Shown: one piece after another, positions 1 to 64,000 of the stretch
How the letters are laid out: the number at the start of each line of letters is the position of its first letter
How positions within the stretch are numbered: position 1 is the first letter of the stretch
DNA from: a virus
Length of the DNA stretch: 64,000 nt
Strand: one strand, 5' to 3'
IMG/VR virus record: IMGVR_UViG_3300030098_006570
Location: 84,085-148,084 of that record
Made by a program: the position numbers and the translations under genes
Notes under the pieces: generated by a model
What the model was told of the DNA's origin: nothing
What the model saw: the letters and a program-made list of their open reading frames with translations, nothing else
Database searches by the model: none

Positions 1-74
1 GAATAGAATCAAAATCGCGGCTAGTATAATCAATAGGTTGTAATCGTTTAGGCATGCTAGTGGTCTCGTAATAA

Positions 75-470
75 TTAGTTAGTGTTCACAGGAATCAATA
101 CACTCGTTGAAATTTGTAAAGGCACAATTGTAAACTGAATTTGAATGGCAATTGTGTTAGGAAAGAGATCAGGGTTGTTTTCCGGCGTACTAAACGTGAT
201 GTTGTTAATCTGAACAAACTTCATATAAGTGGCGACTTGGCTATAAATTCGGTCGTTGATAGCGTCATAAGTTGAAAGATTGTTATTTTCAAAAAAGAAC
301 CTACGGAGCCCGACACCAAAGCTAGGATTCATCATCCTCTCTCCCGGATTAGTTAATATTAGCATTTTGAGATTCTGAGTTACCACTTGCTTATAATCTG
401 TATTGAGATTATAAGCTCCGAATGTTTCATCTACAACCAAAGGTAACTGTGGGGATAAGCCTGACGCCAT
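75..470 (-). CDS. Baseplate wedge subunit, gp25/GPW-like
   Basis: NLKMLILTNPGERMMNPSFGVGL matches the gp25 T-x-PGER-x-x-x-P-x-FG motif; 131 aa. Confidence 0.88.
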   Translation of the reverse strand: MASGLSPQLPLVVDETFGAYNLNTDYKQVVTQNLKMLILTNPGERMMNPSFGVGLRRFFFENNNLSTYDAINDRIYSQVATYMKFVQINNITFSTPENNPDLFPNTIAIQIQFTIVPLQISTSVLIPVNTN

Positions 471-500
471 TTCTTTTTCTCCTAGTGCGCTACACTATAA

Positions 501-3500
501 TTAACACTCCGGCAAACTTTCTTCCCCAGAAACTTCAGTCTCTTCTCCATCGAGATCATCTTCGATCGCCTTTTTCGCCAATTCGAGCAAGATGTATAAC
601 ACTCCAAAAGGAAGAGGGGGTAACATTATCATGCCAGTAAGGGTGCCTGTGAAGTCAACGCCGTCAAGAGTAAATTTAGGCAAAATATTGTTGATAAGCT
701 CTTCGTTATTGGCGGCATTATTGAGCGGCGGAGGACTGGCGCTTATGGCTGCCTCCAGGCCTGATTGCATTCCAAATTCAACCAAACACAGCATAACTCC
801 AAGTAACTGTTCGCCAGTAATTTCAAGGCCGGTTTGCTCCTTCAACTCTGCTAAGGGTGGAGCTGCATCAATAACTTTGATAATTTCACTAAATGCGGTC
901 CCCGTTATATTGCGCACCACCTTCCATATGGCTACGTGGGGGTCTATCATTTCTGCAAGGCCCTTCAAAATCATGATGGGGGTCTCTATGAGCATCTTTA
1001 AGATGAAATCACGACCCATAGACTGCATGGTAGCTGCGAACTCCGGACCTTGTGTGTTTTGAATGGCTGCCCTAGCTGCGGCGCGATCGTTGCCTGGATC
1101 TTCCTGCTCTTCTCGATTGTACAATACATCTAGGAAAGCGTTAACTATAAAGGCTTTTGTGGCACCGTAGGTTTGATCAATCTGTTCAAAATAGCGCTCC
1201 GTCAAATAAAAGTTCTGGTACATGGGGACCATGGTAATAAATGATTGAATAAAAGTCTCACCAAAAATTTGTTTGTAAACGGGATTATTGGCAATACGCG
1301 TCACCTCAGCATTACGTGCGTTCTGTTGCTGGATCGTAAGAGGCCCTGTCGCTAACCAATCATCCAATTGATCGCGTAAAAGCTCGAAGGCCGAGTCAGG
1401 TAAAAAAGCATCCCACTGATCGTTTTCTACTTCAAAATCAGCTATCGTCACGCGAATAAGAGGGGTATCAACATACCCTACATTATTGTAAAGGAGAGGA
1501 GTATCAACAGGCCTACCATCTTCATACGTGAATAGGCTGGCCTGATCTTCTATCAAAGCATCCGCGCTTGCTTCGGTGAGTGCAAACAGATTATTCTGAC
1601 TCTGATCAAGGTCTTGCATGTGGCCTATTCGCGAAATCAGCAATGATGCATATGATTCCACTGCAATGTCAGCAGAGGTGCCCTGGCCTTGGAGTTCGTT
1701 GTTGGACTGACTAGTGAACTCCGTGTCGAGACTATTAGTGGTGGAGGGCAAGAAGTAAACAAGCCTAGTTTTTACCCGCAAGTTTACAAAGCTAAAATCG
1801 AAGTCAGGTAGGAGAATGTTGTGGGACCCCTCTATATAGGGAGGACTTGTGTCGCCCCCATAGAAAGTGTTGCGAAACTCGGATAGTTCCAATTCGCCTC
1901 CTAATTCTCTCGTTAGTTCTAGAGCCTCCGGAGCATCGCCGCCGGTGATTCCGTCCCAAACCACCACTCTCTCTAGCGCAAGAGTGCCGTAAGCTAAAGG
2001 AGATCCGTTGGTGCGGGAGAGTATATTATGACCTGGTTCCAAGTCCATCGATGGGTTTCGAAGGCTCGTGAACCCCAAAATATCCTGAATAAAGGCTTGA
2101 TTGTAGGTTTTTTTGAACTGACCTTGTGGTGTCGCCAGTCTTACTGAATTGGACATAGCCGTTCGGCCCCAGTGAATCCTCTGATTAACCAGATAACTGA
2201 GCAACTCTAGCCAGTTAGCATCTGTAAATATGGTCCCCACGGGAAAGACAACCGCCTCATTGTGATCCAGGATGCCGCCGCGGGAAGCAACCACAGCGCG
2301 GCCCATCTTGCGATTGTAATACTCTTGAATAGCTCGGCGCATATCCGGTTGTTGGTTGATACGTCGTTCAAGATCCCCCAGGATCTGAGCTGTCATAAAC
2401 TGTGCTATGACGGGATCCGACATCAACTCATTGACATTGAATGCAGCAAAGGCAAAGATGTTTTTAATAACAAATTCGGCTACCTCGATCTGAATAAGAT
2501 TCAAGAATAATGACAACAGCACCGCATATCGGATCTTGTCGTCCAAAGGTATATCATCATCAAAACAAGCAGATTCTAAGAATTCTTCTTTAACCTGTCT
2601 TAGGATTCCGTCAGCATCTAGAAGATCGGCTGCTGCTTGGGGGGGGCAATTACTGTTATCTTTGAAAAATTGCAAAGCGCGGACCCCAGCCGCATCAAAT
2701 ACGCCATTTGCAGCAATATAGTTAAACATAGCTTTGGTAAGGCCAGCATACAATGACGGATAAAGCCAGGTCTCTATTTCTTCGGTAATAATTAGGTTCT
2801 GTTCGAGAGTAGTTGTATCCTGTAATATAGGCTGGAGTCCGGTGGCGACAGGGCCTGTGAACCTGTATACATAAGGGTTAGTTTGTAGTCGCATCCCCAT
2901 TTCCTGGTCAACGCCCGTCGCAACTGGATAGAAGTGGGATCCCAACACGTCCAATACCGAGGAGCTAATTTGGAATTCAGCTTTTGGCGGCAATATAGTC
3001 CCAATGCCCGAGGCACTAATTTGTACCTCAGCAAAGCTAAGATTCTCTGCATCCTCTCCACCTCCCATGGCTACTGCGGTGTTGAATCTAGGGTATGAAA
3101 GGGTCAAACTATCTTTGCGGCCAATGGTAGAAAAATTATAGGTTAGGCTGAGATCCCGATAGGCCAAGGCGCCGGCGCCGATATTGGTGACGATGACTGC
3201 GTCGGGATCGGCGAGAGTAGGGTTCCAAGTGGCCAGGGAGCCTGTATTTAGGCTTTCGTCGGCGCTCGTAGCCACATAATGGTTTGCCTCAACTCGCTCA
3301 GTCGTATTATTAAAGGTGGGGGCGCTAGCAATATAATTGGTGAAATTTGAGAGATAATTACTTGGGAAAGAATAAGTGGCACGCAAGTTATTGGGGCCAG
3401 GGCCGTCGCTACTCGTAATCTGTGCCGCAATGTCCCCTAGCCGGTCGTTGATAGAGGTAATAGCATCAACAAAATCAGGATCCGCAAAGACATCACCCAG

Positions 3501-6137
3501 GACCTGGAAACTTGCCTGGAGCGCGCTGATATTTGGGACACCGGCACAGTTCGGGCTCCCCAGTGCCTCTTCGAGGTTGGTCGCGAATTCAGAAAAACCT
3601 GTCATCACATCCTGAAGCATATCCTCGGCCGCGCTGCCGAGATCGGCGCCCTCTTCATTCTGTGGGGTGGGTAAAAACTTATTCATTATATCTAAGGTAG
3701 CTTGGCCCTTGGTAGAGGCCCCCCCATTACTACCCGCAACCACGCCGGGCTCCAATAATGTATCGAGTACGGCCTCTGTCGAATTAATAAACTGCAGTTC
3801 AATTGCTTCTGTAGTAAAATTGAGAATCTGGGGAACACTACGTTCAATGAGAGGATTGCTGATGAACCCTTCTTTATCGGGACAATCAAAATTGATTGGG
3901 GGAAGATCTAGTTGTAGACCGTTCTCAATAAGGTCCAACAGCGAATCTATATCCTGTGCATCTATGGCATTTGCGACATCTTCTTCTGTTAGACAAATGT
4001 TGTCTTGATTTATCTCATACGCGCCGTCAACTATCTCATCACATAATGATGTCACATCAACAATTTCCGAAAGATTGGCAAAAAAGGCCATCACCGCATT
4101 GACGGTCAACAACTGAGTATTTACATAGGGATGCGGATAGGTTCTATTATAATCAATGATACGAAGACTTAGTTCATCGCTCACCAAGTCCCGATTGGTA
4201 AACAATAGGCAAATTTCAAGAGAACTTAAAATATTGGACAAGTCTTGCAAATAAGCATACAGGTCATCTGGTGGCATGGGACGATTTAGTAGAGCAGCCG
4301 CATTTGGATTGGCGCCATAAATATTCCCAGGAGTTTGGGGGAGAAACTCGGTGATGTCACGAGCACCATAATCATTCGCATAAGGATTATTAAAATCACA
4401 AGCCTCACTTATCAGCTTGGCCAGCTCCTTCATAATTTCCAATACAGCGTTGCGTAAACCATCCAACAACGCCTTGAGTATCTGCTTCCAAATATCTCCT
4501 GTAAGAGAGAAGGGCTTAAACATCTCTAGATCAATATCGGGCTTACTAATTTCATTTTTGGGCAATTCCGGGGGAAGATAAATACTTCCCGCTTGGTTGG
4601 TCAAAGCCCGCTGAACCGCCTGGTTGATTCTGGCCATCTCTGGCGCTATGCCCAACGTTAAGCATCGGAAAGCTTCCTTTGCTAATTCACTTACACCAAA
4701 CTGACGAAAGACCAAATCTAGAGGAGAATTCTTTTTTACAAAACCTAGCGGACCTTGAGTTAGGAGCTGATCTAACTTTTTACTTACATTGATGCCCGCT
4801 TTGAGGACCGCAGCTTTCTGTTCTGCGAATACTTTGGCTGCTAACTCAGGATTTTCTAGTACTTTTTCTTTAAGTTCCTTGACCTGTTCCGAAGTAAGGG
4901 CAGCCTCCATTCCATCAGAAAGGGCTTGAGTATTTATGGGAATGCCTGCGTCTTTGGCGGCCTTAATAAATCCCTGATGAGCCTCTTCGGCTGCATTTTC
5001 AGTAATAGGAGTGACGAAATCAAACTGATCCCAATTATCCTCGAAGTTGAACTGACCACCTCCCAGTTGCATAAAGCTGCCGGTCCCAACAGTGTCGACA
5101 AAATCGAGAAAAGAATAGCCGGTATTACCTACAATGCCAGGGGGCTGCTGTTGCATCCTCTGCATACCCTCCAGGACATCCTCATAGTTCTTCATGAGGC
5201 TCAGCCCTAACTTATCATGCATAAGCGGGTTGTACTTGACATTGGTAAGATAGCCAACTGCTAATGTCTGTGTTGCCGGCGACTCTTCCTCTACAAAATA
5301 CTCCATTTTCGAGATGGCAATCTTATCCTCTTTGTCTGCATAAGTACCGAAATAAATTGTCAAACTATCGGCTTCATTAAAATCTTGAACATCATTTTTA
5401 GAATTGAATTGCTTTACTAGGACTTGCACAAAAAGGCTAAGAAATTTTTGAATATCTCTTTGGAAAAAAGTAAGGTCCAGCGCCGGAGTACTATTTGCAG
5501 GCATCGTAAGGAGTTGAAGAAAAAACCTCTGAAACCCTTGGGCGAAAACGTCTGCGGATGACAGAACATCAGTGAGAAGGAACGTTGTCTGAGAGTCGGG
5601 GGCCGTAATACCCCCGTCCTCTTGAAGGCTGTTGAAGTATTCTACTACCGGAGCCATGGGAGGAAGACCGGCAAAACCTACAAGTTCGCCCTCTTGGTTA
5701 TAGATTCTTTGTTGAGAGGGCGCATAGGTCCCGTCCCCTATAGTGCGACGGACACTATCCACCGACTCGCCGCGGTTCGGGCTATAGCTTGCGACCACGT
5801 ACGACCGATCGAAAGGAGGCGCTGCGCTGTGATAATAGCCGGCTACGGCTACCTGGCTTGTCAGCTGGGCGCGGAGCACTTCATAGGTGTCCTGATATTC
5901 CGGGACATCAGGAAATATATTCCCCAAATCTTCAGCTAGTCCGGGCCAATACTCCGGATAATAATGCATCATAAAGCGATCTATAGCTTCTTCCTTAAGA
6001 GAGGGGGCACGTGCTTGAAAATCGGCGTTATCGGTGATGCGAGTTTCAGTGTGTAAGCGCACATAATAACGTCCCTTTTCGAAAAAAGGAATGTTAGGGG
6101 TGGCGCGTCTGAATTTCTTTCCTGTGAGTTTGGCCAT
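501..6137 (-). CDS. Very large hypothetical protein, probably virion/baseplate structural
   Basis: 1878-aa ORF between the gp25-like and spike/lysozyme genes; no family recognised. Confidence 0.55.
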   Translation of the reverse strand: MAKLTGKKFRRATPNIPFFEKGRYYVRLHTETRITDNADFQARAPSLKEEAIDRFMMHYYPEYWPGLAEDLGNIFPDVPEYQDTYEVLRAQLTSQVAVAGYYHSAAPPFDRSYVVASYSPNRGESVDSVRRTIGDGTYAPSQQRIYNQEGELVGFAGLPPMAPVVEYFNSLQEDGGITAPDSQTTFLLTDVLSSADVFAQGFQRFFLQLLTMPANSTPALDLTFFQRDIQKFLSLFVQVLVKQFNSKNDVQDFNEADSLTIYFGTYADKEDKIAISKMEYFVEEESPATQTLAVGYLTNVKYNPLMHDKLGLSLMKNYEDVLEGMQRMQQQPPGIVGNTGYSFLDFVDTVGTGSFMQLGGGQFNFEDNWDQFDFVTPITENAAEEAHQGFIKAAKDAGIPINTQALSDGMEAALTSEQVKELKEKVLENPELAAKVFAEQKAAVLKAGINVSKKLDQLLTQGPLGFVKKNSPLDLVFRQFGVSELAKEAFRCLTLGIAPEMARINQAVQRALTNQAGSIYLPPELPKNEISKPDIDLEMFKPFSLTGDIWKQILKALLDGLRNAVLEIMKELAKLISEACDFNNPYANDYGARDITEFLPQTPGNIYGANPNAAALLNRPMPPDDLYAYLQDLSNILSSLEICLLFTNRDLVSDELSLRIIDYNRTYPHPYVNTQLLTVNAVMAFFANLSEIVDVTSLCDEIVDGAYEINQDNICLTEEDVANAIDAQDIDSLLDLIENGLQLDLPPINFDCPDKEGFISNPLIERSVPQILNFTTEAIELQFINSTEAVLDTLLEPGVVAGSNGGASTKGQATLDIMNKFLPTPQNEEGADLGSAAEDMLQDVMTGFSEFATNLEEALGSPNCAGVPNISALQASFQVLGDVFADPDFVDAITSINDRLGDIAAQITSSDGPGPNNLRATYSFPSNYLSNFTNYIASAPTFNNTTERVEANHYVATSADESLNTGSLATWNPTLADPDAVIVTNIGAGALAYRDLSLTYNFSTIGRKDSLTLSYPRFNTAVAMGGGEDAENLSFAEVQISASGIGTILPPKAEFQISSSVLDVLGSHFYPVATGVDQEMGMRLQTNPYVYRFTGPVATGLQPILQDTTTLEQNLIITEEIETWLYPSLYAGLTKAMFNYIAANGVFDAAGVRALQFFKDNSNCPPQAAADLLDADGILRQVKEEFLESACFDDDIPLDDKIRYAVLLSLFLNLIQIEVAEFVIKNIFAFAAFNVNELMSDPVIAQFMTAQILGDLERRINQQPDMRRAIQEYYNRKMGRAVVASRGGILDHNEAVVFPVGTIFTDANWLELLSYLVNQRIHWGRTAMSNSVRLATPQGQFKKTYNQAFIQDILGFTSLRNPSMDLEPGHNILSRTNGSPLAYGTLALERVVVWDGITGGDAPEALELTRELGGELELSEFRNTFYGGDTSPPYIEGSHNILLPDFDFSFVNLRVKTRLVYFLPSTTNSLDTEFTSQSNNELQGQGTSADIAVESYASLLISRIGHMQDLDQSQNNLFALTEASADALIEDQASLFTYEDGRPVDTPLLYNNVGYVDTPLIRVTIADFEVENDQWDAFLPDSAFELLRDQLDDWLATGPLTIQQQNARNAEVTRIANNPVYKQIFGETFIQSFITMVPMYQNFYLTERYFEQIDQTYGATKAFIVNAFLDVLYNREEQEDPGNDRAAARAAIQNTQGPEFAATMQSMGRDFILKMLIETPIMILKGLAEMIDPHVAIWKVVRNITGTAFSEIIKVIDAAPPLAELKEQTGLEITGEQLLGVMLCLVEFGMQSGLEAAISASPPPLNNAANNEELINNILPKFTLDGVDFTGTLTGMIMLPPLPFGVLYILLELAKKAIEDDLDGEETEVSGEESLPEC

Positions 6138-6139
6138 AT

Positions 6140-7150
6140 CTAATTTGTATTGTTATATTTGCTTAGCAAATATGAACTCTTTCCTCGACGGACCGTTTCA
6201 GCGCCAGCGGGAGCTTCAATATACTTTTGCTGAAGACTGGTTAGTTTCATCATTTGTTTGTAACATTCGGTTTCGACGTTTGTTACCAAATTAATGATAC
6301 GCTTAAACCCTTCCGGTAAATTTTGGAAGTCTACAGAGGTAGGGGATCCATAAAATGGACTAAAGTGCGTGTGAAACACCATCTGTATCTGGAATTGTCT
6401 ATTATAATCTAAGAAGGTGAGGAAAATATCTCGCAAATCATGAATGGCGCCGAGGGTCTCTTGGAGAAACTCCACTAAGTTGTCACCCTTCACTAAAGGT
6501 TGCATGTCACGATCGTCGTTCAGGGCTATCAAATCAATACCATAGCCTGTTGTAACAGCATTATTTAGTTCTCCTCCTTGAGAATTCTGACGATCGGTAC
6601 GAGTCACAAGCTTGATATTTTCGCGCGCGATAAAACGTAATGTATCAGCTTTGAGTGCAACTGTAGAGCGAGGATCACCGGTGCTCGTATTTCCCACTGT
6701 GCCCTCAGCCAAACCAAAATACTTGTCCACATTCGATTTCTGACTGAGATAGACGCGGGCGGAATCTAGCTTGAAATTGGGGTTTGTCTCAACCGGGCGT
6801 CCATCATCATAAAAAGCAGAGCCACGAGATCCTAAACGACCGACAACCAAATCCAGAGATGCACAGTGAGTATTGCCGCGTTGGCCATAGCCCGATAGAA
6901 GATTATGGGGTCGATCCACTCCAAAAACGATCCAGGCATTGCCGCGATTATATACTTCTTCGTCTTTAGATTCGATATAGGTGGGAGTATCGAAGTTTGG
7001 CCTACTAGTTTTCCCTAGTCCAAAAAAAGCCGCCTTGTCTTCAGGATTAGATAACGCCTCAAATTGCTGGCGCAAATACCGCGGTAGCTTGGAGGGGTCG
7101 ATAGCTTTGGCGTTTTTCTGTGCTTTCAGATTAATATTAGATTTTGACAT
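6140..7150 (-). CDS. Putative baseplate central spike/hub protein
   Basis: Likely start MSKSN at 7150; next to the lysozyme hub gene; H-x-H (FHTH) in the C-terminal part, as in metal-binding spikes. Confidence 0.45.
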   Translation of the reverse strand: MSKSNINLKAQKNAKAIDPSKLPRYLRQQFEALSNPEDKAAFFGLGKTSRPNFDTPTYIESKDEEVYNRGNAWIVFGVDRPHNLLSGYGQRGNTHCASLDLVVGRLGSRGSAFYDDGRPVETNPNFKLDSARVYLSQKSNVDKYFGLAEGTVGNTSTGDPRSTVALKADTLRFIARENIKLVTRTDRQNSQGGELNNAVTTGYGIDLIALNDDRDMQPLVKGDNLVEFLQETLGAIHDLRDIFLTFLDYNRQFQIQMVFHTHFSPFYGSPTSVDFQNLPEGFKRIINLVTNVETECYKQMMKLTSLQQKYIEAPAGAETVRRGKSSYLLSKYNNTN

Positions 7151-7154
7151 GATA

Positions 7155-8411
7155 TTACGCCTGATAGAACAGGCTGCGCTCCCTTTCGCGGAGCCGATTG
7201 ACACCCGCTAAATATTTTTCCTCGCCGCGCCGGAGATAACCCATCTGACCATATACAGTAAAGGCTTCCGCGGCTCCCTTATAATCAGGAGGAGTTTGAG
7301 CCAAGTAGGGTTTGATAATATATTTGTTGACGTTTCCTTCACCGGCGTTGTAAACAGCCGACATCAGAGCATCAAACTGGTTCTGTGTAACTTTGACGTT
7401 ATTGGCTGCCCGCAACATTTGAACTAACTTCTTCTCCCTTTTCTTGATATCTTGATCAAAGAGCGCCTCGGCTTCGGCCTGGGTCAACGTCGGAGCTGGC
7501 GCCCTATTGTTCTTGCCGTCGGGCGGTACTCCGCCTTTGAGCCATTCCGCGGGGATCTGGCCTGCTGCTTCAAGTTCATGACACGGCTTAAGACCCCCAA
7601 CCAGGTGCCCAATACCCACCGTACAATAATTCAAAGGATCATTATAAAGCTCTAACACCACACCCTCGGCCTTCCTTTTTTTGTCTACAGCTGCCTGGGA
7701 CATAGCAGTAACAAGGGGAGCATCTGCTCCCGGTACAGGAGGGGTGCCAGGCAGAGGTGTAGGACCACTTCCATCTCCCAGGGCCGAAGCGGTGGCTCCC
7801 TTGAACTGAGAAGCAAGATCAGCCTGGATCTTCCCAAAACCATCCAACAATACGAAGTCTTGGTTGCTTCCCTCTACAATCTTTGGACCAAACAGGCGAT
7901 GGCGATCTTCATATTCTACATCTACGACCGCGCCGATGGGGAGAGCGAGTAGGTCGTTGCGGCCCGCAACTGTAAATATGTCAGGATAGGTCTTGATGAC
8001 TGGGTCTTCTGCGTTTTTGGGAGCGGGACGAGGTTCTAGTTCGGGAATATAAACCTTATAAGCAACGCGGCCAGGGCTACGGTAAGGATCATCCCTCCCG
8101 CCGCTCGTGCGCGACTGTACGGCGCCGGCATCGGAAGTTCCCTCAAGATTGGTGGCGACATAGCCTTGCAACAAATCCATCCGATTACTGTAGCGTGGCA
8201 TTGTAATAACCCGGCGATTAACTATGATTCCCTTGAAGCGTTGGATAGTTTGTAGGGTGCTAACTCCATAGGCCCGGCTTGTGGCGGCATTCAGCGCATT
8301 CAAACTGCTGGTTCGCCGGCGATCGCCCGAGTGTGCCACATTTTTGTCTTCGAGGGGATTGAGAGTACCAAAGGGTAAATCCTCTGTAAGATTAAGTTTC
8401 CCCGACGCCAT
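7155..8411 (-). CDS. Baseplate hub/tail lysozyme with C-terminal GH24 domain (gp5-like)
   Basis: EGVVLELYNDPLNYCTVGIGH (E/D/T catalytic segment) and TQNQFDALMSAVYNAG; Pro/Gly linker to the N-terminal domain. Confidence 0.8.
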   Translation of the reverse strand: MASGKLNLTEDLPFGTLNPLEDKNVAHSGDRRRTSSLNALNAATSRAYGVSTLQTIQRFKGIIVNRRVITMPRYSNRMDLLQGYVATNLEGTSDAGAVQSRTSGGRDDPYRSPGRVAYKVYIPELEPRPAPKNAEDPVIKTYPDIFTVAGRNDLLALPIGAVVDVEYEDRHRLFGPKIVEGSNQDFVLLDGFGKIQADLASQFKGATASALGDGSGPTPLPGTPPVPGADAPLVTAMSQAAVDKKRKAEGVVLELYNDPLNYCTVGIGHLVGGLKPCHELEAAGQIPAEWLKGGVPPDGKNNRAPAPTLTQAEAEALFDQDIKKREKKLVQMLRAANNVKVTQNQFDALMSAVYNAGEGNVNKYIIKPYLAQTPPDYKGAAEAFTVYGQMGYLRRGEEKYLAGVNRLRERERSLFYQA

Positions 8412-8709
8412 TTCCGGCCTCCTCGTTCAATAAATCAAATAATTGTTCTTTGTCATCGGCCGTCAGACCAAACTGTTGAGATTTTTGTTTTTGTACAAGC
8501 GCTGCCAATTTCACCAGTTGTTCGTTAGATCTCTGCAGATTTTCTACATACTTAGCGGCGATCGAACCCATTTCCTTACGAGCCACATCAGACATTTTCA
8601 TGTCATTGATAGTATCCATCAGTAACGACTTGGCCATTGCGCGGTCTTCACGAATATTGGTTGTCGTTTCGGCTATATAGTCATCTAAGGTAAGGTTCTT
8701 TTTACTCAT
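8392..8709 (-). CDS. Hypothetical helical protein
   Basis: Tightly coupled ORF in the operon. Confidence 0.6.
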   Translation of the reverse strand: MSKKNLTLDDYIAETTTNIREDRAMAKSLLMDTINDMKMSDVARKEMGSIAAKYVENLQRSNEQLVKLAALVQKQKSQQFGLTADDKEQLFDLLNEEAGNGVGET

Positions 8710-8710
8710 T

Positions 8711-9433
8711 TTATATCTCTCCGCTTTCCCACTTCTTTCGAAACGCCCTATAATGTTTGCGTAGTTTATTCAAATTATTGACTACCTGTTTGGTGTTCAG
8801 TCCTGTTATTTCACGCAGATATAAATAAATAGCTTTTTTGTTGAAAATTTCAATGGTGTCGGCCGAATCCAAAAGAATCCGAACCGCCATCAAAACCTTT
8901 CGCTCGTTTTCCTTGAGCATAATGGCATCCCAGGTGTCTATCTCTTTATAGAGAGAAAGCCAAAACTCAACATCTTCGCGAGTCTCAATATAGTTGGGTT
9001 CTTCCGAGACACACTCTTCTCCCAATTCGGAGAGCATATCTTCCAAGAAAACTTCGGTACGATTTCGTTTTTGATTGCGCTTTACTTTATGAATAAACCA
9101 GTTTTTGGTTACAACCGAAAAGTAAGAAAATGCTTTTGAGCCCTTCGAAGGGTCGTATTTTTCTAAAATAGTTGTAAGCCAGATTTTACAATCGTCGCTC
9201 AATGAGTCTATATTCGGAAGGCTTGTGAATCTATAGGTATAAATAATCTTATCTACCATTTGATTAAAGGCAGGCTGGATAAGCTCTCCATATAATTTTT
9301 CTCTAAGATCCCGGTCTGGTGTTTGGCAATATGTGATTATTGCTTCTTCATGAACTTTGGTGAAATAATGGTTCTTGGTGCGCTTTCTACGTGGCTTCGA
9401 TCGGCCTGGGATTATCTTCTTCTTCGATGTCAT
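8711..9433 (-). CDS. Phage RNA polymerase sigma factor (T4 gp55-like, late)
   Basis: N-terminal KNHYF and region-2-like KYDPSKGSKAFSYFSVVTKNWF. Confidence 0.75.
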   Translation of the reverse strand: MTSKKKIIPGRSKPRRKRTKNHYFTKVHEEAIITYCQTPDRDLREKLYGELIQPAFNQMVDKIIYTYRFTSLPNIDSLSDDCKIWLTTILEKYDPSKGSKAFSYFSVVTKNWFIHKVKRNQKRNRTEVFLEDMLSELGEECVSEEPNYIETREDVEFWLSLYKEIDTWDAIMLKENERKVLMAVRILLDSADTIEIFNKKAIYLYLREITGLNTKQVVNNLNKLRKHYRAFRKKWESGEI

Positions 9434-9722
9434 TTAATTCTTCCTCTAGTTCGATGTCCAGAGTATACTCGAATACCTCTCTAAATATCTCTATTTCCTC
9501 TGTAATACTTTTCGTACGATGCATAAGCTCCTCAATCATAGGCTCACCATGATATGAATTCATGCCATACAGTGACTTGAGGAAAACTGAATAGGATCGA
9601 AATAGAAGATAGAGATCTGATAAGTTTTCGGAGATAAAAATGAATTTTTGTAAGACTTTGACCACATACCACAACAAGAGAAGATTGAGAACACTGGACA
9701 CTGTAACTATAAAGTAAATCAT
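9387..9722 (-). CDS. Hypothetical membrane-anchored protein
   Basis: Hydrophobic N-terminus, acidic C-terminus. Confidence 0.6.
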   Translation of the reverse strand: MIYFIVTVSSVLNLLLLWYVVKVLQKFIFISENLSDLYLLFRSYSVFLKSLYGMNSYHGEPMIEELMHRTKSITEEIEIFREVFEYTLDIELEEELNDIEEEDNPRPIEAT

Positions 9723-9973
9723 TTCTTTTTATTTCTCAACTCATCTTTTTGTCTCGCCAGCTCTTGGCGTGAATTTTTGATGAACTCTTCCGTAATAGAC
9801 CCCACTTTCTGCGGTGCGTCTACAGTGGAGTGTGCGGTAGTAATCGGAGTGAGTAGTTTTGTGAGTGCATTCTCTGCGTCACACTTGGGGCATTGAGATA
9901 TCGTTTCATCAGCAAGATGAAACAGAGTCATTTCCTGTGTGCACACAGAACAGCGATACAAGTATCGCGGCAT
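9719..9973 (-). CDS. FmdB-family zinc-ribbon protein
   Basis: MPRYLYRCSVC...CPKC. Confidence 0.8.
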   Translation of the reverse strand: MPRYLYRCSVCTQEMTLFHLADETISQCPKCDAENALTKLLTPITTAHSTVDAPQKVGSITEEFIKNSRQELARQKDELRNKKK

Positions 9974-9975
9974 CT

Positions 9976-10194
9976 CTACTCCTCGTCAGTCAAAGCATCC
10001 GTCGTTTCAGGAAGGACAACGCCTTCGAAGTTAACAACCGGCGGGTTGGTGACAACCAGCGTAGAGTGGCTTGGGTCCTCAGGGTCATAGACAAAATCCA
10101 TATTCTGTAAGACCGGCACAATATCGCTTTGTTCCATTAAAGATTTCTGGAGAGCCATCATAAGGGCTCCAAGTGCTTGATTTGATAACTTCAT
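9976..10194 (-). CDS. Hypothetical protein
   Basis: Coupled ORF. Confidence 0.55.
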   Translation of the reverse strand: MKLSNQALGALMMALQKSLMEQSDIVPVLQNMDFVYDPEDPSHSTLVVTNPPVVNFEGVVLPETTDALTDEE

Positions 10195-10415
10195 CGCCCG
10201 CCCGCCAATCTTTCAAGCGCTACAAGACGTTCGTGGATATTACGCAAGTGCTTTTCCATATCCCGACTGTGATCACGGAATGCAGAGCGCAGCATCTCAT
10301 CCACTGTCTCTTTCACTTCTGTTCGAGTGATTGCGGGCGGATGGTTCGTATTCTGCGCAGCCCGTGGGCTCTTTTTAGTTGCGGCCGCGGTGGGCCTAGT
10401 CGTGGTTTTTCTCAT
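10191..10415 (-). CDS. Hypothetical protein
   Basis: Coupled ORF with upstream purine-rich RBS. Confidence 0.5.
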   Translation of the reverse strand: MRKTTTRPTAAATKKSPRAAQNTNHPPAITRTEVKETVDEMLRSAFRDHSRDMEKHLRNIHERLVALERLAGGR

Positions 10416-10488
10416 TTTATTATTTTCCTTTCTATGAATAATATTTTGTTTATATTACAGTATATTATAAACTGTTCTCACACACTCA

Positions 10489-11187
10489 TTAAGTAGTGGC
10501 ATGAAATTCTTTATAGAGGGCCTCCCCTACTCTAAATTGCCACTCATAGTCAATATCAAAGCTTTCCAATTCATTTATAACTACTAGTTCCAAATTGGGA
10601 GGTGCGGCAGTATCCATCCAATAGCCCTCCCCTATAATATCTATACGACTTCCATAGAGACAATGAGCGGCCTCATAGACCGCATCAACATCCTTAGTGT
10701 CCATCCAGCTCCGTCCTTTCCAGTCAGTGAGGTGGTTTTTGTTTTGATCCCAGTAATAGGTTTTCTTTTCGGTCACGGCAAACGCTCCCTCATTCTCTGA
10801 GTGAATAAAAGACTCAATAAAGGTATCGATGGTAGAAACCTCCAGAAGAGGATTGCAGCCGCTCACCATAATCACATATTTATATTGAGGGGGGAGTTTA
10901 TCGTGCCATTCGAAAATGGTGGCTAAGCGCTTTTCTTCTAAGGCTGACTCTTGAGACCTCTCGAAGATATTAATTTGATGACGGCGACCGATCTCTTTGA
11001 TCGGTTCATCATAGGCGGAAAGAAAAATGTTTTCCCGCGGCAGAGACGTCAGTTTTTGTAGTTTACTAAAGAGAACATCGAGCAAGGTAGAACCAGCAAA
11101 TGGGCGCACCATCTTGTTGGGCACACGCTTGGAAGCCAAGCGCGATTGTACCATGAGAGCGATCTCGCTTCTATCTTTCGGCATCAC
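10489..11187 (-). CDS. CMP-nonulosonate synthetase (NeuA/PseF-type cytidylyltransferase) 1
   Basis: SRLASKRVPNK, CNPLL and DIDYEWQF motifs. Confidence 0.85.
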   Translation of the reverse strand: MMPKDRSEIALMVQSRLASKRVPNKMVRPFAGSTLLDVLFSKLQKLTSLPRENIFLSAYDEPIKEIGRRHQINIFERSQESALEEKRLATIFEWHDKLPPQYKYVIMVSGCNPLLEVSTIDTFIESFIHSENEGAFAVTEKKTYYWDQNKNHLTDWKGRSWMDTKDVDAVYEAAHCLYGSRIDIIGEGYWMDTAAPPNLELVVINELESFDIDYEWQFRVGEALYKEFHATT

Positions 11188-11597
11188 TGCTCTTCTCCCT
11201 CAAAAATGTAATATTGTTTGACGAACCCGCACCCCTCAAATAGACGTACGCTCGCCAGATTAGATATGTGAACAATTGCTTTGAGATCTTTCTTTTTTAG
11301 TTCTTGAGAAACATAAATGAGCATCTGTTTTCCCAAGCCTTTGCCCCGGGAGCCCTCGACCACAGCTATAGAGATATAGCCAGATGCATTGAACCCCACA
11401 TATCCCACGGGGGCCGAGTCTTCCAAACAAATATAATACTTATCACCATGCGCTTTCATATAGTTCCGATGTTCTTCGGCAGTAATCTCATGCGAATGCA
11501 TAGAGTTTTCTCGTGACACCTTATCGTTCTTAAGTTTGCGGATGAATGCCCAGTATGAAGGGTTATTTTTAACTATGTGTGCCACGCAATCCTTCAA
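11184..11597 (-). CDS. GNAT N-acetyltransferase (PseH-like)
   Basis: RGKGLG acetyl-CoA motif, NLASVRLFEGCGF; cluster context. Confidence 0.8.
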   Translation of the reverse strand: MKDCVAHIVKNNPSYWAFIRKLKNDKVSRENSMHSHEITAEEHRNYMKAHGDKYYICLEDSAPVGYVGFNASGYISIAVVEGSRGKGLGKQMLIYVSQELKKKDLKAIVHISNLASVRLFEGCGFVKQYYIFEGEEQ

Positions 11598-12150
11598 TCT
11601 GATGGATGGGGGTGGCCCACCCTTTTTCTAGAAGAGGCCAGTATTTCTCCAAATCGCGTTTATAGTGAAAGGAGCCCACCGATTCATCTTGTTTGGTAGG
11701 CGCGATGGCTTGGCTGCGGATGGCGGGCCAGCTCTCTCTAAATAAGTTTTCCATCTCCACTCGCAGACGCCCATATGTTTTCTCAAGCGTGTCTTCCTCG
11801 GGCCCGAAGGTGACCTCTTTCTGGGCAAGGAGGTCGCCCGTATCGATTCCTTCATCGATGAAGTGAATGGAAACGCCCCGGGGGGTGTTGTCCAAGAAAG
11901 ACCAAAAATTAGGATGATAACCGCGATTCCACGGCAAATAGGAAATATGTAAATTAATAACGCGATCTGGGTAGTGTTCCAAAAGAGGCGCCTTCAAGAT
12001 ATACTTATAACCATACGACACAATGAAATCCGGCGCCCAGGCAATTACATCGGGGGTAGCCACGCGCTGAGACGTAGCCCACACGGTGTCCTCTTCTTGG
12101 ATAAAATCTATCAGCGGACTGTCCTCATACCCCAAAAATAAAATTTTCAC
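11569..12150 (-). CDS. Sugar N-formyltransferase (Fmt-N fold)
   Basis: INLHISYLPWNRG and GVSIHFIDEGIDTGD. Confidence 0.88.
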   Translation of the reverse strand: MKILFLGYEDSPLIDFIQEEDTVWATSQRVATPDVIAWAPDFIVSYGYKYILKAPLLEHYPDRVINLHISYLPWNRGYHPNFWSFLDNTPRGVSIHFIDEGIDTGDLLAQKEVTFGPEEDTLEKTYGRLRVEMENLFRESWPAIRSQAIAPTKQDESVGSFHYKRDLEKYWPLLEKGWATPIHQIEGLRGTHS

Positions 12151-12160
12151 TCTTTCCTCC

Positions 12161-13183
12161 CTAATCTTGTGGTGGAGTGTCCAATAGAGAATACGCTAAA
12201 ATGCTATCTTCCGCGACCTCTTCGGTTACCACTCTTCCCAGTACCTCATAAAAATCCGACGCCGGTATCGATTCCTCTAGAAAAGGGCGTTTAGTCGTGA
12301 TGTTTTCGGTTGTGAGAACCTCTCCGGGAACCAAAGGCCGGGTGGCTATGATGGATCTCATTGCAGTTTTCATATTCTCTTCACTCGGCGTCAGGTTGCT
12401 GGTGCGTCGGTTCAAGCAGGTCTCTGCCGTGCGAATGTTGCTTACCATCTGCTGGAGTTCTAGAGGCTCGATCGCAAAGATATGATCGGGGCCTGGTAGC
12501 CGTTGAGAGAGGGTATAATGCTTTTCTACACAAGAAGCACCCAGAGCCACGGCGAGAGGGGGAGCTAAGATCCCCGGTGTGTGGTCGGAAAGGCCGACGC
12601 GCACTTCCGGATAGGCTGCTCGAAGGGTAGGGATTTGTAAGAGATTAATATCTTCGAAGGGGGTAGGATAAGCATTGTTGCAATGTAAAATGGTTACATC
12701 GGGAGTGGAGTTTTCCATAGTTACCCACTCCAGGAGATTAGCAACCGTCTCTACATTACTCCCAATGCCAGCTGATATCACCAAAGGGAGGCCAGTGCTA
12801 GCGACCATGCGTACAAAACGGGGATCGCTAGACTCAAATCCGGCAATTTTGATCCTTTTTACCCCCAGTGCAACGAGTTCATCAACCGCCCTCTCGTCAA
12901 AAGGGCTGGACATAAATTCAATTCCCACTTCATCGCAGTACGCCTTGAGGTCCTTTTGCCACTCTCGCGGGAGTTCAATGTCTTTGATAAGCTGCGTTAT
13001 ATTCTTATAGTTATAGAAATCAGGCGTATGCTTAGAATAGAGGGTTTCCGCTGTATAAGTCTGAAATTTTACCGCATCGGCACCCGCCTCGACAGCTGCA
13101 TCGATGAGAGCCAGGGCTTGGCCAAAATTTCGATTATGATTAGCGCCGGCTTCGGCGATAACAAAGGTACGAGTAGAAGTCAT
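12161..13183 (-). CDS. neuB: Nonulosonic acid synthase (NeuB/PseI family) 1
   Basis: IAEAGANHN, AVKFQTY, GLSDHT, EKHYTL, GPDH and C-terminal SAF domain. Confidence 0.92.
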   Translation of the reverse strand: MTSTRTFVIAEAGANHNRNFGQALALIDAAVEAGADAVKFQTYTAETLYSKHTPDFYNYKNITQLIKDIELPREWQKDLKAYCDEVGIEFMSSPFDERAVDELVALGVKRIKIAGFESSDPRFVRMVASTGLPLVISAGIGSNVETVANLLEWVTMENSTPDVTILHCNNAYPTPFEDINLLQIPTLRAAYPEVRVGLSDHTPGILAPPLAVALGASCVEKHYTLSQRLPGPDHIFAIEPLELQQMVSNIRTAETCLNRRTSNLTPSEENMKTAMRSIIATRPLVPGEVLTTENITTKRPFLEESIPASDFYEVLGRVVTEEVAEDSILAYSLLDTPPQD

Positions 13184-13896
13184 AATTTATTTTCCTTTTC
13201 AAACAGTTGGGAGTAAAGCGCTTCTGCCGCATCAAACTCCCATTGATAATCAATATCAATATATTGTGCTGAATCATAATGGAAGAGGGGCGGATCATTA
13301 GGTTTCTCAAAAGACCCCATATAAACGTGCCGTCCCACATCTTCCATGGTTCCGGCGCGCAGAGGGCCGCCGGAGTAAATAGGCTCGATAAATTTAGTGT
13401 TGAAAGTGCGGCGCGCTTCCTCGGATCCATAAAACGCTTGAAATTGGGATCCATCCTTACGGTAAAAGAAGCGGCGATGCTCTACCACTGAAAATAGGCC
13501 GCGCGAATCTGATTTTACAAAAGCTTCCACAAAGTTGTTCAAAGTTTCCACCTGTACTAGAGGATTGCATACATTCATAAGAATATAATGATCGTAATCG
13601 AGCTTATTCCACCAATCGAAAACCTCAGGCAATGTAAAAGGCTTGGTATCATCATTGCGAATTGAGGTTTCGTCACGTAGATAAACATTAATATTGTGAT
13701 TGTCAGCAATTTCTAAAAGTTCGGGATCGCGAGCAGAAAGATATAAATTCTCCGTGGGAAAAATAGACTCTTTTATCTTCTCAATTGCTACCTCCACCAG
13801 AGTACTTCCGGCGAATGGGTTGATGACTTTCCCTGGCAAACGCGAAGATCCAACGCGTGCTTGCAAAATAAAACAAATTCGATCTAAATTTTTCAC
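13180..13896 (-). CDS. CMP-nonulosonate synthetase (NeuA/PseF/SpsF-type) 2
   Basis: QARVGSSRLPGKV, CNPLV, DIDYQWEF; paralogue of 10489..11187. Confidence 0.85.
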   Translation of the reverse strand: MKNLDRICFILQARVGSSRLPGKVINPFAGSTLVEVAIEKIKESIFPTENLYLSARDPELLEIADNHNINVYLRDETSIRNDDTKPFTLPEVFDWWNKLDYDHYILMNVCNPLVQVETLNNFVEAFVKSDSRGLFSVVEHRRFFYRKDGSQFQAFYGSEEARRTFNTKFIEPIYSGGPLRAGTMEDVGRHVYMGSFEKPNDPPLFHYDSAQYIDIDYQWEFDAAEALYSQLFEKENKL

Positions 13897-14951
13897 CCTA
13901 CCTCATCCTCCGCCGTGATAATGTCCTCGTACCCTACCGCCTCGTTGCGGCGAATGTCTCTCGCAGCCACAGTTCCCAATAGATTGGGATAATGACTAGG
14001 ATCGAGTCCCGCATCTTCGGGCCGTTTACATGTAAGCATCTCCGACGTAATAACATCCCCTGCTCTAATATCTGCCGAAGCACAAATATGCTTGAAATAT
14101 TCTTTTCTATGCGCAAGATCATCGGCGCTGGGGATGATATCCATCGCGCCGAGGGACTTTTCAATATTTCGAATGTGGCCTACCCACTCGGCGAACTCGG
14201 CTGGTTCCTTCGAAATAATGTGATGATGGCCCGGAAGTGCATGACTCAGGGTTAGGCGCTTTTCAATAACTCTGGCGCCTAAACCGATGGCTACATAATC
14301 ATTGATGTCGTAAGAATTCGGTGAGGAAAAGCCTACCCGAACACCGAGTTGCTCCTTCATGTAGGGGATAGAGAGCATATTCATTTCTTCATGATGGGGG
14401 GTGTGATAATCATGTAATAAAATAACATCATTGTCTTTGAGGATGTCGAGGACGATTTTCAGCTCATCTTCGTAGACAGTGCCCACATCAATTATGATAG
14501 GCTCCTTAAGCTTGCTCATTTTTTCCCATAAGGGATAATCGCTCAGATCCCAAGCTCCCACCTTGTAGAGCAAGAAGTTCAACTCTTCGGCATAGTCTAG
14601 GCCTGCTTGACCTTCGATGCTGGCAAAGAGAAGGATATTTTCTTTATCCGCATAAGCTTTTATCTCTTTCCACTCGTCCAGGGTAAACCTCAAGGAGTCA
14701 AACATCTCAAACATATTTTCCGTAACCTTACCGCGCACGGTGTCATAAGTATATTCCACTGTGGGGTCGCTCATCAAATCATCTGGGAAATGGAGAACAA
14801 ACTTAACCGAGTCTGCACCAGCTTTTGCGGCGGCCGATATCAATTGTTTGGTTATATCCATATCATAATTGCAAGTAACTCCAATCTCAGCGATGATAAA
14901 AATATTTTTATCTCCTATAATTCGGTTACCAACTGTAAGCTCTGTGTTCAT
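13893..14951 (-). CDS. neuB: Nonulosonic acid synthase (NeuB family) 2, divergent
   Basis: IIAEIGVT, VKF, EKRLTL, PGHHH and SAF domain; GGAG RBS before ATG 14951. Confidence 0.85.
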   Translation of the reverse strand: MNTELTVGNRIIGDKNIFIIAEIGVTCNYDMDITKQLISAAAKAGADSVKFVLHFPDDLMSDPTVEYTYDTVRGKVTENMFEMFDSLRFTLDEWKEIKAYADKENILLFASIEGQAGLDYAEELNFLLYKVGAWDLSDYPLWEKMSKLKEPIIIDVGTVYEDELKIVLDILKDNDVILLHDYHTPHHEEMNMLSIPYMKEQLGVRVGFSSPNSYDINDYVAIGLGARVIEKRLTLSHALPGHHHIISKEPAEFAEWVGHIRNIEKSLGAMDIIPSADDLAHRKEYFKHICASADIRAGDVITSEMLTCKRPEDAGLDPSHYPNLLGTVAARDIRRNEAVGYEDIITAEDEVG

Positions 14952-15604
14952 TTTATCTCCCTTATTAGTTGAAATTTTTCCGCATATTCCAGGCCGACCT
15001 GGGAACCCCAAAATTTCATCGTATTCTCTACATGTTGATAGCTGCGGGCATGCGGATGGCCCCTCATTTCTTCCTCATAGCATTCCTTTAGACATGTTAT
15101 TTTTTTATCTTTATATTTGGTGACATCAAAATAAACTGTTCCCCTAAAAGAATTGAGAGGATTATAGTCAGTGGACGAGGGAACATAATACGAATAGATT
15201 TTAGTATGATCTCCTCCTTGGGGGCGAAAGACCGTAATCGTGGCCCTATAGACTACCGAATGGTCTATATTCAAACAATCCGGATGATGAGTAAAAATAA
15301 CATCTGGTTTAAAATTAATATTGTTTTCGATAAATCGACACACCTCTAAGAGAGGTACCGAATCCATTTGGTTATCCGGGAAAGATCCATAATTATGGCT
15401 ATGGATACCCAACGTATCGGCTACGGATTTAAGCCTATAATTCCGATTCTGAGCATCAGGGGTCATCCAGGCTCGAGCGCTGATACCATCCGTAAAGGTC
15501 AACAGGTGAACGCGATGTCCCTCTGCACTCAGCCGCGCTATGGTGGCGCCACACCCAAAAGTTTCATCATCAGGGTGGGCCGCTAAAACTAAAATATTCT
15601 TCAT
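14948..15604 (-). CDS. PIG-L/LmbE-family de-N-acetylase
   Basis: AAHPDDE and D-x-N-x-DH motifs. Confidence 0.9.
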   Translation of the reverse strand: MKNILVLAAHPDDETFGCGATIARLSAEGHRVHLLTFTDGISARAWMTPDAQNRNYRLKSVADTLGIHSHNYGSFPDNQMDSVPLLEVCRFIENNINFKPDVIFTHHPDCLNIDHSVVYRATITVFRPQGGDHTKIYSYYVPSSTDYNPLNSFRGTVYFDVTKYKDKKITCLKECYEEEMRGHPHARSYQHVENTMKFWGSQVGLEYAEKFQLIREIK

Positions 15605-15610
15605 CTTCTC

Positions 15611-16306
15611 TCAAACCTCAATCAGTCTTTTAACATTTTCAACACCTATATTGAATAGTATATCATAAAATCCCATCCAAGGCACGAAGTTTTCCATGTT
15701 GTGTTGTGAATGGGGGGGCGTTTCGGCGTCATGATAAATGAGCCCTATTTCAGTGCCTCCAAATACATCTTCCACCCCATAATCTTTAGCCGGGTGGCCA
15801 CAAATATAATGAGTAGCCCCCACTTTTTTACAGAGATTCACAATTTTATGGGGCCCCTTTGCATCCACGCTTAGGCTGCTGGACTTAAGAAGCTCAACCT
15901 CAAAACCTAGTAGATTACATGTCAGCTCCAAGAGATGGAGTGTAACCTCCGTGTAATCAAAATTGAACTTTTCAACCACTGTGTCCAATTTATCATAAAA
16001 CATATCTAATATTTTACCGTCATAGTGGGGATGGTTAGAATAAGCTCGACGGAGTTGATCGCGGTGATGTCCTATCCACTCCAAATTAGCTATTTCGGAC
16101 TCAGAAATCAGAGCCCGCGACGAGGAGGAAATCGGAATGGTGAGCCAGGTGGGACGGCCGTCGAGTAAGATCTTGTTGCGATTTTCAAATGCACGTGATT
16201 GACGCTGTACATCGTCGAGAACTATAAAGAGGTCGGCCTGATAGAGACGCTGAATATAACTCAATATGGGAATGTATCGCGGTTGGGTTATGACAACAGA
16301 TTTCAT
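15611..16306 (-). CDS. WbqC-family protein
   Basis: QPRYIP, FIVLDDVQ, FENRNKI, WLTIP. Confidence 0.88.
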   Translation of the reverse strand: MKSVVITQPRYIPILSYIQRLYQADLFIVLDDVQRQSRAFENRNKILLDGRPTWLTIPISSSSRALISESEIANLEWIGHHRDQLRRAYSNHPHYDGKILDMFYDKLDTVVEKFNFDYTEVTLHLLELTCNLLGFEVELLKSSSLSVDAKGPHKIVNLCKKVGATHYICGHPAKDYGVEDVFGGTEIGLIYHDAETPPHSQHNMENFVPWMGFYDILFNIGVENVKRLIEV

Positions 16307-17172
16307 TCATTCCCAGCCAATTCGGATAGAAGAGCGGAGATTCGCCCATCATGCTCATTAACTCGACCCATCAGCTTTCTGGCTTCAGTTGGCGCATGTG
16401 TAAAGGCCAAGCGAAGAATATCCATCCAATTCACATTATTCTTGCTACGGATCTCCTGTACCTCATCGAGGATTTCGAGGTCGCTCCTTTTTTGGGTGGC
16501 ACCAGTTTCCTTGGTGACCAGAAAGCTCACCTCCACCGAACCGCAGCAGTAGCCATGATTTTCACCTACTGTGACGCGCTCGCAGGTCGTAAATCCGACG
16601 TCCTTGGCGATCTTCGCAATGTCCCCATATTTCATCCAGAGTACATTCCACTCTCTGGCGCGCTCATTCCCTTCGTTCTCTCGCTTTTCGATATCATAGC
16701 CATGATAAACAAGGGCCTTACCTCCCTCTTCTAAGAGATTGTAAATGTTTTCCATACTGGTCTGTAACCCTGCATCATTGAGATAGGGAAAGACAGCGCC
16801 ACAAATAATTTTATTGAACTTTTTACCCTCTAGGTTGGAAAGATGAGGCAACGAATCTTGAATGGCTTCCATCTTGTGACTGTTCCCCGTCTTTCGGGCC
16901 CACTTATTAAAATTGTTTACATAATTAGCATAGGGTTCGACCAGGGTTAGAGAGGTGAAGCGCTCGCTATCTAATTGTTTGATAAAATGACCCGTACCTC
17001 CTCCAAGGTCCAAGATGGTATCACCATCTTCAAAAGACAAAAACTTGTCAATGTCATCTCCAATACTGGCAAAAACCGAATCAGGATAGGCCCCGCGGCC
17101 ATGGGCAATTTTATAATCGGAGTAGCTGCTTCTCTCACTCCAATATTTCTTCCATGTTTTTTCTCTTTCCAT
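16303..17172 (-). CDS. Class I SAM-dependent methyltransferase with extra C-terminal helical domain
   Basis: ILDLGGGTG motif I; C-terminal RSKNNVNWMDILRLAF segment. Confidence 0.8.
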   Translation of the reverse strand: MEREKTWKKYWSERSSYSDYKIAHGRGAYPDSVFASIGDDIDKFLSFEDGDTILDLGGGTGHFIKQLDSERFTSLTLVEPYANYVNNFNKWARKTGNSHKMEAIQDSLPHLSNLEGKKFNKIICGAVFPYLNDAGLQTSMENIYNLLEEGGKALVYHGYDIEKRENEGNERAREWNVLWMKYGDIAKIAKDVGFTTCERVTVGENHGYCCGSVEVSFLVTKETGATQKRSDLEILDEVQEIRSKNNVNWMDILRLAFTHAPTEARKLMGRVNEHDGRISALLSELAGNE

Positions 17173-17196
17173 AAGAATCTTATCTCCTTTTCTTTC

Positions 17197-18141
17197 TTAT
17201 AAATTTAGCGCTTCGTCGAAGCTAATATAAGGAACCACTTGATTTATCAAAGTGTATGTGTCATCGAAAACACTGTAAATTTCCATCTGATGCAGGTGTT
17301 GCAGATCTACCCATTTTTTAACGAACCCGAGCGACACATCACGCTGATCTTCTTGCTCTGCAGCGTGGGCGGCCGGACGCGAGGCTCCAAAATTAGAGGC
17401 CTCTAGAGTGTTGCGTAAAACCACATCTTCATCGATTTCCCAAAAACGGGCGCCCACAAAATCAAACCCCATTATCATCACCCGTCGCGCTTTCAAAAAC
17501 TGCGCTAAGGGAAAAATAGCGCTTGAGACCTTATTTTCTAGTCCCCATTTGCGCGCCATCGTATAGGGAGGAAGAAAAACCTGCTCTCCATCAAAGGCGG
17601 CCGTGCCGAAAACAATGGGGCCCTCCGTTTCAAAGCGATTTTCAAAATCCCCTACGCAATAGGTATCATCAGGAGTCGTCGTATTGAGCCCCATGGTCTG
17701 TTGATACTTGGTGGTAGTAGCTTTAAACACTGTCACTTTGATCCCGATATGTCTAACTTGATCCAAAAGCTCTAAATACTCGTCCCAACTACAGGTCCGA
17801 TGCTCATCATCTACTCGATCTGGAGCGGTAGGGGTGGTTCCCCCATACAAGCGATAATATGCATAATTGTCGGCTAAAAAGTGAGGAACCAAAATTTCTA
17901 TATTCATCAATCTTTCATACTGGGGGGCCGTCGAGGGCACCGTCAGTAAAAATCTAAGACCTTCGGCTGCAGAGTTAGGGTCCATCCACGCCCAGTAATC
18001 GGGGACCACATTATAAAATTTATATTCCAGTGGAAAGGTCCGCTGGAACGAAAGAATCTTGTCACCGCTGCGTCGCAGTTTTTCCAGCTCTTCTTTGTGG
18101 TAGGCAATAGACTCACCAGTTCCCAGGACCCATAATTTCAT
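17197..18141 (-). CDS. Maf/DUF115-like putative nonulosonate transferase
   Basis: N-terminal VLGTGES, PDYWAWMDP, C-terminal IMGFDF, as in the Maf/CstII-like fold. Confidence 0.6.
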   Translation of the reverse strand: MKLWVLGTGESIAYHKEELEKLRRSGDKILSFQRTFPLEYKFYNVVPDYWAWMDPNSAAEGLRFLLTVPSTAPQYERLMNIEILVPHFLADNYAYYRLYGGTTPTAPDRVDDEHRTCSWDEYLELLDQVRHIGIKVTVFKATTTKYQQTMGLNTTTPDDTYCVGDFENRFETEGPIVFGTAAFDGEQVFLPPYTMARKWGLENKVSSAIFPLAQFLKARRVMIMGFDFVGARFWEIDEDVVLRNTLEASNFGASRPAAHAAEQEDQRDVSLGFVKKWVDLQHLHQMEIYSVFDDTYTLINQVVPYISFDEALNL

Positions 18142-18227
18142 GGTTTGTGATCTCTTTGTATGTTCAAGTACATCTGCTTTATTCTACTCTATTCTGCGCG
18201 GGATTTAAATACGATTATAAAGAATTT

Positions 18228-19232
18228 TCACGGTTCCGGCGAATATAGAGGGAGATTGAGGATAGTGGAATGAACCTCTTCTAAAAGGGGTAAACAGTGT
18301 TTCTCTACTGAAGACCAATAAGCGGTAGTGTGAAGCATGGGATAGTGGCGCGCTACTCCGATTCTCTCTGTCAAGGCCTCTGCATTATCCACCAAAGTGG
18401 TTCCCAAATAATAAGAAGAATGGGAATCTTGGGGGAGTAATGTAAATTCTTCGCCCCACCTTTCATAGTTAGTTTTGCGCTCGGCTAATTGTGCTGCGTA
18501 ACGAGGCAACTGCGTAAGCGCTACTGTTGCGCTTAAGTTATTCATATAAAATTTAAACCCCTCCTGGGTGATGTCATAAGAGGACCCAGAGGTCACGCGC
18601 CCAAAATTGCGATAAGAGCGGAAATAATTTTCCGCCGCCGAATCGTTGGTGCCAATAAGGCCGCCGTCGGGACTACATATGGGCTTATAAGGATGAAAAG
18701 AGAAAAATACAAAATCAGATTTGATCGTAGGAGTCACGCAATGGGCGCTATCTACCACCACTACCTCATCTCCATAAGGTTCAAAATCTTCAATATTACT
18801 CACACCCCCATAAAGGACCGGCATGAGAACAACCGGCAGGGAGGGTTTCTGCAAAGAAACTGCAAGGCGCCTCTCTTTATAAGAAGTTGTCGAAAATTGG
18901 AGATCTTTATTCACATCCACAAATATGACCCGATGGCCATTTTGCCGCGCGGCCCAGGCGGGAGATGTAAACCCGAGGGATGTGGTATAAACATCACACG
19001 GGCCTTTAAGTGCGAAAAGATAAGCGAAAATCATATAGGCTGCAGCGCTAGCGGAATTTGTGGCAATATTGTAAGATTTATGTGAAAAAGATGTAAACTG
19101 ATTTTCAAATTCTGTAACGTTGGGACCGAAACCGAGGGCGCCCTTTTGGAGAACCTCTATAATAGAGGGCAGATCTTCAGCAAGTATAGAAGAATCAAAG
19201 GCCTTCATTTTAGAAGATATCTTCATAAACAT
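18228..19232 (-). CDS. DegT/DnrJ PLP sugar aminotransferase (PseC-like)
   Basis: NSASAA, DSAH, FSFHPYKPI (PLP lysine), GGLI. Confidence 0.88.
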   Translation of the reverse strand: MFMKISSKMKAFDSSILAEDLPSIIEVLQKGALGFGPNVTEFENQFTSFSHKSYNIATNSASAAAYMIFAYLFALKGPCDVYTTSLGFTSPAWAARQNGHRVIFVDVNKDLQFSTTSYKERRLAVSLQKPSLPVVLMPVLYGGVSNIEDFEPYGDEVVVVDSAHCVTPTIKSDFVFFSFHPYKPICSPDGGLIGTNDSAAENYFRSYRNFGRVTSGSSYDITQEGFKFYMNNLSATVALTQLPRYAAQLAERKTNYERWGEEFTLLPQDSHSSYYLGTTLVDNAEALTERIGVARHYPMLHTTAYWSSVEKHCLPLLEEVHSTILNLPLYSPEP

Positions 19233-19303
19233 GCTCCCCCGAGTTATTGGTCATTATATATTTACGAGCACCGGCGCCCTGGGACCAATATTCCTCTTGT
19301 GGA

Positions 19304-20278
19304 TTAGTTGGCATCGCCCAATCCCCGCTCAATCAGTCGCACTAATTCATCCACATTATCACTCATATGCAATGCGGAGTTGAACTCCGGGCCATCATAG
19401 GACGCCCAGGCTGTCCGAGCGGTGCGATTAGTATATTGAGGGCGTACGCCCAACAGATTGAGGCCGGGGACCGCGTAAGTAAACGGTAATTCGGTGGCGG
19501 CGAGCATATCTTCGTGAAGTTTCTCTCCAGGTCGCAGCCCGATCAATTCATAGTCGACAGGGGCGCCGTGCAACTTCTCCACGGCTTTAATAATTGTAGT
19601 CATATCATAAGAGCAGATCTGGGGAATAAAAACTTCGCCACCCTCGGCATTTTCGAGGGCGCCCAGGACCGTATCCACTGCATCTTCGAGGGTAAACAAA
19701 AAGCGGGACATCTCAAGCGACGTCACTTTGATATTCTTCCCCTCCCCAAGAAGACCGAGCCATAGAGGGATAAAAGATCCGCGGGACGCAATCACATTTC
19801 CATATCTCACTGATGCAAAGATGGTTCCTTCGGATTGATAGTCATAGTTGGTGTAGAGTCGTTCTGCGATAAACTTTGAGGACCCATAGACGTTGACCGG
19901 TTGGCAGGCCTTATCGGTGGAAATAAGAATACACTTTTTCACCATGTTCAAAAGAGCGGCCCGGGCCACATTTTCGGATCCAGCAATATTAGTTTTTACA
20001 CACTCATCCGGGTAGAATTCCATATCATCAATACGTTTGAGAGCGGCGGTGTGGATAACATAGTCGGGCTTGAAGCGCTTCATTGTAACATTGAGTTTAT
20101 CGAAATCTCGTACGTCCCCAATGACGCGTATAACCTCAGGTAATGGCCCAAAGGAAAGGGCTTGTTTGCCTTCGTCACGGCTAAACACCACTATCTTATT
20201 CAAAGGATCTTTGAGTAGGCGTTTGATGAGGGCTTTTCCAAGCGATCCCGTGCCGCCCGTAATCAAGTATGTTGTCAC
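19304..20278 (-). CDS. pseB: UDP-GlcNAc 4,6-dehydratase (PseB/FlaA1-like)
   Basis: TGGTGSLG, SRDE, STDKA, YGSSK, RYGNVIASRGS, RPGEKLHE. Confidence 0.85.
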   Translation of the reverse strand: MTTYLITGGTGSLGKALIKRLLKDPLNKIVVFSRDEGKQALSFGPLPEVIRVIGDVRDFDKLNVTMKRFKPDYVIHTAALKRIDDMEFYPDECVKTNIAGSENVARAALLNMVKKCILISTDKACQPVNVYGSSKFIAERLYTNYDYQSEGTIFASVRYGNVIASRGSFIPLWLGLLGEGKNIKVTSLEMSRFLFTLEDAVDTVLGALENAEGGEVFIPQICSYDMTTIIKAVEKLHGAPVDYELIGLRPGEKLHEDMLAATELPFTYAVPGLNLLGVRPQYTNRTARTAWASYDGPEFNSALHMSDNVDELVRLIERGLGDAN

Positions 20279-22314
20279 AGTTCCACCCGTTCTATCTTAT
20301 CGTCAGCCGGATTCAGCCGGGAGATAATCTTTAGTTCACACTCATTTTGGCGAAGCCAATCGTGCCAGTCACCCACTACACTCAAAGTAATTCCCTCCTC
20401 ATGAGGAAGCGTTTTGGCCGCCGTCTCGTTGGCGGCGACTTCATTGGAGTGGATAAATTCTTCCTTCTTGTAAGTACTGCCTTCTTTATCATAAAAGTGT
20501 TGGTGAGCAGCGCCTTCGGGGAGCAATTTATTGTCCCATCCAATAGTGATGACCTCGCTCACCCCCAGATGCTGAAGGAGATAGAAGACAGCCTCGTACA
20601 TGATGCCGGGCCCATAAGGACGGAGCATTCCTTGTTTGTCCAGGGTCCACTCATCAAAATTCTTCTTGGCCGCTACGGAGTTATCAAAATTTCTCTCCTG
20701 AATAAAGAACTTCAAATCACACTCTCCCAACTTGAAAGGAGTAGTGGACGCTTCCAAAACGACTGGGCGGCGCGCAGTGTAGTCATACTTCTTATAGTTA
20801 GCGCAGTTATAAACATGGAAATCCGTGAACGATGCAAACAGATCATAAGCCTGTTTGATGGCAATCGTGAGATTATTTTCCAGCAGCCCCTTTACGGCAT
20901 CCTCATCGTGTTCTGTTAACGTGGGTCCGCAAGAGAGCACATAACATTTCTCTCCCTTGAAGAGGTCCTTCAGGAGGGCCAGCTTTTCGGACTGCAGACC
21001 GAACTGGGCGACGGCCGTTGTTGCAGCTGCAGCACGATCTTTGGGGTTTTCTATCTGCAGTAGATCTTCGCGTGCTTTCCCAATACTGTCTTTGGTGCCC
21101 TCCAGGGGTACCCCTAAGCTCTCAACAAACTGTGCATACATATTTTCCGGAGTGAAGTTCTCAAGGATATGCTTTTGAAGAGCGAGAGCCTCTTGCTTAT
21201 AGTGCTGCTGCTTGGTAATTGCCTCCTTGAGGGCGCGCTTGTACGAGTTTTCCTTGGCATAAGCCCACATAGAATCCTTTTGGAGGACCCCATCCCAGAC
21301 GGCCGCCTTCTGAATCGGCTTCACATTATAATCTACCTTGATGATACGAGGAAAGTTTTTACCCTTCTTGTTGGGACGACAAATGTAATCCATCTGCCCG
21401 CTCCACGCCATCGTGATAAGCGGAAGACCATTATATGCTGCCTCAAACATAGGGAGGCCATACCCTTCCCCGTGAGCGATATTAATCAAGGCGCGCATGG
21501 ACGGGTGCTGATAGAGCCACGTAAGGTTCTCCATACTAATCTCTCCATGGACCATGTAAATCTTGCATTTGCGGTCCGGGATGGCCTGCAGGATTCGCTC
21601 AATTGTCCACCCTGTGTGGTAGCGATCTCGAATACTGTCGCATGCGATGCTTGTCTTGACCACAAGTCCCGCTGTCTCATCATCTTTGAAAGTTTCCGCA
21701 AACCACTTAATGGTGTTTTCCATATTCTTCCGGGGGCCCCACTGCGACACTACCAAGAAATTATTAGTAGTGGTAAACTCGATGTTTAGGGGGTCAGCTT
21801 CTCTTACCCGCGTGGGGTAATTCACAACTTCTACAGGGAGGTCAGGGCGCAGGCCCCAGTTCGGCACCTCTTCACCGGTTTCCTGAGCAGTGACAGCGTA
21901 CTTTGTATTCTGGAATACATCTCGTGAATGTGCAGAAATGGTAACCAAGCGCTGTACCGTCGTGTTGCATTTTTCAATCCACTGGGGGGCGACCTTGGTT
22001 GTTTCAATTCCAGCCGTATACCCAACGTTGTAGGGAGCAATGGGCTCAAACTCATTTGGAATAGTCACCTGTAGGGACATGTCAAAGGTCCCGCCGTTTT
22101 GAGTATAAACTTGAGTCTTTAGCATCAAGCTGTCCAACCACCGGCGCTCTTCGCTGTTTTCCATCATCATCCCGGTTTTCCCCCATGGGATATTGATAGC
22201 ATAAATATCAAATACGTCTTCTCGGGTGCGCAATGCTCGCAGCGCGAACCGGGCCTGTTCGCCATAGCCGGATCGGCTAAGAGCCGGCGCCTTCACTAAT
22301 ATTTTCTTTTTCAT
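20275..22314 (-). CDS. GT-B (GT4-like) glycosyltransferase fused to a Maf/DUF115-like domain
   Basis: SGYG, RKN and EGYGLPMFEA in the N-terminal part; VLSCGPTL...LGVSEVITIGWD in the C-terminal part. Confidence 0.75.
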   Translation of the reverse strand: MKKKILVKAPALSRSGYGEQARFALRALRTREDVFDIYAINIPWGKTGMMMENSEERRWLDSLMLKTQVYTQNGGTFDMSLQVTIPNEFEPIAPYNVGYTAGIETTKVAPQWIEKCNTTVQRLVTISAHSRDVFQNTKYAVTAQETGEEVPNWGLRPDLPVEVVNYPTRVREADPLNIEFTTTNNFLVVSQWGPRKNMENTIKWFAETFKDDETAGLVVKTSIACDSIRDRYHTGWTIERILQAIPDRKCKIYMVHGEISMENLTWLYQHPSMRALINIAHGEGYGLPMFEAAYNGLPLITMAWSGQMDYICRPNKKGKNFPRIIKVDYNVKPIQKAAVWDGVLQKDSMWAYAKENSYKRALKEAITKQQHYKQEALALQKHILENFTPENMYAQFVESLGVPLEGTKDSIGKAREDLLQIENPKDRAAAATTAVAQFGLQSEKLALLKDLFKGEKCYVLSCGPTLTEHDEDAVKGLLENNLTIAIKQAYDLFASFTDFHVYNCANYKKYDYTARRPVVLEASTTPFKLGECDLKFFIQERNFDNSVAAKKNFDEWTLDKQGMLRPYGPGIMYEAVFYLLQHLGVSEVITIGWDNKLLPEGAAHQHFYDKEGSTYKKEEFIHSNEVAANETAAKTLPHEEGITLSVVGDWHDWLRQNECELKIISRLNPADDKIERVEL

Positions 22315-23570
22315 CAGTACACCTTCACTTCATAGCTATTATAACCGGTCCGGTTCTCCCATGATCCCATGGTTTCATGGACATGCGTGAACAAATTGTC
22401 CCATCGCTCCACAAACGTTTCGAACCCAAACTGCTTTTCAGCCCAAGCACGACCGCGGAGGCCCCACTCGCGCCGCTGTTCTTCCGGCATCTTATACATA
22501 TCCGTCAGAGCTTGCACTACGTCCTCACCAGCCAGTCGGTCCTCGTATATAAAGGGAACTTCCTGACTGCCAATGATAGATTTGGACGATGGTTCTAATC
22601 CGATTCCGTACCAATTATCCTCTCCATCCTTTATCTGATCCTGAAGCCCTCCTGTCAGGGTTGCTATGATTGGGGTGCCACAGGAGAGAGACTCCAATGT
22701 AGATAACCCGAATCCTTCAGCGTCTGACACATTGATTGTGGCATCAGCAAGATTATACATCATTGCTAAATCAACCGCATTCACTTTTTCTTTAGACAAC
22801 AAAACCTGGCCGTTTGTCAGGTCAAGCTCTTTCATAATCGCTTCCAAATCCTGCCCATGAACGTCCTTTGGGTCTGTGTGCATTATAAGGGTGGCCTTGT
22901 CATGTAGATCGTTTTGGTCTAGAAAATCCTTAAACCAATAGATAAGAGATCCTGACTGTTTACGTCGTGCATTTCGATTATTCCATGCTACTACAAACTT
23001 GCCGGCTAATCCCTTCTCTTCCTTTATTGCCGCCACAGCCGCGGGGTCCAGCGGCTTGAAAATTTCCCCGTCCACCGCGTGGGGGATATAAGAACTCTCC
23101 ACACTAGGCGAGACAGTTTGTACAATATCATATGTAAGCTGTGAAATGCAAGCAATATGATCGTTAGAATCGTACCAGACGCGATTGAAGCTAGGATAGG
23201 GATAATTATCCCACACATGATAGTAAACCATGGGAACATGCGTTCTGATTTCGTTCTCAATATCCCACAGCCATGTATAAAATCTGGGATCGGTCATAAA
23301 CCAGAGAATATCCGGCTTTTGCTGGTGAATCATCGCGCGAACCATGTCCGCGTTTCCGTACCCATCTACAGGCCAAATGATCCAGTCTTGTCCCCACTCA
23401 GGCGTATGCTGAGGGTCGTGACGGGGGTGCTTGATGGCACCGCCGAAGCTGACAAATTGATATTTTCCTGTCTTGAGCATCCCTTCGATAATGTATTTTG
23501 TTTGTGTGCCCACACCGGAAGGGGAAAGCGGGTGGTCACTGATCGTAAAGATCTTAATCTTGTCTGACAT
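22314..23570 (-). CDS. GT4-family glycosyltransferase
   Basis: NRNARRK and EGFGLSTLES (EX7E); GGAG RBS before ATG 23570. Confidence 0.85.
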   Translation of the reverse strand: MSDKIKIFTISDHPLSPSGVGTQTKYIIEGMLKTGKYQFVSFGGAIKHPRHDPQHTPEWGQDWIIWPVDGYGNADMVRAMIHQQKPDILWFMTDPRFYTWLWDIENEIRTHVPMVYYHVWDNYPYPSFNRVWYDSNDHIACISQLTYDIVQTVSPSVESSYIPHAVDGEIFKPLDPAAVAAIKEEKGLAGKFVVAWNNRNARRKQSGSLIYWFKDFLDQNDLHDKATLIMHTDPKDVHGQDLEAIMKELDLTNGQVLLSKEKVNAVDLAMMYNLADATINVSDAEGFGLSTLESLSCGTPIIATLTGGLQDQIKDGEDNWYGIGLEPSSKSIIGSQEVPFIYEDRLAGEDVVQALTDMYKMPEEQRREWGLRGRAWAEKQFGFETFVERWDNLFTHVHETMGSWENRTGYNSYEVKVY

Positions 23571-23578
23571 TCTGTCTC

Positions 23579-24361
23579 CTAACGACAATGTTCGGTATTG
23601 AGGAGCTTGCATGGATACGGCTTATGGCAATGCAGCCGGTTTTTGATAGCAAACTTTTTGGTTATATTGTATATTGCTTGATATAGAAGTTTAAGCGCGT
23701 TTTCCGTTTTTTTGGGTCCGCTCGTCACTCTAAAAATCTCCACACGATCTTTTTTAGCCGTGCGCTTGAGCAGTGCAAAGTGGGTCTCAACGCTTTTAGG
23801 ATCTATACCGTGCTTTTGGCAAAAAAAGTGCTTGTATAGTGTAAGCTGGTAAGTGACCATCTTTTCAGCCTTCTTGCGGGAATCCCATCCCCAAGAGCAG
23901 GTTTTCCAGTCAAAAAGGTGGTAAGTGTCCCCTACCTTAACGACTGCATCCACAAAACCTTTAAAATTTATATTGAAATTCTCAATAGGAACGTAAAGCA
24001 TTTCCTCCGAAGAAAAAACCTCGTAATCGCCAAAATACTCTTTCAGTGCAGATTCAACCTGGGCTAGTATCTGAGGGCCCGCTTGACGCATCTGCTTTAC
24101 ATTGTTGGCGTTTACATCAATGTTCTTTTCAAACAATTTTTGTAGCTGCTTATCAAAGCCAATCTGGAATATCTCTGTTTCATCAATATCTTCTTTGAGA
24201 AGCTTCTTTTCACAGACATCATGGATGGCAGTCCCAAAAGCGGTGTATTCGTTGCCTTCAAATGGAGCAACTCTTTCCACCCAAGCCTTCTTATGGTAAT
24301 GGGGACAATGCGCCCAATCTTTTAGTTCTGAATAAGATATGTGTTCACGCGGTTGCATCAT
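23579..24361 (-). CDS. PD-(D/E)XK exonuclease (Cas4/RecB-like, Fe-S cysteines)
   Basis: CP, GTAIH, GFVD, DWKT, QLTLY and C-terminal Cys cluster. Confidence 0.85.
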   Translation of the reverse strand: MMQPREHISYSELKDWAHCPHYHKKAWVERVAPFEGNEYTAFGTAIHDVCEKKLLKEDIDETEIFQIGFDKQLQKLFEKNIDVNANNVKQMRQAGPQILAQVESALKEYFGDYEVFSSEEMLYVPIENFNINFKGFVDAVVKVGDTYHLFDWKTCSWGWDSRKKAEKMVTYQLTLYKHFFCQKHGIDPKSVETHFALLKRTAKKDRVEIFRVTSGPKKTENALKLLYQAIYNITKKFAIKNRLHCHKPYPCKLLNTEHCR

Positions 24362-24965
24362 CTACTATTTCTGTTATTACTTGATATAAAATGGGGGAGG
24401 TCTTAGCGACCACGGAGGGAGTATCGAGAAAATATTTTTCAAATCCATTAGCAAAGTACTCTGGCAGCGATGTAGCGCCATAAGGGGAAACAAATAGACC
24501 CATTGTCAGCATTACCAAAGTCGGATATCCCACTTCATTGGCTAAGAATTCATCAAACTGTTGATTATATTCTGTATACTGATAGAGCAGCGGATTAATA
24601 TGATATCCTTCAGCATTGAGGAGATGCCGGAGCTTTTCTCTCTTTCCTAAGAACTCCTCTCGGAGCGCAGAATTATGAATAAGATTCTCGTACTTTTTTT
24701 CTAGGGCATGAGCCACTTCATGAATGAAGTTCTCCAGCATATCAAAAACTGATGGTTCTTTCGAGGTCATATAAACAGCATCATTAGCATATGTTGCGTT
24801 GCGACCATTGAGTTCAGGGAAATCCCCAATGTAAACAATGTCGATGTTGTCCAATAGTTCGGGTGCCATATACTCTTCGACTGAGCTACAAAACTCACTA
24901 ATCTCCACACCCTTTTGGAGGGGGGATGTTACAAACACCGGAATATTATAAATATAATATTCCAT
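24345..24965 (-). CDS. Putative zincin-like metallopeptidase
   Basis: HEVAH (HExxH) plus downstream EYFA. Confidence 0.55.
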   Translation of the reverse strand: MEYYIYNIPVFVTSPLQKGVEISEFCSSVEEYMAPELLDNIDIVYIGDFPELNGRNATYANDAVYMTSKEPSVFDMLENFIHEVAHALEKKYENLIHNSALREEFLGKREKLRHLLNAEGYHINPLLYQYTEYNQQFDEFLANEVGYPTLVMLTMGLFVSPYGATSLPEYFANGFEKYFLDTPSVVAKTSPILYQVITEIVDDATA

Positions 24966-25213
24966 TACTCGCTAGCTTTCGACAACTCAACACTCTCAAC
25001 GTCAATGAGGGCCTGTTCGTATCCTCGCAAGAAATTTTCTTCCGCAACCGCCATTAGAAATTCCGGGAATTCAGCGGCAAAAACTTGCACAGCCATATCG
25101 ACGGTCACGTCCTCGGACGCCTCCAGGCGCTCGCCAATGTAATTGACCACTAGTGTCTTGAGGTTCGTCGTGGTCTCAACGAACTTTTCTATATCAGGGT
25201 TATTATCAATCAT
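24965..25213 (-). CDS. Hypothetical protein
   Basis: Likely start MIDNN at 25213. Confidence 0.6.
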   Translation of the reverse strand: MIDNNPDIEKFVETTTNLKTLVVNYIGERLEASEDVTVDMAVQVFAAEFPEFLMAVAEENFLRGYEQALIDVESVELSKASE

Positions 25214-25220
25214 TTTTGTC

Positions 25221-26540
25221 TCACAGATTTTGTGCAGCAAAAGTTGCAACCTTAGAACGCTCACCCTTATGAAGGGTAACATGCGAAGCCAGTTCAAACT
25301 TCTTGAATTTTTCTACCGCATGAGTCAAACCATTCGAGGTGGCATCGATGTAAACATTGTCAATCTGTTCAACATCGCCAGTCAGCACAATTTTGGTTCC
25401 TTCTCCTACTCTGGTTATTATAGTCTTTAGTTCGTGAGTTGTCAAGTTTTGAGATTCATCGATGATGATGAATGCATTAGAAATTGATCGGCCACGAATA
25501 TATGTCAGAGCTTCTATTTCTATTGTACCCTTTTGCATATAAATGTCAAGGGTTATTTTATCATTTCCCATCAAAAACTGGAGATTATCCTGGATGGGCA
25601 TAAGCCACGGAGACATTTTCTCCTCCATGGTTCCGGGCAGAAACCCTATGTCCTTTCCGAGGGGCTGTACGGGACGTGAGACGATTACACGCGTGTATTC
25701 CTGCTTGGACTCGTCTATGGTCTGCTCAAGGCCTGCAGCGATCGCACAGATCGTTTTACCGCTACCGGCCTTCCCAATGGCCGTAACAATTTGAATCTGA
25801 GGGTCCATCAAGGCATCCAGGAGGAATTGCTGTTCTTTATTGCGTGGCTTGATGCCCCATACTTTTTGTTTTCCTGTTATGAGTTGTTTCACCGGGGTGA
25901 CCGAATTAGTATATCGACCGAGCGCAGTCTTTTTTTCATTCGCATTAGAAACCAACATTACATACTGATTCGAATGGAGAGCGTCATTATCAAGATAAAC
26001 ATCTTCCCGTTCATAAAACCGGTCGATCGTTTGATCATCTACCAAGACTTGGGTATACCCAGTATAGATACTATCACTGTTGTCGACTATTTGATTATTA
26101 AGGAAGTCCTGAGACTCTAAACCCACTGCATCCGCAATGACCCGCATATTGATATCGCGCGATACCAGAATAACTTTGCGCGTATTTTCTCGCTGAGCTT
26201 TGAGGGCCGTTGCGATAATAAGATGATCTGGGACTTTGGAGTCTAGATCCTCCGGCAAATCTTCGGGCAAGAGTGCCGCTGCATTGATAGATTTGATAAT
26301 TCCCAATCCTTTGCGGATTCGGACCCCTTTCTGGAGTGATCCCGTAGCTCGCAAATCATCCCAGATGCGAATTATTTTACGTGCCTGGGCTCCTACAGGA
26401 TCCTGACGCTTTTTATGCTTGTCCACTTCCTCAAATACCTTGAGGGGAACGTGAATATCATTATTTTCAAATGCGTAGATACATTCTGCGTTTGTCAAAT
26501 AAACACTGGTATCTAAAACGTATATCTTTTTACGACTCAT
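25221..26540 (-). CDS. phoH: PIN-PhoH (PhoH2-type) ATPase
   Basis: PIN YVLDTSV; Walker A GKAGSGKT; GFLPG, RGRS, IIDESQN, GDVEQ. Confidence 0.93.
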   Translation of the reverse strand: MSRKKIYVLDTSVYLTNAECIYAFENNDIHVPLKVFEEVDKHKKRQDPVGAQARKIIRIWDDLRATGSLQKGVRIRKGLGIIKSINAAALLPEDLPEDLDSKVPDHLIIATALKAQRENTRKVILVSRDINMRVIADAVGLESQDFLNNQIVDNSDSIYTGYTQVLVDDQTIDRFYEREDVYLDNDALHSNQYVMLVSNANEKKTALGRYTNSVTPVKQLITGKQKVWGIKPRNKEQQFLLDALMDPQIQIVTAIGKAGSGKTICAIAAGLEQTIDESKQEYTRVIVSRPVQPLGKDIGFLPGTMEEKMSPWLMPIQDNLQFLMGNDKITLDIYMQKGTIEIEALTYIRGRSISNAFIIIDESQNLTTHELKTIITRVGEGTKIVLTGDVEQIDNVYIDATSNGLTHAVEKFKKFELASHVTLHKGERSKVATFAAQNL

Positions 26541-26584
26541 AGAGACCCTGCTGACGGTATACTATATAGGGTTGGCGCGCCTTT

Positions 26585-27100
26585 TTAATAGTTTCCCCCT
26601 TTGGGCGTCCCATCACACTGGATCACCTCTACACGCGAAGGCTGTAAGTCTCCCTCCGTCGCCACATCACCTACCATGCCGGCGTCTGTCACCAGAGTGG
26701 AAGAGCTTTGAACTTTTCCCCCACCCATATTCCATAGAAGTTGTACGCCTAATTCCTCGCACACATCCATTTCCGGAGTGTTATCGTTTTTGCGATCACC
26801 GCCGTTAGCAAAATAATCCGGCTTGATCCGCCGGAGCGCTTCGCATACAGTGCCGTCCCTATCATCAACGTTCGTTGTTTCACCAGTTGCTGTAAAGCCC
26901 TCTAGAATTTCGCACCGCTCCTCGAAAGGCATAAAGATATATCCTTTCTTTCGCATCAGCCAGTCATCAGAATTAACGATCACTACCACATGGCCGTGTT
27001 GCGCTGCTTCTTGTATCATACGGAGATGACCGATATGAACAGGATCGAAGCCTCCCGATACACAAACAACATCATAAGGAGTTTGGGGTAGATTAGTCAT
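26585..27100 (-). CDS. HxGH cytidylyltransferase (TagD/RfaE-like)
   Basis: SGGFDPVHIGH, FANGGDR, KVQSSS. Confidence 0.85.
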   Translation of the reverse strand: MTNLPQTPYDVVCVSGGFDPVHIGHLRMIQEAAQHGHVVVIVNSDDWLMRKKGYIFMPFEERCEILEGFTATGETTNVDDRDGTVCEALRRIKPDYFANGGDRKNDNTPEMDVCEELGVQLLWNMGGGKVQSSSTLVTDAGMVGDVATEGDLQPSRVEVIQCDGTPKGGNY

Positions 27101-27338
27101 TAGAGGGCTCCTCGGCGGCCTCTGGCCCCACAAAATAACGATTGATAGCGCCAATAGCCTCGTCAGCTTCCGCCAAGCGGGCGACAGCCCCAGCAATTTC
27201 CCCCACGATGTCAGGATGCTCACCCACCCCCACAGGACGAGTGAGATACAACTCAATGGTGGCCAAAGCCTCCTGACGCTTGGCGTCAAACCTCGCGAGG
27301 GTGGCACTCATAAACCGGTTAGTAAGTATATTGGACAT
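27093..27338 (-). CDS. Conserved phage hypothetical protein
   Basis: YLTRPVGVGEHPDIV motif. Confidence 0.65.
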   Translation of the reverse strand: MSNILTNRFMSATLARFDAKRQEALATIELYLTRPVGVGEHPDIVGEIAGAVARLAEADEAIGAINRYFVGPEAAEEPSND

Positions 27339-27356
27339 AATATTTTCCTTTCGTTA

Positions 27357-27432
27357 TGGCTGCGGCCGCTGGGCTCGAACCAGCGACCCGTTGATTAACA
27401 GTCAACTGCTCTACCAACTGAGCTATACCGCA
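27357..27432 (-). tRNA. trnN: tRNA-Asn(GTT)
   Basis: 76 nt; anticodon arm GTTGA-CTGTTAA-TCAAC, TTCGA T-loop, encoded CCA; 7:66 A-G mismatch. Confidence 0.93.
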
Positions 27433-27699
27433 CTATTCTTCTTTTTGCAAGTATACAACATTTCCTTCTTCTCTAAAAGTTTTTATTTCCTCTACAATCT
27501 CTTCTATTTCTTCCACTTCCCACGGCATGGGGATTAAGCCGTGATGTGACATTCCTACTTCTAAATAATTCAAGCGTCTCCAGACATTAGAATTAATTTT
27601 TTCCTGATACTTCTGAATCTTAGTTAGTACCCACAGCGTGATCACATTGAAAAAGAATCCTAATATGGCTATAAATAATACTAATTCAACTGTCATCAT
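27433..27699 (-). CDS. Hypothetical membrane protein
   Basis: N-terminal hydrophobic helix. Confidence 0.6.
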   Translation of the reverse strand: MMTVELVLFIAILGFFFNVITLWVLTKIQKYQEKINSNVWRRLNYLEVGMSHHGLIPMPWEVEEIEEIVEEIKTFREEGNVVYLQKEE

Positions 27700-28147
27700 T
27701 TTCTGGCTGTTCTACAACCTCCCACGTTTGATCGGGAAGTAATTCGACCTCAGCCAGAAAAGTACCGGGATCCACCCGGTGCCAGTATTGGGGCGCTATC
27801 AACGAAAGAAAATGACTTTGGTCTTTTCTTTGATACAAATAATAATGCTCTCCAATCACGGGCTCTATGTTAAAATCCGCCTCATAAATAACCTTTGAGA
27901 CGTTTACTCGTTCTTGTACTTCTTTTGCTTGTTCCATAATTATTTCTGCCTGTTTCTTAAGTTTTTCTATTTCTTTTTCCGCATATTTCTCGGCCGCGGA
28001 AATGGCCCGGCCCTTCAGGGTACTCATATCATTAGGCACGATAGCAGGAGCGCCCACATTCGTCCCATAGGGTTTTATATTAGCATCAAATTCTTCCGTC
28101 TCATAGTTATACACTACATTATCTGCAAATTTTTTATCTTTTGCCAT
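27686..28147 (-). CDS. DUF2452-like protein
   Basis: PYGTNVGAP and FNIEPVIGEHYYLY...LSLIAP pattern. Confidence 0.7.
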   Translation of the reverse strand: MAKDKKFADNVVYNYETEEFDANIKPYGTNVGAPAIVPNDMSTLKGRAISAAEKYAEKEIEKLKKQAEIIMEQAKEVQERVNVSKVIYEADFNIEPVIGEHYYLYQRKDQSHFLSLIAPQYWHRVDPGTFLAEVELLPDQTWEVVEQPENDDS

Positions 28148-28158
28148 TCGATTGCCTT

Positions 28159-28566
28159 CTACCAACGATGATCCTTTCCGGCCCAATCTTTAAATTTTTC
28201 TTCCCCGCCGCGAATCGCCCAATCCGAATCAATAGTAAGTTTGGAGGAAAGGCCTCCCCGGGGGTTGAAATCCATTTCCAAACGCAAACGATTCGGCTCG
28301 TAGACTTCTTTCAAATCATCATAAACCACATTGATGAGCCGCTCATACGAAAGCAGCCGATTGCGAAAATCCTGAAAATACTTTTTTAGGGATTTCAACT
28401 CAATTATACTATCTTTGGGATAAAAGACAATCCAAACCGTTGCAAAATCCGGCTGGTCCTTGACCCCAATAAAAGTAACCTCCGGGTTCTTGATATTTAT
28501 TTCATAACCATCCCCTGAAGGGTTTGGCAAAGTCTTGAGCAGCGACTTATTACTCCATGTTCTCAT
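28159..28566 (-). CDS. queF: QueF-like T-fold protein lacking the catalytic Cys
   Basis: QPDFA, ELKSLKKY (QueF motif), PRGG; no Cys in the protein. Confidence 0.75.
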   Translation of the reverse strand: MRTWSNKSLLKTLPNPSGDGYEINIKNPEVTFIGVKDQPDFATVWIVFYPKDSIIELKSLKKYFQDFRNRLLSYERLINVVYDDLKEVYEPNRLRLEMDFNPRGGLSSKLTIDSDWAIRGGEEKFKDWAGKDHRW

Positions 28567-28576
28567 ATATTCTCCT

Positions 28577-28652
28577 TGGTGCCGGCGCCACGAATCGAAC
28601 GCGGGACCTGCGGGTTACAAAACCGCTGCTCTACCAACTGAGCTACACCGGC
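28577..28652 (-). tRNA. trnT: tRNA-Thr(TGT)
   Basis: 76 nt; GCCGGTG acceptor strand, anticodon loop TTTGTAA, encoded ACCA. Confidence 0.92.
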
Positions 28653-29263
28653 GTTTTATTCATTATACTAGGTCTGACCCCAGAATTCAAGACAATTTGG
28701 CAAATGTGTTCCAGACGCTCTATGTGCTCAAAGGCGTCCCATGGATTTTTTCCGACCGCACATACTCCATGATTTCCTTGTCCCACCACATCGTATTCCG
28801 GCTTGCCCGGGCGTACGCCCAAGGCTTTAGAAGTAGCATCCGCCAAGGCCTGAGAGACCGCTGGGAGCACTGGAACATTGGGGCCCACGCGCGTGTACCT
28901 ATAGATCTCGGGAAACTGGCTCGCCATGATCTTGAGATCCCAACCGGCGTACATTGCTGCCACGATATTAGTGGAATGTACATGGAGAACACAGCGAGTC
29001 CTCACCGCGTCTTTTAAAATCTGCCAGTGCATCTCTAGCTCCCCAGAAGGGTTTTCCACCCAGGGCTTGTCAGCCAACGAGCCGTCTTCCGCAATGCGAA
29101 TAGATTTAATAAACTCGGGATATATCAGATTCTTTCTCACCCCAGAGGGAGTGATATATATTTTCCGATCGCCACTCTTACGGAGTGAACAGTTGCCATC
29201 GCGCGTAGTTATCCACCCACGCTTATAACACTCTCTCATCACATCGCCGATTGCTGTTATCAT
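28643..29263 (-). CDS. Class II aldolase/adducin-family protein
   Basis: DGNCS, ITPSG, PSGELEMH, LHVHS, NHG. Confidence 0.88.
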   Translation of the reverse strand: MITAIGDVMRECYKRGWITTRDGNCSLRKSGDRKIYITPSGVRKNLIYPEFIKSIRIAEDGSLADKPWVENPSGELEMHWQILKDAVRTRCVLHVHSTNIVAAMYAGWDLKIMASQFPEIYRYTRVGPNVPVLPAVSQALADATSKALGVRPGKPEYDVVGQGNHGVCAVGKNPWDAFEHIERLEHICQIVLNSGVRPSIMNKTPV

Positions 29264-29268
29264 TATTG

Positions 29269-29532
29269 CTATGTATGGTAAAGCGGATCTTTCTTTCTCT
29301 CTTCTTCCGCGTCTTCATAAGTTAGGACATGCGTAGGATACCTTACGATAGTATATAGGCCATGAAAGTTGCCGGGAATCTGAGCGCGAATCATTGAAGC
29401 CTCTTCCTTGCATGTCGCATCGATATAAAGTGTAAGCCCCATTGTACCTGGCTGAATATCATACATAGCGTCAGCACCCCATTCAAGCGCGGCTTCTAAG
29501 ATGATATTGTCTCTTTCGAGTTGTGAAATCAC
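29269..29532 (-). CDS. Hypothetical protein
   Basis: Coupled ORF. Confidence 0.5.
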   Translation of the reverse strand: MISQLERDNIILEAALEWGADAMYDIQPGTMGLTLYIDATCKEEASMIRAQIPGNFHGLYTIVRYPTHVLTYEDAEEERKKDPLYHT

Positions 29533-29720
29533 TAGTTTTTCTTTCTTCTAGTCTTTTTATGAAGCTTTTCAAACAAAAGCTTTTTCCAGAGGGTTGCTTC
29601 AATTTCTTCTTTAGGCATATTGAGAGAATAAAGACCGGCCAAAATTAAGCGAATTTCTCGATTGGACAAATAAACAGTCTTCAAGAAAGCCGGTAGTTTT
29701 TTTCCATTTTGGTCCGACAC
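29532..29720 (-). CDS. Hypothetical protein
   Basis: ACTATTTA motif and GGAG RBS upstream. Confidence 0.5.
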   Translation of the reverse strand: MSDQNGKKLPAFLKTVYLSNREIRLILAGLYSLNMPKEEIEATLWKKLLFEKLHKKTRRKKN

Positions 29721-29783
29721 GATATTGATCTCCTTGCATCACTAAATAGTGTGTCGGAGATTCTTTTTACTATATTGTGGCGT

Positions 29784-30050
29784 CTACTTCTTTCGTCGTT
29801 TCTTGGACAACTTAGCTTTCCGACGCTTCTTTTCTTCACGTTTAGCGATTGAGGGATCCGTGCGAGTCTTGACCGCATAGAACTTACGATTTGGGGGTCC
29901 TTGATAGTGGACCTTCACTTGGAGATCTTCTTGTCCTGCTAGTTCATTTCTCTTGGCGTCAGCGCCGTCGAATGTGGGGAAACGGCCCACGATATTCCAT
30001 GTTGGCCCGTCGGTGTGTTGCGGCGCCATTTCTACTTCTTCAGTACTCAT
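29784..30050 (-). CDS. Hypothetical protein with basic C-terminus
   Basis: Likely start MSTEE. Confidence 0.55.
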   Translation of the reverse strand: MSTEEVEMAPQHTDGPTWNIVGRFPTFDGADAKRNELAGQEDLQVKVHYQGPPNRKFYAVKTRTDPSIAKREEKKRRKAKLSKKRRKK

Positions 30051-30274
30051 CCTTTTTCCTTCCATAGATAAGTTGCATCCATTGGCCAATAAACATCTTG
30101 ACCAGTGTCTAATACTTGTATTTTATAGATTGTGATAGATTTGTCAAGTACTAATCCTACAAAAGTTCTTTTTCCGGCGTTAGCGTCTCTTTTGGCAACA
30201 TCCACACAGATGACCAGATCGCCTACCTCCGCGCTTTTTGTAGTCCTTCCGTATCCCAACCGCCCATCATCCAC
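30047..30274 (-). CDS. Small SH3/KOW-like protein
   Basis: EVGDLV...GLVL...YKIQV...YW pattern; start uncertain. Confidence 0.5.
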   Translation of the reverse strand: MDDGRLGYGRTTKSAEVGDLVICVDVAKRDANAGKRTFVGLVLDKSITIYKIQVLDTGQDVYWPMDATYLWKEKG

Positions 30275-30807
30275 TTTTCGTTCATGAGGTGATTAATCTT
30301 GTTAAAATGGAGAAAACCGAGGGCATGCCCTAGTTCGTGTTCGAGGACAGTCTCCCTTACATCTGGTCTTAAATAAATAACTGCGTATTCCACCTGGTTT
30401 GTTGTGTTGTCAATAAAGAAGTGCGTTTGTGCTAGAGCTGTCTCTTCCATTTTTACGCCCAAGGTCACCATATGGATTATGATATAACCTTTGGGAGTCT
30501 CGCTTAGACACTTATTGAGCGGATCATGTTTATATTGTGTATTATAAAAACGATATCCCAAATCTTTCCAGAAGCTTACAGCCTTATCAACCTGACTCTT
30601 TGTTACTGGTGCATGTTCGCAAACAATAACCGTGGGGGTTAGTCCCCATTTGGCAGCTTGCGGAGGCCTATCGTTTACTAAAGGTATTCTGTCATAGTTA
30701 CTAATATAGGGACCAGCAGAAGCCGGGACAGCTAGCAGTACTATTGACAAACTAAAAGAAACTACATAAACAAGTGTTCCTAGCGCTATCCGGATAGTAT
30801 CACTCAT
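30223..30807 (-). CDS. Matrixin-like metzincin metallopeptidase, exported
   Basis: Signal/TM segment; HELGHALGFLH plus Met-turn LMN. Confidence 0.8.
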   Translation of the reverse strand: MSDTIRIALGTLVYVVSFSLSIVLLAVPASAGPYISNYDRIPLVNDRPPQAAKWGLTPTVIVCEHAPVTKSQVDKAVSFWKDLGYRFYNTQYKHDPLNKCLSETPKGYIIIHMVTLGVKMEETALAQTHFFIDNTTNQVEYAVIYLRPDVRETVLEHELGHALGFLHFNKINHLMNEKWMMGGWDTEGLQKARR

Positions 30808-30814
30808 ATAATAT

Positions 30815-31333
30815 TTAGTTGAAAAAACCAGTTTTGTGATAAACTGTGCCGGAAACTCTTATAGATTCTCCCTCCGGAGGTGGTATATAGATGGTGAGAG
30901 CCTGATGATCTTTGTCTGGTGGGCGCCATATTATCTGCAGAGCGTTAGATTCTGGCGCCCATATCGAATCGAACTCGTTGCCGATATTATTTTCATAGTG
31001 ATTGTAACAATTATAATTATTATTAGTAAGACTCGCGATTAAAGTATCATGCAAGTCATAACCTGAATTAAGGATTACATCCCTGCCACAGATGGAAAAG
31101 AATTGCTCTTCCTCTGTGTCTCTTTCAATAGCTAGGCTGACGAATCCAGATAGCAGTGGAGTGTCGAGTTGCTTATCGCACCAAAAGACCAATGTACTGG
31201 GGCCTTCATTTTTACTCCACCAGCAGTCCATGATTGCATATTCTTCACCGTATTCTTGAATTCTAATCTCCTCTTCCCCTATATTAGAGCAAGAACAAAG
31301 TAGAAGTAGTAAGCAAATTACAATCTTATTCAC
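30815..31333 (-). CDS. Putative lipoprotein
   Basis: Lipobox-like LLLCSC after a short basic-hydrophobic signal. Confidence 0.6.
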   Translation of the reverse strand: MNKIVICLLLLLCSCSNIGEEEIRIQEYGEEYAIMDCWWSKNEGPSTLVFWCDKQLDTPLLSGFVSLAIERDTEEEQFFSICGRDVILNSGYDLHDTLIASLTNNNYNCYNHYENNIGNEFDSIWAPESNALQIIWRPPDKDHQALTIYIPPPEGESIRVSGTVYHKTGFFN

Positions 31334-31392
31334 CTTATATTAATTATAATATAATAAAGTTATTTGTAAGATGCAAGCAAAAAGTATATTAT

Positions 31393-31475
31393 TGGTGGAG
31401 GTGCACGGAGTCGAACCGTGGTCCTGAGAATGCCATTGCAGGATTTAATCTCAGTCGAATTCCCAAACCACCCCC
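31393..31475 (-). ncRNA. Mini-tmRNA: tRNA-like domain only, no tag reading frame
   Basis: 5' GGGGGTG-GTTTGGGAA-TTCGAC; TGAGA/TCTCA stem; GGAC-CACGG-TTCGACT-CCGTG-CACCTCC-ACCA 3'; G3:U70; 83 nt. Confidence 0.85.
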
Positions 31476-31506
31476 ATTTAGTCCTTGACAGGCCAAAATA
31501 ATTAGG

Positions 31507-31863
31507 TTACCATTGGTTTATGTCGTCTTTTTGTATCCTATACTTTTTCTTCAATACTTTTAAGGTCTCATCAGTGACTCCTAAAATTCTCGTCATTTCT
31601 TTATTTGTGTTAGCTATGCTAACAACAGAATTGAAGAGAGCTTCTTTCACGAGAGCCACCGTATTGGACCATAGGTTAAAACCATATAGTTTGCCATTAG
31701 TTAGACGACTGGCGCACTCAAGTTTGAGACCAATAATTTCTTCCAGAGTTAATGCAGAAAGCATTATTTCAAATGCTTCATTTGACTTTCCGTGGTTCCT
31801 CAGCTTTTGTGAGAAAGAAATATCACTGCAAAAACCCTGGGAATCTGACTTCCGGGGTTTCAT
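31507..31863 (-). CDS. Hypothetical protein with possible Fis-like C-terminal HTH
   Basis: NTNKEMTRILGVTDETLKVLKKKY. Confidence 0.5.
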   Translation of the reverse strand: MKPRKSDSQGFCSDISFSQKLRNHGKSNEAFEIMLSALTLEEIIGLKLECASRLTNGKLYGFNLWSNTVALVKEALFNSVVSIANTNKEMTRILGVTDETLKVLKKKYRIQKDDINQW

Positions 31864-32676
31864 CTATAATAAGTTTTCGATAATATCGTCTATATCTAGA
31901 AAATTAGCTATTTCTTGTAGCTCAATGTTGGCAACGGTATCTTCTTCCGCCTCTTCGGCACTGGCGTCACCCACCGCGGCCGCCGCTGCAGCGGGTTCGG
32001 GCACATCTGTCTGCAGTTCTGTCTCGAATTTGTCAAAATACAGCGCAAGATTTTTTAGTAGATACTCCTCAAACATAGCAATATCGTCGGCGTTGTCAAG
32101 GTCATCATATGCTGTAAGAATGCTCTTCTCGATGTCTTGGAAGTCGGTGAATGCGCGGTTGCGTCCAGTCTTATCTTCCCCATTAAGCCCAAACTCTGAC
32201 TTGGGATCGACTTCAACCTCTTCTTCGTCATCGATACTAATAAAATCCGGATCATCTTCGGGCCGGTCGCCAATATCAATTTCAATATCTTCATCGATTG
32301 GGGCCCCGAGTTCCTCGTCTTCCCCCGCCTCTTTGCGAGATTCTTCGGGGGCAAGTGATTTTTCGACAGCAGCTAAAATATGGTTACGATATGATTCACG
32401 CTGCTCCACCGCGGTGGTAAGGGACTTATATCCGGTCTCTATAGTTGACAAAACATTAGTGTTTCGTAGAAGGTCCTCTAGAGCATTGATTCCCGTACTG
32501 TCATGTTTGGCAACTGCTGCAACGGCAGCACTTTCAGTAATAAGGTCACGGATAATCTGGCGAAGTTCGTGCTCTTGGTTACTCTTATGCTCTCTGCGAG
32601 ATTTTACAATCCGAATCGCATCACGAACTGCTTCTCTCAATTGGATTTCCTGTGCTACTTCTGCTCGATCAATCAT
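31864..32676 (-). CDS. Acidic hypothetical protein, probably head-associated
   Basis: Late motif upstream; LRQIIRDLITE-type segment. Confidence 0.55.
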   Translation of the reverse strand: MIDRAEVAQEIQLREAVRDAIRIVKSRREHKSNQEHELRQIIRDLITESAAVAAVAKHDSTGINALEDLLRNTNVLSTIETGYKSLTTAVEQRESYRNHILAAVEKSLAPEESRKEAGEDEELGAPIDEDIEIDIGDRPEDDPDFISIDDEEEVEVDPKSEFGLNGEDKTGRNRAFTDFQDIEKSILTAYDDLDNADDIAMFEEYLLKNLALYFDKFETELQTDVPEPAAAAAAVGDASAEEAEEDTVANIELQEIANFLDIDDIIENLL

Positions 32677-32678
32677 TT

Positions 32679-34544
32679 TTATCCCACCGATATACCTAAT
32701 AAATAGTCCATTATTTCGTTTACAAACTGGTCTTCCACAGATTCATTGTTCGAAGTTTTTTTCTTTTTGCGCTTCTCAGATCCAATCACATCGGGGAAAG
32801 TAGTGGCAAACCCTGTCACCGCGCCTCCCGACTGCGCGCTCATTTCATCAAGCTGTTCGCCAAGTATCCTCATTATATCAGCTACATCGCTATCATTTAA
32901 CTCTGTAGGTAACCCGCGGATAAAGCCAACATCATCGTCATCACGAAGAGCTTTCCTCATCATGGTGGCACTTACTCCTCCCATCTGCGGAGGAATTGGG
33001 ACTTGCTGTACATTTACTCCTTCACGACGACCTTCGGCCGTCTTGAAGCGCCCACCTTCGACATCTTTTTCTCCCAAGATAAGGTGCAAGTCTTCCCCGA
33101 CGTCGGCTTCGTTGTCAATGTATTCATAGACAGAACGCACAGGCGTCACATCTGCAACTCTAACATCTACATCACCAGGCAAGTGTTGGCGGTAAACGTT
33201 CCAAATATTGACGGCTTGTTGAGGAGTAATTCCTTCATGAACTTTTGGAGAGACAAATATAATGATCTTATCCACTCCGGGGTTACTTAGCACCGATTTA
33301 GCAACATTGAAGTGGCCGCCATGAGGTGGCTTAAACTTTCCAGGGTAAAGAGCAATGTTACGCACCCCCTCGACGGGTACCCTCTCTTCTTCAGCTAGGC
33401 CCTGCTTGGAACGATCTCCATGGGTAGAGGCCAGCCCTTGAACAATAAAATCTCCTGTAAGTTTGACTAGGAAATCTTCCATCCCTCGTAAAACAACACC
33501 TTCATGGGATCCAACTGGACCAGCCATACTGCGCAAAGCTTCTTTTACCGCTTGCCCTAGGAGTCGAGTGCCATGATAAAAAATACCTCCATTGATGGCG
33601 TCTTTGACGTCTTCTTTGGAGGCAAGATATTCACTTAAAGGTATTCCATTTTTCTCGGCGCTGCGTAATACTGCCATATAAATATCTTTACTTAGTGCTC
33701 CCACGGATTTCCCATCAGCCCGGGTAACACGAGTATCTTGGGGGTGCTCTACCATCTGGAGCCATTCTCGTAATGTGTTTGTGGCCACCCCGCCAGGAGT
33801 AACCTGAACGGACACTGGCGTCTCTAAAACTTCTTCTAGATTCAGATCATAATCCGGATCAAACTCCACTGGTACATCACCATATACTTCAAAACCATAT
33901 TTGGCTGCAATGGGGCGCACTTTTTCAATAAGTCGTGCTAGGGCTGCGTGATCATAAGGAATTTCGATTCCACCACCTTTGACGGGCTTTCTCGTCTTGG
34001 GGTCTATAGGGCGCTCAAGCCCTGGGCGATCCATGGAAATCCCTTTTCGAATCATATGGGGCTGGGCTTTTTTTTCATAGAACTGGTTGATGCCATGAAT
34101 AGCCAAAATATTGGAATCATATTCCTGGACGTTAGACTTCCCTTCAATATATTCGGTATTGAAATATTTTGTAGGGTCATCCCACATTTTGAGCGCTTTA
34201 AGTTCCGGAGTGATGGCTGGAATAGCCGCATTGAAAATAGTTAACAACTTAGCTATAGCATTAGCCATGCCATGATCGGATCCCCACTTTGCTAAAGCAC
34301 TTTCAGCATCAAAGCCCTCAATTGAGGCAATATGAGAGGTTCCGCGATCCATGCGAAACTCTTTTTGACCATCCTCGTTGGTAATCAGCTTAAAACTGGT
34401 ATTGATGCCATCCCACTTGACGCTGCCGGCAATTTCATTGTTTTGAAGACGCACAACAGCGTCCTGGATATAATCAATGAGGTCTTGCCCTGTTTTTACG
34501 CGGTCGACATCAAAAGGGTGCGCCATATGGCCCGGTGTGCCCAT
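32679..34544 (-). CDS. Phage conserved domain (SVKWDG) fused to HxGH cytidylyltransferase-like domain
   Basis: HMAHPFD, SVKWDG, HEGVV; C-terminal YPGKFKPPHGGH and VSATMMRKAL. Confidence 0.7.
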   Translation of the reverse strand: MGTPGHMAHPFDVDRVKTGQDLIDYIQDAVVRLQNNEIAGSVKWDGINTSFKLITNEDGQKEFRMDRGTSHIASIEGFDAESALAKWGSDHGMANAIAKLLTIFNAAIPAITPELKALKMWDDPTKYFNTEYIEGKSNVQEYDSNILAIHGINQFYEKKAQPHMIRKGISMDRPGLERPIDPKTRKPVKGGGIEIPYDHAALARLIEKVRPIAAKYGFEVYGDVPVEFDPDYDLNLEEVLETPVSVQVTPGGVATNTLREWLQMVEHPQDTRVTRADGKSVGALSKDIYMAVLRSAEKNGIPLSEYLASKEDVKDAINGGIFYHGTRLLGQAVKEALRSMAGPVGSHEGVVLRGMEDFLVKLTGDFIVQGLASTHGDRSKQGLAEEERVPVEGVRNIALYPGKFKPPHGGHFNVAKSVLSNPGVDKIIIFVSPKVHEGITPQQAVNIWNVYRQHLPGDVDVRVADVTPVRSVYEYIDNEADVGEDLHLILGEKDVEGGRFKTAEGRREGVNVQQVPIPPQMGGVSATMMRKALRDDDDVGFIRGLPTELNDSDVADIMRILGEQLDEMSAQSGGAVTGFATTFPDVIGSEKRKKKKTSNNESVEDQFVNEIMDYLLGISVG

Positions 34545-34548
34545 GTAC

Positions 34549-34794
34549 CTACTCCTTATTCTCTTCTAGTATTTTTACCTGCTCCTCAAGAGTGTTCACT
34601 CTTTCTTGGAGCCGTCGTGTATGGCGCCTGACTTCGCGCAAGTTCGCTCGTGCTGTTTCAATCCGCAACGCGTCGGTTTTAGAACGCGGAGTTATGGCTT
34701 GGAGAACCTCGGAAATAGATTGAAGATAGCTAGCAACACTAGGGGCGCTGCTCTCGCCGAGCAAGAACTTGCGAGTAAGTCGGCGATAGTCCAT
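34549..34794 (-). CDS. Hypothetical coiled-coil protein
   Basis: Coupled ORF. Confidence 0.6.
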   Translation of the reverse strand: MDYRRLTRKFLLGESSAPSVASYLQSISEVLQAITPRSKTDALRIETARANLREVRRHTRRLQERVNTLEEQVKILEENKE

Positions 34795-34797
34795 TAC

Positions 34798-35076
34798 TTA
34801 TTCCTCAGATTTCGAAGCAGCCTTTCGGCCACGTCGCCGCGGAGCTGGCTTATCTTCCGTGTCTTTCGCTGCCTTAGCGGCTTCCGCAGCTGCCTTGTCC
34901 TCAGCGGCCTTCGCTTTTGCAGCAGCCTCGGCCTTGGCTTTTGCTGCAGCCTCGGCCTTCGCCTTGGCTTCAGCCTCTGCTTTTTCTTTGGCGGCTGCTT
35001 CTGCTTTCGCTTTAGCGGCCGCTGCTTTCTTGGCGCTCTCATTCCGGCGTCGTCGTTTAATCCATGGTGCTACCAT
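34798..35076 (-). CDS. Ala/Lys/Glu-repeat basic protein
   Basis: AKAKAEAAA repeats with Arg-rich ends. Confidence 0.6.
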   Translation of the reverse strand: MVAPWIKRRRRNESAKKAAAAKAKAEAAAKEKAEAEAKAKAEAAAKAKAEAAAKAKAAEDKAAAEAAKAAKDTEDKPAPRRRGRKAASKSEE

Positions 35077-35077
35077 T

Positions 35078-36283
35078 TTACTTGCCTTCCTTTCTGACAC
35101 GCGCGATGATTCGACGTGTGATTTGTTTTGCTTCTTTTACCGAGATTTTACCAGGCCTGGCGTACTCCGCGAGATCCATTCTCTTGGCCATCGATGGACG
35201 GTTACCCTCCTCGTCATCGTGTTCTTTAGATCCGATACCCTTATAATCATCTTCGTCCTCATCACGCATGGGATGGCCATGGCCCTCAGCAAGACTAGCA
35301 TTGGTGACAAGAATATCACGGGCATCCACGCGCTCAAGAATGGTGCCGTCCTGAAGCTTCATGTCGTACCAGGTAACCTGGTTCAGCTTCTTATTGAAGT
35401 TGTGGTTGATGGCCTCTGCCATCTTAATCTGACCTTCATGGTGGACGCCGCCGTGATGAACACAGTAGTGGTTAGGGGAGAACGCACCCTCCCGGAAGTG
35501 GGTTCCGCGCTCGTGACGATCCTCATGATCTTCATCATATGCCATATCGCGCTTCAGGGCGTCAATGTGAGCCCGCGTAGCATGTCGCTTGATAAGGTCA
35601 TGAAGCTCACGGTCGTCCCGACCTTCATCCTCACCATAGTGGTAGGTCTCTTCGCCCTCGGAGTCTTCCTGAAGCTCTTCGGCTGCATCTTCTCCAGCCT
35701 CTTCACCAGCGAGTACACGGTCGGCGTGCGCCACGTCAGCGGGCTCGTTCTTCTCTTCCTTAAGAAGCCCCCACTTTTTCATCAACTTGGTGTTGATCTC
35801 ATTATTTTTCCATTCTTTTAGCGACATTTTTGGTTCTCCTGTTTCTGAAAAGTCTATGGCGACATTCCGTTTTCCTGTCTTAATTAGGTCTTCATAATCC
35901 CTAAAGATCAAATTACCTTTGGTATAAGCCTCACGCTCCATCTTGCGGAGATGAGGATTCTCTTGTGCATAGCCCGCCGAGGTCTCCATATCACTGGTAA
36001 AATCCCCCCGACAATTTTGCGCATGGTGCACCAATTCATGAGACAATGAGCGCATGATATCTTTAGGATGGCGCCCATCAACATAGAGCACAATTTCCAT
36101 AGCACCCGGATCATAATAAGCGGTTTTTCCTAAAATTCGCTGTGAATTGGAGGTGTCACTCTGAAATATAACGGTGACAGGCTTGTTAAATCCTAGCTGC
36201 TGTTGGGAATACGGGAAGAAATCTCCCACCAACTGCTCTAAGTGATAAACGTTCCCAATAGATTGATTTTTACACTGATGCAT
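35078..36283 (-). CDS. HExxH metallopeptidase-like protein with acidic/His-rich C-terminus
   Basis: RSLSHELVHHAQ...EREAY; late motif upstream. Confidence 0.65.
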   Translation of the reverse strand: MHQCKNQSIGNVYHLEQLVGDFFPYSQQQLGFNKPVTVIFQSDTSNSQRILGKTAYYDPGAMEIVLYVDGRHPKDIMRSLSHELVHHAQNCRGDFTSDMETSAGYAQENPHLRKMEREAYTKGNLIFRDYEDLIKTGKRNVAIDFSETGEPKMSLKEWKNNEINTKLMKKWGLLKEEKNEPADVAHADRVLAGEEAGEDAAEELQEDSEGEETYHYGEDEGRDDRELHDLIKRHATRAHIDALKRDMAYDEDHEDRHERGTHFREGAFSPNHYCVHHGGVHHEGQIKMAEAINHNFNKKLNQVTWYDMKLQDGTILERVDARDILVTNASLAEGHGHPMRDEDEDDYKGIGSKEHDDEEGNRPSMAKRMDLAEYARPGKISVKEAKQITRRIIARVRKEGK

Positions 36284-36289
36284 CGTTTA

Positions 36290-36607
36290 CTAAATAGTGC
36301 TGAATAGTAGAAAGAGTACACCCCAGAGGTGATACACAAAAAGCGCCATGTAGACAAGGTTTAGTGCTAGTAATATTTTGAAAATACTATTAGTAAACCT
36401 TTTTCGAAAACAATAAAGAATCCATATCCCTACAGCACTGAGTCCGAGCTTGGCGATGACAAATAATAAAGGGGATACCTCCAAAAAGAAGGCCATGATA
36501 GGATTTGCTTCGTGCCCTAAGTCATTAGCAATCCAAAAAATAGTAGCGGTGAGATCAATGAGGATAAAGATTGCCAGAATATAGACTAGTCGGACAATCT
36601 TCCTCAC
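36290..36607 (-). CDS. Small membrane protein (DUF5658-like)
   Basis: D-x-x-x-T...HEANPIM motif; three hydrophobic helices. Confidence 0.65.
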   Translation of the reverse strand: MRKIVRLVYILAIFILIDLTATIFWIANDLGHEANPIMAFFLEVSPLLFVIAKLGLSAVGIWILYCFRKRFTNSIFKILLALNLVYMALFVYHLWGVLFLLFSTI

Positions 36608-36628
36608 CTACATTACCCCTTCTTTCCC

Positions 36629-36841
36629 CTATCCGCAGCACTCACAGTCTTCGCAGCAAGCGCACTTACAAAGCGTTGCGCCTACACATTTAGCTTGAAG
36701 CCACTCTGGCTGCTGCCAAAAGGGGATAAGCATATGCACCAGCATAGCCAGTCCCGAAAGAAGCAACAAGCCCGATAGCCGCGCTGACTGCTTCAAATGG
36801 CCTAACCAGCCATGTTCTTTAAGATGTGCCCAATCCCACAT
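36629..36841 (-). CDS. Small membrane protein with Cys-rich tail
   Basis: HLKEHGWLGHL...CKCACCEDCECCG. Confidence 0.55.
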   Translation of the reverse strand: MWDWAHLKEHGWLGHLKQSARLSGLLLLSGLAMLVHMLIPFWQQPEWLQAKCVGATLCKCACCEDCECCG

Positions 36842-37173
36842 TATCTTCCCTCCGGATTTTGTTTGTCATAAATAATAGCCTTGAAGGCTGTTTCAACGTA
36901 ATCAGCTGCTTTGGTAAGCTTTGCTTGTACCCAAGGCTCAAGATTCTCATCATCCTGTAACATATCGTGCAGCTGTTGTGCTTGTTGTGCTAAATGAAAA
37001 AGATCTCTCCGCGCCATAGCGCCCTCATACCCATCGGGGTCTTTTTCGACTTTTGGTGGAGTGCGATCTTGTGCATTCATCACAGGGGTTTCTAGTAAAA
37101 TAGAAGAGCCCTTGCGGATTTCTTCTGAAATAAGGTTTTTGAGAGTTTGTCGGTTAAGCTTCGGGGAAGTCAT
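36841..37173 (-). CDS. Putative virion-internal protein
   Basis: LKNLISEEI leader; EGAMA...LEPWVQAKLTKAADY module. Confidence 0.6.
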   Translation of the reverse strand: MTSPKLNRQTLKNLISEEIRKGSSILLETPVMNAQDRTPPKVEKDPDGYEGAMARRDLFHLAQQAQQLHDMLQDDENLEPWVQAKLTKAADYVETAFKAIIYDKQNPEGR

Positions 37174-37742
37174 TATCTATCTCCTGTGGCGTCGCCCAAT
37201 ACAAAGGCTTGAAATGCTTGTTTGTCTTTATCGTTCATTCGGGAATAGAGTTCAACCGCGCGCTTGACAGAGCCCTCTAGGGCAGAAACTTCCATCTTGG
37301 TCTCTTGCATTCCTGCAGCCCCGTCGCCACCACCCCAGGCGCCCGAACTATAACCAGCATAACTGGTAGAGCCCGCGTACTTCTGTTGACTTTTCGGAGG
37401 CGCGACCACGCGCTGGTCCGGCATTGGATGGGCCCCGGCCATCTCAATGTCATTGAGGGCCTTCCTGAGCGCTGTGGTGGCTCTAAATGCGTTTTCGTAG
37501 GCGCCGTCATAAGTGGGATCATCGAGAGCCACAATAAGGCGTTCTGTAGCCTCTCGGGCCTCTAAAGCTATCTCATATAACTCATTGGCTTTGGGATCGC
37601 CCATATTTTGCTCTTTGTCAGAGTTGGACTGTGACCCCATACGATGCGGTACACCTTCAGGGGCGGAAGGCTCATTAATACCCCCGCCAGTAAACATGGC
37701 TTCCTTCACCATGGTTTTAAGCTGGGCGTAATCAATACTCAC
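37173..37742 (-). CDS. Hypothetical late protein
   Basis: LKTMVKEAM leader. Confidence 0.55.
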   Translation of the reverse strand: MSIDYAQLKTMVKEAMFTGGGINEPSAPEGVPHRMGSQSNSDKEQNMGDPKANELYEIALEAREATERLIVALDDPTYDGAYENAFRATTALRKALNDIEMAGAHPMPDQRVVAPPKSQQKYAGSTSYAGYSSGAWGGGDGAAGMQETKMEVSALEGSVKRAVELYSRMNDKDKQAFQAFVLGDATGDR

Positions 37743-37745
37743 GAG

Positions 37746-38093
37746 TTAGTCCTTCTTCCGCTTGCGCGCCATCTTCCGGAAAGTCTTGGCCAGGTTATAA
37801 CGTTTGGTTCCAGGGCGACATGTCGGACCGCCAAATTTCTCGCCGGTGCATACCCCTTCGGTGCCGCGGCGCTCAATATCTGCTTCGGCATCCTGAATCC
37901 AGTCATCGTCTTTTTCTTCGGCAAGGCCCGACTCAAGGGGTCGCTCATAGCCCTCTTCCCCCTTTTTTTCTTCGCGCAGAATTTCATCTAAAAGAGACGC
38001 CGGATCGAGGTCAAACACTTCGATTGCTTCAGCATTAGTAAGCACCACCTCTACTTCTTCTCTAATAATATTCAGTAACTCTGTTTTTGTCAT
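37746..38093 (-). CDS. Hypothetical late protein
   Basis: LLNIIREEV leader; WIQ...GTEGVCT...LAKTFRKM module. Confidence 0.6.
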   Translation of the reverse strand: MTKTELLNIIREEVEVVLTNAEAIEVFDLDPASLLDEILREEKKGEEGYERPLESGLAEEKDDDWIQDAEADIERRGTEGVCTGEKFGGPTCRPGTKRYNLAKTFRKMARKRKKD

Positions 38094-38167
38094 AGCACGA
38101 ACCTCCGGCGTATAATTAAATAGTTTCTTCTTCTTCCTTTGACATTAGAGCTTTAGATTTTTTGACC

Positions 38168-38881
38168 TTAGGTGTTGATCAGGTTGCCATAAATTTTGGG
38201 ATTTTCAATGGGGTGAGTCCCGGCATAGAAGAGAGCAAAACCAGCGATCAAATTGCTATTACCAGCGATATCGACTGCCGTACCAAACGTATAGTTGGTA
38301 GTGGAACTTCCCCAGCCGTCATCTGAATACTTAATCGTCACTACGTTTGAATCGACTGCCACGCGGAAGGACCGGCCGGCCGTCCAGTTAGGTCCACCCC
38401 CGCTGGTGCCGTTCACCAGCGTACCACTTTCAAAAGCCGCAGCGGATGTTCCGGCCCAGCAATAGACGGCCCATTGCATCCACGCATAGGCATTCGTAGA
38501 TGTGACAGGCGGGGTGTCTTTGTAGCCGAGTCCAAACATGAATTGAACGTTGTTACCGTTGTAGTTGAAGGATGGAGTCATTTCTACATAAGCCGAGTCA
38601 CCAGAAGTAATTTCGGCGACGGTAGTAGCGCCGCAATTCCAGTTTCCTCCGCTTAGGGTTCTAATAATACCTTGATCAAGCCCGGTTTCGGTACCCACTG
38701 CGCAGACAGTTCGATTATTAAGTTGAGAAGTATCGGTAATGGGCAATTCGAAGGGCGCGGCATCTGAGCATGCACCACCCGAAAGAATGGTGCTAACACG
38801 GGATTTATCTATCCCGATAATGGTGCTTATCTGATCACATTTGATGCCATCAATTGTTGCTGCTTGCGTCTCGTCACTCAT
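38168..38881 (-). CDS. Beta-rich protein, possible fibre/lectin-like virion appendage
   Basis: Gly/Thr/Trp-rich; N-terminal IDGI/IIGI repeats. Confidence 0.45.
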   Translation of the reverse strand: MSDETQAATIDGIKCDQISTIIGIDKSRVSTILSGGACSDAAPFELPITDTSQLNNRTVCAVGTETGLDQGIIRTLSGGNWNCGATTVAEITSGDSAYVEMTPSFNYNGNNVQFMFGLGYKDTPPVTSTNAYAWMQWAVYCWAGTSAAAFESGTLVNGTSGGGPNWTAGRSFRVAVDSNVVTIKYSDDGWGSSTTNYTFGTAVDIAGNSNLIAGFALFYAGTHPIENPKIYGNLINT

Positions 38882-39447
38882 GATTTTTCTCCTGCGCTAC
38901 GTGGGCCATCCATTTTTATATATTTCATCAGTCGCGGTGCAACTTCGAAGCCGGCTTCGTGAAGTTTATTGGCCCACCACTTGGCAATAGCCCCTTCTTC
39001 AAGCGCCGACGGAACCAGATTGGCCTTGATGCCGGCTGCTTCTGCCGCCGCCACTTCTTCCTCATCGTCGTCCCAATGCTCGGCAACACCCAAGGACAGA
39101 AGAGTCTCAGCTTTAAGGTCCCCATGTGTGTAGTGGATACTCTCCACAGGAAGCTCTAGTTCGGCTACCAACTCTTCTGGGTCTGGGGCTGTATCCCATG
39201 GGTGTTTATCCCCTGTGCGTTTTGACCGGGATGTAACAATTAGAACCTTGTTGCCGGCCGCTGCAAGTTCTCTTAGCTTTGCGATGTTCTCCTCGTGAGG
39301 GCCATCATAAAGAATGCCAAATTCGGGATCTTCTGGGTCTGGCTTATGTCTGATTAAAGTATCGTCGTAATCAAACGAATAAATGTTTTGTTCCAAGTTA
39401 TCTTGTTCGGCGATGTACTTTCGCCATTCTTTTAAAATTTGTTTCAT
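38878..39447 (-). CDS. HAD-superfamily hydrolase with MKQILKEWRKY leader
   Basis: FDYDDTL (DxD), IVTSR, K, HWDDD motifs. Confidence 0.75.
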   Translation of the reverse strand: MKQILKEWRKYIAEQDNLEQNIYSFDYDDTLIRHKPDPEDPEFGILYDGPHEENIAKLRELAAAGNKVLIVTSRSKRTGDKHPWDTAPDPEELVAELELPVESIHYTHGDLKAETLLSLGVAEHWDDDEEEVAAAEAAGIKANLVPSALEEGAIAKWWANKLHEAGFEVAPRLMKYIKMDGPRSAGEKS

Positions 39448-39512
39448 TATTATAAATATACCTTTTCATTCATTTACAGTATAACAGACTGAAAAAGGAA
39501 GTCAAGAGGTTT

Positions 39513-40244
39513 TTAATAGTCATCGTCCTCACCGTAATCTGGCGGGAAGATGGAGGAATCAATGATTTTGAAGTTACCTTCACTATCATGTCCAATGTTA
39601 CCGCTGCCAATCTCATATTTATCGATATTAAACTCGTGCATGGCTTTGCTTAACTCTTGATACGCAGGGCCAGCTACACGGGACAGTAGGACTCCGAGTT
39701 CTTGAGCAATCTCGGCACTTTTAGACTCGTCATCAGCCGCATCTTTGGTCCGATCATACCGGAAGGATCCCAGAATTGTCTTCAAGATATGAAAAGGGTC
39801 GGCAGGATTGATATCTGCCTCACGACGCCATTGCAATATGGCTTCTTTCTCTGCGGGGAAAGACTTATCAAGAACTTTTTCCAAATCATCCATGCGATCA
39901 ATTGGCGTAGCTTTGTCCACTACAACCCACGAGAAGTCATCAGCATGGGCGTACGCACGGGGGAATATAAGAGGATAGCGCTTGGCAGTGTTGAAATCGT
40001 CTTCATTCATCTGCATCTTATAATCATCGGGCTCGTGAATCATTTTGATAACGTGCTCGGGATCACTAACGGGCTGATACACTGCGCGAAAGGATCCGGC
40101 GCCAAGTTTCTTAAAGCGATCAGATTCTAGGATGGCATGGATCTCATCAAAGTCGTCGGTGGCTTGGATTTCTTTTAGCCAAGGGAAATATTGTGTCTCA
40201 TTCTCGGTAAGATACTTCCGCCAGTTTTCAAGTAGGAGTTTCAT
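39513..40244 (-). CDS. Protein-kinase-like fold protein with MKLLLENWRKY leader
   Basis: LGAGSFRAVY, VIKM, GNIG, KIIDS. Confidence 0.6.
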   Translation of the reverse strand: MKLLLENWRKYLTENETQYFPWLKEIQATDDFDEIHAILESDRFKKLGAGSFRAVYQPVSDPEHVIKMIHEPDDYKMQMNEDDFNTAKRYPLIFPRAYAHADDFSWVVVDKATPIDRMDDLEKVLDKSFPAEKEAILQWRREADINPADPFHILKTILGSFRYDRTKDAADDESKSAEIAQELGVLLSRVAGPAYQELSKAMHEFNIDKYEIGSGNIGHDSEGNFKIIDSSIFPPDYGEDDDY

Positions 40245-40525
40245 TCTTCGTCCAATTCGGGATGATACCCCAAATACACGCGCCCGATGTCGTCCCCCAC
40301 CTTTTTACCATCAGCTTTCAGTTCAGCCGGAACAGCCTTATCCGGTGTCCCATACCAGTAATAAACATCATAGCCGCCGTCCTCCCTCCATTTTACTACA
40401 AGTCCACGTTCGTGCTCTGCAGTGTCCGCTTTCAAGATTATTTCTTTATTTTGTGGAAGTACGAGGTCTGGCTCCCCACCCTCTTCTTTTAGTAACTTCC
40501 GCCAGTTTTCAAGGATTAGTTTCAT
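40241..40525 (-). CDS. Hypothetical protein with MKLILENWRK leader
   Basis: Start at 40525 inferred from the shared leader. Confidence 0.6.
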   Translation of the reverse strand: MKLILENWRKLLKEEGGEPDLVLPQNKEIILKADTAEHERGLVVKWREDGGYDVYYWYGTPDKAVPAELKADGKKVGDDIGRVYLGYHPELDEE

Positions 40526-40526
40526 T

Positions 40527-41768
40527 TTACCACTTCTTGCAGGACCAGTAACGCGCTTTTGTCTTTGGACCAGGGTTGTCACAGTTGTGACGAGCACGGA
40601 AAGACTTGCGCGCCTTGGGGTTGCTCTTACGAATTTTCATATTCGGATCACCAAAGTTAACCTTCTTTACATTTCCAGTTTTCGGATCCTTGACATAAAC
40701 TTTAAATTTTTTGACATCTCCACGGGTGGGTTTATTGAGGGTAACCTTACGCCCGCGATACTCAGCCTCGTAAACAAGATCAGGACAACCACAGGCCGCA
40801 GTATCAAGCTGTTCTATTAAACATGCAACGCACACGGGAGTGCCGTCGTCTAGGTAAGCCTCAGTCAGATGGGGAAATACATCCCGCTCCAAAAGCGCCC
40901 GATTAACTTCTTCAGCAATCAAACCGTATAGCTCATCACTTCTCATGGTAATTCCCTCTTTCTTGGTTTTCTTAGCTTTCTTGCCCCAAGATTTACCTTT
41001 ACCTCGCTCTTTACATGCGCCCGGGGTTGGACGACATGCCGGGTACTTCTTGCGCTTTTCACCAGAACCTCGGCCGCATGACTTGTAGCCGCCTTTACCG
41101 TCTGGGGCATTGCAGTCAACCCAACCTTTCTTAGAACCCTTCGCGCCCTTACGACCAAACCAATCTCGAAGTGATGACTCTTTGCTGGACTCAGTTCCAG
41201 CTTTCTTCTTTTTCTCGTCAAGGGTTTTTTTGACATCGATCTCTTCGCCATCTTGGAGAATATAATCTCCGTCTTCATGGAGTCCAACGTCGCTCATACC
41301 TTTGATAGCATCTTTGATTTCTTTTTCTGATGCTTTGGTGTGGTCCTTGAGCGCTTTCATACCTGCAGCGCCACCTTCCTCGATCAATGCTTTGCGAATT
41401 TTTGACTCTAGGTTTTCTTCGCCCTCAAAAAGCTCAATTTGTTCGTTTTTCTTACTCTTATTGCCCCAATTCTTTGCACCTACCTTGCGGCATTTTACAA
41501 GGGCCCCTGAGGCATACGCTGACGGCCAGACTTTATAACGAGAGCGCACTTTATGATAACAAGCGTCTCTTTTAGCCTTCTTCTTTTTCTTCTTCTTTTT
41601 CTTCTTCTCATCAAGGGCATCTTCTTCGATAACTTCTTCTTCGAGAGGCACACAGTTGGGAACCATCTTGTCGCCCTTCTTTTTCATTCCCACTTTTTTG
41701 TAGCCATCCCAACACGGATCAGCTGCCTCTTCAAGATAGGAATTCCAGTTTTCAAATAAGAGTTTCAT
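40527..41768 (-). CDS. Modular basic Cys-containing late protein with MKLLFENW leader
   Basis: PCWDGY, WPSAYAS, SLRDWF and FRARHNC...YWSCKKW modules. Confidence 0.7.
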   Translation of the reverse strand: MKLLFENWNSYLEEAADPCWDGYKKVGMKKKGDKMVPNCVPLEEEVIEEDALDEKKKKKKKKKKAKRDACYHKVRSRYKVWPSAYASGALVKCRKVGAKNWGNKSKKNEQIELFEGEENLESKIRKALIEEGGAAGMKALKDHTKASEKEIKDAIKGMSDVGLHEDGDYILQDGEEIDVKKTLDEKKKKAGTESSKESSLRDWFGRKGAKGSKKGWVDCNAPDGKGGYKSCGRGSGEKRKKYPACRPTPGACKERGKGKSWGKKAKKTKKEGITMRSDELYGLIAEEVNRALLERDVFPHLTEAYLDDGTPVCVACLIEQLDTAACGCPDLVYEAEYRGRKVTLNKPTRGDVKKFKVYVKDPKTGNVKKVNFGDPNMKIRKSNPKARKSFRARHNCDNPGPKTKARYWSCKKW

Positions 41769-41769
41769 T

Positions 41770-42054
41770 CTATTCTTTACCCTTTCCTTGCATCCTAAGT
41801 AGTCGATCTTCGGCATATTTTGCCCTCATATCGCCCAAACCACGGTCAATTTTTTCAAGTGCTTGGACTAACATCTTTTCCTGATTGGCTAGTTTGGACA
41901 CGATCATTTCCTGGTGATATTGGCGCGCTTCCTTGGCGGCCGCCTCCTCTTCTTTTTTATCCTTACGTTGCTGCCAGTTCATGAATAACAAAGAAGCAGT
42001 CCACAATCCTAGGACGCCATATTGAGCTAAGCCTTTTATTATTTCGAGTTCCAC
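41770..42054 (-). CDS. Holin-like single-TM protein
   Basis: LAQYGVLGLW TM plus coiled coil; near the amidase; late motif upstream. Confidence 0.45.
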   Translation of the reverse strand: MELEIIKGLAQYGVLGLWTASLLFMNWQQRKDKKEEEAAAKEARQYHQEMIVSKLANQEKMLVQALEKIDRGLGDMRAKYAEDRLLRMQGKGKE

Positions 42055-42070
42055 TCAGTAAATAGTGATA

Positions 42071-42727
42071 TTATAGCGTCAACAACCACTCAATTGAATA
42101 GTTCACCTCTTCTGCACTATATCCCCGATCAATATCTCGTAAAATCATGTTACCGTCAATGTAATAAAACGTTGGCCAGCCAGACAGTGCCCAAGTCCCC
42201 CCAGCGCTTTCGAGCATCGCTCTGCTACCCCCGATTACAAGAGAGCTAGTATTGCCGTATTCTTGCGCCCAGGCTTGGACATCTTTAGCGGTGGGCACAT
42301 TGCCTTCGGCTGTTTCAATCAGAACAGTGATATAAAGAAGCCCTGTGTCGCTATATTGATCTTGTACCTCTTGGGCGTGTTGCGCTGCTAGTCGACAGGG
42401 ACCGCACCACCCGGCTGAGAAATCCAGTACGATTGGGCGCCCAAAGAGGGCGTATAGACTAAAGGCATCGCCCTTGTGGTCGACGGCCGTAATATTACAA
42501 GGGTGTTCTCCCTCTACGCACGCGCACGATTTCCAATCAATGGGACTGGTGGGAAGCATATCCCACGGATCCGTTTCGTGAAAATTCTCCAAAGCAACAA
42601 AGTCTAGTGTTTCCTGGTGATCTTCCGGGCCCAAGTCTCTTGGAATCCTATCAAACTCCTCCTTTCCCGAAGGGGGCGTACACGCGAATAAAGACGCGCA
42701 TAATACTAACAAAACCGTACGTAACAT
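42071..42727 (-). CDS. TlpA/thioredoxin-like lipoprotein
   Basis: Lipobox LFAC; DFSAGWCGPC; WPTFYYID. Confidence 0.85.
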   Translation of the reverse strand: MLRTVLLVLCASLFACTPPSGKEEFDRIPRDLGPEDHQETLDFVALENFHETDPWDMLPTSPIDWKSCACVEGEHPCNITAVDHKGDAFSLYALFGRPIVLDFSAGWCGPCRLAAQHAQEVQDQYSDTGLLYITVLIETAEGNVPTAKDVQAWAQEYGNTSSLVIGGSRAMLESAGGTWALSGWPTFYYIDGNMILRDIDRGYSAEEVNYSIEWLLTL

Positions 42728-42749
42728 AGCGACATACCTCCTATTGTAA

Positions 42750-43067
42750 CTAGAGGAGATGCTTTTTGTTCGGTATGTTTTTATATTTATCCGCGTCGGG
42801 GTGAGGGTCGATGGAATAATCTATGGGGGGAGAAATTACAGCTAATCTTTCATTTATTTCTATAAACTCCTCTTGGTCCGCGGGGACTTCAAAATCCCCA
42901 TATATTGCATCCACAGGACAAAGAGGCGTACATGCGTCGCAGTTTATACACACTTCCGGGTCGATAACGAGCATATCCGGAGCTTCCCGAAAAGCATAGA
43001 CAGGGCACGCGTCGACGCAATCAGTATACTTACATTTAATACAAGCCTCAGTTACCACATATGTCAT
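42750..43067 (-). CDS. fdxA: 7Fe ferredoxin (FdxA-type)
   Basis: MTYVVTEACIKCKYTDCVDACPV...CINCDACTPLCP. Confidence 0.92.
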   Translation of the reverse strand: MTYVVTEACIKCKYTDCVDACPVYAFREAPDMLVIDPEVCINCDACTPLCPVDAIYGDFEVPADQEEFIEINERLAVISPPIDYSIDPHPDADKYKNIPNKKHLL

Positions 43068-43469
43068 TTAGGTAAAGTCCTTAGGATCCCTATATTTTTG
43101 TCTTACCTTTTCAGATATCGGGATCGCTTCTCCATCACCGTCGATACGCACGAAGGTCATGGTGGTGCTCGCGACAGCTCGCTGGGTGCCGTTGTACACA
43201 GAGTGCCTTCTCGCCTCCATAGCCAGCGTTAGAGACGTTTTACCGACCTTGGCCACCTCTCCATATATCTTGATGATCTGACCGGGTCTGCAGGGCTTCT
43301 CGAAGGTCAATCCAGAAATATGTTTAGTGACCATTCGCGGAGTATCAGCAACCTGAGCAGCGTATGCAGCTGCGGCTTCGTCTAACCATGCGAGCATGAC
43401 ACCGCCGAAGAGGTTTCCGTGATATCCCACATCTTGTGTTTTCACAAAGTGGGTAGATATTAATTCCAT
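43068..43469 (-). CDS. Hotdog-fold acyl-CoA thioesterase (YciA-like)
   Basis: HGNLFGGVMLAWLDEAA, VGKTS. Confidence 0.88.
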   Translation of the reverse strand: MELISTHFVKTQDVGYHGNLFGGVMLAWLDEAAAAYAAQVADTPRMVTKHISGLTFEKPCRPGQIIKIYGEVAKVGKTSLTLAMEARRHSVYNGTQRAVASTTMTFVRIDGDGEAIPISEKVRQKYRDPKDFT

Positions 43470-43646
43470 TTATTTAGCTTTTTCGGGGGTAGACGATGCG
43501 CTCAAATCTTTGTTCACCTTTTTTACTTGCGCGCATTGGGTATTTTGACATAACTCGTTAACTTTAGCCTGTAGTTTTTCAATTTTTAAGCTCAAACTTT
43601 CCACCACAGTGGAAATTTCCAGTATAATTTTTTCTCTAGAGTCCAT
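43470..43646 (-). CDS. Unannotated 58-aa coiled-coil protein
   Basis: Read by hand: MDSREKIILEIS...PEKAK; fills the gap exactly. Confidence 0.5.
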   Translation of the reverse strand: MDSREKIILEISTVVESLSLKIEKLQAKVNELCQNTQCAQVKKVNKDLSASSTPEKAK

Positions 43647-44268
43647 CTGCTTCGATCTCCTGTATCATCGCGAAGTGAGCATCAGCCACTGCCTGCCTCG
43701 TGAGGGGATCCAGTAACGCTGTGGCATCATCAAAATTAGTCATAAACCCATTCTCAGATAAGACTGCCGGCATATGAGTTTTTCGAAGAACGTAAAAGTT
43801 GGCCCATGTATCGTTACTCCGAATTCCTCGGTCGTAAAACACAGTAAGGTCGGCGAGCCAGCGTTGAAGACTTGTGGCTAATCGCTTGCCGGATCGACTC
43901 TTATAATGATAGAATGTGCATACGCCTTTGGCCTTATTGAAGTCACGTCCGTTTCCAAAAGCATTGGCATGCACCGAAACGTATATAGAATTGCGATTTT
44001 GACGATGAAGCTCGTTAGCTGTACGTACGCGGTGAGATAGTGGAATGTCTTTATTGGTGTTTACGATATCGGCACAATCAATGTTATGCTGTTTGCATAA
44101 CTCTATAACACGGTCCACCACATCGCGATTGAATTCTCCCTCATAAAGGACAGATCCATCAGGAAAGCGAGGGGATCGTTTTCCTGCGGTCTGGTAAACA
44201 CCGTTGATTATTCCGCCGTGTCCTGGGTCTAGGAGCCATGTGTGGCGCGACATTGGTCTTTCCTCCAC
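43636..44268 (-). CDS. N-acetylmuramoyl-L-alanine amidase (Amidase_3), probable endolysin
   Basis: LDPGHGG, E, SVHANA, FYVLR, PAVLSENGF. Confidence 0.92.
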   Translation of the reverse strand: MEERPMSRHTWLLDPGHGGIINGVYQTAGKRSPRFPDGSVLYEGEFNRDVVDRVIELCKQHNIDCADIVNTNKDIPLSHRVRTANELHRQNRNSIYVSVHANAFGNGRDFNKAKGVCTFYHYKSRSGKRLATSLQRWLADLTVFYDRGIRSNDTWANFYVLRKTHMPAVLSENGFMTNFDDATALLDPLTRQAVADAHFAMIQEIEADGL

Positions 44269-44269
44269 T

Positions 44270-44770
44270 CTATAAATATTCTTTCCATTTCAAATTTCCT
44301 TTACCGATACGTTTTTTAATTATAGACCGATAGGAAGGTTTCTTCGGCGGCCGCATAAGAGTCACCGGCGCATTTTCGATCAAAAAATCACGTTTTTTCT
44401 GATTGCAAGCGTTGCATGCGGCAACAACATTGTCCCATGTATTAGCGCCTCCTTTGGAACGAGGCAAAACATGGTCGATCGTCAGGTCGCCTTCTCGGAA
44501 ATGTTTGGTGCAATATTGGCACCTATTTTCGTCCCGTAAAAGGATATTCTTGCGCGTACATGGCAAAGTAAAGAATTTTTCGTCAATATAGCGGAATAAG
44601 ACGATAACAGAGGGTATTTGAAACGCTTGTGTAGCCGAATGAACCCATTTATCGGTATATTCAGCAGCCCAGGCCTTTTTGAGCCATGTCAAAATGATTG
44701 CCTCCTCCCAACTAATCACTTCGATGGGTTTGAACGACGAATCGAGTTTTAGAACGGAAATGGTCTCCAT
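44270..44770 (-). CDS. HNH endonuclease (McrA-like)
   Basis: RDENRCQYC, TIDHVLPRSKGG, NVVAACNACN. Confidence 0.92.
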   Translation of the reverse strand: METISVLKLDSSFKPIEVISWEEAIILTWLKKAWAAEYTDKWVHSATQAFQIPSVIVLFRYIDEKFFTLPCTRKNILLRDENRCQYCTKHFREGDLTIDHVLPRSKGGANTWDNVVAACNACNQKKRDFLIENAPVTLMRPPKKPSYRSIIKKRIGKGNLKWKEYL

Positions 44771-44878
44771 TTATCTCTAAGGTGGCACGACAGAGGGGCG
44801 CCCTCATTATAAATAGAAATTATTTTGTCGATAAAAGACGAGCGCCAAGAAAATACGCTAAAAAAACCAAAAAAGAGC

Positions 44879-44907
44879 TTGCCATCTGAATTTGGGTCAA
44901 TTATAAT
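44879..44907 (+). promoter_or_regulatory. Sigma70-type promoter of the yeaH-spoVR-prkA operon
   Basis: TTGCCA-N17-TATAAT. Confidence 0.7.
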
Positions 44908-44959
44908 ATGAAAGATCCTAAAACTAAACAGTTTTGTCGGGCATCAAAGTAATTAGTAT

Positions 44960-46198
44960 ATGAGCGTATTCCGCAAACACAAATCAATTGTCGACCGAGC
45001 CGCCAGTGACCGAATTCGTCATAAAAAGAAAATTGAAAAGGCAATCAAAGATTCTATCAAAGACGTTATTGCTGAAGAATCTATCATTGGCCAAAATGGC
45101 AAGAAAAAGATCCGAATTCCGGTCCGGGGCATCAAAGAATATCGCTTTATCTACGGAAATAACGAAAATAACAAAACTGTAGGCTCCGGAGGGCAGCATG
45201 GACTGAAAAGAGGTCAAAAAATCGGTCAAAAACGGGCTGACAAGGCCAAAGGCCAAGGAACGGGTAAGGCCAGTAACGAAAAAGGTGACCAATACTATGA
45301 TGTAGAAGTTACATTGGAAGAATTGGCTGAATATTTGTTCGCAGATCTAGAATTGCCGGATTTAGAGAAGAAACAATTCAAATTTATCTCTCACGAGACC
45401 ATCAAACGCCAAGGATACCGCTTTCAAGGCATCCGTCCGCGCCTCTCCAAGAAAGAAACGCTCAAAAGGAAGATTCGACGTCAGAAAATGGCGGAAAAAG
45501 CCGGAACCTATGACCCCGAGAGCGACGATCGCTTCCCCTTTCACAAGGATGACCTAAAATATCACCATATCAAACCCAAAGTTAAAGAAAACAGCTCTGC
45601 CGTCATCTTTTTCCTCATGGATGTATCGGGATCCATGTCTCAAGACCGAAAATACCTGGCGAGGAGCTTCTTCTTCCTCTTGTATCAGTTCTTGAACCAC
45701 CGATATGAGAATGTGGAGGTAGTTTTTATCTCTCACTCCACAAATGCGGAGCGTGTGACTGAAGAAGACTTCTTTAAAGTAGGTACATACGGTGGTACAA
45801 TTGTTTCATCTGCCTTGAACCGCCAAATCGAAATCGTAGAAAAAGAATTTCATCCAAATACATGGAATATTTACACTTTTTACTGCGGTGATGGAGAAAA
45901 TTGGTCTTCGGACAATGAAAAATGCATAGATTTGTTCAAGCAGATCAAAGATATAAGCCAACTAACAGCTTATTGCGAGATTAACGAGCACTATGGCAAC
46001 TTCGCCGAGGAGGGAAGCAACGAAGTTATGCCAGATGGGTACCCGTGGCCCTCATTTTCAGCTTGGAAGCAGGAAGAAAAGGACAATCTGTGGTCCAAAC
46101 TCACTCCCATCTGCGACAATAAGTTCAAAAAAGTGATGATTGGTCATACCGATCACATTTGGAAGGCCTTCAAATCTCTATTTGGTGGAGGAAAGTAA
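44960..46198 (+). CDS. yeaH: YeaH/YhbH (DUF444) VWA-domain protein
   Basis: DRIRH, IPVRGIKEYRF, MDVSGSM (MIDAS), GGTIVSSA, DGENW. Confidence 0.9.
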   Translation: MSVFRKHKSIVDRAASDRIRHKKKIEKAIKDSIKDVIAEESIIGQNGKKKIRIPVRGIKEYRFIYGNNENNKTVGSGGQHGLKRGQKIGQKRADKAKGQGTGKASNEKGDQYYDVEVTLEELAEYLFADLELPDLEKKQFKFISHETIKRQGYRFQGIRPRLSKKETLKRKIRRQKMAEKAGTYDPESDDRFPFHKDDLKYHHIKPKVKENSSAVIFFLMDVSGSMSQDRKYLARSFFFLLYQFLNHRYENVEVVFISHSTNAERVTEEDFFKVGTYGGTIVSSALNRQIEIVEKEFHPNTWNIYTFYCGDGENWSSDNEKCIDLFKQIKDISQLTAYCEINEHYGNFAEEGSNEVMPDGYPWPSFSAWKQEEKDNLWSKLTPICDNKFKKVMIGHTDHIWKAFKSLFGGGK

Positions 46199-46200
46199 CC

Positions 46201-47508
46201 ATGAGTGACTGGACTGAAGCAGATTTGCTTCATTGGGATGAAAAAATCATCAGGATAGCGGAGGATTTAGGACTCGATTGGCATCCTATTGATTATGAGA
46301 TCATCGATTACCAAGAAATGCTCGGCGCCATGGCTTACACCGGTCTACCAACGCATTATCGGCACTGGTCATACGGCAAAGAGTACGAGCGTACGCATAC
46401 GCTTTATAATATGGGCCAAACAGGGCTACCTTATGAGATGATTATCAACTCAAATCCGTCTATCGCATACTTGATGAGAGAAAATGCGCTCTACATTCAC
46501 CTCTTGACGATGGCTCACTGCGTTGGTCACTCGGATTTTTTCAAACAGAACCGTATGTTTGCCGAAACTAACCCGGAAAACATAATTGATAGCTTCAAGT
46601 CTTCTGCTAAATACGTACGACAATTGATCGAAGACCCGTCTATTGGTATTGATAAGGTGGAAAATATCCTAGACGCTGCACATTCTATCAAATATCAGGT
46701 ACCGCGTTTTCCTGGGATCAAATACAAAAGCCGCGATGAATTGATAGCGCTCGAAAAAAAGAAGATGATCGAGAATCCAAACTATTCTCCCAATCTCTCT
46801 AAAAATCCCCTGAGGCCAGAGTATAACCTTCTTCGCTTTATAGCAGAACACAGCAAAGGTCTGGAGGAATGGGAGAGGAACCTTATTCTTATTGTTGAGG
46901 AAAGTTCGAAATATTTCATCCCCCAGGCGCTCACGAAGGTGATGAATGAGGGGTGGGCCTGTACAATTCACTACAAGATTATTAATGAGCTAAACTTACC
47001 GGATAAGCTTCACCTGCCGTTTATCAAGCTTCACAATCAGGTAGTACGACCCCATCTCGGCCAACTTAACCCCTATCATTTAGGCTTCAAATTGTTTGAG
47101 AAAATTATCGAGAAGCAGGGTATGGAAGAGGCCATGATAGTACGAGAAGTTCACAACGATATTTCCTTCCTACGGTTCTATATGGACCAAGAGTTTATGG
47201 AGGAAATGAATTACTTTACATACTCCTTCAAAAAAACACAAAAAAATATTACAATAGATGATATCTCCGATGAAGATGGGTGGGAAAAAGTAAGAGACGA
47301 GTTAATTAGGAATATAGGACTTAACCGCGTACCAGTTATTTACGTGGACGAAGTAGAAAGAGACAACTCCTTGTGTTTGGTCCACGAACACGATGGCCGC
47401 GATCTCGACCTAGCGTATGCCCGCAAAGTATTCGAGCATATAAACACTTTATGGAAAGATAATGTCACTTTGACAACAATCGTGGAAAACGAAATATGGG
47501 AGTTTTAA
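46201..47508 (+). CDS. spoVR: SpoVR/YcgB family protein
   Basis: HWSYGK, YEMIINSNP, AHCVGHSDFFKQN, TKVMNEGWA, NPYHLG. Confidence 0.93.
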   Translation: MSDWTEADLLHWDEKIIRIAEDLGLDWHPIDYEIIDYQEMLGAMAYTGLPTHYRHWSYGKEYERTHTLYNMGQTGLPYEMIINSNPSIAYLMRENALYIHLLTMAHCVGHSDFFKQNRMFAETNPENIIDSFKSSAKYVRQLIEDPSIGIDKVENILDAAHSIKYQVPRFPGIKYKSRDELIALEKKKMIENPNYSPNLSKNPLRPEYNLLRFIAEHSKGLEEWERNLILIVEESSKYFIPQALTKVMNEGWACTIHYKIINELNLPDKLHLPFIKLHNQVVRPHLGQLNPYHLGFKLFEKIIEKQGMEEAMIVREVHNDISFLRFYMDQEFMEEMNYFTYSFKKTQKNITIDDISDEDGWEKVRDELIRNIGLNRVPVIYVDEVERDNSLCLVHEHDGRDLDLAYARKVFEHINTLWKDNVTLTTIVENEIWEF

Positions 47509-47511
47509 ATC

Positions 47512-49446
47512 ATGACCACAACAAATAAGTTTCTAGAAAGGATTCAGGAGCACCGAGATCTCAAGAAGGTAGAAAAATTTGAAGGATACCTTGGTGATTA
47601 CCTGGCGCTTCTGGAGGATAATAAAGAAATTGCAGCCCTAGCACACAGGCGCCTGTATGACCAGATCATGTCCGAAGGGCTAACTGTTCTTGATGAGACA
47701 GATCATCGGTGCAATAAGATCTTTGATGGAGAAGAGGTTAAAATCTATAACTATTTTTCTGACCATTTCTTTGGAATGGAGCGGCCCCTAGAGAAGGTCA
47801 TGCGCTTCTTGCGCTCGGCAGCTATGAAAGGCGAAGAGAGTCGTCAGGTACTTTTACTTCTTGGTCCGGTAGGCGCAGGAAAATCCGCTCTTGTCGAGCA
47901 CATCAAGAGCGCCCTAGAACAGTGCGCTCCGGTTTTTGCATTAGACGGTTGCCCCATCCGCGAGGAGCCGCTTCATCTTATCCCTCGCTCACTGCGCGCG
48001 GAGTTTGAAGAGGAGTACGGCATCAAGATTGAAGGAGACCTTTGTCCAGTATGCCGGCACAGACTTATCAATGAGTTTGAAGGAGACTTCACGAAGTTCC
48101 CAATTACGCAGTCTTCCTTCTCTGTGCGAGGCCGCAAGGGTGTTGGGGTTGTTCCTCCCATGGATCCGAACACCCAGGATACAAGCCTTCTCATTGGCTC
48201 TGAGGATATTTCAAAGCTAGACCTGTATCCGGAGGACGACCCAAGAGTTCTTTCGCTCAACGGAGCGTTCAACGTTGGTAACCGAGGCATTGTTGAGTTC
48301 GTTGAGGTTTTCAAGAACGAGATTGAGTTCCTTCATACCATGATTACCGCCACCCAGGAGAAGAATGTTCCTTCCCCCGGTAAGCAAGCGATGATTTATT
48401 TTGATGGTGTCATTCTCGCTCACTGCAATGAAGCCGAGTGGAACAAGTTCAAGGCTGAACATACTAACGAAGCCATCCTTGACCGTATCGTGCGTGTTAA
48501 TGTTCCTTACACGCTTGAGTTCGAGCAGGAGGTCAAGATTTACAAGAAGCTAATTGGGCGCTCCGACTTCGATTCTCATATCGCCCCTCATACCCTTGAG
48601 GTTGCTGCGATGTTCGCGGTCCTCTCCCGCCTGAAGCCTTCCAACAAAGTCGATGCATTGACCAAGATGAAGATCTACAACGGTCAGGAGATTGTCGAGA
48701 AGGGTCTTATCAAGAAAGTGGACATCAAGGATCTCCGCGAAGAGGTTGAAGATGAGGGTATGACTGGTATCTCCACTCGTTTCATCATGAAGGCCATTGA
48801 TGCCGCCCTAGCTGATTCGTCCAAGAATATGATCACCCCCATATCGATTCGAGATGCACTAGTCAAACAGGTCAAGGAACAGATTGTCAACGCTGATGAC
48901 AGAAAGCATTTCCTTCAGTTCCTGCAGAAGACGCTTCACGAAGAATATCTTTCCATTCTTGAGAAGGAAATCACCAAGGCTTTCGTTACTGCCTATGAAG
49001 AGCAGGCAGAGTCCTTGTTCAACAACTACCTCGATCACGCCGAGGCTTACGTCAATAACACAAAGGTCAAGGATCGAGTAACAAACGAAGAGTTCGAGGC
49101 CGACGAAAAGTTTATGGCTAGCATCGAAGAGCAGATCGGTATCAAGGGCTCTGCGAAGAATAACTTCCGGGCTGATATCACTTCCTACATGTTTGCTAAG
49201 TTGCGTCGCGGGGAGTCAATTGATTGGCGATCCTATGGTCCTCTTAGAGAGGCAATCGAAAACAAGCTTGTTTCGTCGGTACGCGATATTTCTCGTATTG
49301 TCACCAAGAGCAAGAGTCGAGATGTAAAGCAGCAGAAGAAATTCAATGCGATGGTTGAAACTCTAATCGAAAATTATGGTTACAATGAAGACTCCGCCGA
49401 AGAAGTCATCAAGTTTGCGAGTAATAATCTATGGCGTGATTCGTAA
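47512..49446 (+). CDS. prkA: PrkA/YeaG AAA+ ATPase (serine kinase family)
   Basis: LLGPVGAGKS, CPIREEPL, NRGIVEFVEVFK, EAILDR, GISTRF. Confidence 0.93.
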   Translation: MTTTNKFLERIQEHRDLKKVEKFEGYLGDYLALLEDNKEIAALAHRRLYDQIMSEGLTVLDETDHRCNKIFDGEEVKIYNYFSDHFFGMERPLEKVMRFLRSAAMKGEESRQVLLLLGPVGAGKSALVEHIKSALEQCAPVFALDGCPIREEPLHLIPRSLRAEFEEEYGIKIEGDLCPVCRHRLINEFEGDFTKFPITQSSFSVRGRKGVGVVPPMDPNTQDTSLLIGSEDISKLDLYPEDDPRVLSLNGAFNVGNRGIVEFVEVFKNEIEFLHTMITATQEKNVPSPGKQAMIYFDGVILAHCNEAEWNKFKAEHTNEAILDRIVRVNVPYTLEFEQEVKIYKKLIGRSDFDSHIAPHTLEVAAMFAVLSRLKPSNKVDALTKMKIYNGQEIVEKGLIKKVDIKDLREEVEDEGMTGISTRFIMKAIDAALADSSKNMITPISIRDALVKQVKEQIVNADDRKHFLQFLQKTLHEEYLSILEKEITKAFVTAYEEQAESLFNNYLDHAEAYVNNTKVKDRVTNEEFEADEKFMASIEEQIGIKGSAKNNFRADITSYMFAKLRRGESIDWRSYGPLREAIENKLVSSVRDISRIVTKSKSRDVKQQKKFNAMVETLIENYGYNEDSAEEVIKFASNNLWRDS

Positions 49447-49469
49447 CACTCCCAATCGAATGTATCGCC

Positions 49470-49503
49470 AAGGGGGCCCTTAGGGGTCCCCTTTCATTTT
49501 TTT
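49470..49503 (+). terminator. Intrinsic terminator between convergent genes
   Basis: AGGGGGCCC/GGGTCCCCT hairpin followed by T-rich run. Confidence 0.65.
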
Positions 49504-49677
49504 ATCTTCTATAAGAACCAAGTTACCAAATTTTACCCATTGATACGTTTCTACCGGATGGGTGAATAAAACCCGCACCCAAGGTTCGTGGGGGCTAAGA
49601 TCAGAGAACACTTCGGTTACAATACCCATGGCTTGCGCGTTGGAATTTTTAAGTGTGACAAGATCCCCTGGCTTCAT
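49480..49677 (-). CDS. Small SH3/KOW-like protein (MKPGDLV)
   Basis: Same pattern as the 61-64 kb array. Confidence 0.7.
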   Translation of the reverse strand: MKPGDLVTLKNSNAQAMGIVTEVFSDLSPHEPWVRVLFTHPVETYQWVKFGNLVLIEDKKMKGDP

Positions 49678-49705
49678 ATACTAAGTAGTTGTTCCACCGC
49701 GGATC

Positions 49706-50143
49706 CTAATGAAAGGTCTTATCATCGGGATCAGTAAAATTGACAAGCTGGGAGAGTGGATCCTGCGCCCCTAAATCGCCGCTGGTTGACAGTATAACAT
49801 CATGAGTTTTCATATCGACATAGACACTTACATGGTCGTCCATCTTGATGTCAAAATCTTGAGCTGTCAGTCGCAAGTCTCCCAGTTTGTGCACAATAAC
49901 GCTGACGAGGGTCCCGAGCATTGCCGGGCTGTTGTAATCCAAGGATTGATTCGCTCCAGGCCCCGGGGCGACATAAACGGAAGCTTTGTCGGCCATTTTT
50001 TTGGTTTCAACAAAAAGTGCTTCCAGTTCAGTGGCGATTAGGATATTTGTTTGTTCTTGTCGTTTGTTTTTATACCCCCACCAAGAAGCCACCACGAAAG
50101 TGATTGCCAGTACGATGCCTAAGATAATATTGAGAGTAAACAT
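49706..50143 (-). CDS. Membrane-anchored hypothetical protein
   Basis: N-terminal TM; late motif upstream. Confidence 0.6.
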   Translation of the reverse strand: MFTLNIILGIVLAITFVVASWWGYKNKRQEQTNILIATELEALFVETKKMADKASVYVAPGPGANQSLDYNSPAMLGTLVSVIVHKLGDLRLTAQDFDIKMDDHVSVYVDMKTHDVILSTSGDLGAQDPLSQLVNFTDPDDKTFH

Positions 50144-50587
50144 GGGTGGGTCTCCATGAATAATTAGTGACTGATCCGCGAATTTTTTCTCGCCAATTTT
50201 TCTTTGTTTCCAGGCACCCTAGAAGCGCGTTTTATACCGGATCCCTAGCAAGACCTCATACGAAAACAAACAAACGCTTATATGGACCCCCCAGCGGCTA
50301 CAGTCATGACCCACAGTGTAGAGACCAAACCCCGCAACGCAGCCAGCGTGACGAGAGAATCTAAGGAAGGGCAAAGGGAGCATTACCAGATATGCGCCAC
50401 TATCCAAGCAGTACTACCGGCAATGATGGCGCAGCATACCCAAAAGATAGCCTCGGTCAACTCAGGATTTGAAGACAATACATTACGCATAATAGACATA
50501 AGTAGAGAGCAGTATACCAGAAAGCCTCTAAAATATGTTGTGGACCTATGCACATGTTGTGCCAAAGCACAAAAAGGCCTGAAATTT

Positions 50588-50890
50588 CTACTGGGATTTT
50601 TTTCTCGGCCTTGTTTTGGCGACCTTCAAACGGTTTGCTCGGCCGCGCGCGCGAAGGGAGTCCTTTGGATATTTGGGGAAAGCTCTGAGGTATGCTTCCA
50701 GTACGTCGTCTGGATCTGGGAGTTCGTCTGGAATCTCCTCGAATCCCTGTTTATGAGTCGTATGATTAGGTTCGCCCTTAGAGGAGCTAGAGTCGCGACC
50801 AATCCTCCATGCGAAGTAGACCAACAGACCGCCAGGTATCAGTACCGCGGCTATAAACGCTAGCGCATGTACAAGGGGGTTGGCCATCAC
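50588..50890 (-). CDS. Membrane-anchored hypothetical protein
   Basis: N-terminal TM containing IPGG. Confidence 0.55.
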   Translation of the reverse strand: MMANPLVHALAFIAAVLIPGGLLVYFAWRIGRDSSSSKGEPNHTTHKQGFEEIPDELPDPDDVLEAYLRAFPKYPKDSLRARGRANRLKVAKTRPRKKSQ

Positions 50891-50899
50891 GTTCCATAC

Positions 50900-51046
50900 C
50901 TACCGCTTGATCCTCTCTAGCAGCTGCCCCATATACTCTCCGAATGTGTCATTCACTGATGCTAGCGCTCCGAGAGCGGCAATTGCCCAAAGGAACGCCA
51001 AACTGCTTAGCGCTCCCACTATGATTATGTCATGTAAGTTGCTCAT
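50900..51046 (-). CDS. Unannotated 48-aa membrane peptide
   Basis: Read by hand: MSNLHDIIIVGALSSLAFLWAIAALG... Confidence 0.45.
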   Translation of the reverse strand: MSNLHDIIIVGALSSLAFLWAIAALGALASVNDTFGEYMGQLLERIKR

Positions 51047-51294
51047 TATACTCTAACTATGTCTGAGTCTATCTATTCTCACTCAGAGGGTCGAAAAGTC
51101 CCGAAAATTGCCTGCGCGTTGTGAATGTACATAATCACCAGAATGACCCGGGTTAGTTGTATGGTACATATATTCGGCCCCGGCACGGGGGGAGGGGGGT
51201 CCCCCCATATGTCAAAATTTTGTGTTGTGATTATTGTGTGATTTGACACTCACGGCGTGAGTTGTTTGTGTGTGCGTAGTAACTCACGCGAATA

Positions 51295-51324
51295 CAAAAA
51301 AACCCGCCACAATGGGCGGGCTCT
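51295..51324 (-). terminator. Intrinsic terminator after 51353..51772
   Basis: GCCCGCC-cattgt-GGCGGGT followed by a T run on the - strand. Confidence 0.75.
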
Positions 51325-51352
51325 GTTGTGACCCTCGCGGGTATGTTGCGAA

Positions 51353-51772
51353 TTAGCTTCGCTTGTATCCTCGCTTGTTGAGGGTCATGGCAGTGATAGA
51401 AAGCTCAACGCTATCCGCGCCAGCCTCAGCCGCAAGAAGCTGCGCGGCCTGGACGGCCTCACGAAGCTCCGCAACCTTTGCAACGTTGCTCGGGTCAATA
51501 CCAACCAATTCACACGCCTGAATTGCACCGTCCAGCTTCGACTGAGCGGCGGCAACCTGGGAAGCCGCGTCAGCACCGGACACGGTGAAGTCGAGCACGC
51601 GACGGCTGGACGCCTTGACGGCCTTCGTGGTCGCCGGGACGCCGTGAAGCATCAGCGCGGACCCTTCCGGGTTAAGGTCGCCGTGCGAGTCCTGGATGAA
51701 AGTGAACGCGGACCCGATGTTGCTGAAAGCGAGGGTCATGTCAGCTGCGGTTGCGAGGTAGATAGTGGTCAT
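51353..51772 (-). CDS. Isolated Ala-rich hypothetical protein
   Basis: AAAGGA RBS, ATG 51772; own tandem promoters and terminator. Confidence 0.7.
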   Translation of the reverse strand: MTTIYLATAADMTLAFSNIGSAFTFIQDSHGDLNPEGSALMLHGVPATTKAVKASSRRVLDFTVSGADAASQVAAAQSKLDGAIQACELVGIDPSNVAKVAELREAVQAAQLLAAEAGADSVELSITAMTLNKRGYKRS

Positions 51773-51815
51773 GTTAGTGTGTCCTTTCGAGACGCGGGCT
51801 TCATTGCCCTCAACT

Positions 51816-51960
51816 GTCCTTATAGTAGCATAAGGACTTGACTTTGTATCGGGCATCTTTCTGCCCGATTGACTCAGGGGGTCGGCCTGTCCTTGCCCCA
51901 TCGTCTACAAGTATTGTAGCTGAAAAATTCGAATTTGTATCGGGCATAATCGTGCCCGGT
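51816..51960 (-). promoter_or_regulatory. Tandem promoters (GATACA-N17-TAC[T/A]AT), each with a palindromic operator
   Basis: ATCGGGCA-N6-TGCCCGAT at 51848-51869 and ATCGGGCA-N6-TGCCCGGT at 51939-51960. Confidence 0.65.
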
Positions 51961-52205
51961 CGATTGGGGTCGCGGATACTTGTGGGATGCAAGCACCGTG
52001 AGCTTTTGATTACTTGTAGCATGCAACCGTAACACTTAGTACACGCAAGCAACTCACAAACACTTGATTGCATGCCGCATATAACTCACAGAACTCACGT
52101 TTTGCGCCTGTACTATATCAACACATTCGCATCCCCACTATTCTCCACATTGCTATCACCCTGCTATCAAACTAAAACACTACTTACACATTACCTCCAT
52201 TCCCC

Positions 52206-53006
52206 CTAAGTCACAGGCGCATACTCTACAGGTCTAGACAATACCTTCAAGCGGTAGTCAATGACATCACTCATAAAGTAGCAGTTGGACCTGGGTAGCA
52301 TGTACTCGTCAACGCTTGTCGTGTTAGCAGTCCAATGCACTTTCACATAACCGTGTTCCTCTACCTCTCGCACAATACCCAGGACACTTCCTGTATAATC
52401 TTGAGTCATTTTTCCTGCAATAATTTCTTGAATTGTCACAAGATCTCCTGGCAAGATTTCTGCTTCGAATTTTTGTACCTTTTTCTGCGAAGGATTTTTA
52501 TTGAGCGGATAATTCCTCTGCCTCGCTTGATCGCGGCGTTGTCGCGGGCCGATTTTCTGAGACTTTCCTGCTGTGATTTTCTGTGAAGATTTCTTTGTTG
52601 TACTCGCTGCCTTTTTCTTGCCGCCCCATGTAGTCCAACAGGCATTCGCACAAACCACGTTGCCACTTTTTGCTGTGAACTTTTTTGCCTTACAATGCTT
52701 GCATGTCTTTACAAACTTTTCTGCTGCTTCCTGCGCCCGAATGGTCTTGACAAGTCCTGTGTTGGTCGTGAAAACTTCTGTGGTTATCTCGCGCCACTGC
52801 TTCTGTCGATTGATGTAGCAGAGCTTCACCCCAACCTTGCCAACGATTTTTCCTGTCTTGCCGTCAATGCCGGAATCAACCACAACGCGCACAAACTTTG
52901 CGCTGGGATGCTTGCGGCTATAAATGATGCTTGTGCCCTTCCCATTCTTCTTGTGGGGAAAGAAGCCTTCGGCCTTGAGGATTGCTTTTCGCTGGACTAC
53001 TGTCAT
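52206..53006 (-). CDS. Basic Zn-finger protein with C-terminal SH3-like domain
   Basis: CKHC...CANAC; ILPGDLV...LGIV...VKVHW. Confidence 0.6.
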   Translation of the reverse strand: MTVVQRKAILKAEGFFPHKKNGKGTSIIYSRKHPSAKFVRVVVDSGIDGKTGKIVGKVGVKLCYINRQKQWREITTEVFTTNTGLVKTIRAQEAAEKFVKTCKHCKAKKFTAKSGNVVCANACWTTWGGKKKAASTTKKSSQKITAGKSQKIGPRQRRDQARQRNYPLNKNPSQKKVQKFEAEILPGDLVTIQEIIAGKMTQDYTGSVLGIVREVEEHGYVKVHWTANTTSVDEYMLPRSNCYFMSDVIDYRLKVLSRPVEYAPVT

Positions 53007-53007
53007 T

Positions 53008-53220
53008 TTATACCTCGCTTATAATCTTGATGTCTGAGACGTACTCTTCGGACGTACATCCACCGTTCCAACTGAACCATTTTACCTGCACAACGTAAGC
53101 CCCGTTTGCATTCACCTGGATAATCCTGGTTACGGTTCCGGGGTCGCCCTCCAAAGTGATAGATTTCACAATGTCGCCAACTCGGCAGATTGGGTTTCCC
53201 CATGCGTCTTGCTTTCTCAT
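53008..53220 (-). CDS. Small SH3/KOW-like protein
   Basis: RVGDIV...GTV...VQVKW; GGAGG RBS. Confidence 0.6.
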   Translation of the reverse strand: MRKQDAWGNPICRVGDIVKSITLEGDPGTVTRIIQVNANGAYVVQVKWFSWNGGCTSEEYVSDIKIISEV

Positions 53221-53486
53221 CGTATTCCTCCCTTGTCTCGCCAAATCTCTTCGGCGAATCGCTTTGCGAAACGGAGACTGTAGCCGTTTCCATCAACTTC
53301 CTCTTCCTTCACTGCTGCGTTGGCGAAGTTGCGGAGGCACTTGATGAACTCGATTTTGCCAAAGGCTCGCTTGTTGGCTCGATGGAGGCTTTGGCCCATG
53401 TAGACGGCTGCAAGGTGTTCTACCATTTTGATGGTGTTTTCCATTCCGTTGCGGTCTTCGGTGTCAAAGACGATAACCATCTTCAT
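53217..53486 (-). CDS. Hypothetical protein
   Basis: Coupled ORF. Confidence 0.55.
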   Translation of the reverse strand: MKMVIVFDTEDRNGMENTIKMVEHLAAVYMGQSLHRANKRAFGKIEFIKCLRNFANAAVKEEEVDGNGYSLRFAKRFAEEIWRDKGGIR

Positions 53487-53491
53487 TTATC

Positions 53492-54004
53492 TTATCCTCG
53501 GAGCGCGGACAAATCGGCTTCGGTTAGGCCGAGAGAATCAAGCAGTTTCTGGCGTTCGGTCTTCTTGACCTTCGGAGCCTTTGCCTTTACCTTCTTCGGC
53601 TTCGGGACGGGCATCCCAATGTTTGCGGCCCGTGCGTTTCGCTCCTTCTTCTCTTTCTCCCATTGGGCGAAAAGGACAGCGTTTCCGGGGTGCATTGGAG
53701 CTTTGTTCCGCGCACGGAATCGAGCAAGACGAGCCCTGCGAGCAGCGCCTGGAATGCCATTAGCAAAGGCAGCATCTTTTGCGTTAGCACGAGCGACGTT
53801 GTTTGCTCCACCGTGACGCTCGCAATACCAAACTTTATCGGCGCGAACATTTGGATCAAATTCGCGACAACCACCATGATGATTGCAAGAAACCCCATGA
53901 GTGTGGTTAGCCGCTTCGCGGGAATTGCTGGCGATGATGAAGGCATTTCGGACATTGTTGCGCTTACCCATTCTTTCGATTCTCCTCTGGCGGGATGGCA
54001 GCAT
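53492..54004 (-). CDS. Basic hypothetical early protein
   Basis: Directly downstream of a sigma70 promoter; His/Cys cluster. Confidence 0.55.
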   Translation of the reverse strand: MLPSRQRRIERMGKRNNVRNAFIIASNSREAANHTHGVSCNHHGGCREFDPNVRADKVWYCERHGGANNVARANAKDAAFANGIPGAARRARLARFRARNKAPMHPGNAVLFAQWEKEKKERNARAANIGMPVPKPKKVKAKAPKVKKTERQKLLDSLGLTEADLSALRG

Positions 54005-54026
54005 GCCTTTCCCTCACTGTGGTTAT

Positions 54027-54055
54027 ATAATACCACGCGCGAGGGGTACTGTCAA
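54027..54055 (-). promoter_or_regulatory. Early sigma70 promoter
   Basis: TTGACA-N17-TATTAT with TG extension. Confidence 0.75.
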
Positions 54056-54063
54056 GCAAAAAA

Positions 54064-54711
54064 TTACCGCGAAACTGCGCCTTCGCGCTTTGTGATCTCC
54101 GCGACCTTCAACATAGCCTTCTGGCGGAGGTTCTCAAAATCATCCGTATAGTATCGGCGGGCATTCTCCGGTGTCTTGATGGTGCCAAGTCTGAGAGCAA
54201 GGTCAAGCGTGCAATTCGGATGATCCACGAATCGGCGCAAAGTATAAGTCCGCGTTGCTTCCTCTTCGGGCAAATCGGCGTAGATTTCCTCAAGCAGTGC
54301 GCCTGGAGTCTTGCTGGGTCCATTGTTCGACGCCCAATAAGGTCGAGCGAGGAATGCTTGCTGCATTCGCCAGATGGAACGACTGTTGTTCTTGAAATAC
54401 TTGCGATAAGTATCAAAGTATTCCTGTTCGGTCAACTCGATGTTTCCATGTGCCAGCATAACTGACTTCAAAACGTAACCCCTGCAATTCCAGAGTTCGC
54501 GGGCTGCCTCCGGGGTTAGATTGGTGTTGGCGGCCAAATACTCCTTGCCGAGCTTGTACCAATGCTTTGCAATCGCCATCATCGTTTCGGCGTCAGTAAA
54601 GCGATTCTTTGCAAGTGCGACAACCTCGGAGTTGTACATGTTGCCAATGTTGTTCGCGTAGGGCGATCCATAAACTTGTGTCATCTTAAAATTCCAATCC
54701 GTTGAAGTCAA
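54064..54711 (-). CDS. Hypothetical protein (leucine-rich-variant-like repeats)
   Basis: LAKN, LAANTN and HPNCT repeats. Confidence 0.5.
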   Translation of the reverse strand: MTSTDWNFKMTQVYGSPYANNIGNMYNSEVVALAKNRFTDAETMMAIAKHWYKLGKEYLAANTNLTPEAARELWNCRGYVLKSVMLAHGNIELTEQEYFDTYRKYFKNNSRSIWRMQQAFLARPYWASNNGPSKTPGALLEEIYADLPEEEATRTYTLRRFVDHPNCTLDLALRLGTIKTPENARRYYTDDFENLRQKAMLKVAEITKREGAVSR

Positions 54712-54958
54712 AAGGGTCTACGTCCGCAGAATTACGGGGGTTGTCGGGCTCACCTTCGCCCACTGCATCGGCAATCGAATTACGGAACTGCTGCTGTGCG
54801 TCAAACAACTTCTGCCAGCACCATTCGGCTGAACCTGCTTCGGTGAGGTCAGCATCATTACGACTATCCGCCCACTCAAGCCGCTTTGCGTCCCCGTAAT
54901 TGTCCAAAGCCACCAGAATCGTGGTGACTTCATCATCAGTTAGTTCAAATTTGATCAT
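54686..54958 (-). CDS. Acidic hypothetical protein
   Basis: Coupled ORF. Confidence 0.5.
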   Translation of the reverse strand: MIKFELTDDEVTTILVALDNYGDAKRLEWADSRNDADLTEAGSAEWCWQKLFDAQQQFRNSIADAVGEGEPDNPRNSADVDPFDFNGLEF

Positions 54959-55236
54959 CCTGGGAACTCCGAATTCTCGAAAACTGCCGGGTGCATAACG
55001 TGACCAGCAATCGCTCGGGCCTTTCCAACATGGGACGAAGTAGTCACAGAGTAAAATCCGCCACCGGGGGAAGTGTAATCTCCCAGAATCGTTGCTCCGG
55101 TCTTCGCCCGATAGCCAATCCTGAGATTGTAAGAATAAAGGTTCACGCCGTCTGTGCGAAGTGCTCCGTTGTGGGAACTAGCTGCAACGCCGCGTGTCCA
55201 GGCGTTGATAACAAGTTCATTTCTCATTCTACTCAT
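54955..55236 (-). CDS. Hypothetical early protein
   Basis: LYSY...YSVTTSSH pattern; start MSRMR. Confidence 0.6.
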   Translation of the reverse strand: MSRMRNELVINAWTRGVAASSHNGALRTDGVNLYSYNLRIGYRAKTGATILGDYTSPGGGFYSVTTSSHVGKARAIAGHVMHPAVFENSEFPG

Positions 55237-55301
55237 TGTTCTAATCTCCAACCACTGCAAACAGTGCGAAAGCCACATTCAAAAACGCGAAAGCAATCAT
55301 T

Positions 55302-55406
55302 TTACTCCTCTTCCTCTTCAATGTCATCGTCAAAAATAACTTCGTCATATTCAATGTCAAAGCCGTACCGTAGGGAATTGCAATATTCCCAAATGTTATC
55401 ATCCAT
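55302..55406 (-). CDS. Unannotated 34-aa acidic peptide
   Basis: MDDNIWEYCNSLRYGFDIEYDEVIFDDDIEEEEE; AAAGGA RBS. Confidence 0.5.
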   Translation of the reverse strand: MDDNIWEYCNSLRYGFDIEYDEVIFDDDIEEEEE

Positions 55407-55475
55407 GATATGTCCTTTCATAAATCCAAAGCCCTCCGAGATACCAGAGAGCGAACCACAGTCCAATTTCAATCA

Positions 55476-55619
55476 TTACCAGTTCTTTCGGTTCTTGTGT
55501 TTCGGCTTGCGGGAGCGTCCCTTTGAAACGTCCCGGTTGCGAGTGTGATGTTTACCTGCACCACCTCTTTGGAAGGCGGCGATTGCAATCCAATTTCGAG
55601 TTTTGCTGCTCTTAGACAT
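55476..55619 (-). CDS. Unannotated 47-aa basic peptide, ArfA-like
   Basis: MSKSSKTRNWIAIAAFQRGGAGKHHTRNRDVSKGRSRKPKHKNRKNW; first gene after a promoter. Confidence 0.6.
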   Translation of the reverse strand: MSKSSKTRNWIAIAAFQRGGAGKHHTRNRDVSKGRSRKPKHKNRKNW

Positions 55620-55649
55620 TCAGGGTACCCCTTCCTCCACTGTCTTTAT

Positions 55650-55678
55650 AGTATACAGGAAGGGGCACCCACTGTCAA
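55650..55678 (-). promoter_or_regulatory. Early sigma70 promoter
   Basis: TTGACA-N17-TATACT. Confidence 0.75.
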
Positions 55679-55689
55679 GAGAAAAATAG

Positions 55690-56976
55690 TTACCTTTCGG
55701 TAGGAACGATAATCATTCGTTCGGGCTTCGGGTTGAAGTAGGGACGCTGGCCGTTGTACTCATCGGTAATCCAGAGACGTTGAACATTGCAGCGAACCGG
55801 CTTCGGTGCCTCCATATCGGTACAAATGATAAGGCCGTCGAATCCGCCCTTCTCATTCACGAACTTCGTGGGAGCGTTGAAGCAAGTTCCGCCGTGCATG
55901 ACACGTTCACGCTTGCGCTGCATTCCCTTCTTCCAAACATAATTCAAACTCTCCTCGACACGAGTATCGAAAGGAATCACCGTGAACTCTGCGATCTTAG
56001 CAAGCGAGTTCAACTCTGCAAAGAAGGATGCCAGCATAGCATCCGAAACCGAGCCCGACTGGTCGATTGCAATCGCAATCTTAGCAGTTCGGGAAGACTT
56101 CTTGCCAGGATGCTGGTAAGGATAACGCTTGTTGATCTTGCGAACCGTGCTGCGCTTGTTTGCCTTCTGGCTCTGCTTCACAAAGTAGCGAAGCACCTTG
56201 CGCCAGTCAACCTTGCTGGAGATACCGTCAATAATCTCCTTCCTGAGATTGCTCGGCACACTTCCCCATCCACGGGAAGAAGAGTTTGCCTCTTCAACGG
56301 CGTCCTTCACGAACTCCTTGACTCGCTCCTCCGCAATCTGCTTTGTCTGCTCATCAACAGCATCCCAACCGGAGTGATCATCGAAAGAGTCCATATCGTC
56401 CAGGGACTGCTGGCCTTGCCCTTGTCCCTCTCCACCTTCACCTTCTTGAGGCTCACCCTGACCTTGTTGATTCTCCGGTTGTTCCTTCTGCATCTTGCGA
56501 AGTTCCTTCAAGTAGTGCTCGGCAGTCTTGAAAGGCTCAAGGTGCTCAAATGGCCCCTTTCCAGGCATACAAGCCATTTCGGGAAGGTGCGGAAGATGCC
56601 CGTTGATTGACAGGTCCATCGCGATGTTGTGAATCTTGCGCTCGTTCGGTGCCATGTCGCGGAAGGACAAGAATCGGTTGCCAGTCACATGCTGAAACAC
56701 AATGTGATAGAACTCGTGCTTTAGGATGTCCTTCTTTGCTTCATCACTCAGGGGAGCGAAGAACTTAGGATTGTAGACCATCTGCAACTTGCCCTCTTCC
56801 GTCACCATCACACCGGCAGTTGGAATCGCGTTGCTTGCACGCTTATCCATCCGACGCGAAAGTGCCGCAAAGAAAGGCTCGTCCATAAGCAGACGATGAA
56901 TGTGAATGTTCAGGTCGAAAGCGGATACATCCACTTCCTCAGTTTCGACTGCTTCGCTTTTGGCTGGCTCGGTCAT
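55690..56976 (-). CDS. DUF2201-type metallopeptidase-VWA protein
   Basis: KHEFYH, NIAMDLSIN, DDHSGW, IDQSGSV (MIDAS), GGTCF, CTD. Confidence 0.88.
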   Translation of the reverse strand: MTEPAKSEAVETEEVDVSAFDLNIHIHRLLMDEPFFAALSRRMDKRASNAIPTAGVMVTEEGKLQMVYNPKFFAPLSDEAKKDILKHEFYHIVFQHVTGNRFLSFRDMAPNERKIHNIAMDLSINGHLPHLPEMACMPGKGPFEHLEPFKTAEHYLKELRKMQKEQPENQQGQGEPQEGEGGEGQGQGQQSLDDMDSFDDHSGWDAVDEQTKQIAEERVKEFVKDAVEEANSSSRGWGSVPSNLRKEIIDGISSKVDWRKVLRYFVKQSQKANKRSTVRKINKRYPYQHPGKKSSRTAKIAIAIDQSGSVSDAMLASFFAELNSLAKIAEFTVIPFDTRVEESLNYVWKKGMQRKRERVMHGGTCFNAPTKFVNEKGGFDGLIICTDMEAPKPVRCNVQRLWITDEYNGQRPYFNPKPERMIIVPTER

Positions 56977-57001
56977 TGAGCGTTCCTCCATTGTTACCTA
57001 T

Positions 57002-57030
57002 AGTATACCAGAAAAAAGGCGACCTGTCAA
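57002..57030 (-). promoter_or_regulatory. Early sigma70 promoter
   Basis: TTGACA-N17-TATACT. Confidence 0.75.
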
Positions 57031-57070
57031 GCAAGGAAAGAGTATCCCCACTTGACAGGCCAGTCAGTTT

Positions 57071-58132
57071 CTACACCTTGTCGCCAGTCAGAATCTCCAC
57101 AAGGTAGTTACCAACCTTGCGACCATCAGCCGCAGCCGTGGAGTGGAACTGAATCGCGTTGTCCTGATTCGCCTGACCGATAACGGTCCACAGCTTCATG
57201 GCGGGCTCGCTCGGCAGAGACATGAAGTATGCCGCGAGGTTCACGAGTTCACCCTCGTTCAGGGAGTTAGCGAATCGGTCACTCGCACCCATCTTGTCAA
57301 TGAGAGCGCAGTGCTGGTTCAGGTCAACGTCCGGGGTCATTCCCTTGTCGAGAATGTCGGAAATGGTGACAACCTTGCTGTAGTTCGCTACGAAGTCGTT
57401 GAAAGCAACCGCAGCCTCGAATCCGAGGTAAGCAGAAGCCAGCGCAAACACAGCCGGGTTGGACTGGCCCGCTTCGACCAGTCCCGCAGCGGTCACAGTG
57501 TCCGAGAATCGAGCCCACGAACGACGCGACGGGTAAACCTTGTTCGGCTCGGGGTCGTCGTTGTGCTCAAGGTGCTCGGTGTTGTTCCGAATGAAGTCCG
57601 TCACCAGAGCATCGCAGTTGTCCGCAGCCCACGCAATCCAGTCATCAATGGAAGGCTCCACATCGAACACCGTGTAGCGGTCGAGTTCAGCCGGGTCCAT
57701 TTCACCGACCTGATAGGAAGCAGCGCCCGCGTGGGTTCCACCATTCACCGCAGCGAAAATCAGGGTGTCAGGGTGAAGTGCATGACCGGCGAGCTTGCGA
57801 GAATCGCAAAGCTCAAAGATACCCTGGCGAACTTCCAGGGTCGCACGGTCAACCTCATCGAGGAAGAGGACGACGCCATTATCACAGGCAGTCGCGAACC
57901 AGTCTGGAGGACAAAAGGAAGTCACCCCTTCATCCACAGTCGGCAGACCCAAAAGGTCGCCTTCCGTCATCTGCGAAGCGCGGCGCTCCACCACCGGAAG
58001 ACCGAGGGATTCCGCGTACTGGTAAACCACGGAAGACTTACCGATGCCGTGCCGACCACGGAGCAGGACAGGGTGATTCGCACTTGTAACGTGCGGAAGG
58101 ACGAGGAGAAGATTCTTGAAGTCGATTGCCAT
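57071..58132 (-). CDS. MoxR-like AAA+ ATPase
   Basis: GRHGIGKS, LFLDEVDRA, AAVN, DPAELDR, PSRRSW. Confidence 0.9.
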   Translation of the reverse strand: MAIDFKNLLLVLPHVTSANHPVLLRGRHGIGKSSVVYQYAESLGLPVVERRASQMTEGDLLGLPTVDEGVTSFCPPDWFATACDNGVVLFLDEVDRATLEVRQGIFELCDSRKLAGHALHPDTLIFAAVNGGTHAGAASYQVGEMDPAELDRYTVFDVEPSIDDWIAWAADNCDALVTDFIRNNTEHLEHNDDPEPNKVYPSRRSWARFSDTVTAAGLVEAGQSNPAVFALASAYLGFEAAVAFNDFVANYSKVVTISDILDKGMTPDVDLNQHCALIDKMGASDRFANSLNEGELVNLAAYFMSLPSEPAMKLWTVIGQANQDNAIQFHSTAAADGRKVGNYLVEILTGDKV

Positions 58133-58178
58133 GTTTTGTTCCTAGTTGTGGGGCTTACTCGCCCCGTCCATTATCTAT

Positions 58179-58207
58179 ATAGTACCACAGGGAGACGCTG
58201 CTGTCAA
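58179..58207 (-). promoter_or_regulatory. Early sigma70 promoter
   Basis: TTGACA-N17-TACTAT. Confidence 0.7.
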
Positions 58208-58231
58208 CCCTAAAAATGTTCACTTTCTATA

Positions 58232-59098
58232 CTAACTATCATCGCGGGGAACTTCGGGATCTTTCATTTCCGAAAGTTCAATCTCGCCATTCACATACTG
58301 CCGGAGCTGTGTCCTTTGGAAGTCCGTGAAGGTACGGAAATTGTCGCTGGACTGATCATTCTTCGCGCCAAAATGCTCCTTCGTGGCCTTCTTCAGTGCC
58401 TTCACATCAAGGAAAGAACTGGTTTTCAGAGAACCACAAGCCGGGGAAACCACTTCCCAATTAGTGTTGTCTGCCCTCTCGTGGCGATCCATCTTCTCGG
58501 ATTCATAGTACCAACCCTTTCCAAACCTGGGAACGATACCCGGAATAGTTGGGAGGCATACAGGCACCGTCCGACGCGAAGCATACACAGTCTCTTGTTG
58601 GGCTCCAATGAATTCAAAATGAAAGAAGGGTGATGGACTGCCCCATTCGGGTGTATTCATGATGCCAGCATAATGAGTAAGTTCATGGCTGATATGAGGC
58701 ACCATATACATCCCAACCGGAGGCATGTAGCCGTCGTCGTTAGGATACTGATATGTTCCGTTACGGTAATAGCTCACCTCGTTGGCGCGCACCATTGCGC
58801 CCGGTCCCAGGCCAGTCTCTTTCATCCACTTTACCAACGCCTGACGCCACAGATTGAGGTCCATCTGGAATTGTGCCTTGTGCTTCTTAGCAGTTTCGCA
58901 CCCTGCGCGAGTGTGTCCCATTTCACCACAGTAGCTGCACCTTTTCGGCTTTGCTTTGCGGTCAAGAATTGCCTGCCACTGGCGACCATAATAACTGTTA
59001 GGGTCCTCTTCCCACTTCTTCTTCAGTTCGGGACAACTGGTTTTGTTGTGTCCTGATTGGTAACAATAACTGCATCGAACTGTTCCGGTCCAACTCAT
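58232..59098 (-). CDS. Double CCHC zinc-knuckle protein
   Basis: CSYCYQSGHNKTSC and CSYCGEMGHTRAGC. Confidence 0.75.
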   Translation of the reverse strand: MSWTGTVRCSYCYQSGHNKTSCPELKKKWEEDPNSYYGRQWQAILDRKAKPKRCSYCGEMGHTRAGCETAKKHKAQFQMDLNLWRQALVKWMKETGLGPGAMVRANEVSYYRNGTYQYPNDDGYMPPVGMYMVPHISHELTHYAGIMNTPEWGSPSPFFHFEFIGAQQETVYASRRTVPVCLPTIPGIVPRFGKGWYYESEKMDRHERADNTNWEVVSPACGSLKTSSFLDVKALKKATKEHFGAKNDQSSDNFRTFTDFQRTQLRQYVNGEIELSEMKDPEVPRDDS

Positions 59099-59144
59099 AT
59101 TTTCTCTCCCGATTGCGGGGGGTTAATCTCTAACTTCTACCTGT

Positions 59145-59173
59145 ATTATACCAGCCTCTAAGGTGGCTGTCAA
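59145..59173 (-). promoter_or_regulatory. Early sigma70 promoter (perfect consensus)
   Basis: TTGACA-N17-TATAAT. Confidence 0.8.
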
Positions 59174-59340
59174 CCTTTTAATTGTAAGGATGGGGGGCAA
59201 CATCTTTTCGGGTGTTGCGGCCTAGACAACTTTCAACATGTTTCGCGCCGTCCAGTAGGTTCCGATGGTTCTCCTGTATACGCAGGGATTCACGATTGTC
59301 ATTGAAGCCCCATTTATTTAGTATTCACCCCAATTCTATG

Positions 59341-59970
59341 TCACTTACGCTTCTTTGCCTTCTTTAGATGACGCTCTTCCGTCCAAATGGGCTCGGAAGA
59401 CCCGATTGGCAATACTTGTAGCGGCTTTGCGCCCTTTCCGTGGGACCTGACCATCTCAAATCCCCCATACTTCAAAATAATAACTGGCTTGTTTGCGAAT
59501 CGGCGGGTTCCGCTGGCGGCTCGGAAGCAAGCTGTTGAACCTACTACAAAACTAGGTTCGCTCAGGAAGTTGCGAATGACACCAGCAGCATACTTGTTTT
59601 CTACGATCTTGTTGTATTCCCCCATTGTGGGAGTGCCACCGCAACGAACACCCTTACCGCTCTCAGGGTCATATCTAAAATACTTACCAGTAATATTGCC
59701 GTAATAGCCGGTCCGGTTGTAATAGTGAAGGGCGATGCAAAACTTCTGTTCCTTTTCGTCGTCCCAATCTTTGGCCCAAGCTCCTCGGGCTTTGAGAGCT
59801 TCGTCCGACCATCGACCCTTGATTTGCTGTAGGACTCGTTCCTGATTCGCGGAAAGAGTCCTTCCACCGGCCAACTGCTTAGTGATAGACTCTAGAAACC
59901 CATAATCCCAGGAGTTTTCCTCCCCGGCAATAAGGATTTTGCCCATGAAGTTATTTACTTGCTCAAGCAT
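59341..59970 (-). CDS. Hypothetical early protein
   Basis: WDYGFLES...GRTLSANQ motif; SH3-like C-terminus; alternative start 59988. Confidence 0.6.
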   Translation of the reverse strand: MLEQVNNFMGKILIAGEENSWDYGFLESITKQLAGGRTLSANQERVLQQIKGRWSDEALKARGAWAKDWDDEKEQKFCIALHYYNRTGYYGNITGKYFRYDPESGKGVRCGGTPTMGEYNKIVENKYAAGVIRNFLSEPSFVVGSTACFRAASGTRRFANKPVIILKYGGFEMVRSHGKGAKPLQVLPIGSSEPIWTEERHLKKAKKRK

Positions 59971-59997
59971 CGCGGCTCCTTCGCTCATCGTGTATAT

Positions 59998-60026
59998 ATA
60001 CTACCACAGACCGGCGCTGCTGTCAA
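59998..60026 (-). promoter_or_regulatory. Early sigma70 promoter
   Basis: TTGACA-N17-TAGTAT. Confidence 0.65.
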
Positions 60027-60364
60027 GCGGCAAGTAGAATTTGCAAGTTTGTGATATGCTTGCACTTTCCACGAAACTGGAAGCCCGAACACTCGCACTT
60101 CCACTTGTTCCCCTGCTTTGTAACTTTGTAGGTGTTGCCCTTTGAGCCCTTTACTTCAATGACTTTCGCCGGTTCATCAGAATACTTCGGATCCCAATAC
60201 TTCCGAGCCTCCGCACCCCAACAAAACAGTTCTTTAGCATCTTCCAAAGTAGTATCGTCGGGAACCTCAATCCAAACACCTGAAGACACAGCATAAAACT
60301 TGCCTCCCTGTCCCTCCATAACTGTTGGGTGCCAGAGAACGACGTATCGTCCATCAGGCGTCAT
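60023..60364 (-). CDS. SWIM zinc-finger protein
   Basis: GSKGNTYKV...CECSGFQFRGKCKH. Confidence 0.8.
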   Translation of the reverse strand: MTPDGRYVVLWHPTVMEGQGGKFYAVSSGVWIEVPDDTTLEDAKELFCWGAEARKYWDPKYSDEPAKVIEVKGSKGNTYKVTKQGNKWKCECSGFQFRGKCKHITNLQILLAA

Positions 60365-60602
60365 TTTGGGAGACATACTCGGCAGCCAATCGCTCAAAGG
60401 TTTCACGCTGGAAAGCGTCGATGCTGAAATACTCCTGATTGAGAGTATCCCAGTAAACACCGGCTTCAAAAAGCATTTCCTCTACTTCTGGGCCTAGACT
60501 GCCCGACGCCAATCTGTCTTCCGTTAGCCGCTGCAAGGCGGCCTTTTCCAAACTTAGAATTCCTGAGAGCATTTCTCTTTCCTCCGGGGGCTGTTCGCTC
60601 AT
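60354..60602 (-). CDS. Hypothetical protein
   Basis: Directly after a promoter. Confidence 0.5.
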   Translation of the reverse strand: MSEQPPEEREMLSGILSLEKAALQRLTEDRLASGSLGPEVEEMLFEAGVYWDTLNQEYFSIDAFQRETFERLAAEYVSQNDA

Positions 60603-60898
60603 TCTGTCTCTACTATAGCACCGATTGCGGTGCTTGTCAAGTCGTTTTCTTCATTCATCGAATCCATCTCGATGAAGTAATCTTCAATAGCATTCTGCAC
60701 AAAACCAATGCCGCGTGGGCCGAGGATACCGAGAGGAATGTGCTCCGGCATTGTACTGGGGTTGAATAGGTCGTAGACCATTACGGTCCAGCGTCCATCC
60801 CAAACACAGAGATAACGGTCGCGACCAACAATGACGAGTTCCGCGCCATCGACGGCGTTCAAAACATCCAAAGCATTCCAGGCAATTTCTTCAAGCAT
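60599..60898 (-). CDS. Hypothetical protein
   Basis: Coupled ORF. Confidence 0.5.
   Translation of the reverse strand: MLEEIAWNALDVLNAVDGAELVIVGRDRYLCVWDGRWTVMVYDLFNPSTMPEHIPLGILGPRGIGFVQNAIEDYFIEMDSMNEENDLTSTAIGAIVETE
60612..60640 (-). promoter_or_regulatory. Early sigma70 promoter inside the upstream gene end
   Basis: TTGACA-N17-TATAGT. Confidence 0.65.
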
Positions 60899-61245
60899 TA
60901 CAGCTTACCCTTGTGATTAGAGTTTCCAAAGTTCTCGCCAACCTGACGAAACTTCATCCCGGTCATTGCGGTATTAGATCCTGAGAGTGCTGCGCTCTTA
61001 CCCTTGTGCATTCCAATGTTGTTGTTCCATGCCTTGCGGTATTTCTCGCGGTCTTCATTGGACTCAAACGCAAGAATGGAAACACCGCCCATCTTGCCGT
61101 CAGCGGAAGCACAACCAAGATACTTTACAGCAGTCTCGGTTCCCAATTCTTCAACACAGTCGGCGCACTCGTTAATACGACCACCAACCTTGCGCTTTCT
61201 TTGGGACTTAGGATTGAAATCAACTTCGCAGTGAATACAGTTCAT
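60898..61245 (-). CDS. Zn-ribbon hypothetical protein
   Basis: CIHC...CADC; GGAGG RBS. Confidence 0.6.
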   Translation of the reverse strand: MNCIHCEVDFNPKSQRKRKVGGRINECADCVEELGTETAVKYLGCASADGKMGGVSILAFESNEDREKYRKAWNNNIGMHKGKSAALSGSNTAMTGMKFRQVGENFGNSNHKGKL

Positions 61246-61259
61246 CTGACCTCCAGTGT

Positions 61260-61487
61260 CTATACACTCGCACACGATGACACGATTGTCAAGTCATCTT
61301 CGTCCATCCAGCATCCGTCGCCGGGTCCAAAATGAACCCAATAGGAAGGAACATAAATACGCTTCCATTTCTCCAGTATAATTCCAACTTTGCCAGCCAA
61401 GTCCTTACCACTAATCGCGGAGGCACCCAAAGTTTCCTTATTGACTTTCACCATATCACCAACATCATACACTGGTGTCACCTCCAT
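61260..61487 (-). CDS. Small SH3/KOW-like protein
   Basis: DVGDMV...VGII...YWVHF...W. Confidence 0.65.
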   Translation of the reverse strand: MEVTPVYDVGDMVKVNKETLGASAISGKDLAGKVGIILEKWKRIYVPSYWVHFGPGDGCWMDEDDLTIVSSCASV

Positions 61488-61496
61488 CGTGCATAT

Positions 61497-61525
61497 ATTA
61501 TAGCACAGCATAGCTACTCTGTCAA
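61497..61525 (-). promoter_or_regulatory. Early sigma70 promoter (perfect consensus)
   Basis: TTGACA-N17-TATAAT. Confidence 0.8.
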
Positions 61526-61714
61526 GGAGTCTTCACTAATCTCGAAATGTTCCTTCTCTGTAAAAATGTACCTCTCCGGGTTGAGGCCACCGATCATTCT
61601 TACCACACACCGCCTCTCAAGAACCGTGCAGACCTCAAACCGATACTTTCGATAGCTGGGAATCCAATCTTCTGGTGCACTCGGGGCGACCTTTACAATG
61701 TCACCCGGCTTCAT
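61514..61714 (-). CDS. Small SH3/KOW-like protein (MKPGDIV)
   Basis: Array member. Confidence 0.65.
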   Translation of the reverse strand: MKPGDIVKVAPSAPEDWIPSYRKYRFEVCTVLERRCVVRMIGGLNPERYIFTEKEHFEISEDSLTE

Positions 61715-61895
61715 CGGCCAGTTCCAGATTGGTTTTGCTGATAACCCACAGCCACTCCGGGCGGGAACCAATCATCATTAGTTCAACCCCCGTTTCAGTA
61801 GGAAAATCAAGCACCCGAAATGTCTTATCCCTGTAGTCCTCCATCCAATCTAGTGGGGGATTTTCGATCAACTTTACAACATCACCGATCTTCAT
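61701..61895 (-). CDS. Small SH3/KOW-like protein (MKIGDVV)
   Basis: Array member. Confidence 0.7.
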   Translation of the reverse strand: MKIGDVVKLIENPPLDWMEDYRDKTFRVLDFPTETGVELMMIGSRPEWLWVISKTNLELADEAG

Positions 61896-62064
61896 TTACT
61901 AACTCCAAGTATTCAGCAGGATGCGTTGATCGCTCCGTGTTACCTTTTCCATCCCACCACTCTACCGTTTTGTGCTGGGCAGTTCCAGGGATTTCCGTGA
62001 CAATATATCCAAGCCATGTTGGAAAGCCGTCACCCTTATACCTTACCAAGTCACCGACCTTCAC
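61882..62064 (-). CDS. Small SH3/KOW-like protein (MKVGDLV)
   Basis: Array member. Confidence 0.7.
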   Translation of the reverse strand: MKVGDLVRYKGDGFPTWLGYIVTEIPGTAQHKTVEWWDGKGNTERSTHPAEYLELVNEDR

Positions 62065-62251
62065 TTACAACCTCCAGTAAGTCTATCTTACTCGGCATCA
62101 CGCTCTTGATACCACTCCACTTCACTAGGGCGGTTGGAACAACTCGATAATGAATCCCCACCACGATACCCACGCGCTTACTCTGATTGAGCCACGCGGT
62201 TCCCTTCGGGTACATCTTTTCGCCATACTTTACCAAGTCACCGACTTTCAT
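62051..62251 (-). CDS. Small SH3/KOW-like protein (MKVGDLV)
   Basis: Array member. Confidence 0.7.
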   Translation of the reverse strand: MKVGDLVKYGEKMYPKGTAWLNQSKRVGIVVGIHYRVVPTALVKWSGIKSVMPSKIDLLEVVSEGR

Positions 62252-62337
62252 TTTTCATCCTTCGGCGGAGCGCCCAAAAACCAAACCAAACCATAAAATA
62301 CAACTGTGACGGCCCAACTTATTAGATGGTGCTTCAT
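62248..62337 (-). CDS. Unannotated 29-aa membrane peptide
   Basis: MKHHLISWAVTVVFYGLVWFLGAPPKDEK; ATGA overlaps at both ends. Confidence 0.5.
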   Translation of the reverse strand: MKHHLISWAVTVVFYGLVWFLGAPPKDEK

Positions 62338-62561
62338 TGCATAATCTCCATCTGCCCTTGATATAAAGATTCCTCAATCATTTCAGGGCTGTGATGACTC
62401 ACGGTCTTGCTGATGGCCCACGCAATATGATAGTGTCCTTCTCGGTTGACGGCGAGTTTGGTCACAATCCCCAATTCATCAATGTCGGCGCGCTCGTAAG
62501 CAATGTAGCCCCCATGCCACCGGACCAATGTTCCAATTCTAAAATCAGCGTGGGTTTGCAT
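62334..62561 (-). CDS. Small SH3/KOW-like protein
   Basis: FRIGTLVRW...LGIV...YHIAW. Confidence 0.6.
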   Translation of the reverse strand: MQTHADFRIGTLVRWHGGYIAYERADIDELGIVTKLAVNREGHYHIAWAISKTVSHHSPEMIEESLYQGQMEIMQ

Positions 62562-62733
62562 AGGACAGAATCTCCAAAGTGTCGCGCCGGGTGTAAACGT
62601 CGTAGGACTCGCCCTTAGCTGCATTATCAAAAAAGCGCACCCAAACATGGATACCTTCGACTCCTACAATATATCCAGCGCCCTCAACTATGCGGGATCT
62701 TACAACATCTCCAACTTTAGGCTTCTTTCGCAC
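62545..62733 (-). CDS. Small SH3/KOW-like protein
   Basis: KVGDVV...GYIV...VWVRF...LEILS. Confidence 0.65.
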   Translation of the reverse strand: MRKKPKVGDVVRSRIVEGAGYIVGVEGIHVWVRFFDNAAKGESYDVYTRRDTLEILSYANPR

Positions 62734-62938
62734 GATGCACCGTTATTCCCTTGTCCACTTCCCAGCGTCTCATTTCGTCAAAGTAATAGTGGTATATCAG
62801 CTCATGGCAATCCACAAATTTAACGTGAACGCCGAAGTCATCAAACATACCATCTCGTTGAACCCGAATGATGATTCCTATCTCTCTTCCACTTCGCTCG
62901 TGAAATTCAATCAAATCGCCGGGGTTGTATTCGCTCAT
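62717..62938 (-). CDS. Small SH3/KOW-like protein
   Basis: NPGDLI...IGII...VHVKF. Confidence 0.65.
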   Translation of the reverse strand: MSEYNPGDLIEFHERSGREIGIIIRVQRDGMFDDFGVHVKFVDCHELIYHYYFDEMRRWEVDKGITVHRAKEA

Positions 62939-62947
62939 CGTGTCTAG

Positions 62948-62975
62948 AGTATAGCACACGGACTGCAAAAGTCAA
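62948..62975 (-). promoter_or_regulatory. Early sigma70 promoter
   Basis: TTGACT-N16-TATACT with TG extension. Confidence 0.6.
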
Positions 62976-62978
62976 TAC

Positions 62979-63185
62979 CTAATCTGGAATCCTCAAGTCG
63001 TCAATGTGGGACCAAGTATGCTTTCCGTCAGCGGTATAAACTTTATATTCTGCGGTGCCGTCCACGAAGCCTCTGTCATCTGTGATAACCCCCACTACAT
63101 CGGTGAAGACCCATTTAGGCTTACCTGTTTGCGGGGCAAAGTTGTACCTTCCGGTTCGTAATATTACTAAATCACCGACTTTCAT
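62979..63185 (-). CDS. Small SH3/KOW-like protein (MKVGDLV)
   Basis: Array member. Confidence 0.7.
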   Translation of the reverse strand: MKVGDLVILRTGRYNFAPQTGKPKWVFTDVVGVITDDRGFVDGTAEYKVYTADGKHTWSHIDDLRIPD

Positions 63186-63384
63186 TGCTACTCACTAGCC
63201 GCAAGCATGCTCCACTCCACCACCCTTCGTTATTTGCAGTGTGCCATACAACATAACATTCGCCATATACTTTGCCGACTTCTTTGAGGGACGCGGGGCG
63301 CAGTCGGACAACTGTCCCAAGTTGGCGCTCGCGTTCTGCATAGGTATGACTGCCTATGTATTCTACCAAGTCACCGACTTTCAT
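63172..63384 (-). CDS. Small SH3/KOW-like protein (MKVGDLV)
   Basis: Array member. Confidence 0.7.
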   Translation of the reverse strand: MKVGDLVEYIGSHTYAERERQLGTVVRLRPASLKEVGKVYGECYVVWHTANNEGWWSGACLRLVSSNESR

Positions 63385-63553
63385 TGATTACCTTCAGCAT
63401 CTTTATGCGATGAGCCATTGTGCCCTCAACACCATGCCACTGAACCACAGCGGTTGGCACAACTCGATTATGAAGTTCCACCACAATACCCAAGCGTCCC
63501 CACACGATGCTTTCTGGCACCCTGGTGATTTCTACCAAATCACCGACTTGCAC
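63371..63553 (-). CDS. Small SH3/KOW-like protein (MQVGDLV)
   Basis: Array member. Confidence 0.7.
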   Translation of the reverse strand: MQVGDLVEITRVPESIVWGRLGIVVELHNRVVPTAVVQWHGVEGTMAHRIKMLKVINESR

Positions 63554-63728
63554 TGATTACCTCCACATCCCAATCCAGAGGGTCGAAGATTCGCTTCTTT
63601 CCGTCTCCATTACACACGACAGAAATGGCACCCCACTGAGGCCCCAGGACAAGTATGCCGAAATAACGGGTATCGGGGTCACCCATACACTCTTTGTGGG
63701 TTACCACTACCAAATCACCAACTCTCAT
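63540..63728 (-). CDS. Small SH3/KOW-like protein (MRVGDLV)
   Basis: Array member. Confidence 0.7.
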   Translation of the reverse strand: MRVGDLVVVTHKECMGDPDTRYFGILVLGPQWGAISVVCNGDGKKRIFDPLDWDVEVISASR

Positions 63729-63742
63729 GGTCCTATCGTACA

Positions 63743-63922
63743 TCACTCTTCCATTGAAAGGATTTCAAAGTTTTCCAAAGGATGCCACGCATTTTCATGA
63801 TCTCCCGCGAACTGGACATACTCCCCGCGATTGCTGCACTTGTATCCGGTAACAATCTTCATAATCATTGAGCAGTCGCGCACAAGCGCACCAATCATAG
63901 GCATACCACGACTCAGTGTCAT
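63743..63922 (-). CDS. Unannotated 59-aa SH3-like protein
   Basis: Read by hand: MTLSRGMPMIGALVRD...YVQF...WHPLENFEILSMEE; AAGGA RBS. Confidence 0.55.
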   Translation of the reverse strand: MTLSRGMPMIGALVRDCSMIMKIVTGYKCSNRGEYVQFAGDHENAWHPLENFEILSMEE

Positions 63923-64000
63923 TTTACTGTCCTTAGTATTGAATGGAGGTTACGGGAGTAATATCCCAATAGCCGGAACCACGAACAACTACGTCACCAT

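What the first reader, a model, noticed from the sequence alone, without database searches (positions are those of the whole stretch)
10489..23570. Phage-encoded dual nonulosonic-acid synthesis, tailoring and transfer system
Seen: 14 contiguous co-oriented genes. These are a PseB-like dehydratase, PseC-like aminotransferase, GNAT, formyltransferase, PIG-L deacetylase, WbqC, methyltransferase, two NeuB, two NeuA-type CMP-synthetases, and three transferase genes carrying two GT4 and two Maf/DUF115-like domains. Known: PseB-C-H-G-I-F makes CMP-pseudaminic acid, Maf proteins transfer it to flagellin, and deacetylase with formyltransferase/WbqC alters N-acyl groups. Inference: the phage makes two differently decorated nonulosonates. 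It may attach them to virion proteins (the cluster abuts the baseplate/late genes), to the host surface, or to DNA.
Basis: partly seen in the sequence, partly recalled or inferred. Interest (0 to 1): 0.8.

Follow-up and report, generated by a model that had tools for sequence, protein, structure and literature searches.

The report
Phage sialic-acid-like sugar glycosylation island
An uncultured marine T4-like phage carries a 13-kb operon that should make a pseudaminic-acid-type nine-carbon sugar, re-decorate it, activate it and attach it with two stripped-down flagellin-type (Maf-like) transferases, most likely to proteins, but neither the sugar nor its target has been measured.

Summary
The contig is a genuine myovirus, and the same gene slot is conserved in independent viral contigs.

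New points:
- The two "Maf-like" domains are real but minimal. The 314-aa protein's model matches the Maf catalytic domain (Z 12.0). The C-terminus of the 679-aa protein matches MptE/WaaZ-like models.
- The island is the variable part of a locus anchored by a GT4 gene pair, found in 67 of 67 related loci. Only 13 of 67 carry a NeuB gene, and all 8 loci with Maf-like domains (one outside the 67) carry NeuB.
- The second NeuB lacks both metal-binding histidines yet is under purifying selection. It belongs to a NeuB-like subfamily that accompanies a true PseI in bacterial Pse clusters. It is therefore not evidence for a second nonulosonate.
- No PseG or NeuC hydrolase exists in this or related phages.

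The acceptor is unresolved. I favour virion protein, then host surface; DNA is unlikely. This scan noted phage nonulosonate plus mini-Maf modules at least 35 times before on other DNA. I found no publication describing one.

The parts
22314..23612 (-). GT4a: GT-B glycosyltransferase and first gene of the conserved anchor pair. Its real start is probably Met15 at 23570.
   Evidence: PF00534 scores 46.3 bits against a 26.4 cut-off. The pair is present in 67 of 67 related loci, and at least 569 viral contigs are hit. The best solved relative of the family profile is chlorovirus glycosyltransferase B736L (3oy2), E 5.4e-19 over the full length. Met15 is invariant in the alignment.
20275..22314 (-). 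GT4b-Maf fusion of 679 aa: an N-terminal GT4-like GT-B domain (about residues 1-400) and a C-terminal MptE/Maf/WaaZ-like domain (about residues 410-679).
   Evidence: The N-terminus scores PF00534 21.2 bits, below the cut-off; it is homologous to the GT4b of all related loci. For the C-terminus: PF01973 E 6.5e-4; hhalign against the Maf314 family gives 87% probability, E 4e-6; the Atlas structure search gives TM 0.62-0.84 to PF01973/WaaZ_KDO_III clusters. The domain is a separate gene in L010 and L079.
19304..20278 (-). PseB-like UDP-GlcNAc 4,6-dehydratase (short soluble Polysacc_synt_2 type).
   Evidence: PF02719 264 bits. TIGR03589 PseB 260 bits is the best NCBIfam match, against 204 for FnlA, but lies below the 407.75 cut-off. 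It is 69-72% identical in L008, L009 and L010.
18228..19232 (-). PseC-like DegT-family sugar aminotransferase.
   Evidence: PF01041 125 bits. TIGR03588 PseC 107.5 bits is the best match, below the 423.5 cut-off.
17197..18141 (-). Maf314: a stand-alone Maf/sialyltransferase-like catalytic domain and putative CMP-nonulosonate transferase.
   Evidence: It has no Pfam hit of its own, but 31 of 70 family members hit PF01973 and no other family. The AF2 model has pLDDT 90.5. The best structural match is 5mu5, the Maf glycosyltransferase, at Z 12.0 over 202 residues of its central domain; the next matches are HPPK-MptE at 8.5 and the sialyltransferases ST3Gal and Cst-I at 8.4. The Foldseek top hit is Cst-II.
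16303..17172 (-). Class I SAM-dependent methyltransferase (tailoring).
   Evidence: Methyltransf_25, _23, _11 and _12 score 29-37 bits.
15611..16306 (-). WbqC-family protein, found in O-antigen clusters; biochemical function unknown.
   Evidence: PF08889 156.6 bits. No NCBIfam or PDB relative. No functional paper found. It also occurs in the nonulosonate islands L035 and L100.
14948..15604 (-). PIG-L/LmbE-family de-N-acetylase.
   Evidence: PF02585 83.7 bits. The PIG-L plus formyltransferase pair recurs in bacterial Pse clusters L110 and L128; PIG-L also occurs in L115 and L116.
13893..14951 (-). NeuB_2: a NeuB-fold + SAF protein of a distinct subfamily with a remodelled active site. It is an accessory of Pse-type clusters, not a canonical synthase.
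   Evidence: PF03102 140.8 bits. His215 and His236 of N. meningitidis NeuB are replaced by Pro and Arg, and NHN becomes TCN and GPDH becomes GHHH. All 120 sampled relatives share these motifs. dN/dS is 0.053 against L007. The bacterial context is given. The start was corrected.
13180..13896 (-). CMPs_B: CMP-nonulosonate synthetase-like cytidylyltransferase.
   Evidence: PF02348 51.2 bits; PseF is the best NCBIfam match at 45.7, below the cut-off. It keeps the R-S-R-P-K and D-I-D motifs. dN/dS is 0.051.
12161..13183 (-). NeuB_1: canonical-looking nonulosonate synthase (TIM barrel + SAF); sugar specificity unresolved.
   Evidence: PF03102 250 bits. TIGR03569 scores 302.6 and TIGR03586 266, both below their cut-offs. 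It keeps NHN, KFQ, SDH, EKH and GPDH. It forms its own clade in the tree, apart from the PseI references and the NeuB/LegI references. It lies directly after PseB-PseC in L008 and L010. dN/dS is 0.029.
11569..12150 (-). N-formyltransferase (N10-formyl-THF dependent; sugar-N-formyltransferase-like).
   Evidence: PF00551 68.8 bits. The best NCBIfam matches are the ArnA formyltransferase domain and dTDP-4-amino-4,6-dideoxyglucose formyltransferase.
11184..11597 (-). GNAT N-acetyltransferase, weakly PseH-like.
   Evidence: PF00583 45.2 bits. TIGR03585 PseH 35.9 bits, below the 93.1 cut-off.
10489..11187 (-). CMPs_A: second cytidylyltransferase, 31% identical to CMPs_B.
   Evidence: PF02348 47 bits. 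The catalytic motifs are kept. It is 56-65% identical in L008 and L009. dN/dS is 0.071.

Best explanation
This is a phage-encoded, cytoplasmic glycosylation system for a pseudaminic-acid-type nonulosonic acid. It forms the variable cargo of a glycan locus that a large clade of marine distant-T4-like myoviruses keeps between its exonuclease/PhoH genes and its late sigma factor and tail genes.

Inferred chemistry:
1. UDP-GlcNAc is dehydrated by the PseB-like enzyme.
2. It is aminated by the PseC-like enzyme.
3. It is N-acylated by the GNAT or the formyltransferase. The PIG-L deacetylase allows the original N-acetyl to be exchanged, and the methyltransferase and WbqC add further decoration.
4. 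The freed hexose is condensed with PEP by NeuB_1.
5. The product is activated with CTP by the cytidylyltransferases.

NeuB_2 is an accessory enzyme of unknown reaction that belongs to this pathway type. The UDP-releasing hydrolase step (PseG) is not encoded. It must come from the host or from an unrecognised protein.

Inferred transfer: the conserved GT4a/GT4b pair puts a first sugar on a protein acceptor. The two minimal Maf-like domains, one free and one fused to GT4b, then add the CMP-activated nonulosonate. The most likely acceptors are the phage's own surface proteins, the Ser/Thr-rich fibre-like proteins.

Shown: gene content, family and fold assignments, conservation, co-occurrence and selection.
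Inferred: every reaction, the sugar's identity and the acceptor.
For: The contig is a real phage and the island is native to it:
- The contig carries RNR, DnaB, tail sheath, major head protein, portal, TerL and a gp6-like baseplate protein.
- The same slot, exonuclease - GT4a - GT4b - sugar genes - sigma factor, is found in independent IMG/VR contigs.
- Six island genes have dN/dS of 0.03-0.24 against L007.

Pathway families are assigned.

NeuB_1 keeps all canonical active-site motifs. It follows PseB-PseC directly in L008 and L010.

Bacterial clusters containing the NeuB_2 subfamily read PseB-PseC-NeuB2-PseF-PseG-(formyltransferase/PIG-L/PseH)-PseI. In 14 of 16 of them the canonical synthase is of true PseI type. 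This ties the phage gene set to Pse-type chemistry.

Both cytidylyltransferases keep their catalytic motifs.

Maf-like transferases:
- The Maf314 model matches Maf 5mu5 at Z 12.0 and matches sialyltransferases.
- The 679-aa protein's C-terminus is MptE/WaaZ-like.
- Maf-like domains occur only in loci that carry NeuB: 8 of 8, against 14 of 68 loci with NeuB. The hypergeometric P is about 4e-7, not corrected for relatedness.

A cytoplasmic protein target is favoured because:
- All 14 proteins lack hydrophobic segments.
- No Wzx, Wzy or initiating-transferase hit appeared in any Pfam scan of island genes.
- The phage has no flagellin gene.
- The GT4a profile's best solved relative is a chlorovirus glycosyltransferase.
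- The motif hydrophobic-[ST]-[GAS]-S is about 4-fold over composition-based expectation in fibre-like structural-module proteins.
Against: - No PseG or NeuC hydrolase is present in this contig, in 88 related loci, or in a complete 204-kb relative. The pathway is incomplete on paper.
- None of the Pse enzymes reaches its NCBIfam equivalog cut-off. NeuB_1 falls outside both the PseI and the NeuB/LegI reference clades on an unresolved backbone. The sugar's stereochemistry is therefore unknown.
- The MptE-like fold also includes WaaZ-type Kdo transferases that act on lipid-linked glycans, so a non-protein acceptor is possible.
- The Ser-rich motif partly reflects internal structural repeats of one fibre. 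That fibre is not conserved in relatives.
- A perfect sigma-70-type promoter lies upstream at 25445-25417. It hints at early expression, which would fit host modification as well.
- Nothing has been measured experimentally.
Confidence: 0.5

Rival explanations
1. Host-surface conversion. The enzymes act on host structures such as flagellin, S-layer or pilin glycoproteins, LPS or capsule. This would change the cell surface during infection, block superinfection by competing phages, or keep progeny from sticking to debris. Virions would not be modified.
For: - This is the published reading of glycosyltransferase and sugar clusters in marine T4-like phages: the 24 'LPS' genes of P-SSM2 (PMC1079782) and the host-recognition cluster of pelagimyophages (PMC7029224).
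- The missing PseG suggests dependence on a host that already makes such sugars.
- A sigma-70-like promoter lies upstream.
- WaaZ-type relatives of the Maf-like fold act on LPS.
Against: - No flippase, polymerase, initiating transferase or membrane-anchored protein appears in this island or in the scanned relatives.
- The phage looks lytic and T4-like, not temperate.
- The Maf-like proteins lack the flanking domains of flagellin Mafs.
- The locus sits beside late and tail genes, and its content varies like a serotype locus among phages that share the core GT4 pair.
Confidence: 0.27
2. Precursor-supply auxiliary metabolism only. The phage boosts or redirects the host's own nonulosonate pathway, as other auxiliary metabolic genes do, and has no dedicated phage-specified acceptor. 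The second NeuB and second cytidylyltransferase would be redundancy.
For: - The pathway is incomplete without a host PseG.
- pseI is listed among marine phage auxiliary genes in a review table (PMC6359870).
Against: - The operon carries its own transferases: two GT4 and two Maf-like domains.
- The Maf-like domains co-occur strictly with NeuB across loci.
- NeuB_2 is not a redundant copy but a distinct conserved subfamily.
Confidence: 0.1
3. DNA hypermodification. The GT-B enzymes and nonulosonate transferases decorate modified bases in phage DNA, as T4 glucosyltransferases do.
For: - T4 alpha- and beta-glucosyltransferases are GT-B enzymes (established knowledge).
- The island lies next to exonuclease and PhoH genes.
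Against: - No ThyA-family hydroxymethylase and no ThyX is present in the 148 kb held.
- In every characterised case I know of, Maf and sialyltransferase-like enzymes act on proteins or glycans.
- No nonulosonate-DNA adduct turned up in the one DNA-glycosylation paper I checked.
- About 18% of the genome is missing, so this is not fully excluded.
Confidence: 0.03
4. Assembly chimera, or bacterial DNA mis-binned as viral.
For: The genes are of bacterial type. The contig comes from a metagenome and is linear, with a CheckV completeness of 82%.
Against: - Phage genes flank the island on both sides.
- GC content does not jump across it.
- The same synteny is seen in dozens of independent contigs, including complete genomes with terminal repeats.
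- The genes are under purifying selection between two phage contigs.
Confidence: 0.01

Closest known systems
Bacterial flagellin O-glycosylation islands: the Pse pathway (PseB, C, H, G, I, F) plus Maf transferases, as in Campylobacter, Helicobacter, Aeromonas and Magnetospirillum (Maf structure 5MU5)
   Same: - The logic is the same: a soluble cytoplasmic pathway from UDP-GlcNAc to a CMP-nonulosonate, then a Maf-fold transferase.
- The Maf314 model matches the Maf catalytic domain at Z 12.0.
- N-acyl tailoring genes (formyl, methyl, deacetylase) resemble the diversity of those islands.
   Different: - There is no flagellin and no PseG.
- The Maf-like proteins are reduced to the catalytic domain (314 aa against 632 aa), or that domain is fused to a GT4 domain.
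- Every enzyme is below its equivalog cut-off.
- The synthase lies outside the PseI reference clade.
- The system is encoded by a lytic-type phage.
Bacterial Pse clusters of the type PseB-PseC-[NeuB-like subfamily]-PseF-PseG-(formyltransferase/PIG-L)-PseI, found here in uncultured Desulfobacterota, Omnitrophota, Planctomycetota, Peregrinibacteria and other phyla (L103-L132)
   Same: They share the unusual NeuB_2 subfamily gene followed directly by a cytidylyltransferase gene. Some also share the formyltransferase and PIG-L pair.
   Different: The bacterial clusters have PseG, a true PseI (50-66% identical to the PseI references) and a PseF-like cytidylyltransferase. The phage has a divergent synthase (NeuB_1), two divergent cytidylyltransferases, Maf-like transferases and no PseG.
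Sugar and 'LPS' gene clusters in hypervariable regions of marine T4-like phages: P-SSM2 (Sullivan 2005, PMC1079782) and the pelagimyophage host-recognition cluster (Zaragoza-Solas 2020, PMC7029224)
   Same: In both, large non-syntenic islands of glycosyltransferase and sugar-nucleotide genes sit next to tail or fibre genes in T4-like marine myoviruses.
   Different: Those reports describe GT8/GT2 and deoxy-sugar genes and propose host O-chain modification. They do not describe a nonulosonate pathway, Maf-like transferases or a conserved GT4 anchor pair. This phage's head protein is closest to Flavobacterium, Rhodothermus and Microcystis phages, not to pelagimyophages.
Virus-encoded virion glycosylation: chlorovirus capsid glycosylation enzymes (B736L structure 3OY2); mycobacteriophage capsid and tail glycosyltransferases (the latter from my own knowledge, not checked here)
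   Same: The virus carries its own soluble glycosyltransferases. The GT4a family profile matches B736L over its full length at E 5e-19.
   Different: I know of no nonulosonate or Maf-like enzyme in those systems. B736L's own substrate is, to my knowledge, unknown.
Prophage EpaA/EpaB of Acinetobacter baumannii (PMC12053666)
   Same: These are phage-borne genes, one with a CTP_transf_3 domain, that act on pseudaminic acid.
   Different: It is a two-gene epimerisation module in temperate phages that edits a host-made capsule sugar. It has no synthase and no transferase.

Membership tests
Canonical CMP-pseudaminic acid pathway (PseB, C, H, G, I, F) | PseB: inverting UDP-GlcNAc 4,6-dehydratase at equivalog level (TIGR03589) | tested here: inconclusive
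   PseB is the best NCBIfam match at 260.2 bits, but below the 407.75 cut-off. FnlA scores 204.5.
Canonical CMP-pseudaminic acid pathway (PseB, C, H, G, I, F) | PseC aminotransferase and PseH acetyltransferase at equivalog level | tested here: not met
   PseC scores 107.5 against a 423.5 cut-off. PseH scores 35.9 against 93.1. Each is the best match for its protein but far below the cut-off.
Canonical CMP-pseudaminic acid pathway (PseB, C, H, G, I, F) | PseG UDP-sugar hydrolase present | tested here: not met
   TIGR03590 finds nothing in the 148-kb contig or in 5 related records, one of them complete. A local PseG HMM finds nothing in 88 related loci. The contig is 82% complete.
Canonical CMP-pseudaminic acid pathway (PseB, C, H, G, I, F) | PseI synthase: inside the PseI clade and above the TIGR03586 cut-off | tested here: not met
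   NeuB_1 scores 266 against a 340.25 cut-off and scores higher on NeuB_NnaB (302.6). In the tree it forms a separate clade from the PseI references, which have 100/99 support. NeuB_2 scores 161.
Canonical CMP-pseudaminic acid pathway (PseB, C, H, G, I, F) | PseF cytidylyltransferase at equivalog level | tested here: not met
   The two proteins score 31.7 and 45.7 bits against a 205.7 cut-off. The Pfam CTP_transf_3 cut-off is passed and the catalytic motifs are kept.
NeuB family nonulosonate synthases (PF03102 + SAF) | TIM-barrel NeuB domain plus C-terminal SAF domain, above the Pfam cut-offs | tested here: met
   NeuB_1 scores 250 and 37 bits. NeuB_2 scores 141 and 33 bits.
NeuB family nonulosonate synthases (PF03102 + SAF) | Two metal-ligand histidines (His215 and His236 of N. 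meningitidis NeuB) and the NHN, KFQ and GPD motifs | tested here: not met
   NeuB_1 keeps all of them. NeuB_2 has Pro and Arg at the two His positions and TCN, KFV and GHH at the motifs. The same holds in all 120 subfamily members sampled. That these two residues are the Mn ligands is from my own knowledge of the 1XUZ structure paper.
Maf (motility-associated factor) flagellin nonulosonate glycosyltransferases | MAF_flag10/MptE-like (PF01973) catalytic domain with a sialyltransferase-like fold | tested here: met
   Both proteins' own Pfam scores are below the cut-off (16 bits). However, 31 of 70 Maf314 family members hit PF01973. The Maf314 model matches 5mu5 at Z 12.0 over 202 residues. The 679-aa protein's C-terminus gives TM 0.62-0.84 to PF01973 clusters.
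Maf (motility-associated factor) flagellin nonulosonate glycosyltransferases | N- and C-terminal helical domains flanking the catalytic domain (about 630-aa proteins), with flagellin as substrate | tested here: not met
   Maf314 is 314 aa and aligns only to residues 273-512 of 5mu5. The phage contig has no flagellin gene.
Maf (motility-associated factor) flagellin nonulosonate glycosyltransferases | Transfers a CMP-nonulosonate to Ser/Thr of a protein | not testable with these tools
   Only co-occurrence is available: all 8 related loci with a Maf-like domain also carry NeuB.
GT4 retaining GT-B glycosyltransferases | Glycos_transf_1 domain above the Pfam cut-off | tested here: met
   GT4a scores 46.3 against 26.4. 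The 679-aa protein's N-terminus scores only 21.2, below the cut-off, but the Atlas structure search matches clusters in which 99% of members carry PF00534.

The most novel reading that the evidence does not exclude
A very abundant clade of marine T4-like myoviruses (at least 569 contigs) keeps a serotype-like, hypervariable glycan locus anchored by two core GT4 genes and uses it to sugar-coat its own fibres or capsid. In about a fifth of lineages, this one included, the coat is capped with a tailored pseudaminic-acid-like sugar. That sugar is added by minimal Maf-type transferases and made with the help of a previously unstudied NeuB-like enzyme subfamily that has a Cys/His3-type active site. 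Phage particles would then have O-antigen-like surface diversity.
Probability: 0.3. Interest if true: 0.85.

Novelty: new variant of a known kind. Interest (0 to 1): 0.62.

Why it matters
If these phages coat their particles with nonulosonic acids, virion glycosylation in phages would extend to acidic, sialic-acid-like sugars and to a globally abundant ocean phage group. That could affect adsorption, aggregation, grazing, recognition by host defences, and how marine virus particles are detected.

The locus also offers compact Maf-type transferases that lack flagellin-binding domains, which may be useful for glyco-engineering.

It also points to a widespread NeuB-like subfamily in Pse clusters of many bacterial phyla whose reaction is unknown.

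Finally, it shows that counting NeuB homologues overestimates the number of nonulosonates a cluster makes.

Tried and rejected
- Megablast of the island against GenBank phages found no match. A NeuB_1 protein search there gave only 3 distant hits.
- A single-sequence AF2 model of the 314-aa protein was useless (pLDDT 33). It was redone with a 70-sequence alignment.
- Sequence and profile searches of the PDB with Maf314 and with the 679-aa protein's C-terminus found nothing significant. Only fold comparison worked.
- BLASTP between Maf314 and the 679-aa protein showed just a shared V-I-x-G-[FW]-D motif.
- Assigning NeuB_1 to PseI, LegI or NeuB failed. HMM scores, PDB scores and a 27-sequence ML tree leave the backbone unresolved. 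The reference set was small and was labelled by annotation and gene context, not by experiment.
- I first suspected NeuB_2 was a pseudoenzyme or decaying copy. I rejected that because dN/dS is 0.053 and its motifs are conserved in all 120 sampled relatives. The first dN/dS run was wrong because of a mis-set start.
- I tested whether the Ser-rich 851-aa fibre is conserved in five complete relatives. It is not, so motif conservation could not be assessed.
- The T4 late-promoter consensus TATAAATA has no informative sites on the gene strand in the island.
- Literature searches for phage nonulosonate pathways found nothing specific. A search for WbqC function found nothing.
- One search was a mis-specified query.
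Bacterial context was obtained with the search for related loci instead.

Full report
**1. What is there**

The window is the last 64 kb of a 148,084-bp IMG/VR viral contig, which CheckV estimates as 82% complete. Between 10489 and 23612 lie 14 minus-strand ORFs that overlap or are separated by fewer than 90 bases.

Pfam and NCBIfam give these assignments, in order of transcription:
- GT4a.
- A 679-aa protein with a GT4-like N-terminus.
- A PseB-like dehydratase.
- A PseC-like aminotransferase.
- A 314-aa protein with no family.
- A SAM methyltransferase.
- WbqC.
- A PIG-L deacetylase.
- NeuB_2.
- A cytidylyltransferase (CMPs_B).
- NeuB_1.
- A formyltransferase.
- A GNAT.
- A second cytidylyltransferase (CMPs_A).

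There are two boundary corrections:
- NeuB_2 starts at 14951, because the near-identical locus L007 has in-frame stops upstream.
- GT4a probably starts at Met15 (23570), which is invariant in homologues.

**2. It is phage DNA**

- The contig encodes ribonucleotide reductase, a DnaB-like helicase, tail sheath, major head protein, portal, large terminase and a gp6-like baseplate wedge.
- Around the island it also encodes an endolysin-like protein, a gp55-like late sigma factor, an exonuclease and PhoH.
- The head protein is closest to Flavobacterium phage immuto (44%), Rhodothermus phage RM378 (42%) and Microcystis phage Mel-JY01 (35%). This makes it a distant T4-like myovirus.
- GC content is flat across the island.
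- The order PhoH - orf206 - exonuclease - GT4a - GT4b - sugar genes - small ORFs - sigma factor recurs in independent viral contigs.
- Against L007 (88-97% amino-acid identity per gene), six island genes give dN/dS of 0.03-0.24 at dS of 0.26-0.81.

A chimera is excluded for practical purposes.

**3. The island is the variable part of a conserved locus**

I scanned 88 fetched loci with HMMs built here. All 67 loci with at least 9 kb of downstream sequence have the GT4a-GT4b pair. Among those 67, other genes are much rarer:

| Gene family | Loci with it (of 67) |
|---|---|
| NeuB-family gene | 13 |
| Cytidylyltransferase | 14 |
| PseB-like gene | 13 |
| DegT aminotransferase | 30 |

Pfam scans of unexplained island genes in L008-L010 show other contents: ATP-grasp, GT2 and GT8-like transferases, FkbM methyltransferases, a GFO/IDH/MocA oxidoreductase and further GNATs.

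Maf-like domains occur in 8 loci (L008, L009, L010, L045, L067, L079, L091, L100), and every one of them has NeuB. L045 has only 8.4 kb downstream, so the comparison set is 68 loci, of which 14 carry NeuB. The hypergeometric P is about 4e-7. This is not corrected for relatedness, so it is only indicative.

GT4b exists in two forms. One is about 420 aa. The other is 660-720 aa with an added C-terminal domain, which is Maf-like in nonulosonate islands and unidentified elsewhere.

**4. The two Maf-like domains**

*The 314-aa protein.*
- It has only about 144 relatives at 50% clustering.
- PF01973 (MptE-like, the Maf domain family) is hit by 31 of 70 members, and no other family is hit.
- With that alignment AF2 gives pLDDT 90.5.
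- The exhaustive structure comparison puts the Magnetospirillum Maf glycosyltransferase 5mu5 first, at Z 12.0 with rmsd 4.0 over 202 residues of chain residues 273-512. It stands clear of HPPK-MptE (8.5) and of the sialyltransferases ST3Gal and Cst-I (8.4). Foldseek puts Cst-II first.
- The conserved motifs L-G-x-G-x-S, G-F-D-x-x-G-x-R-F and a C-terminal His resemble the nucleotide-binding and catalytic motifs of that superfamily. This last point is my own reading.

*The 679-aa protein's C-terminus (residues about 410-679).*
- PF01973 gives E 6.5e-4.
- hhalign against the Maf314 family gives 87% probability, E 4e-6, over the G-x-G-x-S region.
- In the ESM Atlas it gives structural TM 0.62-0.84 to clusters that carry PF01973, some together with WaaZ_KDO_III.
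- It is a separate gene in L010 and L079.

Both are therefore catalytic-domain-only members of the Maf/sialyltransferase-like fold. They lack the flanking domains of flagellin Mafs.

**5. Two NeuBs do not mean two sugars**

*NeuB_1.*
- It keeps every motif that is invariant in six reference synthases.
- It belongs to a large marine clade at 60-68% identity, many members of which sit on 120-180-kb contigs.

*NeuB_2.* It differs at the catalytic core:

| Canonical motif | NeuB_2 | Note |
|---|---|---|
| N-H-N | T-C-N | |
| K-F-Q | K-F-V | |
| S-T-G-M | D-V-G-T | |
| S-D-H | S-S-P | His215 of N. meningitidis NeuB |
| E-K-H | E-K-R | His236 of N. meningitidis NeuB |
| G-P-D-H | G-H-H-H | |

- It is not decaying. 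dN/dS is 0.053, and all 120 sampled relatives at 44-93% identity share TCN, EKR and GHHH.
- 30 loci were found in species-representative genomes of diverse uncultured bacteria, and my subfamily HMM recovered the gene in 27. There the typical order is PseB - PseC - [this subfamily] - cytidylyltransferase - PseG - (formyltransferase / PIG-L / PseH) - NeuB.
- The neighbouring cytidylyltransferase is PseF-like. The other NeuB is 50-66% identical to PseI references in 14 of 16 cases.

NeuB_2 therefore marks a Pse-type cluster variant in which it is an extra enzyme of unknown reaction beside the real synthase.

This has two consequences. It supports Pse-type chemistry for the phage operon, which has the same formyltransferase and PIG-L combination. 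It also removes the main argument for two parallel nonulosonate pathways.

What remains for "two" are the two cytidylyltransferases and the two Maf-like domains. The cytidylyltransferases are 31% identical and both keep R-S-R-P-K and D-I-D. Related islands mix these numbers freely: 1 NeuB with 2 cytidylyltransferases in L009, and 2 NeuB with 1 in L010.

A third phage NeuB lineage without a SAF domain exists in L004, L008 and L010.

**6. Which sugar?**

This is unresolved.
- By NCBIfam, NeuB_1 scores 302.6 on NeuB/NnaB and 266 on PseI, both under their cut-offs.
- By PDB, it scores 186 bits on SpsE, 176 on PseI and 146 on NmNeuB.
- In an ML tree it forms its own clade (100/99 support), separate from the PseI references and from the NeuB/LegI references. 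The backbone is unresolved.
- Gene context favours a Pse-like 5,7-diamino sugar: a PseB-type short soluble dehydratase, PseB-PseC-NeuB_1 adjacency in L008 and L010, and the NeuB_2 association.

**7. A missing step**

No PseG and no NeuC/LegG-type hydrolase is detectable at any of these levels:
- the 148-kb contig;
- the 88 related loci, where the few NeuC-family hits are in islands with no NeuB in range;
- five related records, including a complete 203,859-bp genome with terminal repeats.

Either the host supplies this step or an unrecognised protein does.

**8. Acceptor**

*Points that favour protein, probably the phage's own.*
- All 14 proteins are predicted soluble.
- No lipid-carrier machinery was seen in any Pfam scan of island genes.
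- There is no flagellin gene.
- GT4a's best solved relative is the chlorovirus glycosyltransferase B736L.
- The island adjoins the late sigma factor and the tail and fibre genes.
The counts are 42 observed against 11 expected in an 851-aa fibre-like protein and 43 against 13 in the 3269-aa protein.

*Caveats.*
- Part of that signal comes from internal repeats, and the fibre is not conserved in relatives.
- The published view of such islands is host-surface modification (PMC1079782, PMC7029224).
- Prophage EpaAB edits capsule pseudaminic acid (PMC12053666).
- WaaZ-like relatives act on LPS.
- A perfect sigma-70 promoter lies upstream at 25445-25417.
- DNA is unlikely, because there is no ThyA- or ThyX-type enzyme.

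**9. Novelty**

- I found no paper describing a phage nonulosonate pathway with Maf-like transferases. The searched library is limited to open-access text.
- This scan has noted similar modules at least 35 times in other, mostly smaller phages.
- New here are the T4-like host genome, the conserved GT4 anchor with serotype-like variable cargo, the GT4-Maf fusion, the systematic lack of PseG, and the NeuB_2 subfamily.

Verdict: a real, well-conserved system and a new variant of the bacterial Pse/Maf protein-glycosylation kind. Its mechanism is inferred, not shown.

Noticed in passing
window 13893-14951; bacterial loci L103-L132: A widespread NeuB-like subfamily: at least 739 clusters in the protein search, and 30 loci in species-representative bacterial genomes of many phyla. 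Its members share T-C-N, E-K-R and G-H-H-H motifs in place of the canonical metal-binding residues. The gene sits between PseC and PseF in otherwise complete Pse clusters. Its reaction is unknown.
   Followed up: partly
L029, L031, L033, L034, L037, L054, L061, L065, L066, L069, L070, L083, L095, L097 (GT4b genes of 660-720 aa): Many relatives have a long GT4b whose C-terminal domain does not match the Maf-like domain HMM. The GT4b C-terminus therefore looks like a swappable module. L031, L033 and L034 combine such a protein with NeuB and/or a cytidylyltransferase.
   Followed up: no
L004:19818-20729, L008:7105-7965, L010:12358-13191: A third phage NeuB lineage of 277-303 aa lacks the SAF domain. 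It has S-G-H instead of S-D-H but keeps both histidines.
   Followed up: partly
window 25417-25445 and 25522-25549 (minus strand): Perfect (12 of 12) and near-perfect (11 of 12) sigma-70-type promoter matches lie inside the 3' end of the PhoH gene. They point towards orf206, the exonuclease and the island.
   Followed up: no
window 8820, 9238, 24947, 27670, 33677, 39451, 44271, 44808: TATAAATA occurs 9 times against 2.2 expected. Eight of the 9 are on the plus strand, so they read TATTTATA on the coding strand. Several lie just upstream of minus-strand start codons, for example at 39451 and 44271.
   Followed up: no
contig 34819-37374, 40318-41073, 59791-61032, 80778-82343, 70961-80770 (upstream of the window): The motif hydrophobic-[ST]-[GAS]-S is about 4-fold over-represented in fibre-like structural proteins. 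The 851-aa protein contains repeated V-S-A-S-A-N-L-T-A-S-G-H-V-S-A-S-A-F-Y-G-like units.
   Followed up: partly
L008:15003-16625: In one relative, the Maf314-type domain is the N-terminal half of a 540-aa protein with an unidentified C-terminal extension.
   Followed up: no
window 26585-27307 and 32679-34544: Further nucleotidyltransferase-like genes lie outside the island: a 240-aa heptose-adenylyltransferase/NMNAT-like protein and a 621-aa protein with a cytidyltransferase-like domain. They were not examined and may belong to NAD metabolism rather than sugar metabolism.
   Followed up: no

What the first reader, a model, noticed from the sequence alone, without database searches (positions are those of the whole stretch)
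31393..31475. 83-nt tmRNA tRNA-like domain without the mRNA part
Seen: acceptor GGGGGTG/CACCTCC with G3:U70, discriminator A and CCA. It has an unpaired D-loop ending in TTCGAC, the GAC linker and a T arm. Helix 2 (TGAGA/TCTCA) closes a 19-nt insert in place of ~270 nt of pseudoknots and tag ORF. A late-type motif lies ~24 nt upstream. Known: these are the AlaRS and SmpB determinants of tmRNA, and TLD-only variants are rare. Inference: an SmpB decoy that blocks trans-translation tagging, or a tag-free ribosome rescue RNA.
Basis: partly seen in the sequence, partly recalled or inferred. Interest (0 to 1): 0.8.

Follow-up and report, generated by a model that had tools for sequence, protein, structure and literature searches.

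The report
Phage tag-less mini-tmRNA gene
This 148-kb uncultured phage carries a conserved 83-base gene for only the alanine-accepting, tRNA-like end of the bacterial ribosome-rescue RNA (tmRNA); sister phages keep a full, tag-encoding tmRNA at the same spot, and one such short RNA was already published from mycobacteriophage DS6A.

Summary
Window 31393-31475 (- strand) is a complete tmRNA tRNA-like domain (TLD). It scores 54.6 bits on Rfam RF00023 (cut-off 47), with 308 central model positions replaced by a short insert. There is no tag reading frame, no pseudoknot, no second piece and no smpB in the 148-kb phage record.

It is a functional gene, not debris. It is 86-99% identical among ten related phages whose flanking genes are only 63-75% identical. 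A strict pattern finds 92 loci (70 distinct sequences) of the same 65-90-nt form in IMG/VR. Every free acceptor and T-stem position pairs in all 70. A model built without this clade scores the window at 72 bits and the published DS6A TLD-only RNA at 56 bits.

In 37 of 50 sister-phage records a full-length tmRNA with an ANDxxYxLAA-type tag is present; in the six loci examined it sits in the same slot.

The most likely mechanism is inferred, not shown. The RNA is charged with alanine, binds host SmpB and EF-Tu, and competes with tagging tmRNA at stalled ribosomes.

It is a new member of a known kind. This scan has noted the kind before on other DNA (153 notes, at least 131 genomes).

The parts
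31393..31475 (-). Mini-tmRNA gene (TLD-only), 83 nt including the encoded ACCA
   Evidence: RF00023 54.6 bits, E 1.1e-18. Independent mini model R1 72.1 bits. 86-99% identical in ten related phages.
31469..31475 (-). Acceptor stem 5' strand GGGGGUG (RNA positions 1-7), with G3 of the G3:U70 pair
   Evidence: Pairs with 31397-31403. Acceptor positions 5-7 pair in 70/70 family members with compensatory changes.
31457..31468 (-). Unpaired D region GUUUGGGAAUUC (RNA 8-19), with the conserved GG
   Evidence: Aligned to the tmRNA D-loop consensus. The GG is nearly invariant in alignment A1.
31449..31456 (-). GAC plus the helix 2a 5' strand UGAGA (RNA 20-27)
   Evidence: GAC/GGA is paired in the Rfam model. 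All six helix 2a pairs show changes on both sides in alignment A2.
31430..31448 (-). 19-nt cap in place of about 300 nt of pseudoknots and tag ORF: A-rich loop UUAAAU, a short CC/GG stem with a GCAA-containing loop, then CAU
   Evidence: It resembles the E. coli ssrA 2a/2b junction GCGAAACC...GGACGU. Statistical support for the inner stem is only modest: 77% against 58% of shuffles.
31421..31429 (-). Helix 2a 3' strand UCUCA plus the GGAC linker (RNA 47-55)
31404..31420 (-). T arm CACGG-UUCGACU-CCGUG (RNA 56-72)
   Evidence: T-stem positions 1-3 pair in 70/70 with all four Watson-Crick pair types.
31393..31403 (-). Acceptor 3' strand CACCUCC (with U70), discriminator A73 and encoded CCA
31485..31490 (.). 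Conserved hexamer 10-15 nt 5' of the RNA: TGTCAA on the RNA's strand, TTGACA on the + strand. Function unknown.
   Evidence: Present in 11/11 clade members and upstream of the full-length tmRNAs of the closest sister phages. The + strand scan calls TTGACA-17-TACCAT.
31507..31863 (-). Conserved 118-aa gene directly upstream on the same strand. It ends 31 nt before the RNA, so it is the likely source of a read-through precursor.
   Evidence: Synteny in 9 clade loci and in sister phages. No family match.
30815..31333 (-). Downstream 172-aa protein, judged lipoprotein-like by eye from its N-terminal LLLLLCSC; it has its own sigma-70-like and TACAAATA motifs

Best explanation
This is a functional phage gene for a TLD-only ('mini') tmRNA. 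It is probably cut out of a read-through transcript in the way tRNAs are processed. It keeps every element that lets tmRNA be charged with alanine (G3:U70, A73, CCA). It also keeps the elements for delivery by EF-Tu (the stacked acceptor and T stems) and for binding SmpB (D-loop GG, UUCGAC, the tandem G.A pairs and helix 2a). It has no resume codon, tag frame, stop codon or pseudoknot. Using the host's SmpB, AlaRS and EF-Tu, it would compete with tag-encoding tmRNA for non-stop ribosomes. The nascent chain would then receive alanine, possibly several, instead of the SsrA degradation tag, and the final release would be left to other factors. The net effect is tag-free handling of stalled ribosomes and reduced SsrA tagging during infection. 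What is shown here: identity, structure, selection, absence of a coding part, and orthology to a full-length phage tmRNA. What is inferred: charging, SmpB binding, ribosome entry and the benefit to the phage. I put about 0.95 on the gene's identity; the 0.55 given here is for the mechanism.
For: Identity: RF00023 54.6 bits and independent model R1 72.1 bits, which also hits the DS6A TLD-only RNA full-length at 56.1 bits. Selection: 86-99% identity against 63-75% for the flanking genes. In alignment A2, 96.7% of cells are paired against 70.5% in shuffles and about 50% in slid controls, with 97 cells changed on both sides against 27. All free acceptor and T-stem positions pair in 70/70 sequences. 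Charging appears to be selected: when positions 3 and 70 were left free in the scan, no properly paired mini with a non-G:U pair appeared. No coding part or partner: 15-19 nt replace 308 model positions; no other Rfam family in the rest of the genome; no SmpB in this record or in 24 other mini-bearing records, 7 of them at least 90% complete. Discrete class: 91 loci have inserts of 20-50 nt, 1 has 51-81 nt, and more than 230 have 270-331 nt. Orthology: 37 of 50 sister records have a full-length tmRNA of 306-466 nt. In the six loci examined it follows the 118-aa gene homolog, and in the two where a downstream match was found the lipoprotein-like gene comes next. Tags include ANDADYGLALAA. Literature: a TLD-only RNA strongly inhibits tmRNA in E. 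coli whether or not it is chargeable (Mao 2009, as cited in PMC4131195, and PMC11915505). A TLD fragment plus SmpB drives template-free polyalanine synthesis in vitro (Shimizu and Ueda 2006, as cited in PMC3929946).
Against: No promoter was identified on its strand. Without a stop codon the RNA cannot complete a rescue on its own, and the phages carry no ArfB/RF-1-domain protein or peptidyl-tRNA hydrolase. The ancestors appear to have carried a tagging tmRNA, so a switch to blocking tagging would reverse that function. In E. coli, inhibition did not need charging, so the conserved G3:U70 is only indirect support for ribosome entry. The host is unknown.
Confidence: 0.55

Rival explanations
1. 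Pure SmpB sponge. The RNA only titrates host SmpB (and perhaps AlaRS) away from host tmRNA and never acts on the ribosome. Charging would be irrelevant.
For: An E. coli TLD-only RNA inhibited tmRNA whether or not it was chargeable, 'perhaps acting by titrating SmpB' (PMC4131195). No phage SmpB is present.
Against: G3:U70 is kept in every bona fide family member. A73 and CCA were fixed by the search pattern, so they carry no weight. Other acceptor pairs vary freely with compensation. A sponge would not need the alanine identity pair.
Confidence: 0.15
2. Self-sufficient tag-free rescue RNA. It keeps what mattered to the phage in the ancestral full-length tmRNA, namely freeing ribosomes, and simply drops the tag. 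Release would occur by drop-off or by host factors.
For: It occupies the same slot as a full-length tmRNA in sister phages. It is under strong purifying selection. CDS-less tmRNAs are also reported from plastids (PMC11915505), and TLD-only forms are known from jakobid mitochondria (my own knowledge).
Against: There is no stop codon or other known release signal. No phage-encoded release factor or peptidyl-tRNA hydrolase is present. The only in vivo test cited showed inhibition, not rescue.
Confidence: 0.15
3. Decaying remnant of the full-length phage tmRNA, or an attP-type fragment of a host ssrA gene, with no function of its own.
For: Sister phages have the full gene in this slot. tmRNA genes are common integration sites (PMC4131195).
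Against: It is far more conserved than the neighbouring genes. Compensatory changes occur within and between clades. Insert lengths are bimodal, with almost nothing between 50 and 270 nt. Both halves of the TLD are present, whereas an attP site holds only the 3' end. Only 1 of 25 mini-bearing records has an integrase, and this one has none.
Confidence: 0.04
4. Alanyl-RNA used off the ribosome, or a decoy for a host nuclease or defence system that targets tRNA or tmRNA.
For: 20 of 92 minis lie within 1.5 kb of tRNA genes, several inside tRNA arrays. That is where decoy or replacement tRNAs might also be expected (my inference).
Against: No transferase or defence-related partner gene is conserved beside the minis across clades. 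All conserved features are those of the SmpB/EF-Tu/AlaRS interface.
Confidence: 0.06
5. One half of a two-piece tmRNA, or an unusual tRNA.
For: Marine phages often carry permuted two-piece tmRNAs (PMC9004378).
Against: The gene order is not permuted: the 5' acceptor strand comes first and the CCA end last, within one 83-nt unit. No permuted tmRNA family and no second hit occurs in the whole record. ARAGORN finds no tRNA, and there is no anticodon arm or D stem.
Confidence: 0.02

Closest known systems
TLD-only (CDS-less) tmRNA of Mycobacterium phage DS6A (JN698994, 28478-28560; Hudson, Lau & Williams 2014, PMC4131195; Mao et al. 2009; PMC11915505)
   Same: Same size (83 nt) and the same plan. 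Both have a 7-bp acceptor with G3:U70, an unpaired D region, GAC plus a 5-bp helix 2a, an A-rich loop and a short capped stem, then the T arm. The same model R1 matches both full-length. Neither is annotated or found by ARAGORN.
   Different: DS6A is a 60-kb temperate-type actinophage, and its RNA lacks an encoded CCA and has GGTCGAC instead of TTCGAC. It scores below the Rfam cut-off (43.2 bits), whereas the window RNA passes (54.6). The window RNA is in a T4-like myovirus and replaces a full-length tmRNA found in sister phages.
Full-length one-piece phage tmRNA of sister phages (for example L364 3771-4082 and L356 3717-4032)
   Same: Same genomic slot after the 118-aa gene homolog, with the lipoprotein-like gene next where it was matched. 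Same upstream TGTCAA box and same TLD features.
   Different: These are 306-466 nt with pseudoknots and a tag frame (ANDADYGLALAA and others) ending in a stop codon. The window RNA has 19 nt in that place.
Standard bacterial tmRNA (SsrA, Rfam RF00023), for example E. coli ssrA
   Same: TLD consensus, including the 2a/2b junction (GAAA on the 5' side, AC on the 3' side).
   Different: The window RNA has no mRNA-like domain and no PK1-PK4. The partner smpB sits next to ssrA in E. coli but is absent from the phage.
Engineered TLD fragments used in structural and in vitro work (T. thermophilus 5' 25 nt plus 3' 34 nt joined by UUCG, PDB 2CZJ; Shimizu and Ueda 2006), as described in PMC3929946
   Same: The same truncation idea. 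The shortest natural minis (66-69 nt, e.g. L037) even cap helix 2a with UUCG. These fragments bind SmpB and support SmpB-dependent polyalanine synthesis in vitro.
   Different: They are laboratory constructs. The window RNA keeps a longer arm, with the A-rich loop and a second short stem.
CDS-less organellar tmRNAs (jakobid mitochondrial mt-tmRNA, Rfam RF02544; about 65-nt plastid forms in Mallomonadaceae, PMC11915505)
   Same: They consist of the TLD only and are presumed to work with SmpB and without a tag.
   Different: They are organellar and AT-rich with reduced features. No direct comparison was made here, because Rfam clan competition hides lower-scoring overlapping hits.

Membership tests
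tmRNA (Rfam RF00023): tRNA-like domain | Score at or above the family gathering threshold (47 bits) | tested here: met
   54.6 bits, E 1.1e-18, model positions 1-374.
tmRNA (Rfam RF00023): tRNA-like domain | 7-bp acceptor stem with G3:U70, discriminator A73 and 3' CCA | tested here: met
   GGGGGUG/CACCUCC followed by ACCA.
tmRNA (Rfam RF00023): tRNA-like domain | D region without a stem, conserved GG and UUCGAC, tandem G.A pairs leading into helix 2a, and a T arm with GGUUCGAnUCC | tested here: met
   cmscan alignment and covariation in relatives.
Functional tagging tmRNA (trans-translation) | mRNA-like domain with a resume codon, tag reading frame and stop codon | tested here: not met
   Only 19 nt lie between the helix 2a strands. 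ARAGORN finds no tag.
Functional tagging tmRNA (trans-translation) | Pseudoknots PK1-PK4 and the long helix 2 | tested here: not met
   308 model positions are deleted.
Functional tagging tmRNA (trans-translation) | Alanylation by AlaRS and binding to SmpB and EF-Tu | not testable with these tools
   All sequence determinants are present.
TLD-only phage mini-tmRNA (DS6A type) | Complete TLD with the central part reduced to a capped helix 2 of 50 nt or less, and no tag frame | tested here: met
   Insert lengths are bimodal.
TLD-only phage mini-tmRNA (DS6A type) | Matches a covariance model of the class built without it, and that model also recognises DS6A | tested here: met
   R1 scores the window at 72.1 bits and DS6A at 56.1 bits. 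The E. coli ssrA 3' end scores 25.5 and tRNAs at most 17.5.
TLD-only phage mini-tmRNA (DS6A type) | Carried by a phage that has no smpB and no full-length tmRNA | tested here: met
   The same holds for 24 other records.
Two-piece (permuted) tmRNA | Permuted gene order with a separate coding piece (RF01849-51, RF04321) | tested here: not met
   The order is standard. No permuted family is hit in the window or in the other 80 kb.
tRNA (RF00005) | Cloverleaf with a D stem and an anticodon arm | tested here: not met
   ARAGORN makes no call. The best clan member is tmRNA. No anticodon arm is present.
attP / ssrA integration-site fragment | Only the 3' end of ssrA, next to an integrase | tested here: not met
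   Both TLD halves are present. There is no integrase in this record, and 1 of 25 mini-bearing records has one, 12 kb from its mini.

The most novel reading that the evidence does not exclude
Within one lineage of T4-like phages the same locus holds either a full, tag-encoding tmRNA or a conserved TLD-only RNA. The most novel reading still open is this. The mini is not an inhibitor but a working, tag-free rescue device, or an alanine-tailing one (Ala-TLD plus host SmpB adding one or more alanines without a template). Phage tmRNAs in general would then be selected for handling stalled ribosomes rather than for marking proteins for proteolysis. That would give a natural, genetically tractable pair for asking what the tag is for.
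Probability: 0.25. Interest if true: 0.75.

Novelty: new member of a known kind. Interest (0 to 1): 0.5.

Why it matters
TLD-only tmRNA is published for a single phage (DS6A), and its only functional test was a look-alike expressed in E. coli. Here the same form is shown to be a conserved gene in a different phage lineage. It belongs to a discrete and widespread class that the tested tmRNA finder misses or mis-annotates as a full tmRNA with a bogus tag. Within this lineage it is the alternative state of a locus that otherwise holds a tagging tmRNA. That pairing makes a clean experiment possible: swap the mini and full-length genes between sister phages and ask whether phages gain from blocking the host's tagging or from tag-free ribosome rescue. 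It also shows how small a natural SmpB- and AlaRS-competent RNA can be. For annotation, 'phage tmRNA' calls made by ARAGORN need checking.

Tried and rejected
- BLAST of the locus (5 kb, megablast) and of the 83-nt RNA (blastn) against 50,697 phage records gave no match. No cultured close relative was found, and the nearest capsids are only about 35-44% identical.
- Flavobacterium phage immuto, Rhodothermus phage RM378 and Microcystis phage Mel-JY01 have no tmRNA-like gene.
- The single-sequence fold gave z = -0.65, which is uninformative.
- MAFFT alignment A1 of all 70 minis mis-registers the 5' ends, so a seed with one D-loop length (A2) was used instead.
- Neighbour-gene clustering across 92 loci found no translation-related partner shared between clades. 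It found only lineage-specific synteny: DnaB, SNF2 helicase, DUF3310 and a phosphoesterase.
- The three conserved upstream proteins and the downstream proteins gave no convincing family. There is only a weak nucleotidyltransferase signal in the 621-aa protein.
- The long + strand ORF 31520-32803 (427 aa), which faces the opposite-strand TTGACA promoter-like site, was judged a shadow frame of the two conserved - strand genes. Its length and start vary among relatives, its composition is low in complexity, and its third codon positions coincide with theirs.
- The paper Mao et al. 2009 is not held, so it is cited only through PMC4131195 and PMC11915505.
- The host could not be determined. The tag type of the sister phages, the TTGACA-type promoters and the Shine-Dalgarno sites only hint at a proteobacterial host (my inference).

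Full report
**1. What is there**

On the - strand, 31475->31393 reads as follows:
- GGGGGUG, the acceptor 5' strand
- GUUUGGGAAUUC, an unpaired D region
- GAC
- UGAGA, helix 2a
- UUAAAUCCUGCAAUGGCAU, 19 nt
- UCUCA
- GGAC
- CACGG-UUCGACU-CCGUG, the T arm
- CACCUCC, the acceptor 3' strand with U70 opposite G3
- A, then CCA

cmscan against all of Rfam places RF00023 (tmRNA) on exactly these 83 bases. The score is 54.6 bits against a gathering score of 47, E 1.1e-18. Both ends of the model are matched and 308 central positions are replaced by 15 unaligned bases. ARAGORN calls nothing here, although it finds tRNA-Asn and tRNA-Thr 3-4 kb away. The fold energy of the single sequence is unremarkable (z = -0.65), so the case rests on homology and comparative evidence.

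**2. Where it is**

The window is the last 64 kb of a 148,084-bp IMG/VR virus record, estimated 82% complete. The record encodes a tail sheath, a gp23-type major head protein and a portal. Its capsid protein is only 35-44% identical to those of Flavobacterium phage immuto, Rhodothermus phage RM378 and Microcystis phage Mel-JY01. It is therefore a distant T4-like myovirus with no cultured close relative. The record holds:
- no SmpB;
- no second RF00023 hit;
- no other Rfam family in the remaining 80 kb, including the permuted tmRNA families;
- no tyrosine integrase.

**3. It is a gene under selection**

Ten IMG/VR contigs carry the same gene order: a protein of about 590 aa, one of 270 aa, one of 118 aa, the RNA, and then a lipoprotein-like gene, with or without a 103-aa gene in between. 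Across them the RNA is 86-99% identical to the window's copy. The 118-aa and 270-aa genes are only 63-75% identical at the DNA level, and the 31-nt spacer is 58-76% identical. Within this clade the T stem changes from CACGG/CCGUG to CGCGG/CCGCG, and the first helix 2a pair changes from U-A to G-C. Both changes are compensatory.

**4. It belongs to a large, discrete class**

A strict pattern was scanned over IMG/VR: GGGG, 9-17 nt, TTCGAC, 20-50 nt, GGTTCGANTCC, 6 nt, CTCCACCA. It found 91 stretches, giving 92 loci and 70 distinct sequences of 66-90 nt once the window is included. The positions the pattern leaves free pair in 70 of 70 sequences, using all four Watson-Crick pair types. These are acceptor pairs 5-7 and T-stem pairs 1-3. 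Helix 2a is always present but differs in sequence.

On a 19-sequence alignment (A2):
- 96.7% of cells are paired, against 70.5% in shuffles and about 50% when partners are slid;
- 97 cells are changed on both sides, against 27 in shuffles.

A covariance model (R1) was built from those 19 sequences, none from the window's clade. It scores:
- the window RNA at 72.1 bits (E 3.6e-14);
- the DS6A RNA at 56.1 bits;
- the 3' end of E. coli ssrA at 25.5 bits;
- the window's tRNAs at 17.5 bits or less.

Twenty-four of these minis were re-scored on their whole records, and all pass the Rfam cut-off at 51-76 bits.

The class is discrete. With the same flanking motifs, inserts of 20-50 nt give 91 loci and inserts of 51-81 nt give 1. 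The class is also phage-enriched: the same pattern finds only 8 stretches in one genome each of 185,579 prokaryotic species. One of those is a phage contig in a Prochlorococcus single-cell assembly.

**5. Anatomy compared with full tmRNA**

In E. coli ssrA, helix 2a (GACGGGAUUUGC) is followed by GA-AACC...; on the 3' side ...GGACGU precedes AGGAAUUUCGGAC. Most minis, DS6A included, keep this junction: an A-rich 5' loop ((U/G)AAA), a 2-4-bp stem (CC/GG, GCC/GGC, CCC/GGG and others), a 4-6-nt cap and a short 3' bulge. In the window's clade the cap contains GCAA. The shortest minis (66-69 nt) cap helix 2a directly with CUCG or UUCG. That is the design of the crystallised Thermus TLD fragment (PMC3929946). 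The inner stem is only weakly supported statistically: 77% of sequences have at least 3 bp, against 58% of shuffles. I treat it as homology-based.

**6. Charging seems to matter**

The scan was repeated with positions 3 and 70 left free, and the count rose only from 91 to 95. One of the four new loci (L349) still has G3:U70. The other three lack a 5' strand that pairs at all. So no properly paired mini has replaced the wobble pair, although neighbouring pairs vary freely. The limits of this test are that A73, CCA and the flanking G-C pairs were fixed by the pattern.

**7. No partner genes**

In the 24 other mini-bearing records searched whole (7 at least 90% complete), none has SmpB or a full-length tmRNA. 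In those 24 plus the window's own record:
- none has an RF-1/ArfB-domain protein;
- none has a peptidyl-tRNA hydrolase;
- one has an integrase, 12 kb from its mini.

Neighbour clustering shows only lineage-specific synteny, with replication genes. Twenty of the 92 minis lie within 1.5 kb of tRNA genes, and several sit inside co-oriented tRNA arrays. This suggests tRNA-like transcription and processing.

**8. Sister phages hold a full tmRNA in the same slot**

Homologues of the 270-aa protein were found in 282 IMG/VR stretches. Of 50 such records without a mini, 37 carry a full-length tmRNA of 306-466 nt scoring 64-135 bits. I examined six of these loci. In each, the tmRNA follows the 118-aa gene homolog. 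In L356 and L364 it is followed by the lipoprotein-like gene, and in L364 by the 194-aa gene homolog as well. ARAGORN reads conventional tags in them: ANDADYGLALAA, ANDANYGLALAA, ANDSNYTSYALAA and ANDNVANYALAA. The closest of them share the TGTCAA box 10-17 nt upstream of the RNA. The mini is thus the orthologous replacement of a tagging tmRNA. The TLD sequences have diverged (different D loops and T stems), so this is not a recent deletion.

**9. What is already known**

- Hudson, Lau and Williams (2014) list mycobacteriophage DS6A as 'TLD only'. They note that a similar molecule, chargeable or not, strongly inhibits tmRNA, perhaps by titrating SmpB (Mao et al. 2009).
- The 2025 tmRNA database paper again names DS6A as the phage example and adds two plastid forms of about 65 nt.
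- I located the DS6A RNA at JN698994 28478-28560. It scores 43.2 bits on RF00023, below the cut-off, and is not annotated in the record.
- Surveys of phage tmRNAs relied on ARAGORN. On these 92 loci ARAGORN makes no call in 84. It calls six as full or permuted tmRNAs with unidentifiable tags that overlap the mini itself, and two as tRNA-Glu.
- I found no paper describing the class as widespread.
- This scan has noted it repeatedly on other DNA: 153 notes in at least 131 genomes.

**10. Mechanism**

The following are shown:
- a conserved, structured, TLD-only RNA gene that keeps all known sequence determinants for AlaRS, EF-Tu and SmpB;
- no coding capacity;
- dependence on host SmpB, if SmpB is used at all.

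The rest is inferred. The RNA is probably released from a read-through transcript of the upstream genes. The spacer is 31 nt, U precedes the first G, and the CCA is encoded. It would then be charged with alanine, bind SmpB and EF-Tu, and enter ribosomes with an empty A site in competition with host tmRNA. After peptidyl transfer there is no resume codon or stop codon. In vitro, TLD plus SmpB then supports repeated, template-free alanine addition. In the cell, release would need host factors or drop-off. The likely result is less SsrA tagging of proteins made during infection. Whether the benefit to the phage is protecting its proteins, keeping ribosomes cycling, or something else is open. The main rivals are a pure SmpB sponge and a self-sufficient tag-free rescue RNA, and G3:U70 mutants would separate them. 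The remnant, attP, two-piece and tRNA readings were tested and rejected (sections 2-4, 7).

**11.

No TATAAATA-like motif (up to 1 mismatch) lies upstream on the RNA's strand. TACAAATA at 31361-31368 (-) lies 25 nt past the CCA end, ahead of the next gene. What is conserved just 5' of the RNA is TGTCAA. On the opposite strand this reads TTGACA, followed after 17 nt by a -10-like hexamer that overlaps the stop codon of the 118-aa gene. Its role is unexplained.

**12. Verdict**

It is a new member of the DS6A-type TLD-only tmRNA kind rather than a new kind. Its interest comes from how widespread the class is, from its invisibility to the tested tmRNA finder, and from the mini/full-length alternation at one locus.

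Noticed in passing
window 31485-31513 (+); also L075, L034, L039, L061, L005, L025, L045, L030 directly 5' of their minis: A near-consensus sigma-70-type site on the strand opposite the RNA: TTGACA, 17 nt, then TACCAT/TATTCT/TATTAT. It is conserved in 11 of 11 clade members and points into the 3' end of the 118-aa gene. The -10-like hexamer overlaps that gene's Glu-stop codons, so part of the conservation may come from coding. It could be an antisense promoter or a signal read on the RNA's own strand (TGTCAA).
   Followed up: partly
window 31520-32803 (+): A 427-aa open frame antisense to the conserved 118-aa and 270-aa genes. It starts 6 nt after the -10-like hexamer. Its third codon positions coincide with those of the - strand genes, its length varies from 293 to 465 aa among relatives, and its composition is Ser/Leu/Phe-rich. 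I judged it a shadow frame.
   Followed up: partly
L004, L014, L081, L023, L068, L074, L022, L029: ARAGORN mis-annotates eight minis. Six are called full-length or permuted tmRNAs with a spurious 5' domain and 'Tag not identified' peptides that run through the mini itself. Two are called 91-nt tRNA-Glu. Published ARAGORN-based counts of phage tmRNAs may include such calls.
   Followed up: yes
L105 6915-6998, L110 7334-7417 (Nostoc), L106 7186-7269 (Cyanobacteria FACHB-471), L104 (Butyrivibrio MAG), L107 (Gemmatimonadota MAG): Mini-tmRNAs of 80-84 nt (R1 scores 64-79 bits) also occur on bacterial contigs. The three cyanobacterial ones lie in contigs of 105-312 kb. Whether they sit in prophages or belong to the chromosome was not examined.
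   Followed up: no
L346 and L348 (IMGVR_UViG_3300020050_011357 and _011453): A tmRNA-type 3' half (helix 2a strand, GGAC, T arm, CACCUCCACCA) and a TTCGAC box follow directly after the 3' end of a tRNA gene, with no 5' acceptor strand that could pair. This may be a different, possibly fused or permuted, arrangement.
   Followed up: no
G005:11049-11124, G011:67400-67475, G015:53298-53373, G009:76553-76628 (relatives of the window's phage): Sub-threshold RF00023 hits of 76 nt (30-33 bits) lie about 3-6 kb from the minis. They are probably tRNA genes with an alanine-type acceptor. They were not inspected.
   Followed up: no
window 32679-34544 (-): The conserved 621-aa protein three genes upstream has a weak HIGH-type nucleotidyl (adenylyl/cytidylyl) transferase signal at residues 393-441 (phrog_3041 E 4e-8; NCBIfam E 3e-5, far below cut-off). 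Its N-terminus contains KWDG, which resembles a ligase or capping-enzyme motif I. Function unknown.
   Followed up: partly
L356, L358, L362, L364, L352, L369, L370, L374, L380: Full-length tmRNAs of sister phages encode tags ending in LAA (ANDADYGLALAA, ANDSNYTSYALAA, ANDNVAFDYALAA, ANNNLHFEQRLAA). The ANDxxY..LAA type resembles proteobacterial tags (my own knowledge) and may hint at the host range of the group.
   Followed up: no
L113 10684-10809 (IMGVR_UViG_3300038621_000115): This is the only IMG/VR match with an intermediate insert (51-81 nt; 126 nt overall) under the same flanking motifs. It may belong to the 126-140-nt mini-tmRNA forms noted elsewhere in this scan.
   Followed up: no

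Follow-up and report, generated by a model that had tools for sequence, protein, structure and literature searches.

The window, the whole 64,000-nucleotide stretch analysed here, carries near its end an array of 13 small ORFs from a single protein family, all on the minus strand between 61260 and 63922. With their most plausible starts they encode 53–75 residues, and every one was matched by a family profile (E from 3e-15 to 3e-4) whose building set left out copies 6 and 8. The 13 related ORFs listed in a first-pass annotation are all present on this strand and all recognised by the profile. Allowing no more than one mismatch, we found the start motif RTGMARNNNGGTGAYNTNGT nine times in the window, compared with 0.05 matches expected from shuffled sequence. 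Eight of these matches lie where the annotation had placed them (61714, 61895, 62064, 62251, 63185, 63384, 63553 and 63728), and the ninth is at 49677.

Copy 13 (63743–63904) is the first array gene in this contig. It encodes 53 residues from the ATG at 63904, with an alternative ATG at 63922, and matches the profile at E = 4e-10; its ortholog in a related phage locus, L021, begins at the equivalent ATG (dN/dS 0.19). A 14-nt spacer leads to copy 12 (63540–63728), which starts with MRVGDLV. Copies 12, 11 (63371–63553), 10 (63172–63384) and 9 (62979–63185) are then joined by exact 14-nt overlaps at 63540–63553, 63371–63384 and 63172–63185. Copy 11 is a paralog of copy 5, the closest L021 relative of copy 10 sits at a different site, and copy 9, the last gene of this sub-operon, served as the anchor for the population comparison described below. 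The spacer before copy 8 holds a sigma-70-type promoter on the same strand (62948–62975; TTGACT, 16 nt, TATACT, with a TG), which is kept in L021.

Copy 8 (62717–62938) is a divergent member (E = 1e-5), and in most relatives unrelated members take its place. It overlaps copy 7 (62545–62733) by 17 nt, as copy 7 does copy 6 (62334–62561, start ATG 62561). An unrelated hydrophobic mini-ORF of 29 residues (62248–62337, minus strand), 28 of which are identical in L021, is linked by ATGA overlaps to copy 6 on one side and copy 5 on the other. From copy 5 (62051–62251), whose L021 ortholog has 95% amino acid identity, exact 14-nt overlaps at 62051–62064, 61882–61895 and 61701–61714 connect copy 4 (61882–62064), copy 3 (61701–61895) and copy 2 (61514–61714, starting with MKPGDIV). 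The final codons of copy 2 contain the −35 box of a second, perfect sigma-70-type promoter (61497–61525, minus strand; TTGACA, 17 nt, TATAAT, with a TG), which stands before copy 1 (61260–61487). Copy 1 is missing from L021, as is the adjoining 125-aa gene. The promoter before copy 1 scores 12/12 against the sigma-70 type and the one before copy 8 scores 10/12; together, the two would drive early expression.

Predicted fold and distribution of the family

AlphaFold models of copy 5 (pLDDT 88.2) and of copy 3, the most divergent member (pLDDT 87.8), have an identical five-strand, strongly bent antiparallel topology of the SH3-like small beta-barrel type, which agrees with the common barrel that the first-pass annotation had proposed as a check by structure prediction. 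The best solved structural matches were the KOW domains of Spt5 and NusG together with PsaE, NdhO, NdhS and PetP, all of them SH3-like barrels, and the top match was the Spt5 KOW domain of Methanocaldococcus jannaschii (Z 8.6, rmsd 1.7 over 55 residues); both models were built on one shared alignment, and small barrels score only middling in such structural comparisons. The models predict that the array proteins share an SH3/KOW-like barrel fold. The first strand (M-K-V-G-D-L-V) and the last (L-E-V-I-S/N) are conserved, and the loops between them vary in sequence and length.

The five-stranded barrel is also that of KOW and other SH3-like small barrels (NusG/Spt5, PsaE, NdhO, NdhS, PetP and Bacillus subtilis YorP), and the N-terminal G-D-x-V ... 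G-x-V pattern of the family resembles the KOW motif. The family profile gave weak matches to Spt5/NusG KOW chains (E 1e-4 to 1e-3). Unlike those KOW domains, however, the cassettes are stand-alone proteins of 50–75 residues found in phage sequence only, and the Pfam KOW model (PF00467) matched 0 of 109 members at E ≤ 0.01. Single cassettes had no match above threshold in Pfam or PHROGs.

The family is very large (8160 clusters at 50% identity) and unannotated, and its matches in the Atlas and cluster searches were to unnamed viral proteins only. In blastn and tblastn searches of 50,697 GenBank phage records, the array, two cassettes and the flanking 125-aa gene were unmatched, and a scan of prokaryote genomes from 185,579 species, at limited sensitivity, found no relative. 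No loci were returned when the downstream 99-aa gene or copy 7 served as query. The start motif was not found in any paper by full-text literature search, and nothing pertinent came from a keyword search. Microcystis phage Mel-JY01 and Flavobacterium phage immuto are cultured phages with capsid proteins among the closest matches; the family was not found in either.

The junction read in two frames

In the overlapping junction, the final strand of gene n is encoded together with a Shine-Dalgarno site, the start of gene n+1 and the gene n stop. The L-E-V-I codons spell an extended Shine-Dalgarno site, TGGAGGTnATC, 6 nt ahead of the next start, and the overlap is fixed at 14 nt because the downstream G-D codons (GGTGA) supply the upstream stop. 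At the six dual-frame joints of the array, the upstream gene reads (E/A)-x-(R/G)-stop and the downstream gene M-(K/Q)-x-G-D over exactly 14 nt, just as had been described from the sequence. The same exact overlap is found in 108 of 162 family genes across 27 loci, from which we derived the junction consensus TGGAGGTnATCA-RTG-AAAGTCGGTGAYTTGGTA; a minority of family junctions are of the ATGA type. Since the Shine-Dalgarno site, start and stop all sit in it, a block of about 33 nt closes one protein and opens the next.

Codon choice within this block shows that the ribosome site is maintained. For the Glu of L-E-V, overlapped genes use GAG in 84 cases and GAA in 6, compared with 133 and 182 in gene interiors (p 7e-20) and with 10 and 7 in terminal genes (p 7e-4); these counts are not fully independent, because the paralogs are related. 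The third position of the adjacent Val codon is randomised. The Glu bias is selection at a synonymous site, maintaining the Shine-Dalgarno sequence, which this phage uses ahead of 52% of its long ORFs (vs. 11% of random positions). Together with the overlap, the selected Shine-Dalgarno site points to probable translational coupling at the junctions. Coupled overlapping genes of the ATGA/TGATG kind, known from phage and bacterial operons, likewise have overlapping stops and starts and a Shine-Dalgarno site inside the upstream gene. The junction differs from these in keeping one fixed 14-nt overlap in distant genomes, linked to conserved protein strands on either side.

Since each gene lies in the +1 frame relative to the preceding one, the junction could instead be a site of programmed frameshifting that yields multi-domain polyproteins rather than separate small proteins, and in-frame two-domain fusions are in fact known in databases (P0006) and in relatives (L011 and L016). 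Yet every gene has its own start codon and a strong, selected Shine-Dalgarno site, the terminal genes have normal ends, and no slippery site was visible in the consensus. We consider frameshifting highly improbable.

The first-pass annotation had read the junction as both a translational coupler and a recombination handle. The translational role is borne out by the selected Shine-Dalgarno site, and the role in exchange by the comparisons that follow, but selection for a dedicated recombination sequence is not: the free synonymous sites (−5, +14, +17 and +20) vary. Nor was a palindrome, a −35/−10 pair or a stem-loop seen in the consensus.

Cassette exchange between related phages

Between the array and L021, adjacent genes have diverged to very different degrees. 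Copy 5 is identical at 29–30 of 30 nt in each 30-nt stretch (dS 0.10). The interior of copy 4, in contrast, is a distant allele of its L021 counterpart, near random in identity and saturated at synonymous sites, between junction blocks that are fully identical on both sides. In place of copies 12-11-10, L021 has five other cassettes, and homology picks up again inside TCGGTGAT. One cassette, D, is joined to copy 9 directly in one contig, via cassette E in L021, and via an unrelated cassette in two further contigs, with every breakpoint inside a junction. Among 22 contigs with an ortholog of copy 9, 11 different cassettes lie upstream of it, all through the same 14-nt overlap. More generally, the neighbours of orthologous cassettes differ across the 27 loci, and cassette-length indels and replacements among related phages terminate within the junction. 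Comparing arrays in this way shows whole cassettes being gained, lost, exchanged for others and moved to new positions at the junction; insertion, deletion and shuffling there had been predicted.

Could such a pattern arise without exchange? An old tandem duplication followed by differential loss and divergence might leave a junction preserved only for its two strands and ribosome site, with no special role in exchange. The junction shows no nucleotide conservation past coding and Shine-Dalgarno needs, and junction identity inside this genome is modest (mean 66% among blocks in the window, with exact shared runs of 10–22 nt), so that any exchange inside this genome would depend on microhomology. 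Moreover, surviving rearrangements must leave genes intact, which biases breakpoints to gene ends, and since selection conserves no part but the junction, any model would place apparent breakpoints there; the breakpoint argument is weakened to that extent. However, loss alone would not give the cassette patterns observed, and passive descent is disfavoured on that account. Neighbouring cassettes compared between the same two genomes differ by more than ten-fold in synonymous divergence (0.10 to saturated), one ortholog is adjoined by eleven different cassettes, the same cassettes occupy different positions in different genomes, and unrelated members replace cassettes, at cassette length, between identical flanks. 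Descent without exchange thus seems unlikely to us.

The terms 'hypervariable' and 'diversifying', which had been applied to the array, are not supported in the sense of ongoing hypermutation. The diverse interiors and conserved ends of the cassettes are what targeted hypermutation in place, by a diversity-generating retroelement or similar system, would produce. Orthologous interiors, though, are under purifying selection (dN/dS 0.08–0.34), which also marks the cassettes as real genes; their differences comprise indels and every type of substitution, and the population variants of one cassette are 62–100% identical, as in ordinary genes. Such a retroelement pairs a reverse transcriptase with template and variable repeats, and neither this record nor four complete-rated relatives gave a match for a reverse transcriptase (PF00078). 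We regard hypermutation as scarcely credible here.

A site-specific cassette system of the integron type, in which the junction would be the site of a phage-encoded recombinase, resembles the array in outward form: one repeated site, and single-gene cassettes in a chain, gained and lost singly. Integrons, however, combine an IntI tyrosine recombinase with attC sites. A tyrosine recombinase (PF00589) was not found in this record or in the four complete-rated, array-carrying relatives, while all 14 of 14 control genomes were matched, and the junction consensus, which is coding sequence, has no visible attC-like palindrome. The cassettes here are also paralogs, each carrying the translation signals for the next gene. 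An integron-type system is very doubtful, and a dedicated enzyme for cassette change, whether reverse transcriptase or tyrosine integrase, finds no support in these genomes. What happens at the junction resembles ordinary recombination by homology or microhomology rather than a dedicated site-specific system.

The closest published analogue is the modular shuffling of small early genes in T4-type phages, which intergenic promoter-terminator cassettes called PeSLs (promoter-early stem-loops) mediate within hyperplastic regions (Arbiol et al., 2010, PMC2839356; Comeau et al., 2014, PMC4122927). In both cases a T4-like myovirus has small, non-essential genes gathered in a hyperplastic region that carries sigma-70-type promoters, and a short intergene repeat marks the ends of indels and replacements among relatives, consistent with homologous recombination; here, one such junction has 11 neighbour types. 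In contrast to the intergenic promoter and stem-loop terminator of a PeSL, the repeat here is a two-frame coding sequence in which a ribosome-binding site, a start and a stop are embedded, and promoter-like sites occur only at 62948–62975 and 61497–61525. The shuffled genes here also all come from one protein family. What would be new, relative to PeSL shuffling, is that the exchange point lies in coding sequence and not between genes.

Starting from what the comparisons establish directly, namely the family, its modelled fold, the Shine-Dalgarno selection and the exchange at junctions, we favour the following reading, to which we give a probability of about 0.7. An uncultured marine T4-like ('far-T4') myovirus would here have a hyperplastic, early-type region filled with paralogs from a single SH3/KOW-like family of 50–75 residues that is confined to phages, with each gene a self-contained, shufflable cassette. 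The block of about 33 nt, ending one protein and starting translation of the next, probably with coupling, would be the sole sequence common to all cassettes and also the site of homologous or microhomology recombination. The phage encodes a UvsX-like recombinase, which may be the enzyme. Recombination at junctions would duplicate, delete, replace and re-order whole genes with their frames intact. One short coding block would then provide a protein strand, a ribosome site, a start, a stop and a point of exchange, and the genes of a single, very large and unannotated phage family would be interchangeable parts across a clade of abundant marine phages. For the turnover of phage accessory gene repertoires, this is a concrete model that can be tested.

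At a guess, in line with a suggestion of the first-pass annotation, the cassette proteins bind host or defence proteins. A broader and more tentative version, on balance rather doubtful, holds that the arrays form a shared, recombination-ready library of KOW/SH3-like binders directed early at variable host targets, in which the junction is an evolved 'plug'. Such a library might be used by the whole clade of 185–200-kb marine T4-like phages, its targets could include defence proteins or the transcription or translation machinery, and the plug would let a cassette from whichever relative is co-infecting slot in as a working gene. The barrel with its variable loops would be a compact natural scaffold, and should the targets prove to be factors in host defence or takeover, many new inhibitors would be available from the arrays.

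Dispersed members and the window edge

The four additional copies reported outside the array proved real, with weaker profile matches than the array, and all are on the minus strand. The member at 49480–49677 starts with MKPGDLV (E = 4e-9). In the open frame at 53008–53292, whose start is uncertain, the domain occupies the C-terminal 57 residues (E = 2e-6). A 266-aa protein (52206–53006) has a weak family-like C-terminal domain at residues 191–233 or thereabouts (E = 6e-4), and a weak member lies at 30047–30292 (E = 1e-3). The final 64 nt of the window (G-D-V-V-V...) were considered as a 14th array member and turned out to encode the C-terminal end of a 126-aa protein unrelated to the family.

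The record itself, a linear fragment, is 82% complete; its start truncates an IscU-like gene, and its end coincides with the window edge. That the array might continue past this edge had been raised, and an identical metagenome contig (L036) shows that it does: two unrelated genes are followed by eight more members of the family.

The array and its predicted fold

The minus strand of 61260-63922 carries 13 small ORFs (copies 1-13, copy 1 at 61260 and copy 13 nearest the window edge) that align on a common skeleton of M-K-V-G-D-L-V, a central G-(I/L)-V, V-x-W and L-E-V-(I/V)-(S/N), with unrelated intervening sequence. The family profile, built without two of these copies, matched 13/13 ORFs (E 3e-15 to 3e-4), the two omitted copies included, and detected four dispersed, weaker copies elsewhere in the window. 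The start motif occurs 9 times in the window vs. 0.05 expected, and at six junctions (coding blocks of about 33 nt that end one gene and start the next) the genes overlap by exactly 14 nt. Elsewhere in the array, genes meet at two 17-nt overlaps, a single short spacer, two further spacers carrying sigma-70-type promoters (one a perfect TTGACA-17-TATAAT), and the ATGA overlaps that join a 29-aa hydrophobic mini-ORF, unrelated to the family, to both neighbours (62248-62337, minus strand; one predicted membrane helix). In L021, the closest relative, 28/29 mini-ORF residues are identical despite divergence of the adjoining cassettes. The gene immediately downstream of the array (60898-61275, minus strand) encodes a zinc-ribbon-like protein of 125 aa with two CxxC pairs, which had no Pfam match and is kept at 47-64% identity beside arrays of this kind in 20 IMG/VR contigs.

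Metagenome contig L036 (4.5 kb) matches the final 1671 nt of the record at 100% identity and extends 2861 nt beyond it, through an unrelated 126-aa gene, an unrelated 89-aa gene and, after these, eight additional family members. Thus, the array does continue past the window edge, as the first-pass annotation had supposed, with an interruption. An array boundary at an IscU-like ORF, reached by joining the contig ends, was rejected: the record (148,084 bp, the window being its final 64 kb) is a linear fragment of about 82% completeness, and the join is not real.

AlphaFold models of copy 5 (pLDDT 88.2) and of copy 3, the most divergent (pLDDT 87.8), were confident, placed five strands in the same order and fell in the same fold class by Foldseek, consistent with the common barrel proposed earlier rather than with unrelated folds. 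The top match in an exhaustive structural comparison was an archaeal Spt5 KOW domain (Z 8.6, rmsd 1.7 over 55 residues), followed by other KOW domains, PsaE, NdhO, NdhS, PetP, and Tudor and chromo domains. Because the sequence profile matched Spt5 and NusG KOW chains weakly and a Pfam search with family members matched no family, the predicted fold is called SH3/KOW-like, with no claim of KOW homology. Conserved positions are restricted to strands 1, 2, 3 and 5; it is the loops, chiefly those joining strands 1-2 and 2-3, that vary in length and sequence.

At E 1e-3 the family comprises 8160 clusters (50% identity), and every named match is a metagenomic 'hypothetical protein'. Searches of 50,697 GenBank phage records and of the nearest cultured phages found no member, nor did a scan of 185,579 prokaryote genomes at limited sensitivity. 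Five array-bearing genomes (105-203 kb, four rated complete) share the capsid lineage of this phage at 60-77% identity, two of them with 23 and 18 profile matches.

The junction as a translation start signal

In 27 loci, the overlap with the following gene is exactly 14 nt for 108/162 family genes. The junction consensus from -12 to +20, TGGAGGTnATCA-RTG-AAAGTCGGTGAYTTGGTA, is read as L-E-V-I-(N/S)-E-S-R-stop in the upstream frame and as M-K-V-G-D-L-V in the downstream frame. The E-S-R tail is confined to genes that have a successor; terminal ones end shortly past L-E-V-I. In-frame fusions of two family domains (locus L011, 8862-9278; locus L016, 11739-11996; database protein P0006) show the outcome of a third-frame junction.

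The L-E-V-I codons spell GGAGGTnATC, ending 6 nt before the start codon, which we take to be a nearly full complement of the conserved 16S rRNA 3' end. The Glu codon of L-E-V is GAG in 84 overlapped genes and GAA in 6, compared with 133 and 182 in gene interiors (p 7e-20) and 10 and 7 in truly terminal genes (p 7e-4). Since the third position of the adjoining Val codon is randomised, GAG is not simply inherited. Given this excess at a synonymous site, the randomised Val and the general use of Shine-Dalgarno sites by this phage, the junction is maintained by selection as a signal for starting translation, and we can reasonably infer that initiation would be coupled to the upstream ribosome. The start-signal half of the coupler proposed in the first-pass annotation is thereby supported. 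The remaining free synonymous sites of the block vary, so there is no sign of selection on it as a recombination sequence.

A second kind of dual use occurs in terminal cassettes, which often finish L-L-T-T or S-L-T-E; the codons supply the -35 box (TTGACA) for the promoter of the operon that follows (for example L001, 7649-7825; L003, 7538-7717; L019, 629-823; also window 61514-61525).

Cassette exchange between related phages

The 194-kb genome L021, rated complete, is collinear with the window downstream of the array (76-84% identity), while the array region is an identity mosaic. Copy 5 and the mini-ORF match at 29-30/30 nt per 30-nt stretch; next to them, copy 4 has a near-random interior with a 12-nt indel, between fully identical junction blocks. 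Synonymous divergence is 0.10 for copy 5, intermediate (0.4-1.3) elsewhere and saturated for copy 4, a span that points to different histories of adjoining cassettes rather than faster protein evolution. L021 has five other cassettes in place of copies 12-11-10, with homology resuming within TCGGTGAT; in place of copy 8 another gene stands behind a conserved promoter, and neither copy 1 nor the neighbouring 125-aa gene is present.

Scanning metagenomes with copy 9 returned 24 contigs with orthologs (62-100% identity). In 22 of these, the gene overlapping copy 9 by 14 nt is one of 11 unrelated types, including orthologs of copies 4 and 5, which lie elsewhere in this phage. A family member termed cassette D leads into copy 9 directly in L039, and via cassette E in L021, whereas L046 and L050 have a different cassette in between. 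The difference begins and ends within the junction motif, and this alignment shows the exchange event directly. Among the IMG/VR loci, a given cassette type has varying neighbours, and recent tandem duplicates occur. Cassette order is therefore not fixed among relatives, nor do breakpoints avoid the junction, and the proposal that cassettes are inserted, deleted or shuffled there holds.

That the junction serves a dedicated recombination system does not follow. Breakpoints would be expected at the junction whatever the mechanism, since no other stretch is conserved. Because junction blocks within this genome are only 66% identical (exact runs of 10-22 nt), no tyrosine integrase or reverse transcriptase was found in this record or in four relatives rated complete, and the phage encodes a UvsX-like recombinase, we read the exchange as probably ordinary homologous or microhomology recombination, which the repeated junction would favour incidentally, and not as a dedicated system. 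Nor are the cassettes 'hypervariable' or 'diversifying' in place: dN/dS of orthologous interiors is 0.08-0.34, and the diversity lies between old paralogs, each conserved.

As outlined in two reports (PMC2839356, PMC4122927), T4-type phages exchange hyperplastic-region genes at promoter-early stem-loop cassettes (PeSLs), which are repeated promoter-terminator elements lying between genes. The junction likewise acts as a gene-exchange point between related phages, but it is not a PeSL, since it has neither the promoter nor the stem-loop of that description and is coding in two frames. A literature search found no paper describing this family or junction.

Possible function and other phage genes

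The size of the proteins, a KOW/SH3-like scaffold with variable loops, phage-only distribution, promoter type and high turnover lead to a tentative best guess, with perhaps one chance in four, that they are small binders acting in the cytoplasm and produced early in infection. By its tail sheath and major head protein the phage is a myovirus; its capsid protein resembles that of T4-like phages distantly (35-48% identity to Microcystis phage Mel-JY01, Flavobacterium phage immuto, Rhodothermus phage RM378 and uncultured giant phages).

A full-length PrkA-type serine kinase (AAA_PrkA and PrkA domains, E 3e-145), unusual phage cargo, closes a three-gene block at window 44960-49446 (plus strand), and an N-terminal PIN domain is fused to a PhoH-like protein at 25221-26540 (minus strand). 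Outside the window, at genome 3-191 (minus strand), an IscU-like gene truncated by the contig start is followed by an IscA/HesB-like gene and ribonucleotide reductase, placing iron-sulfur assembly genes in a phage.
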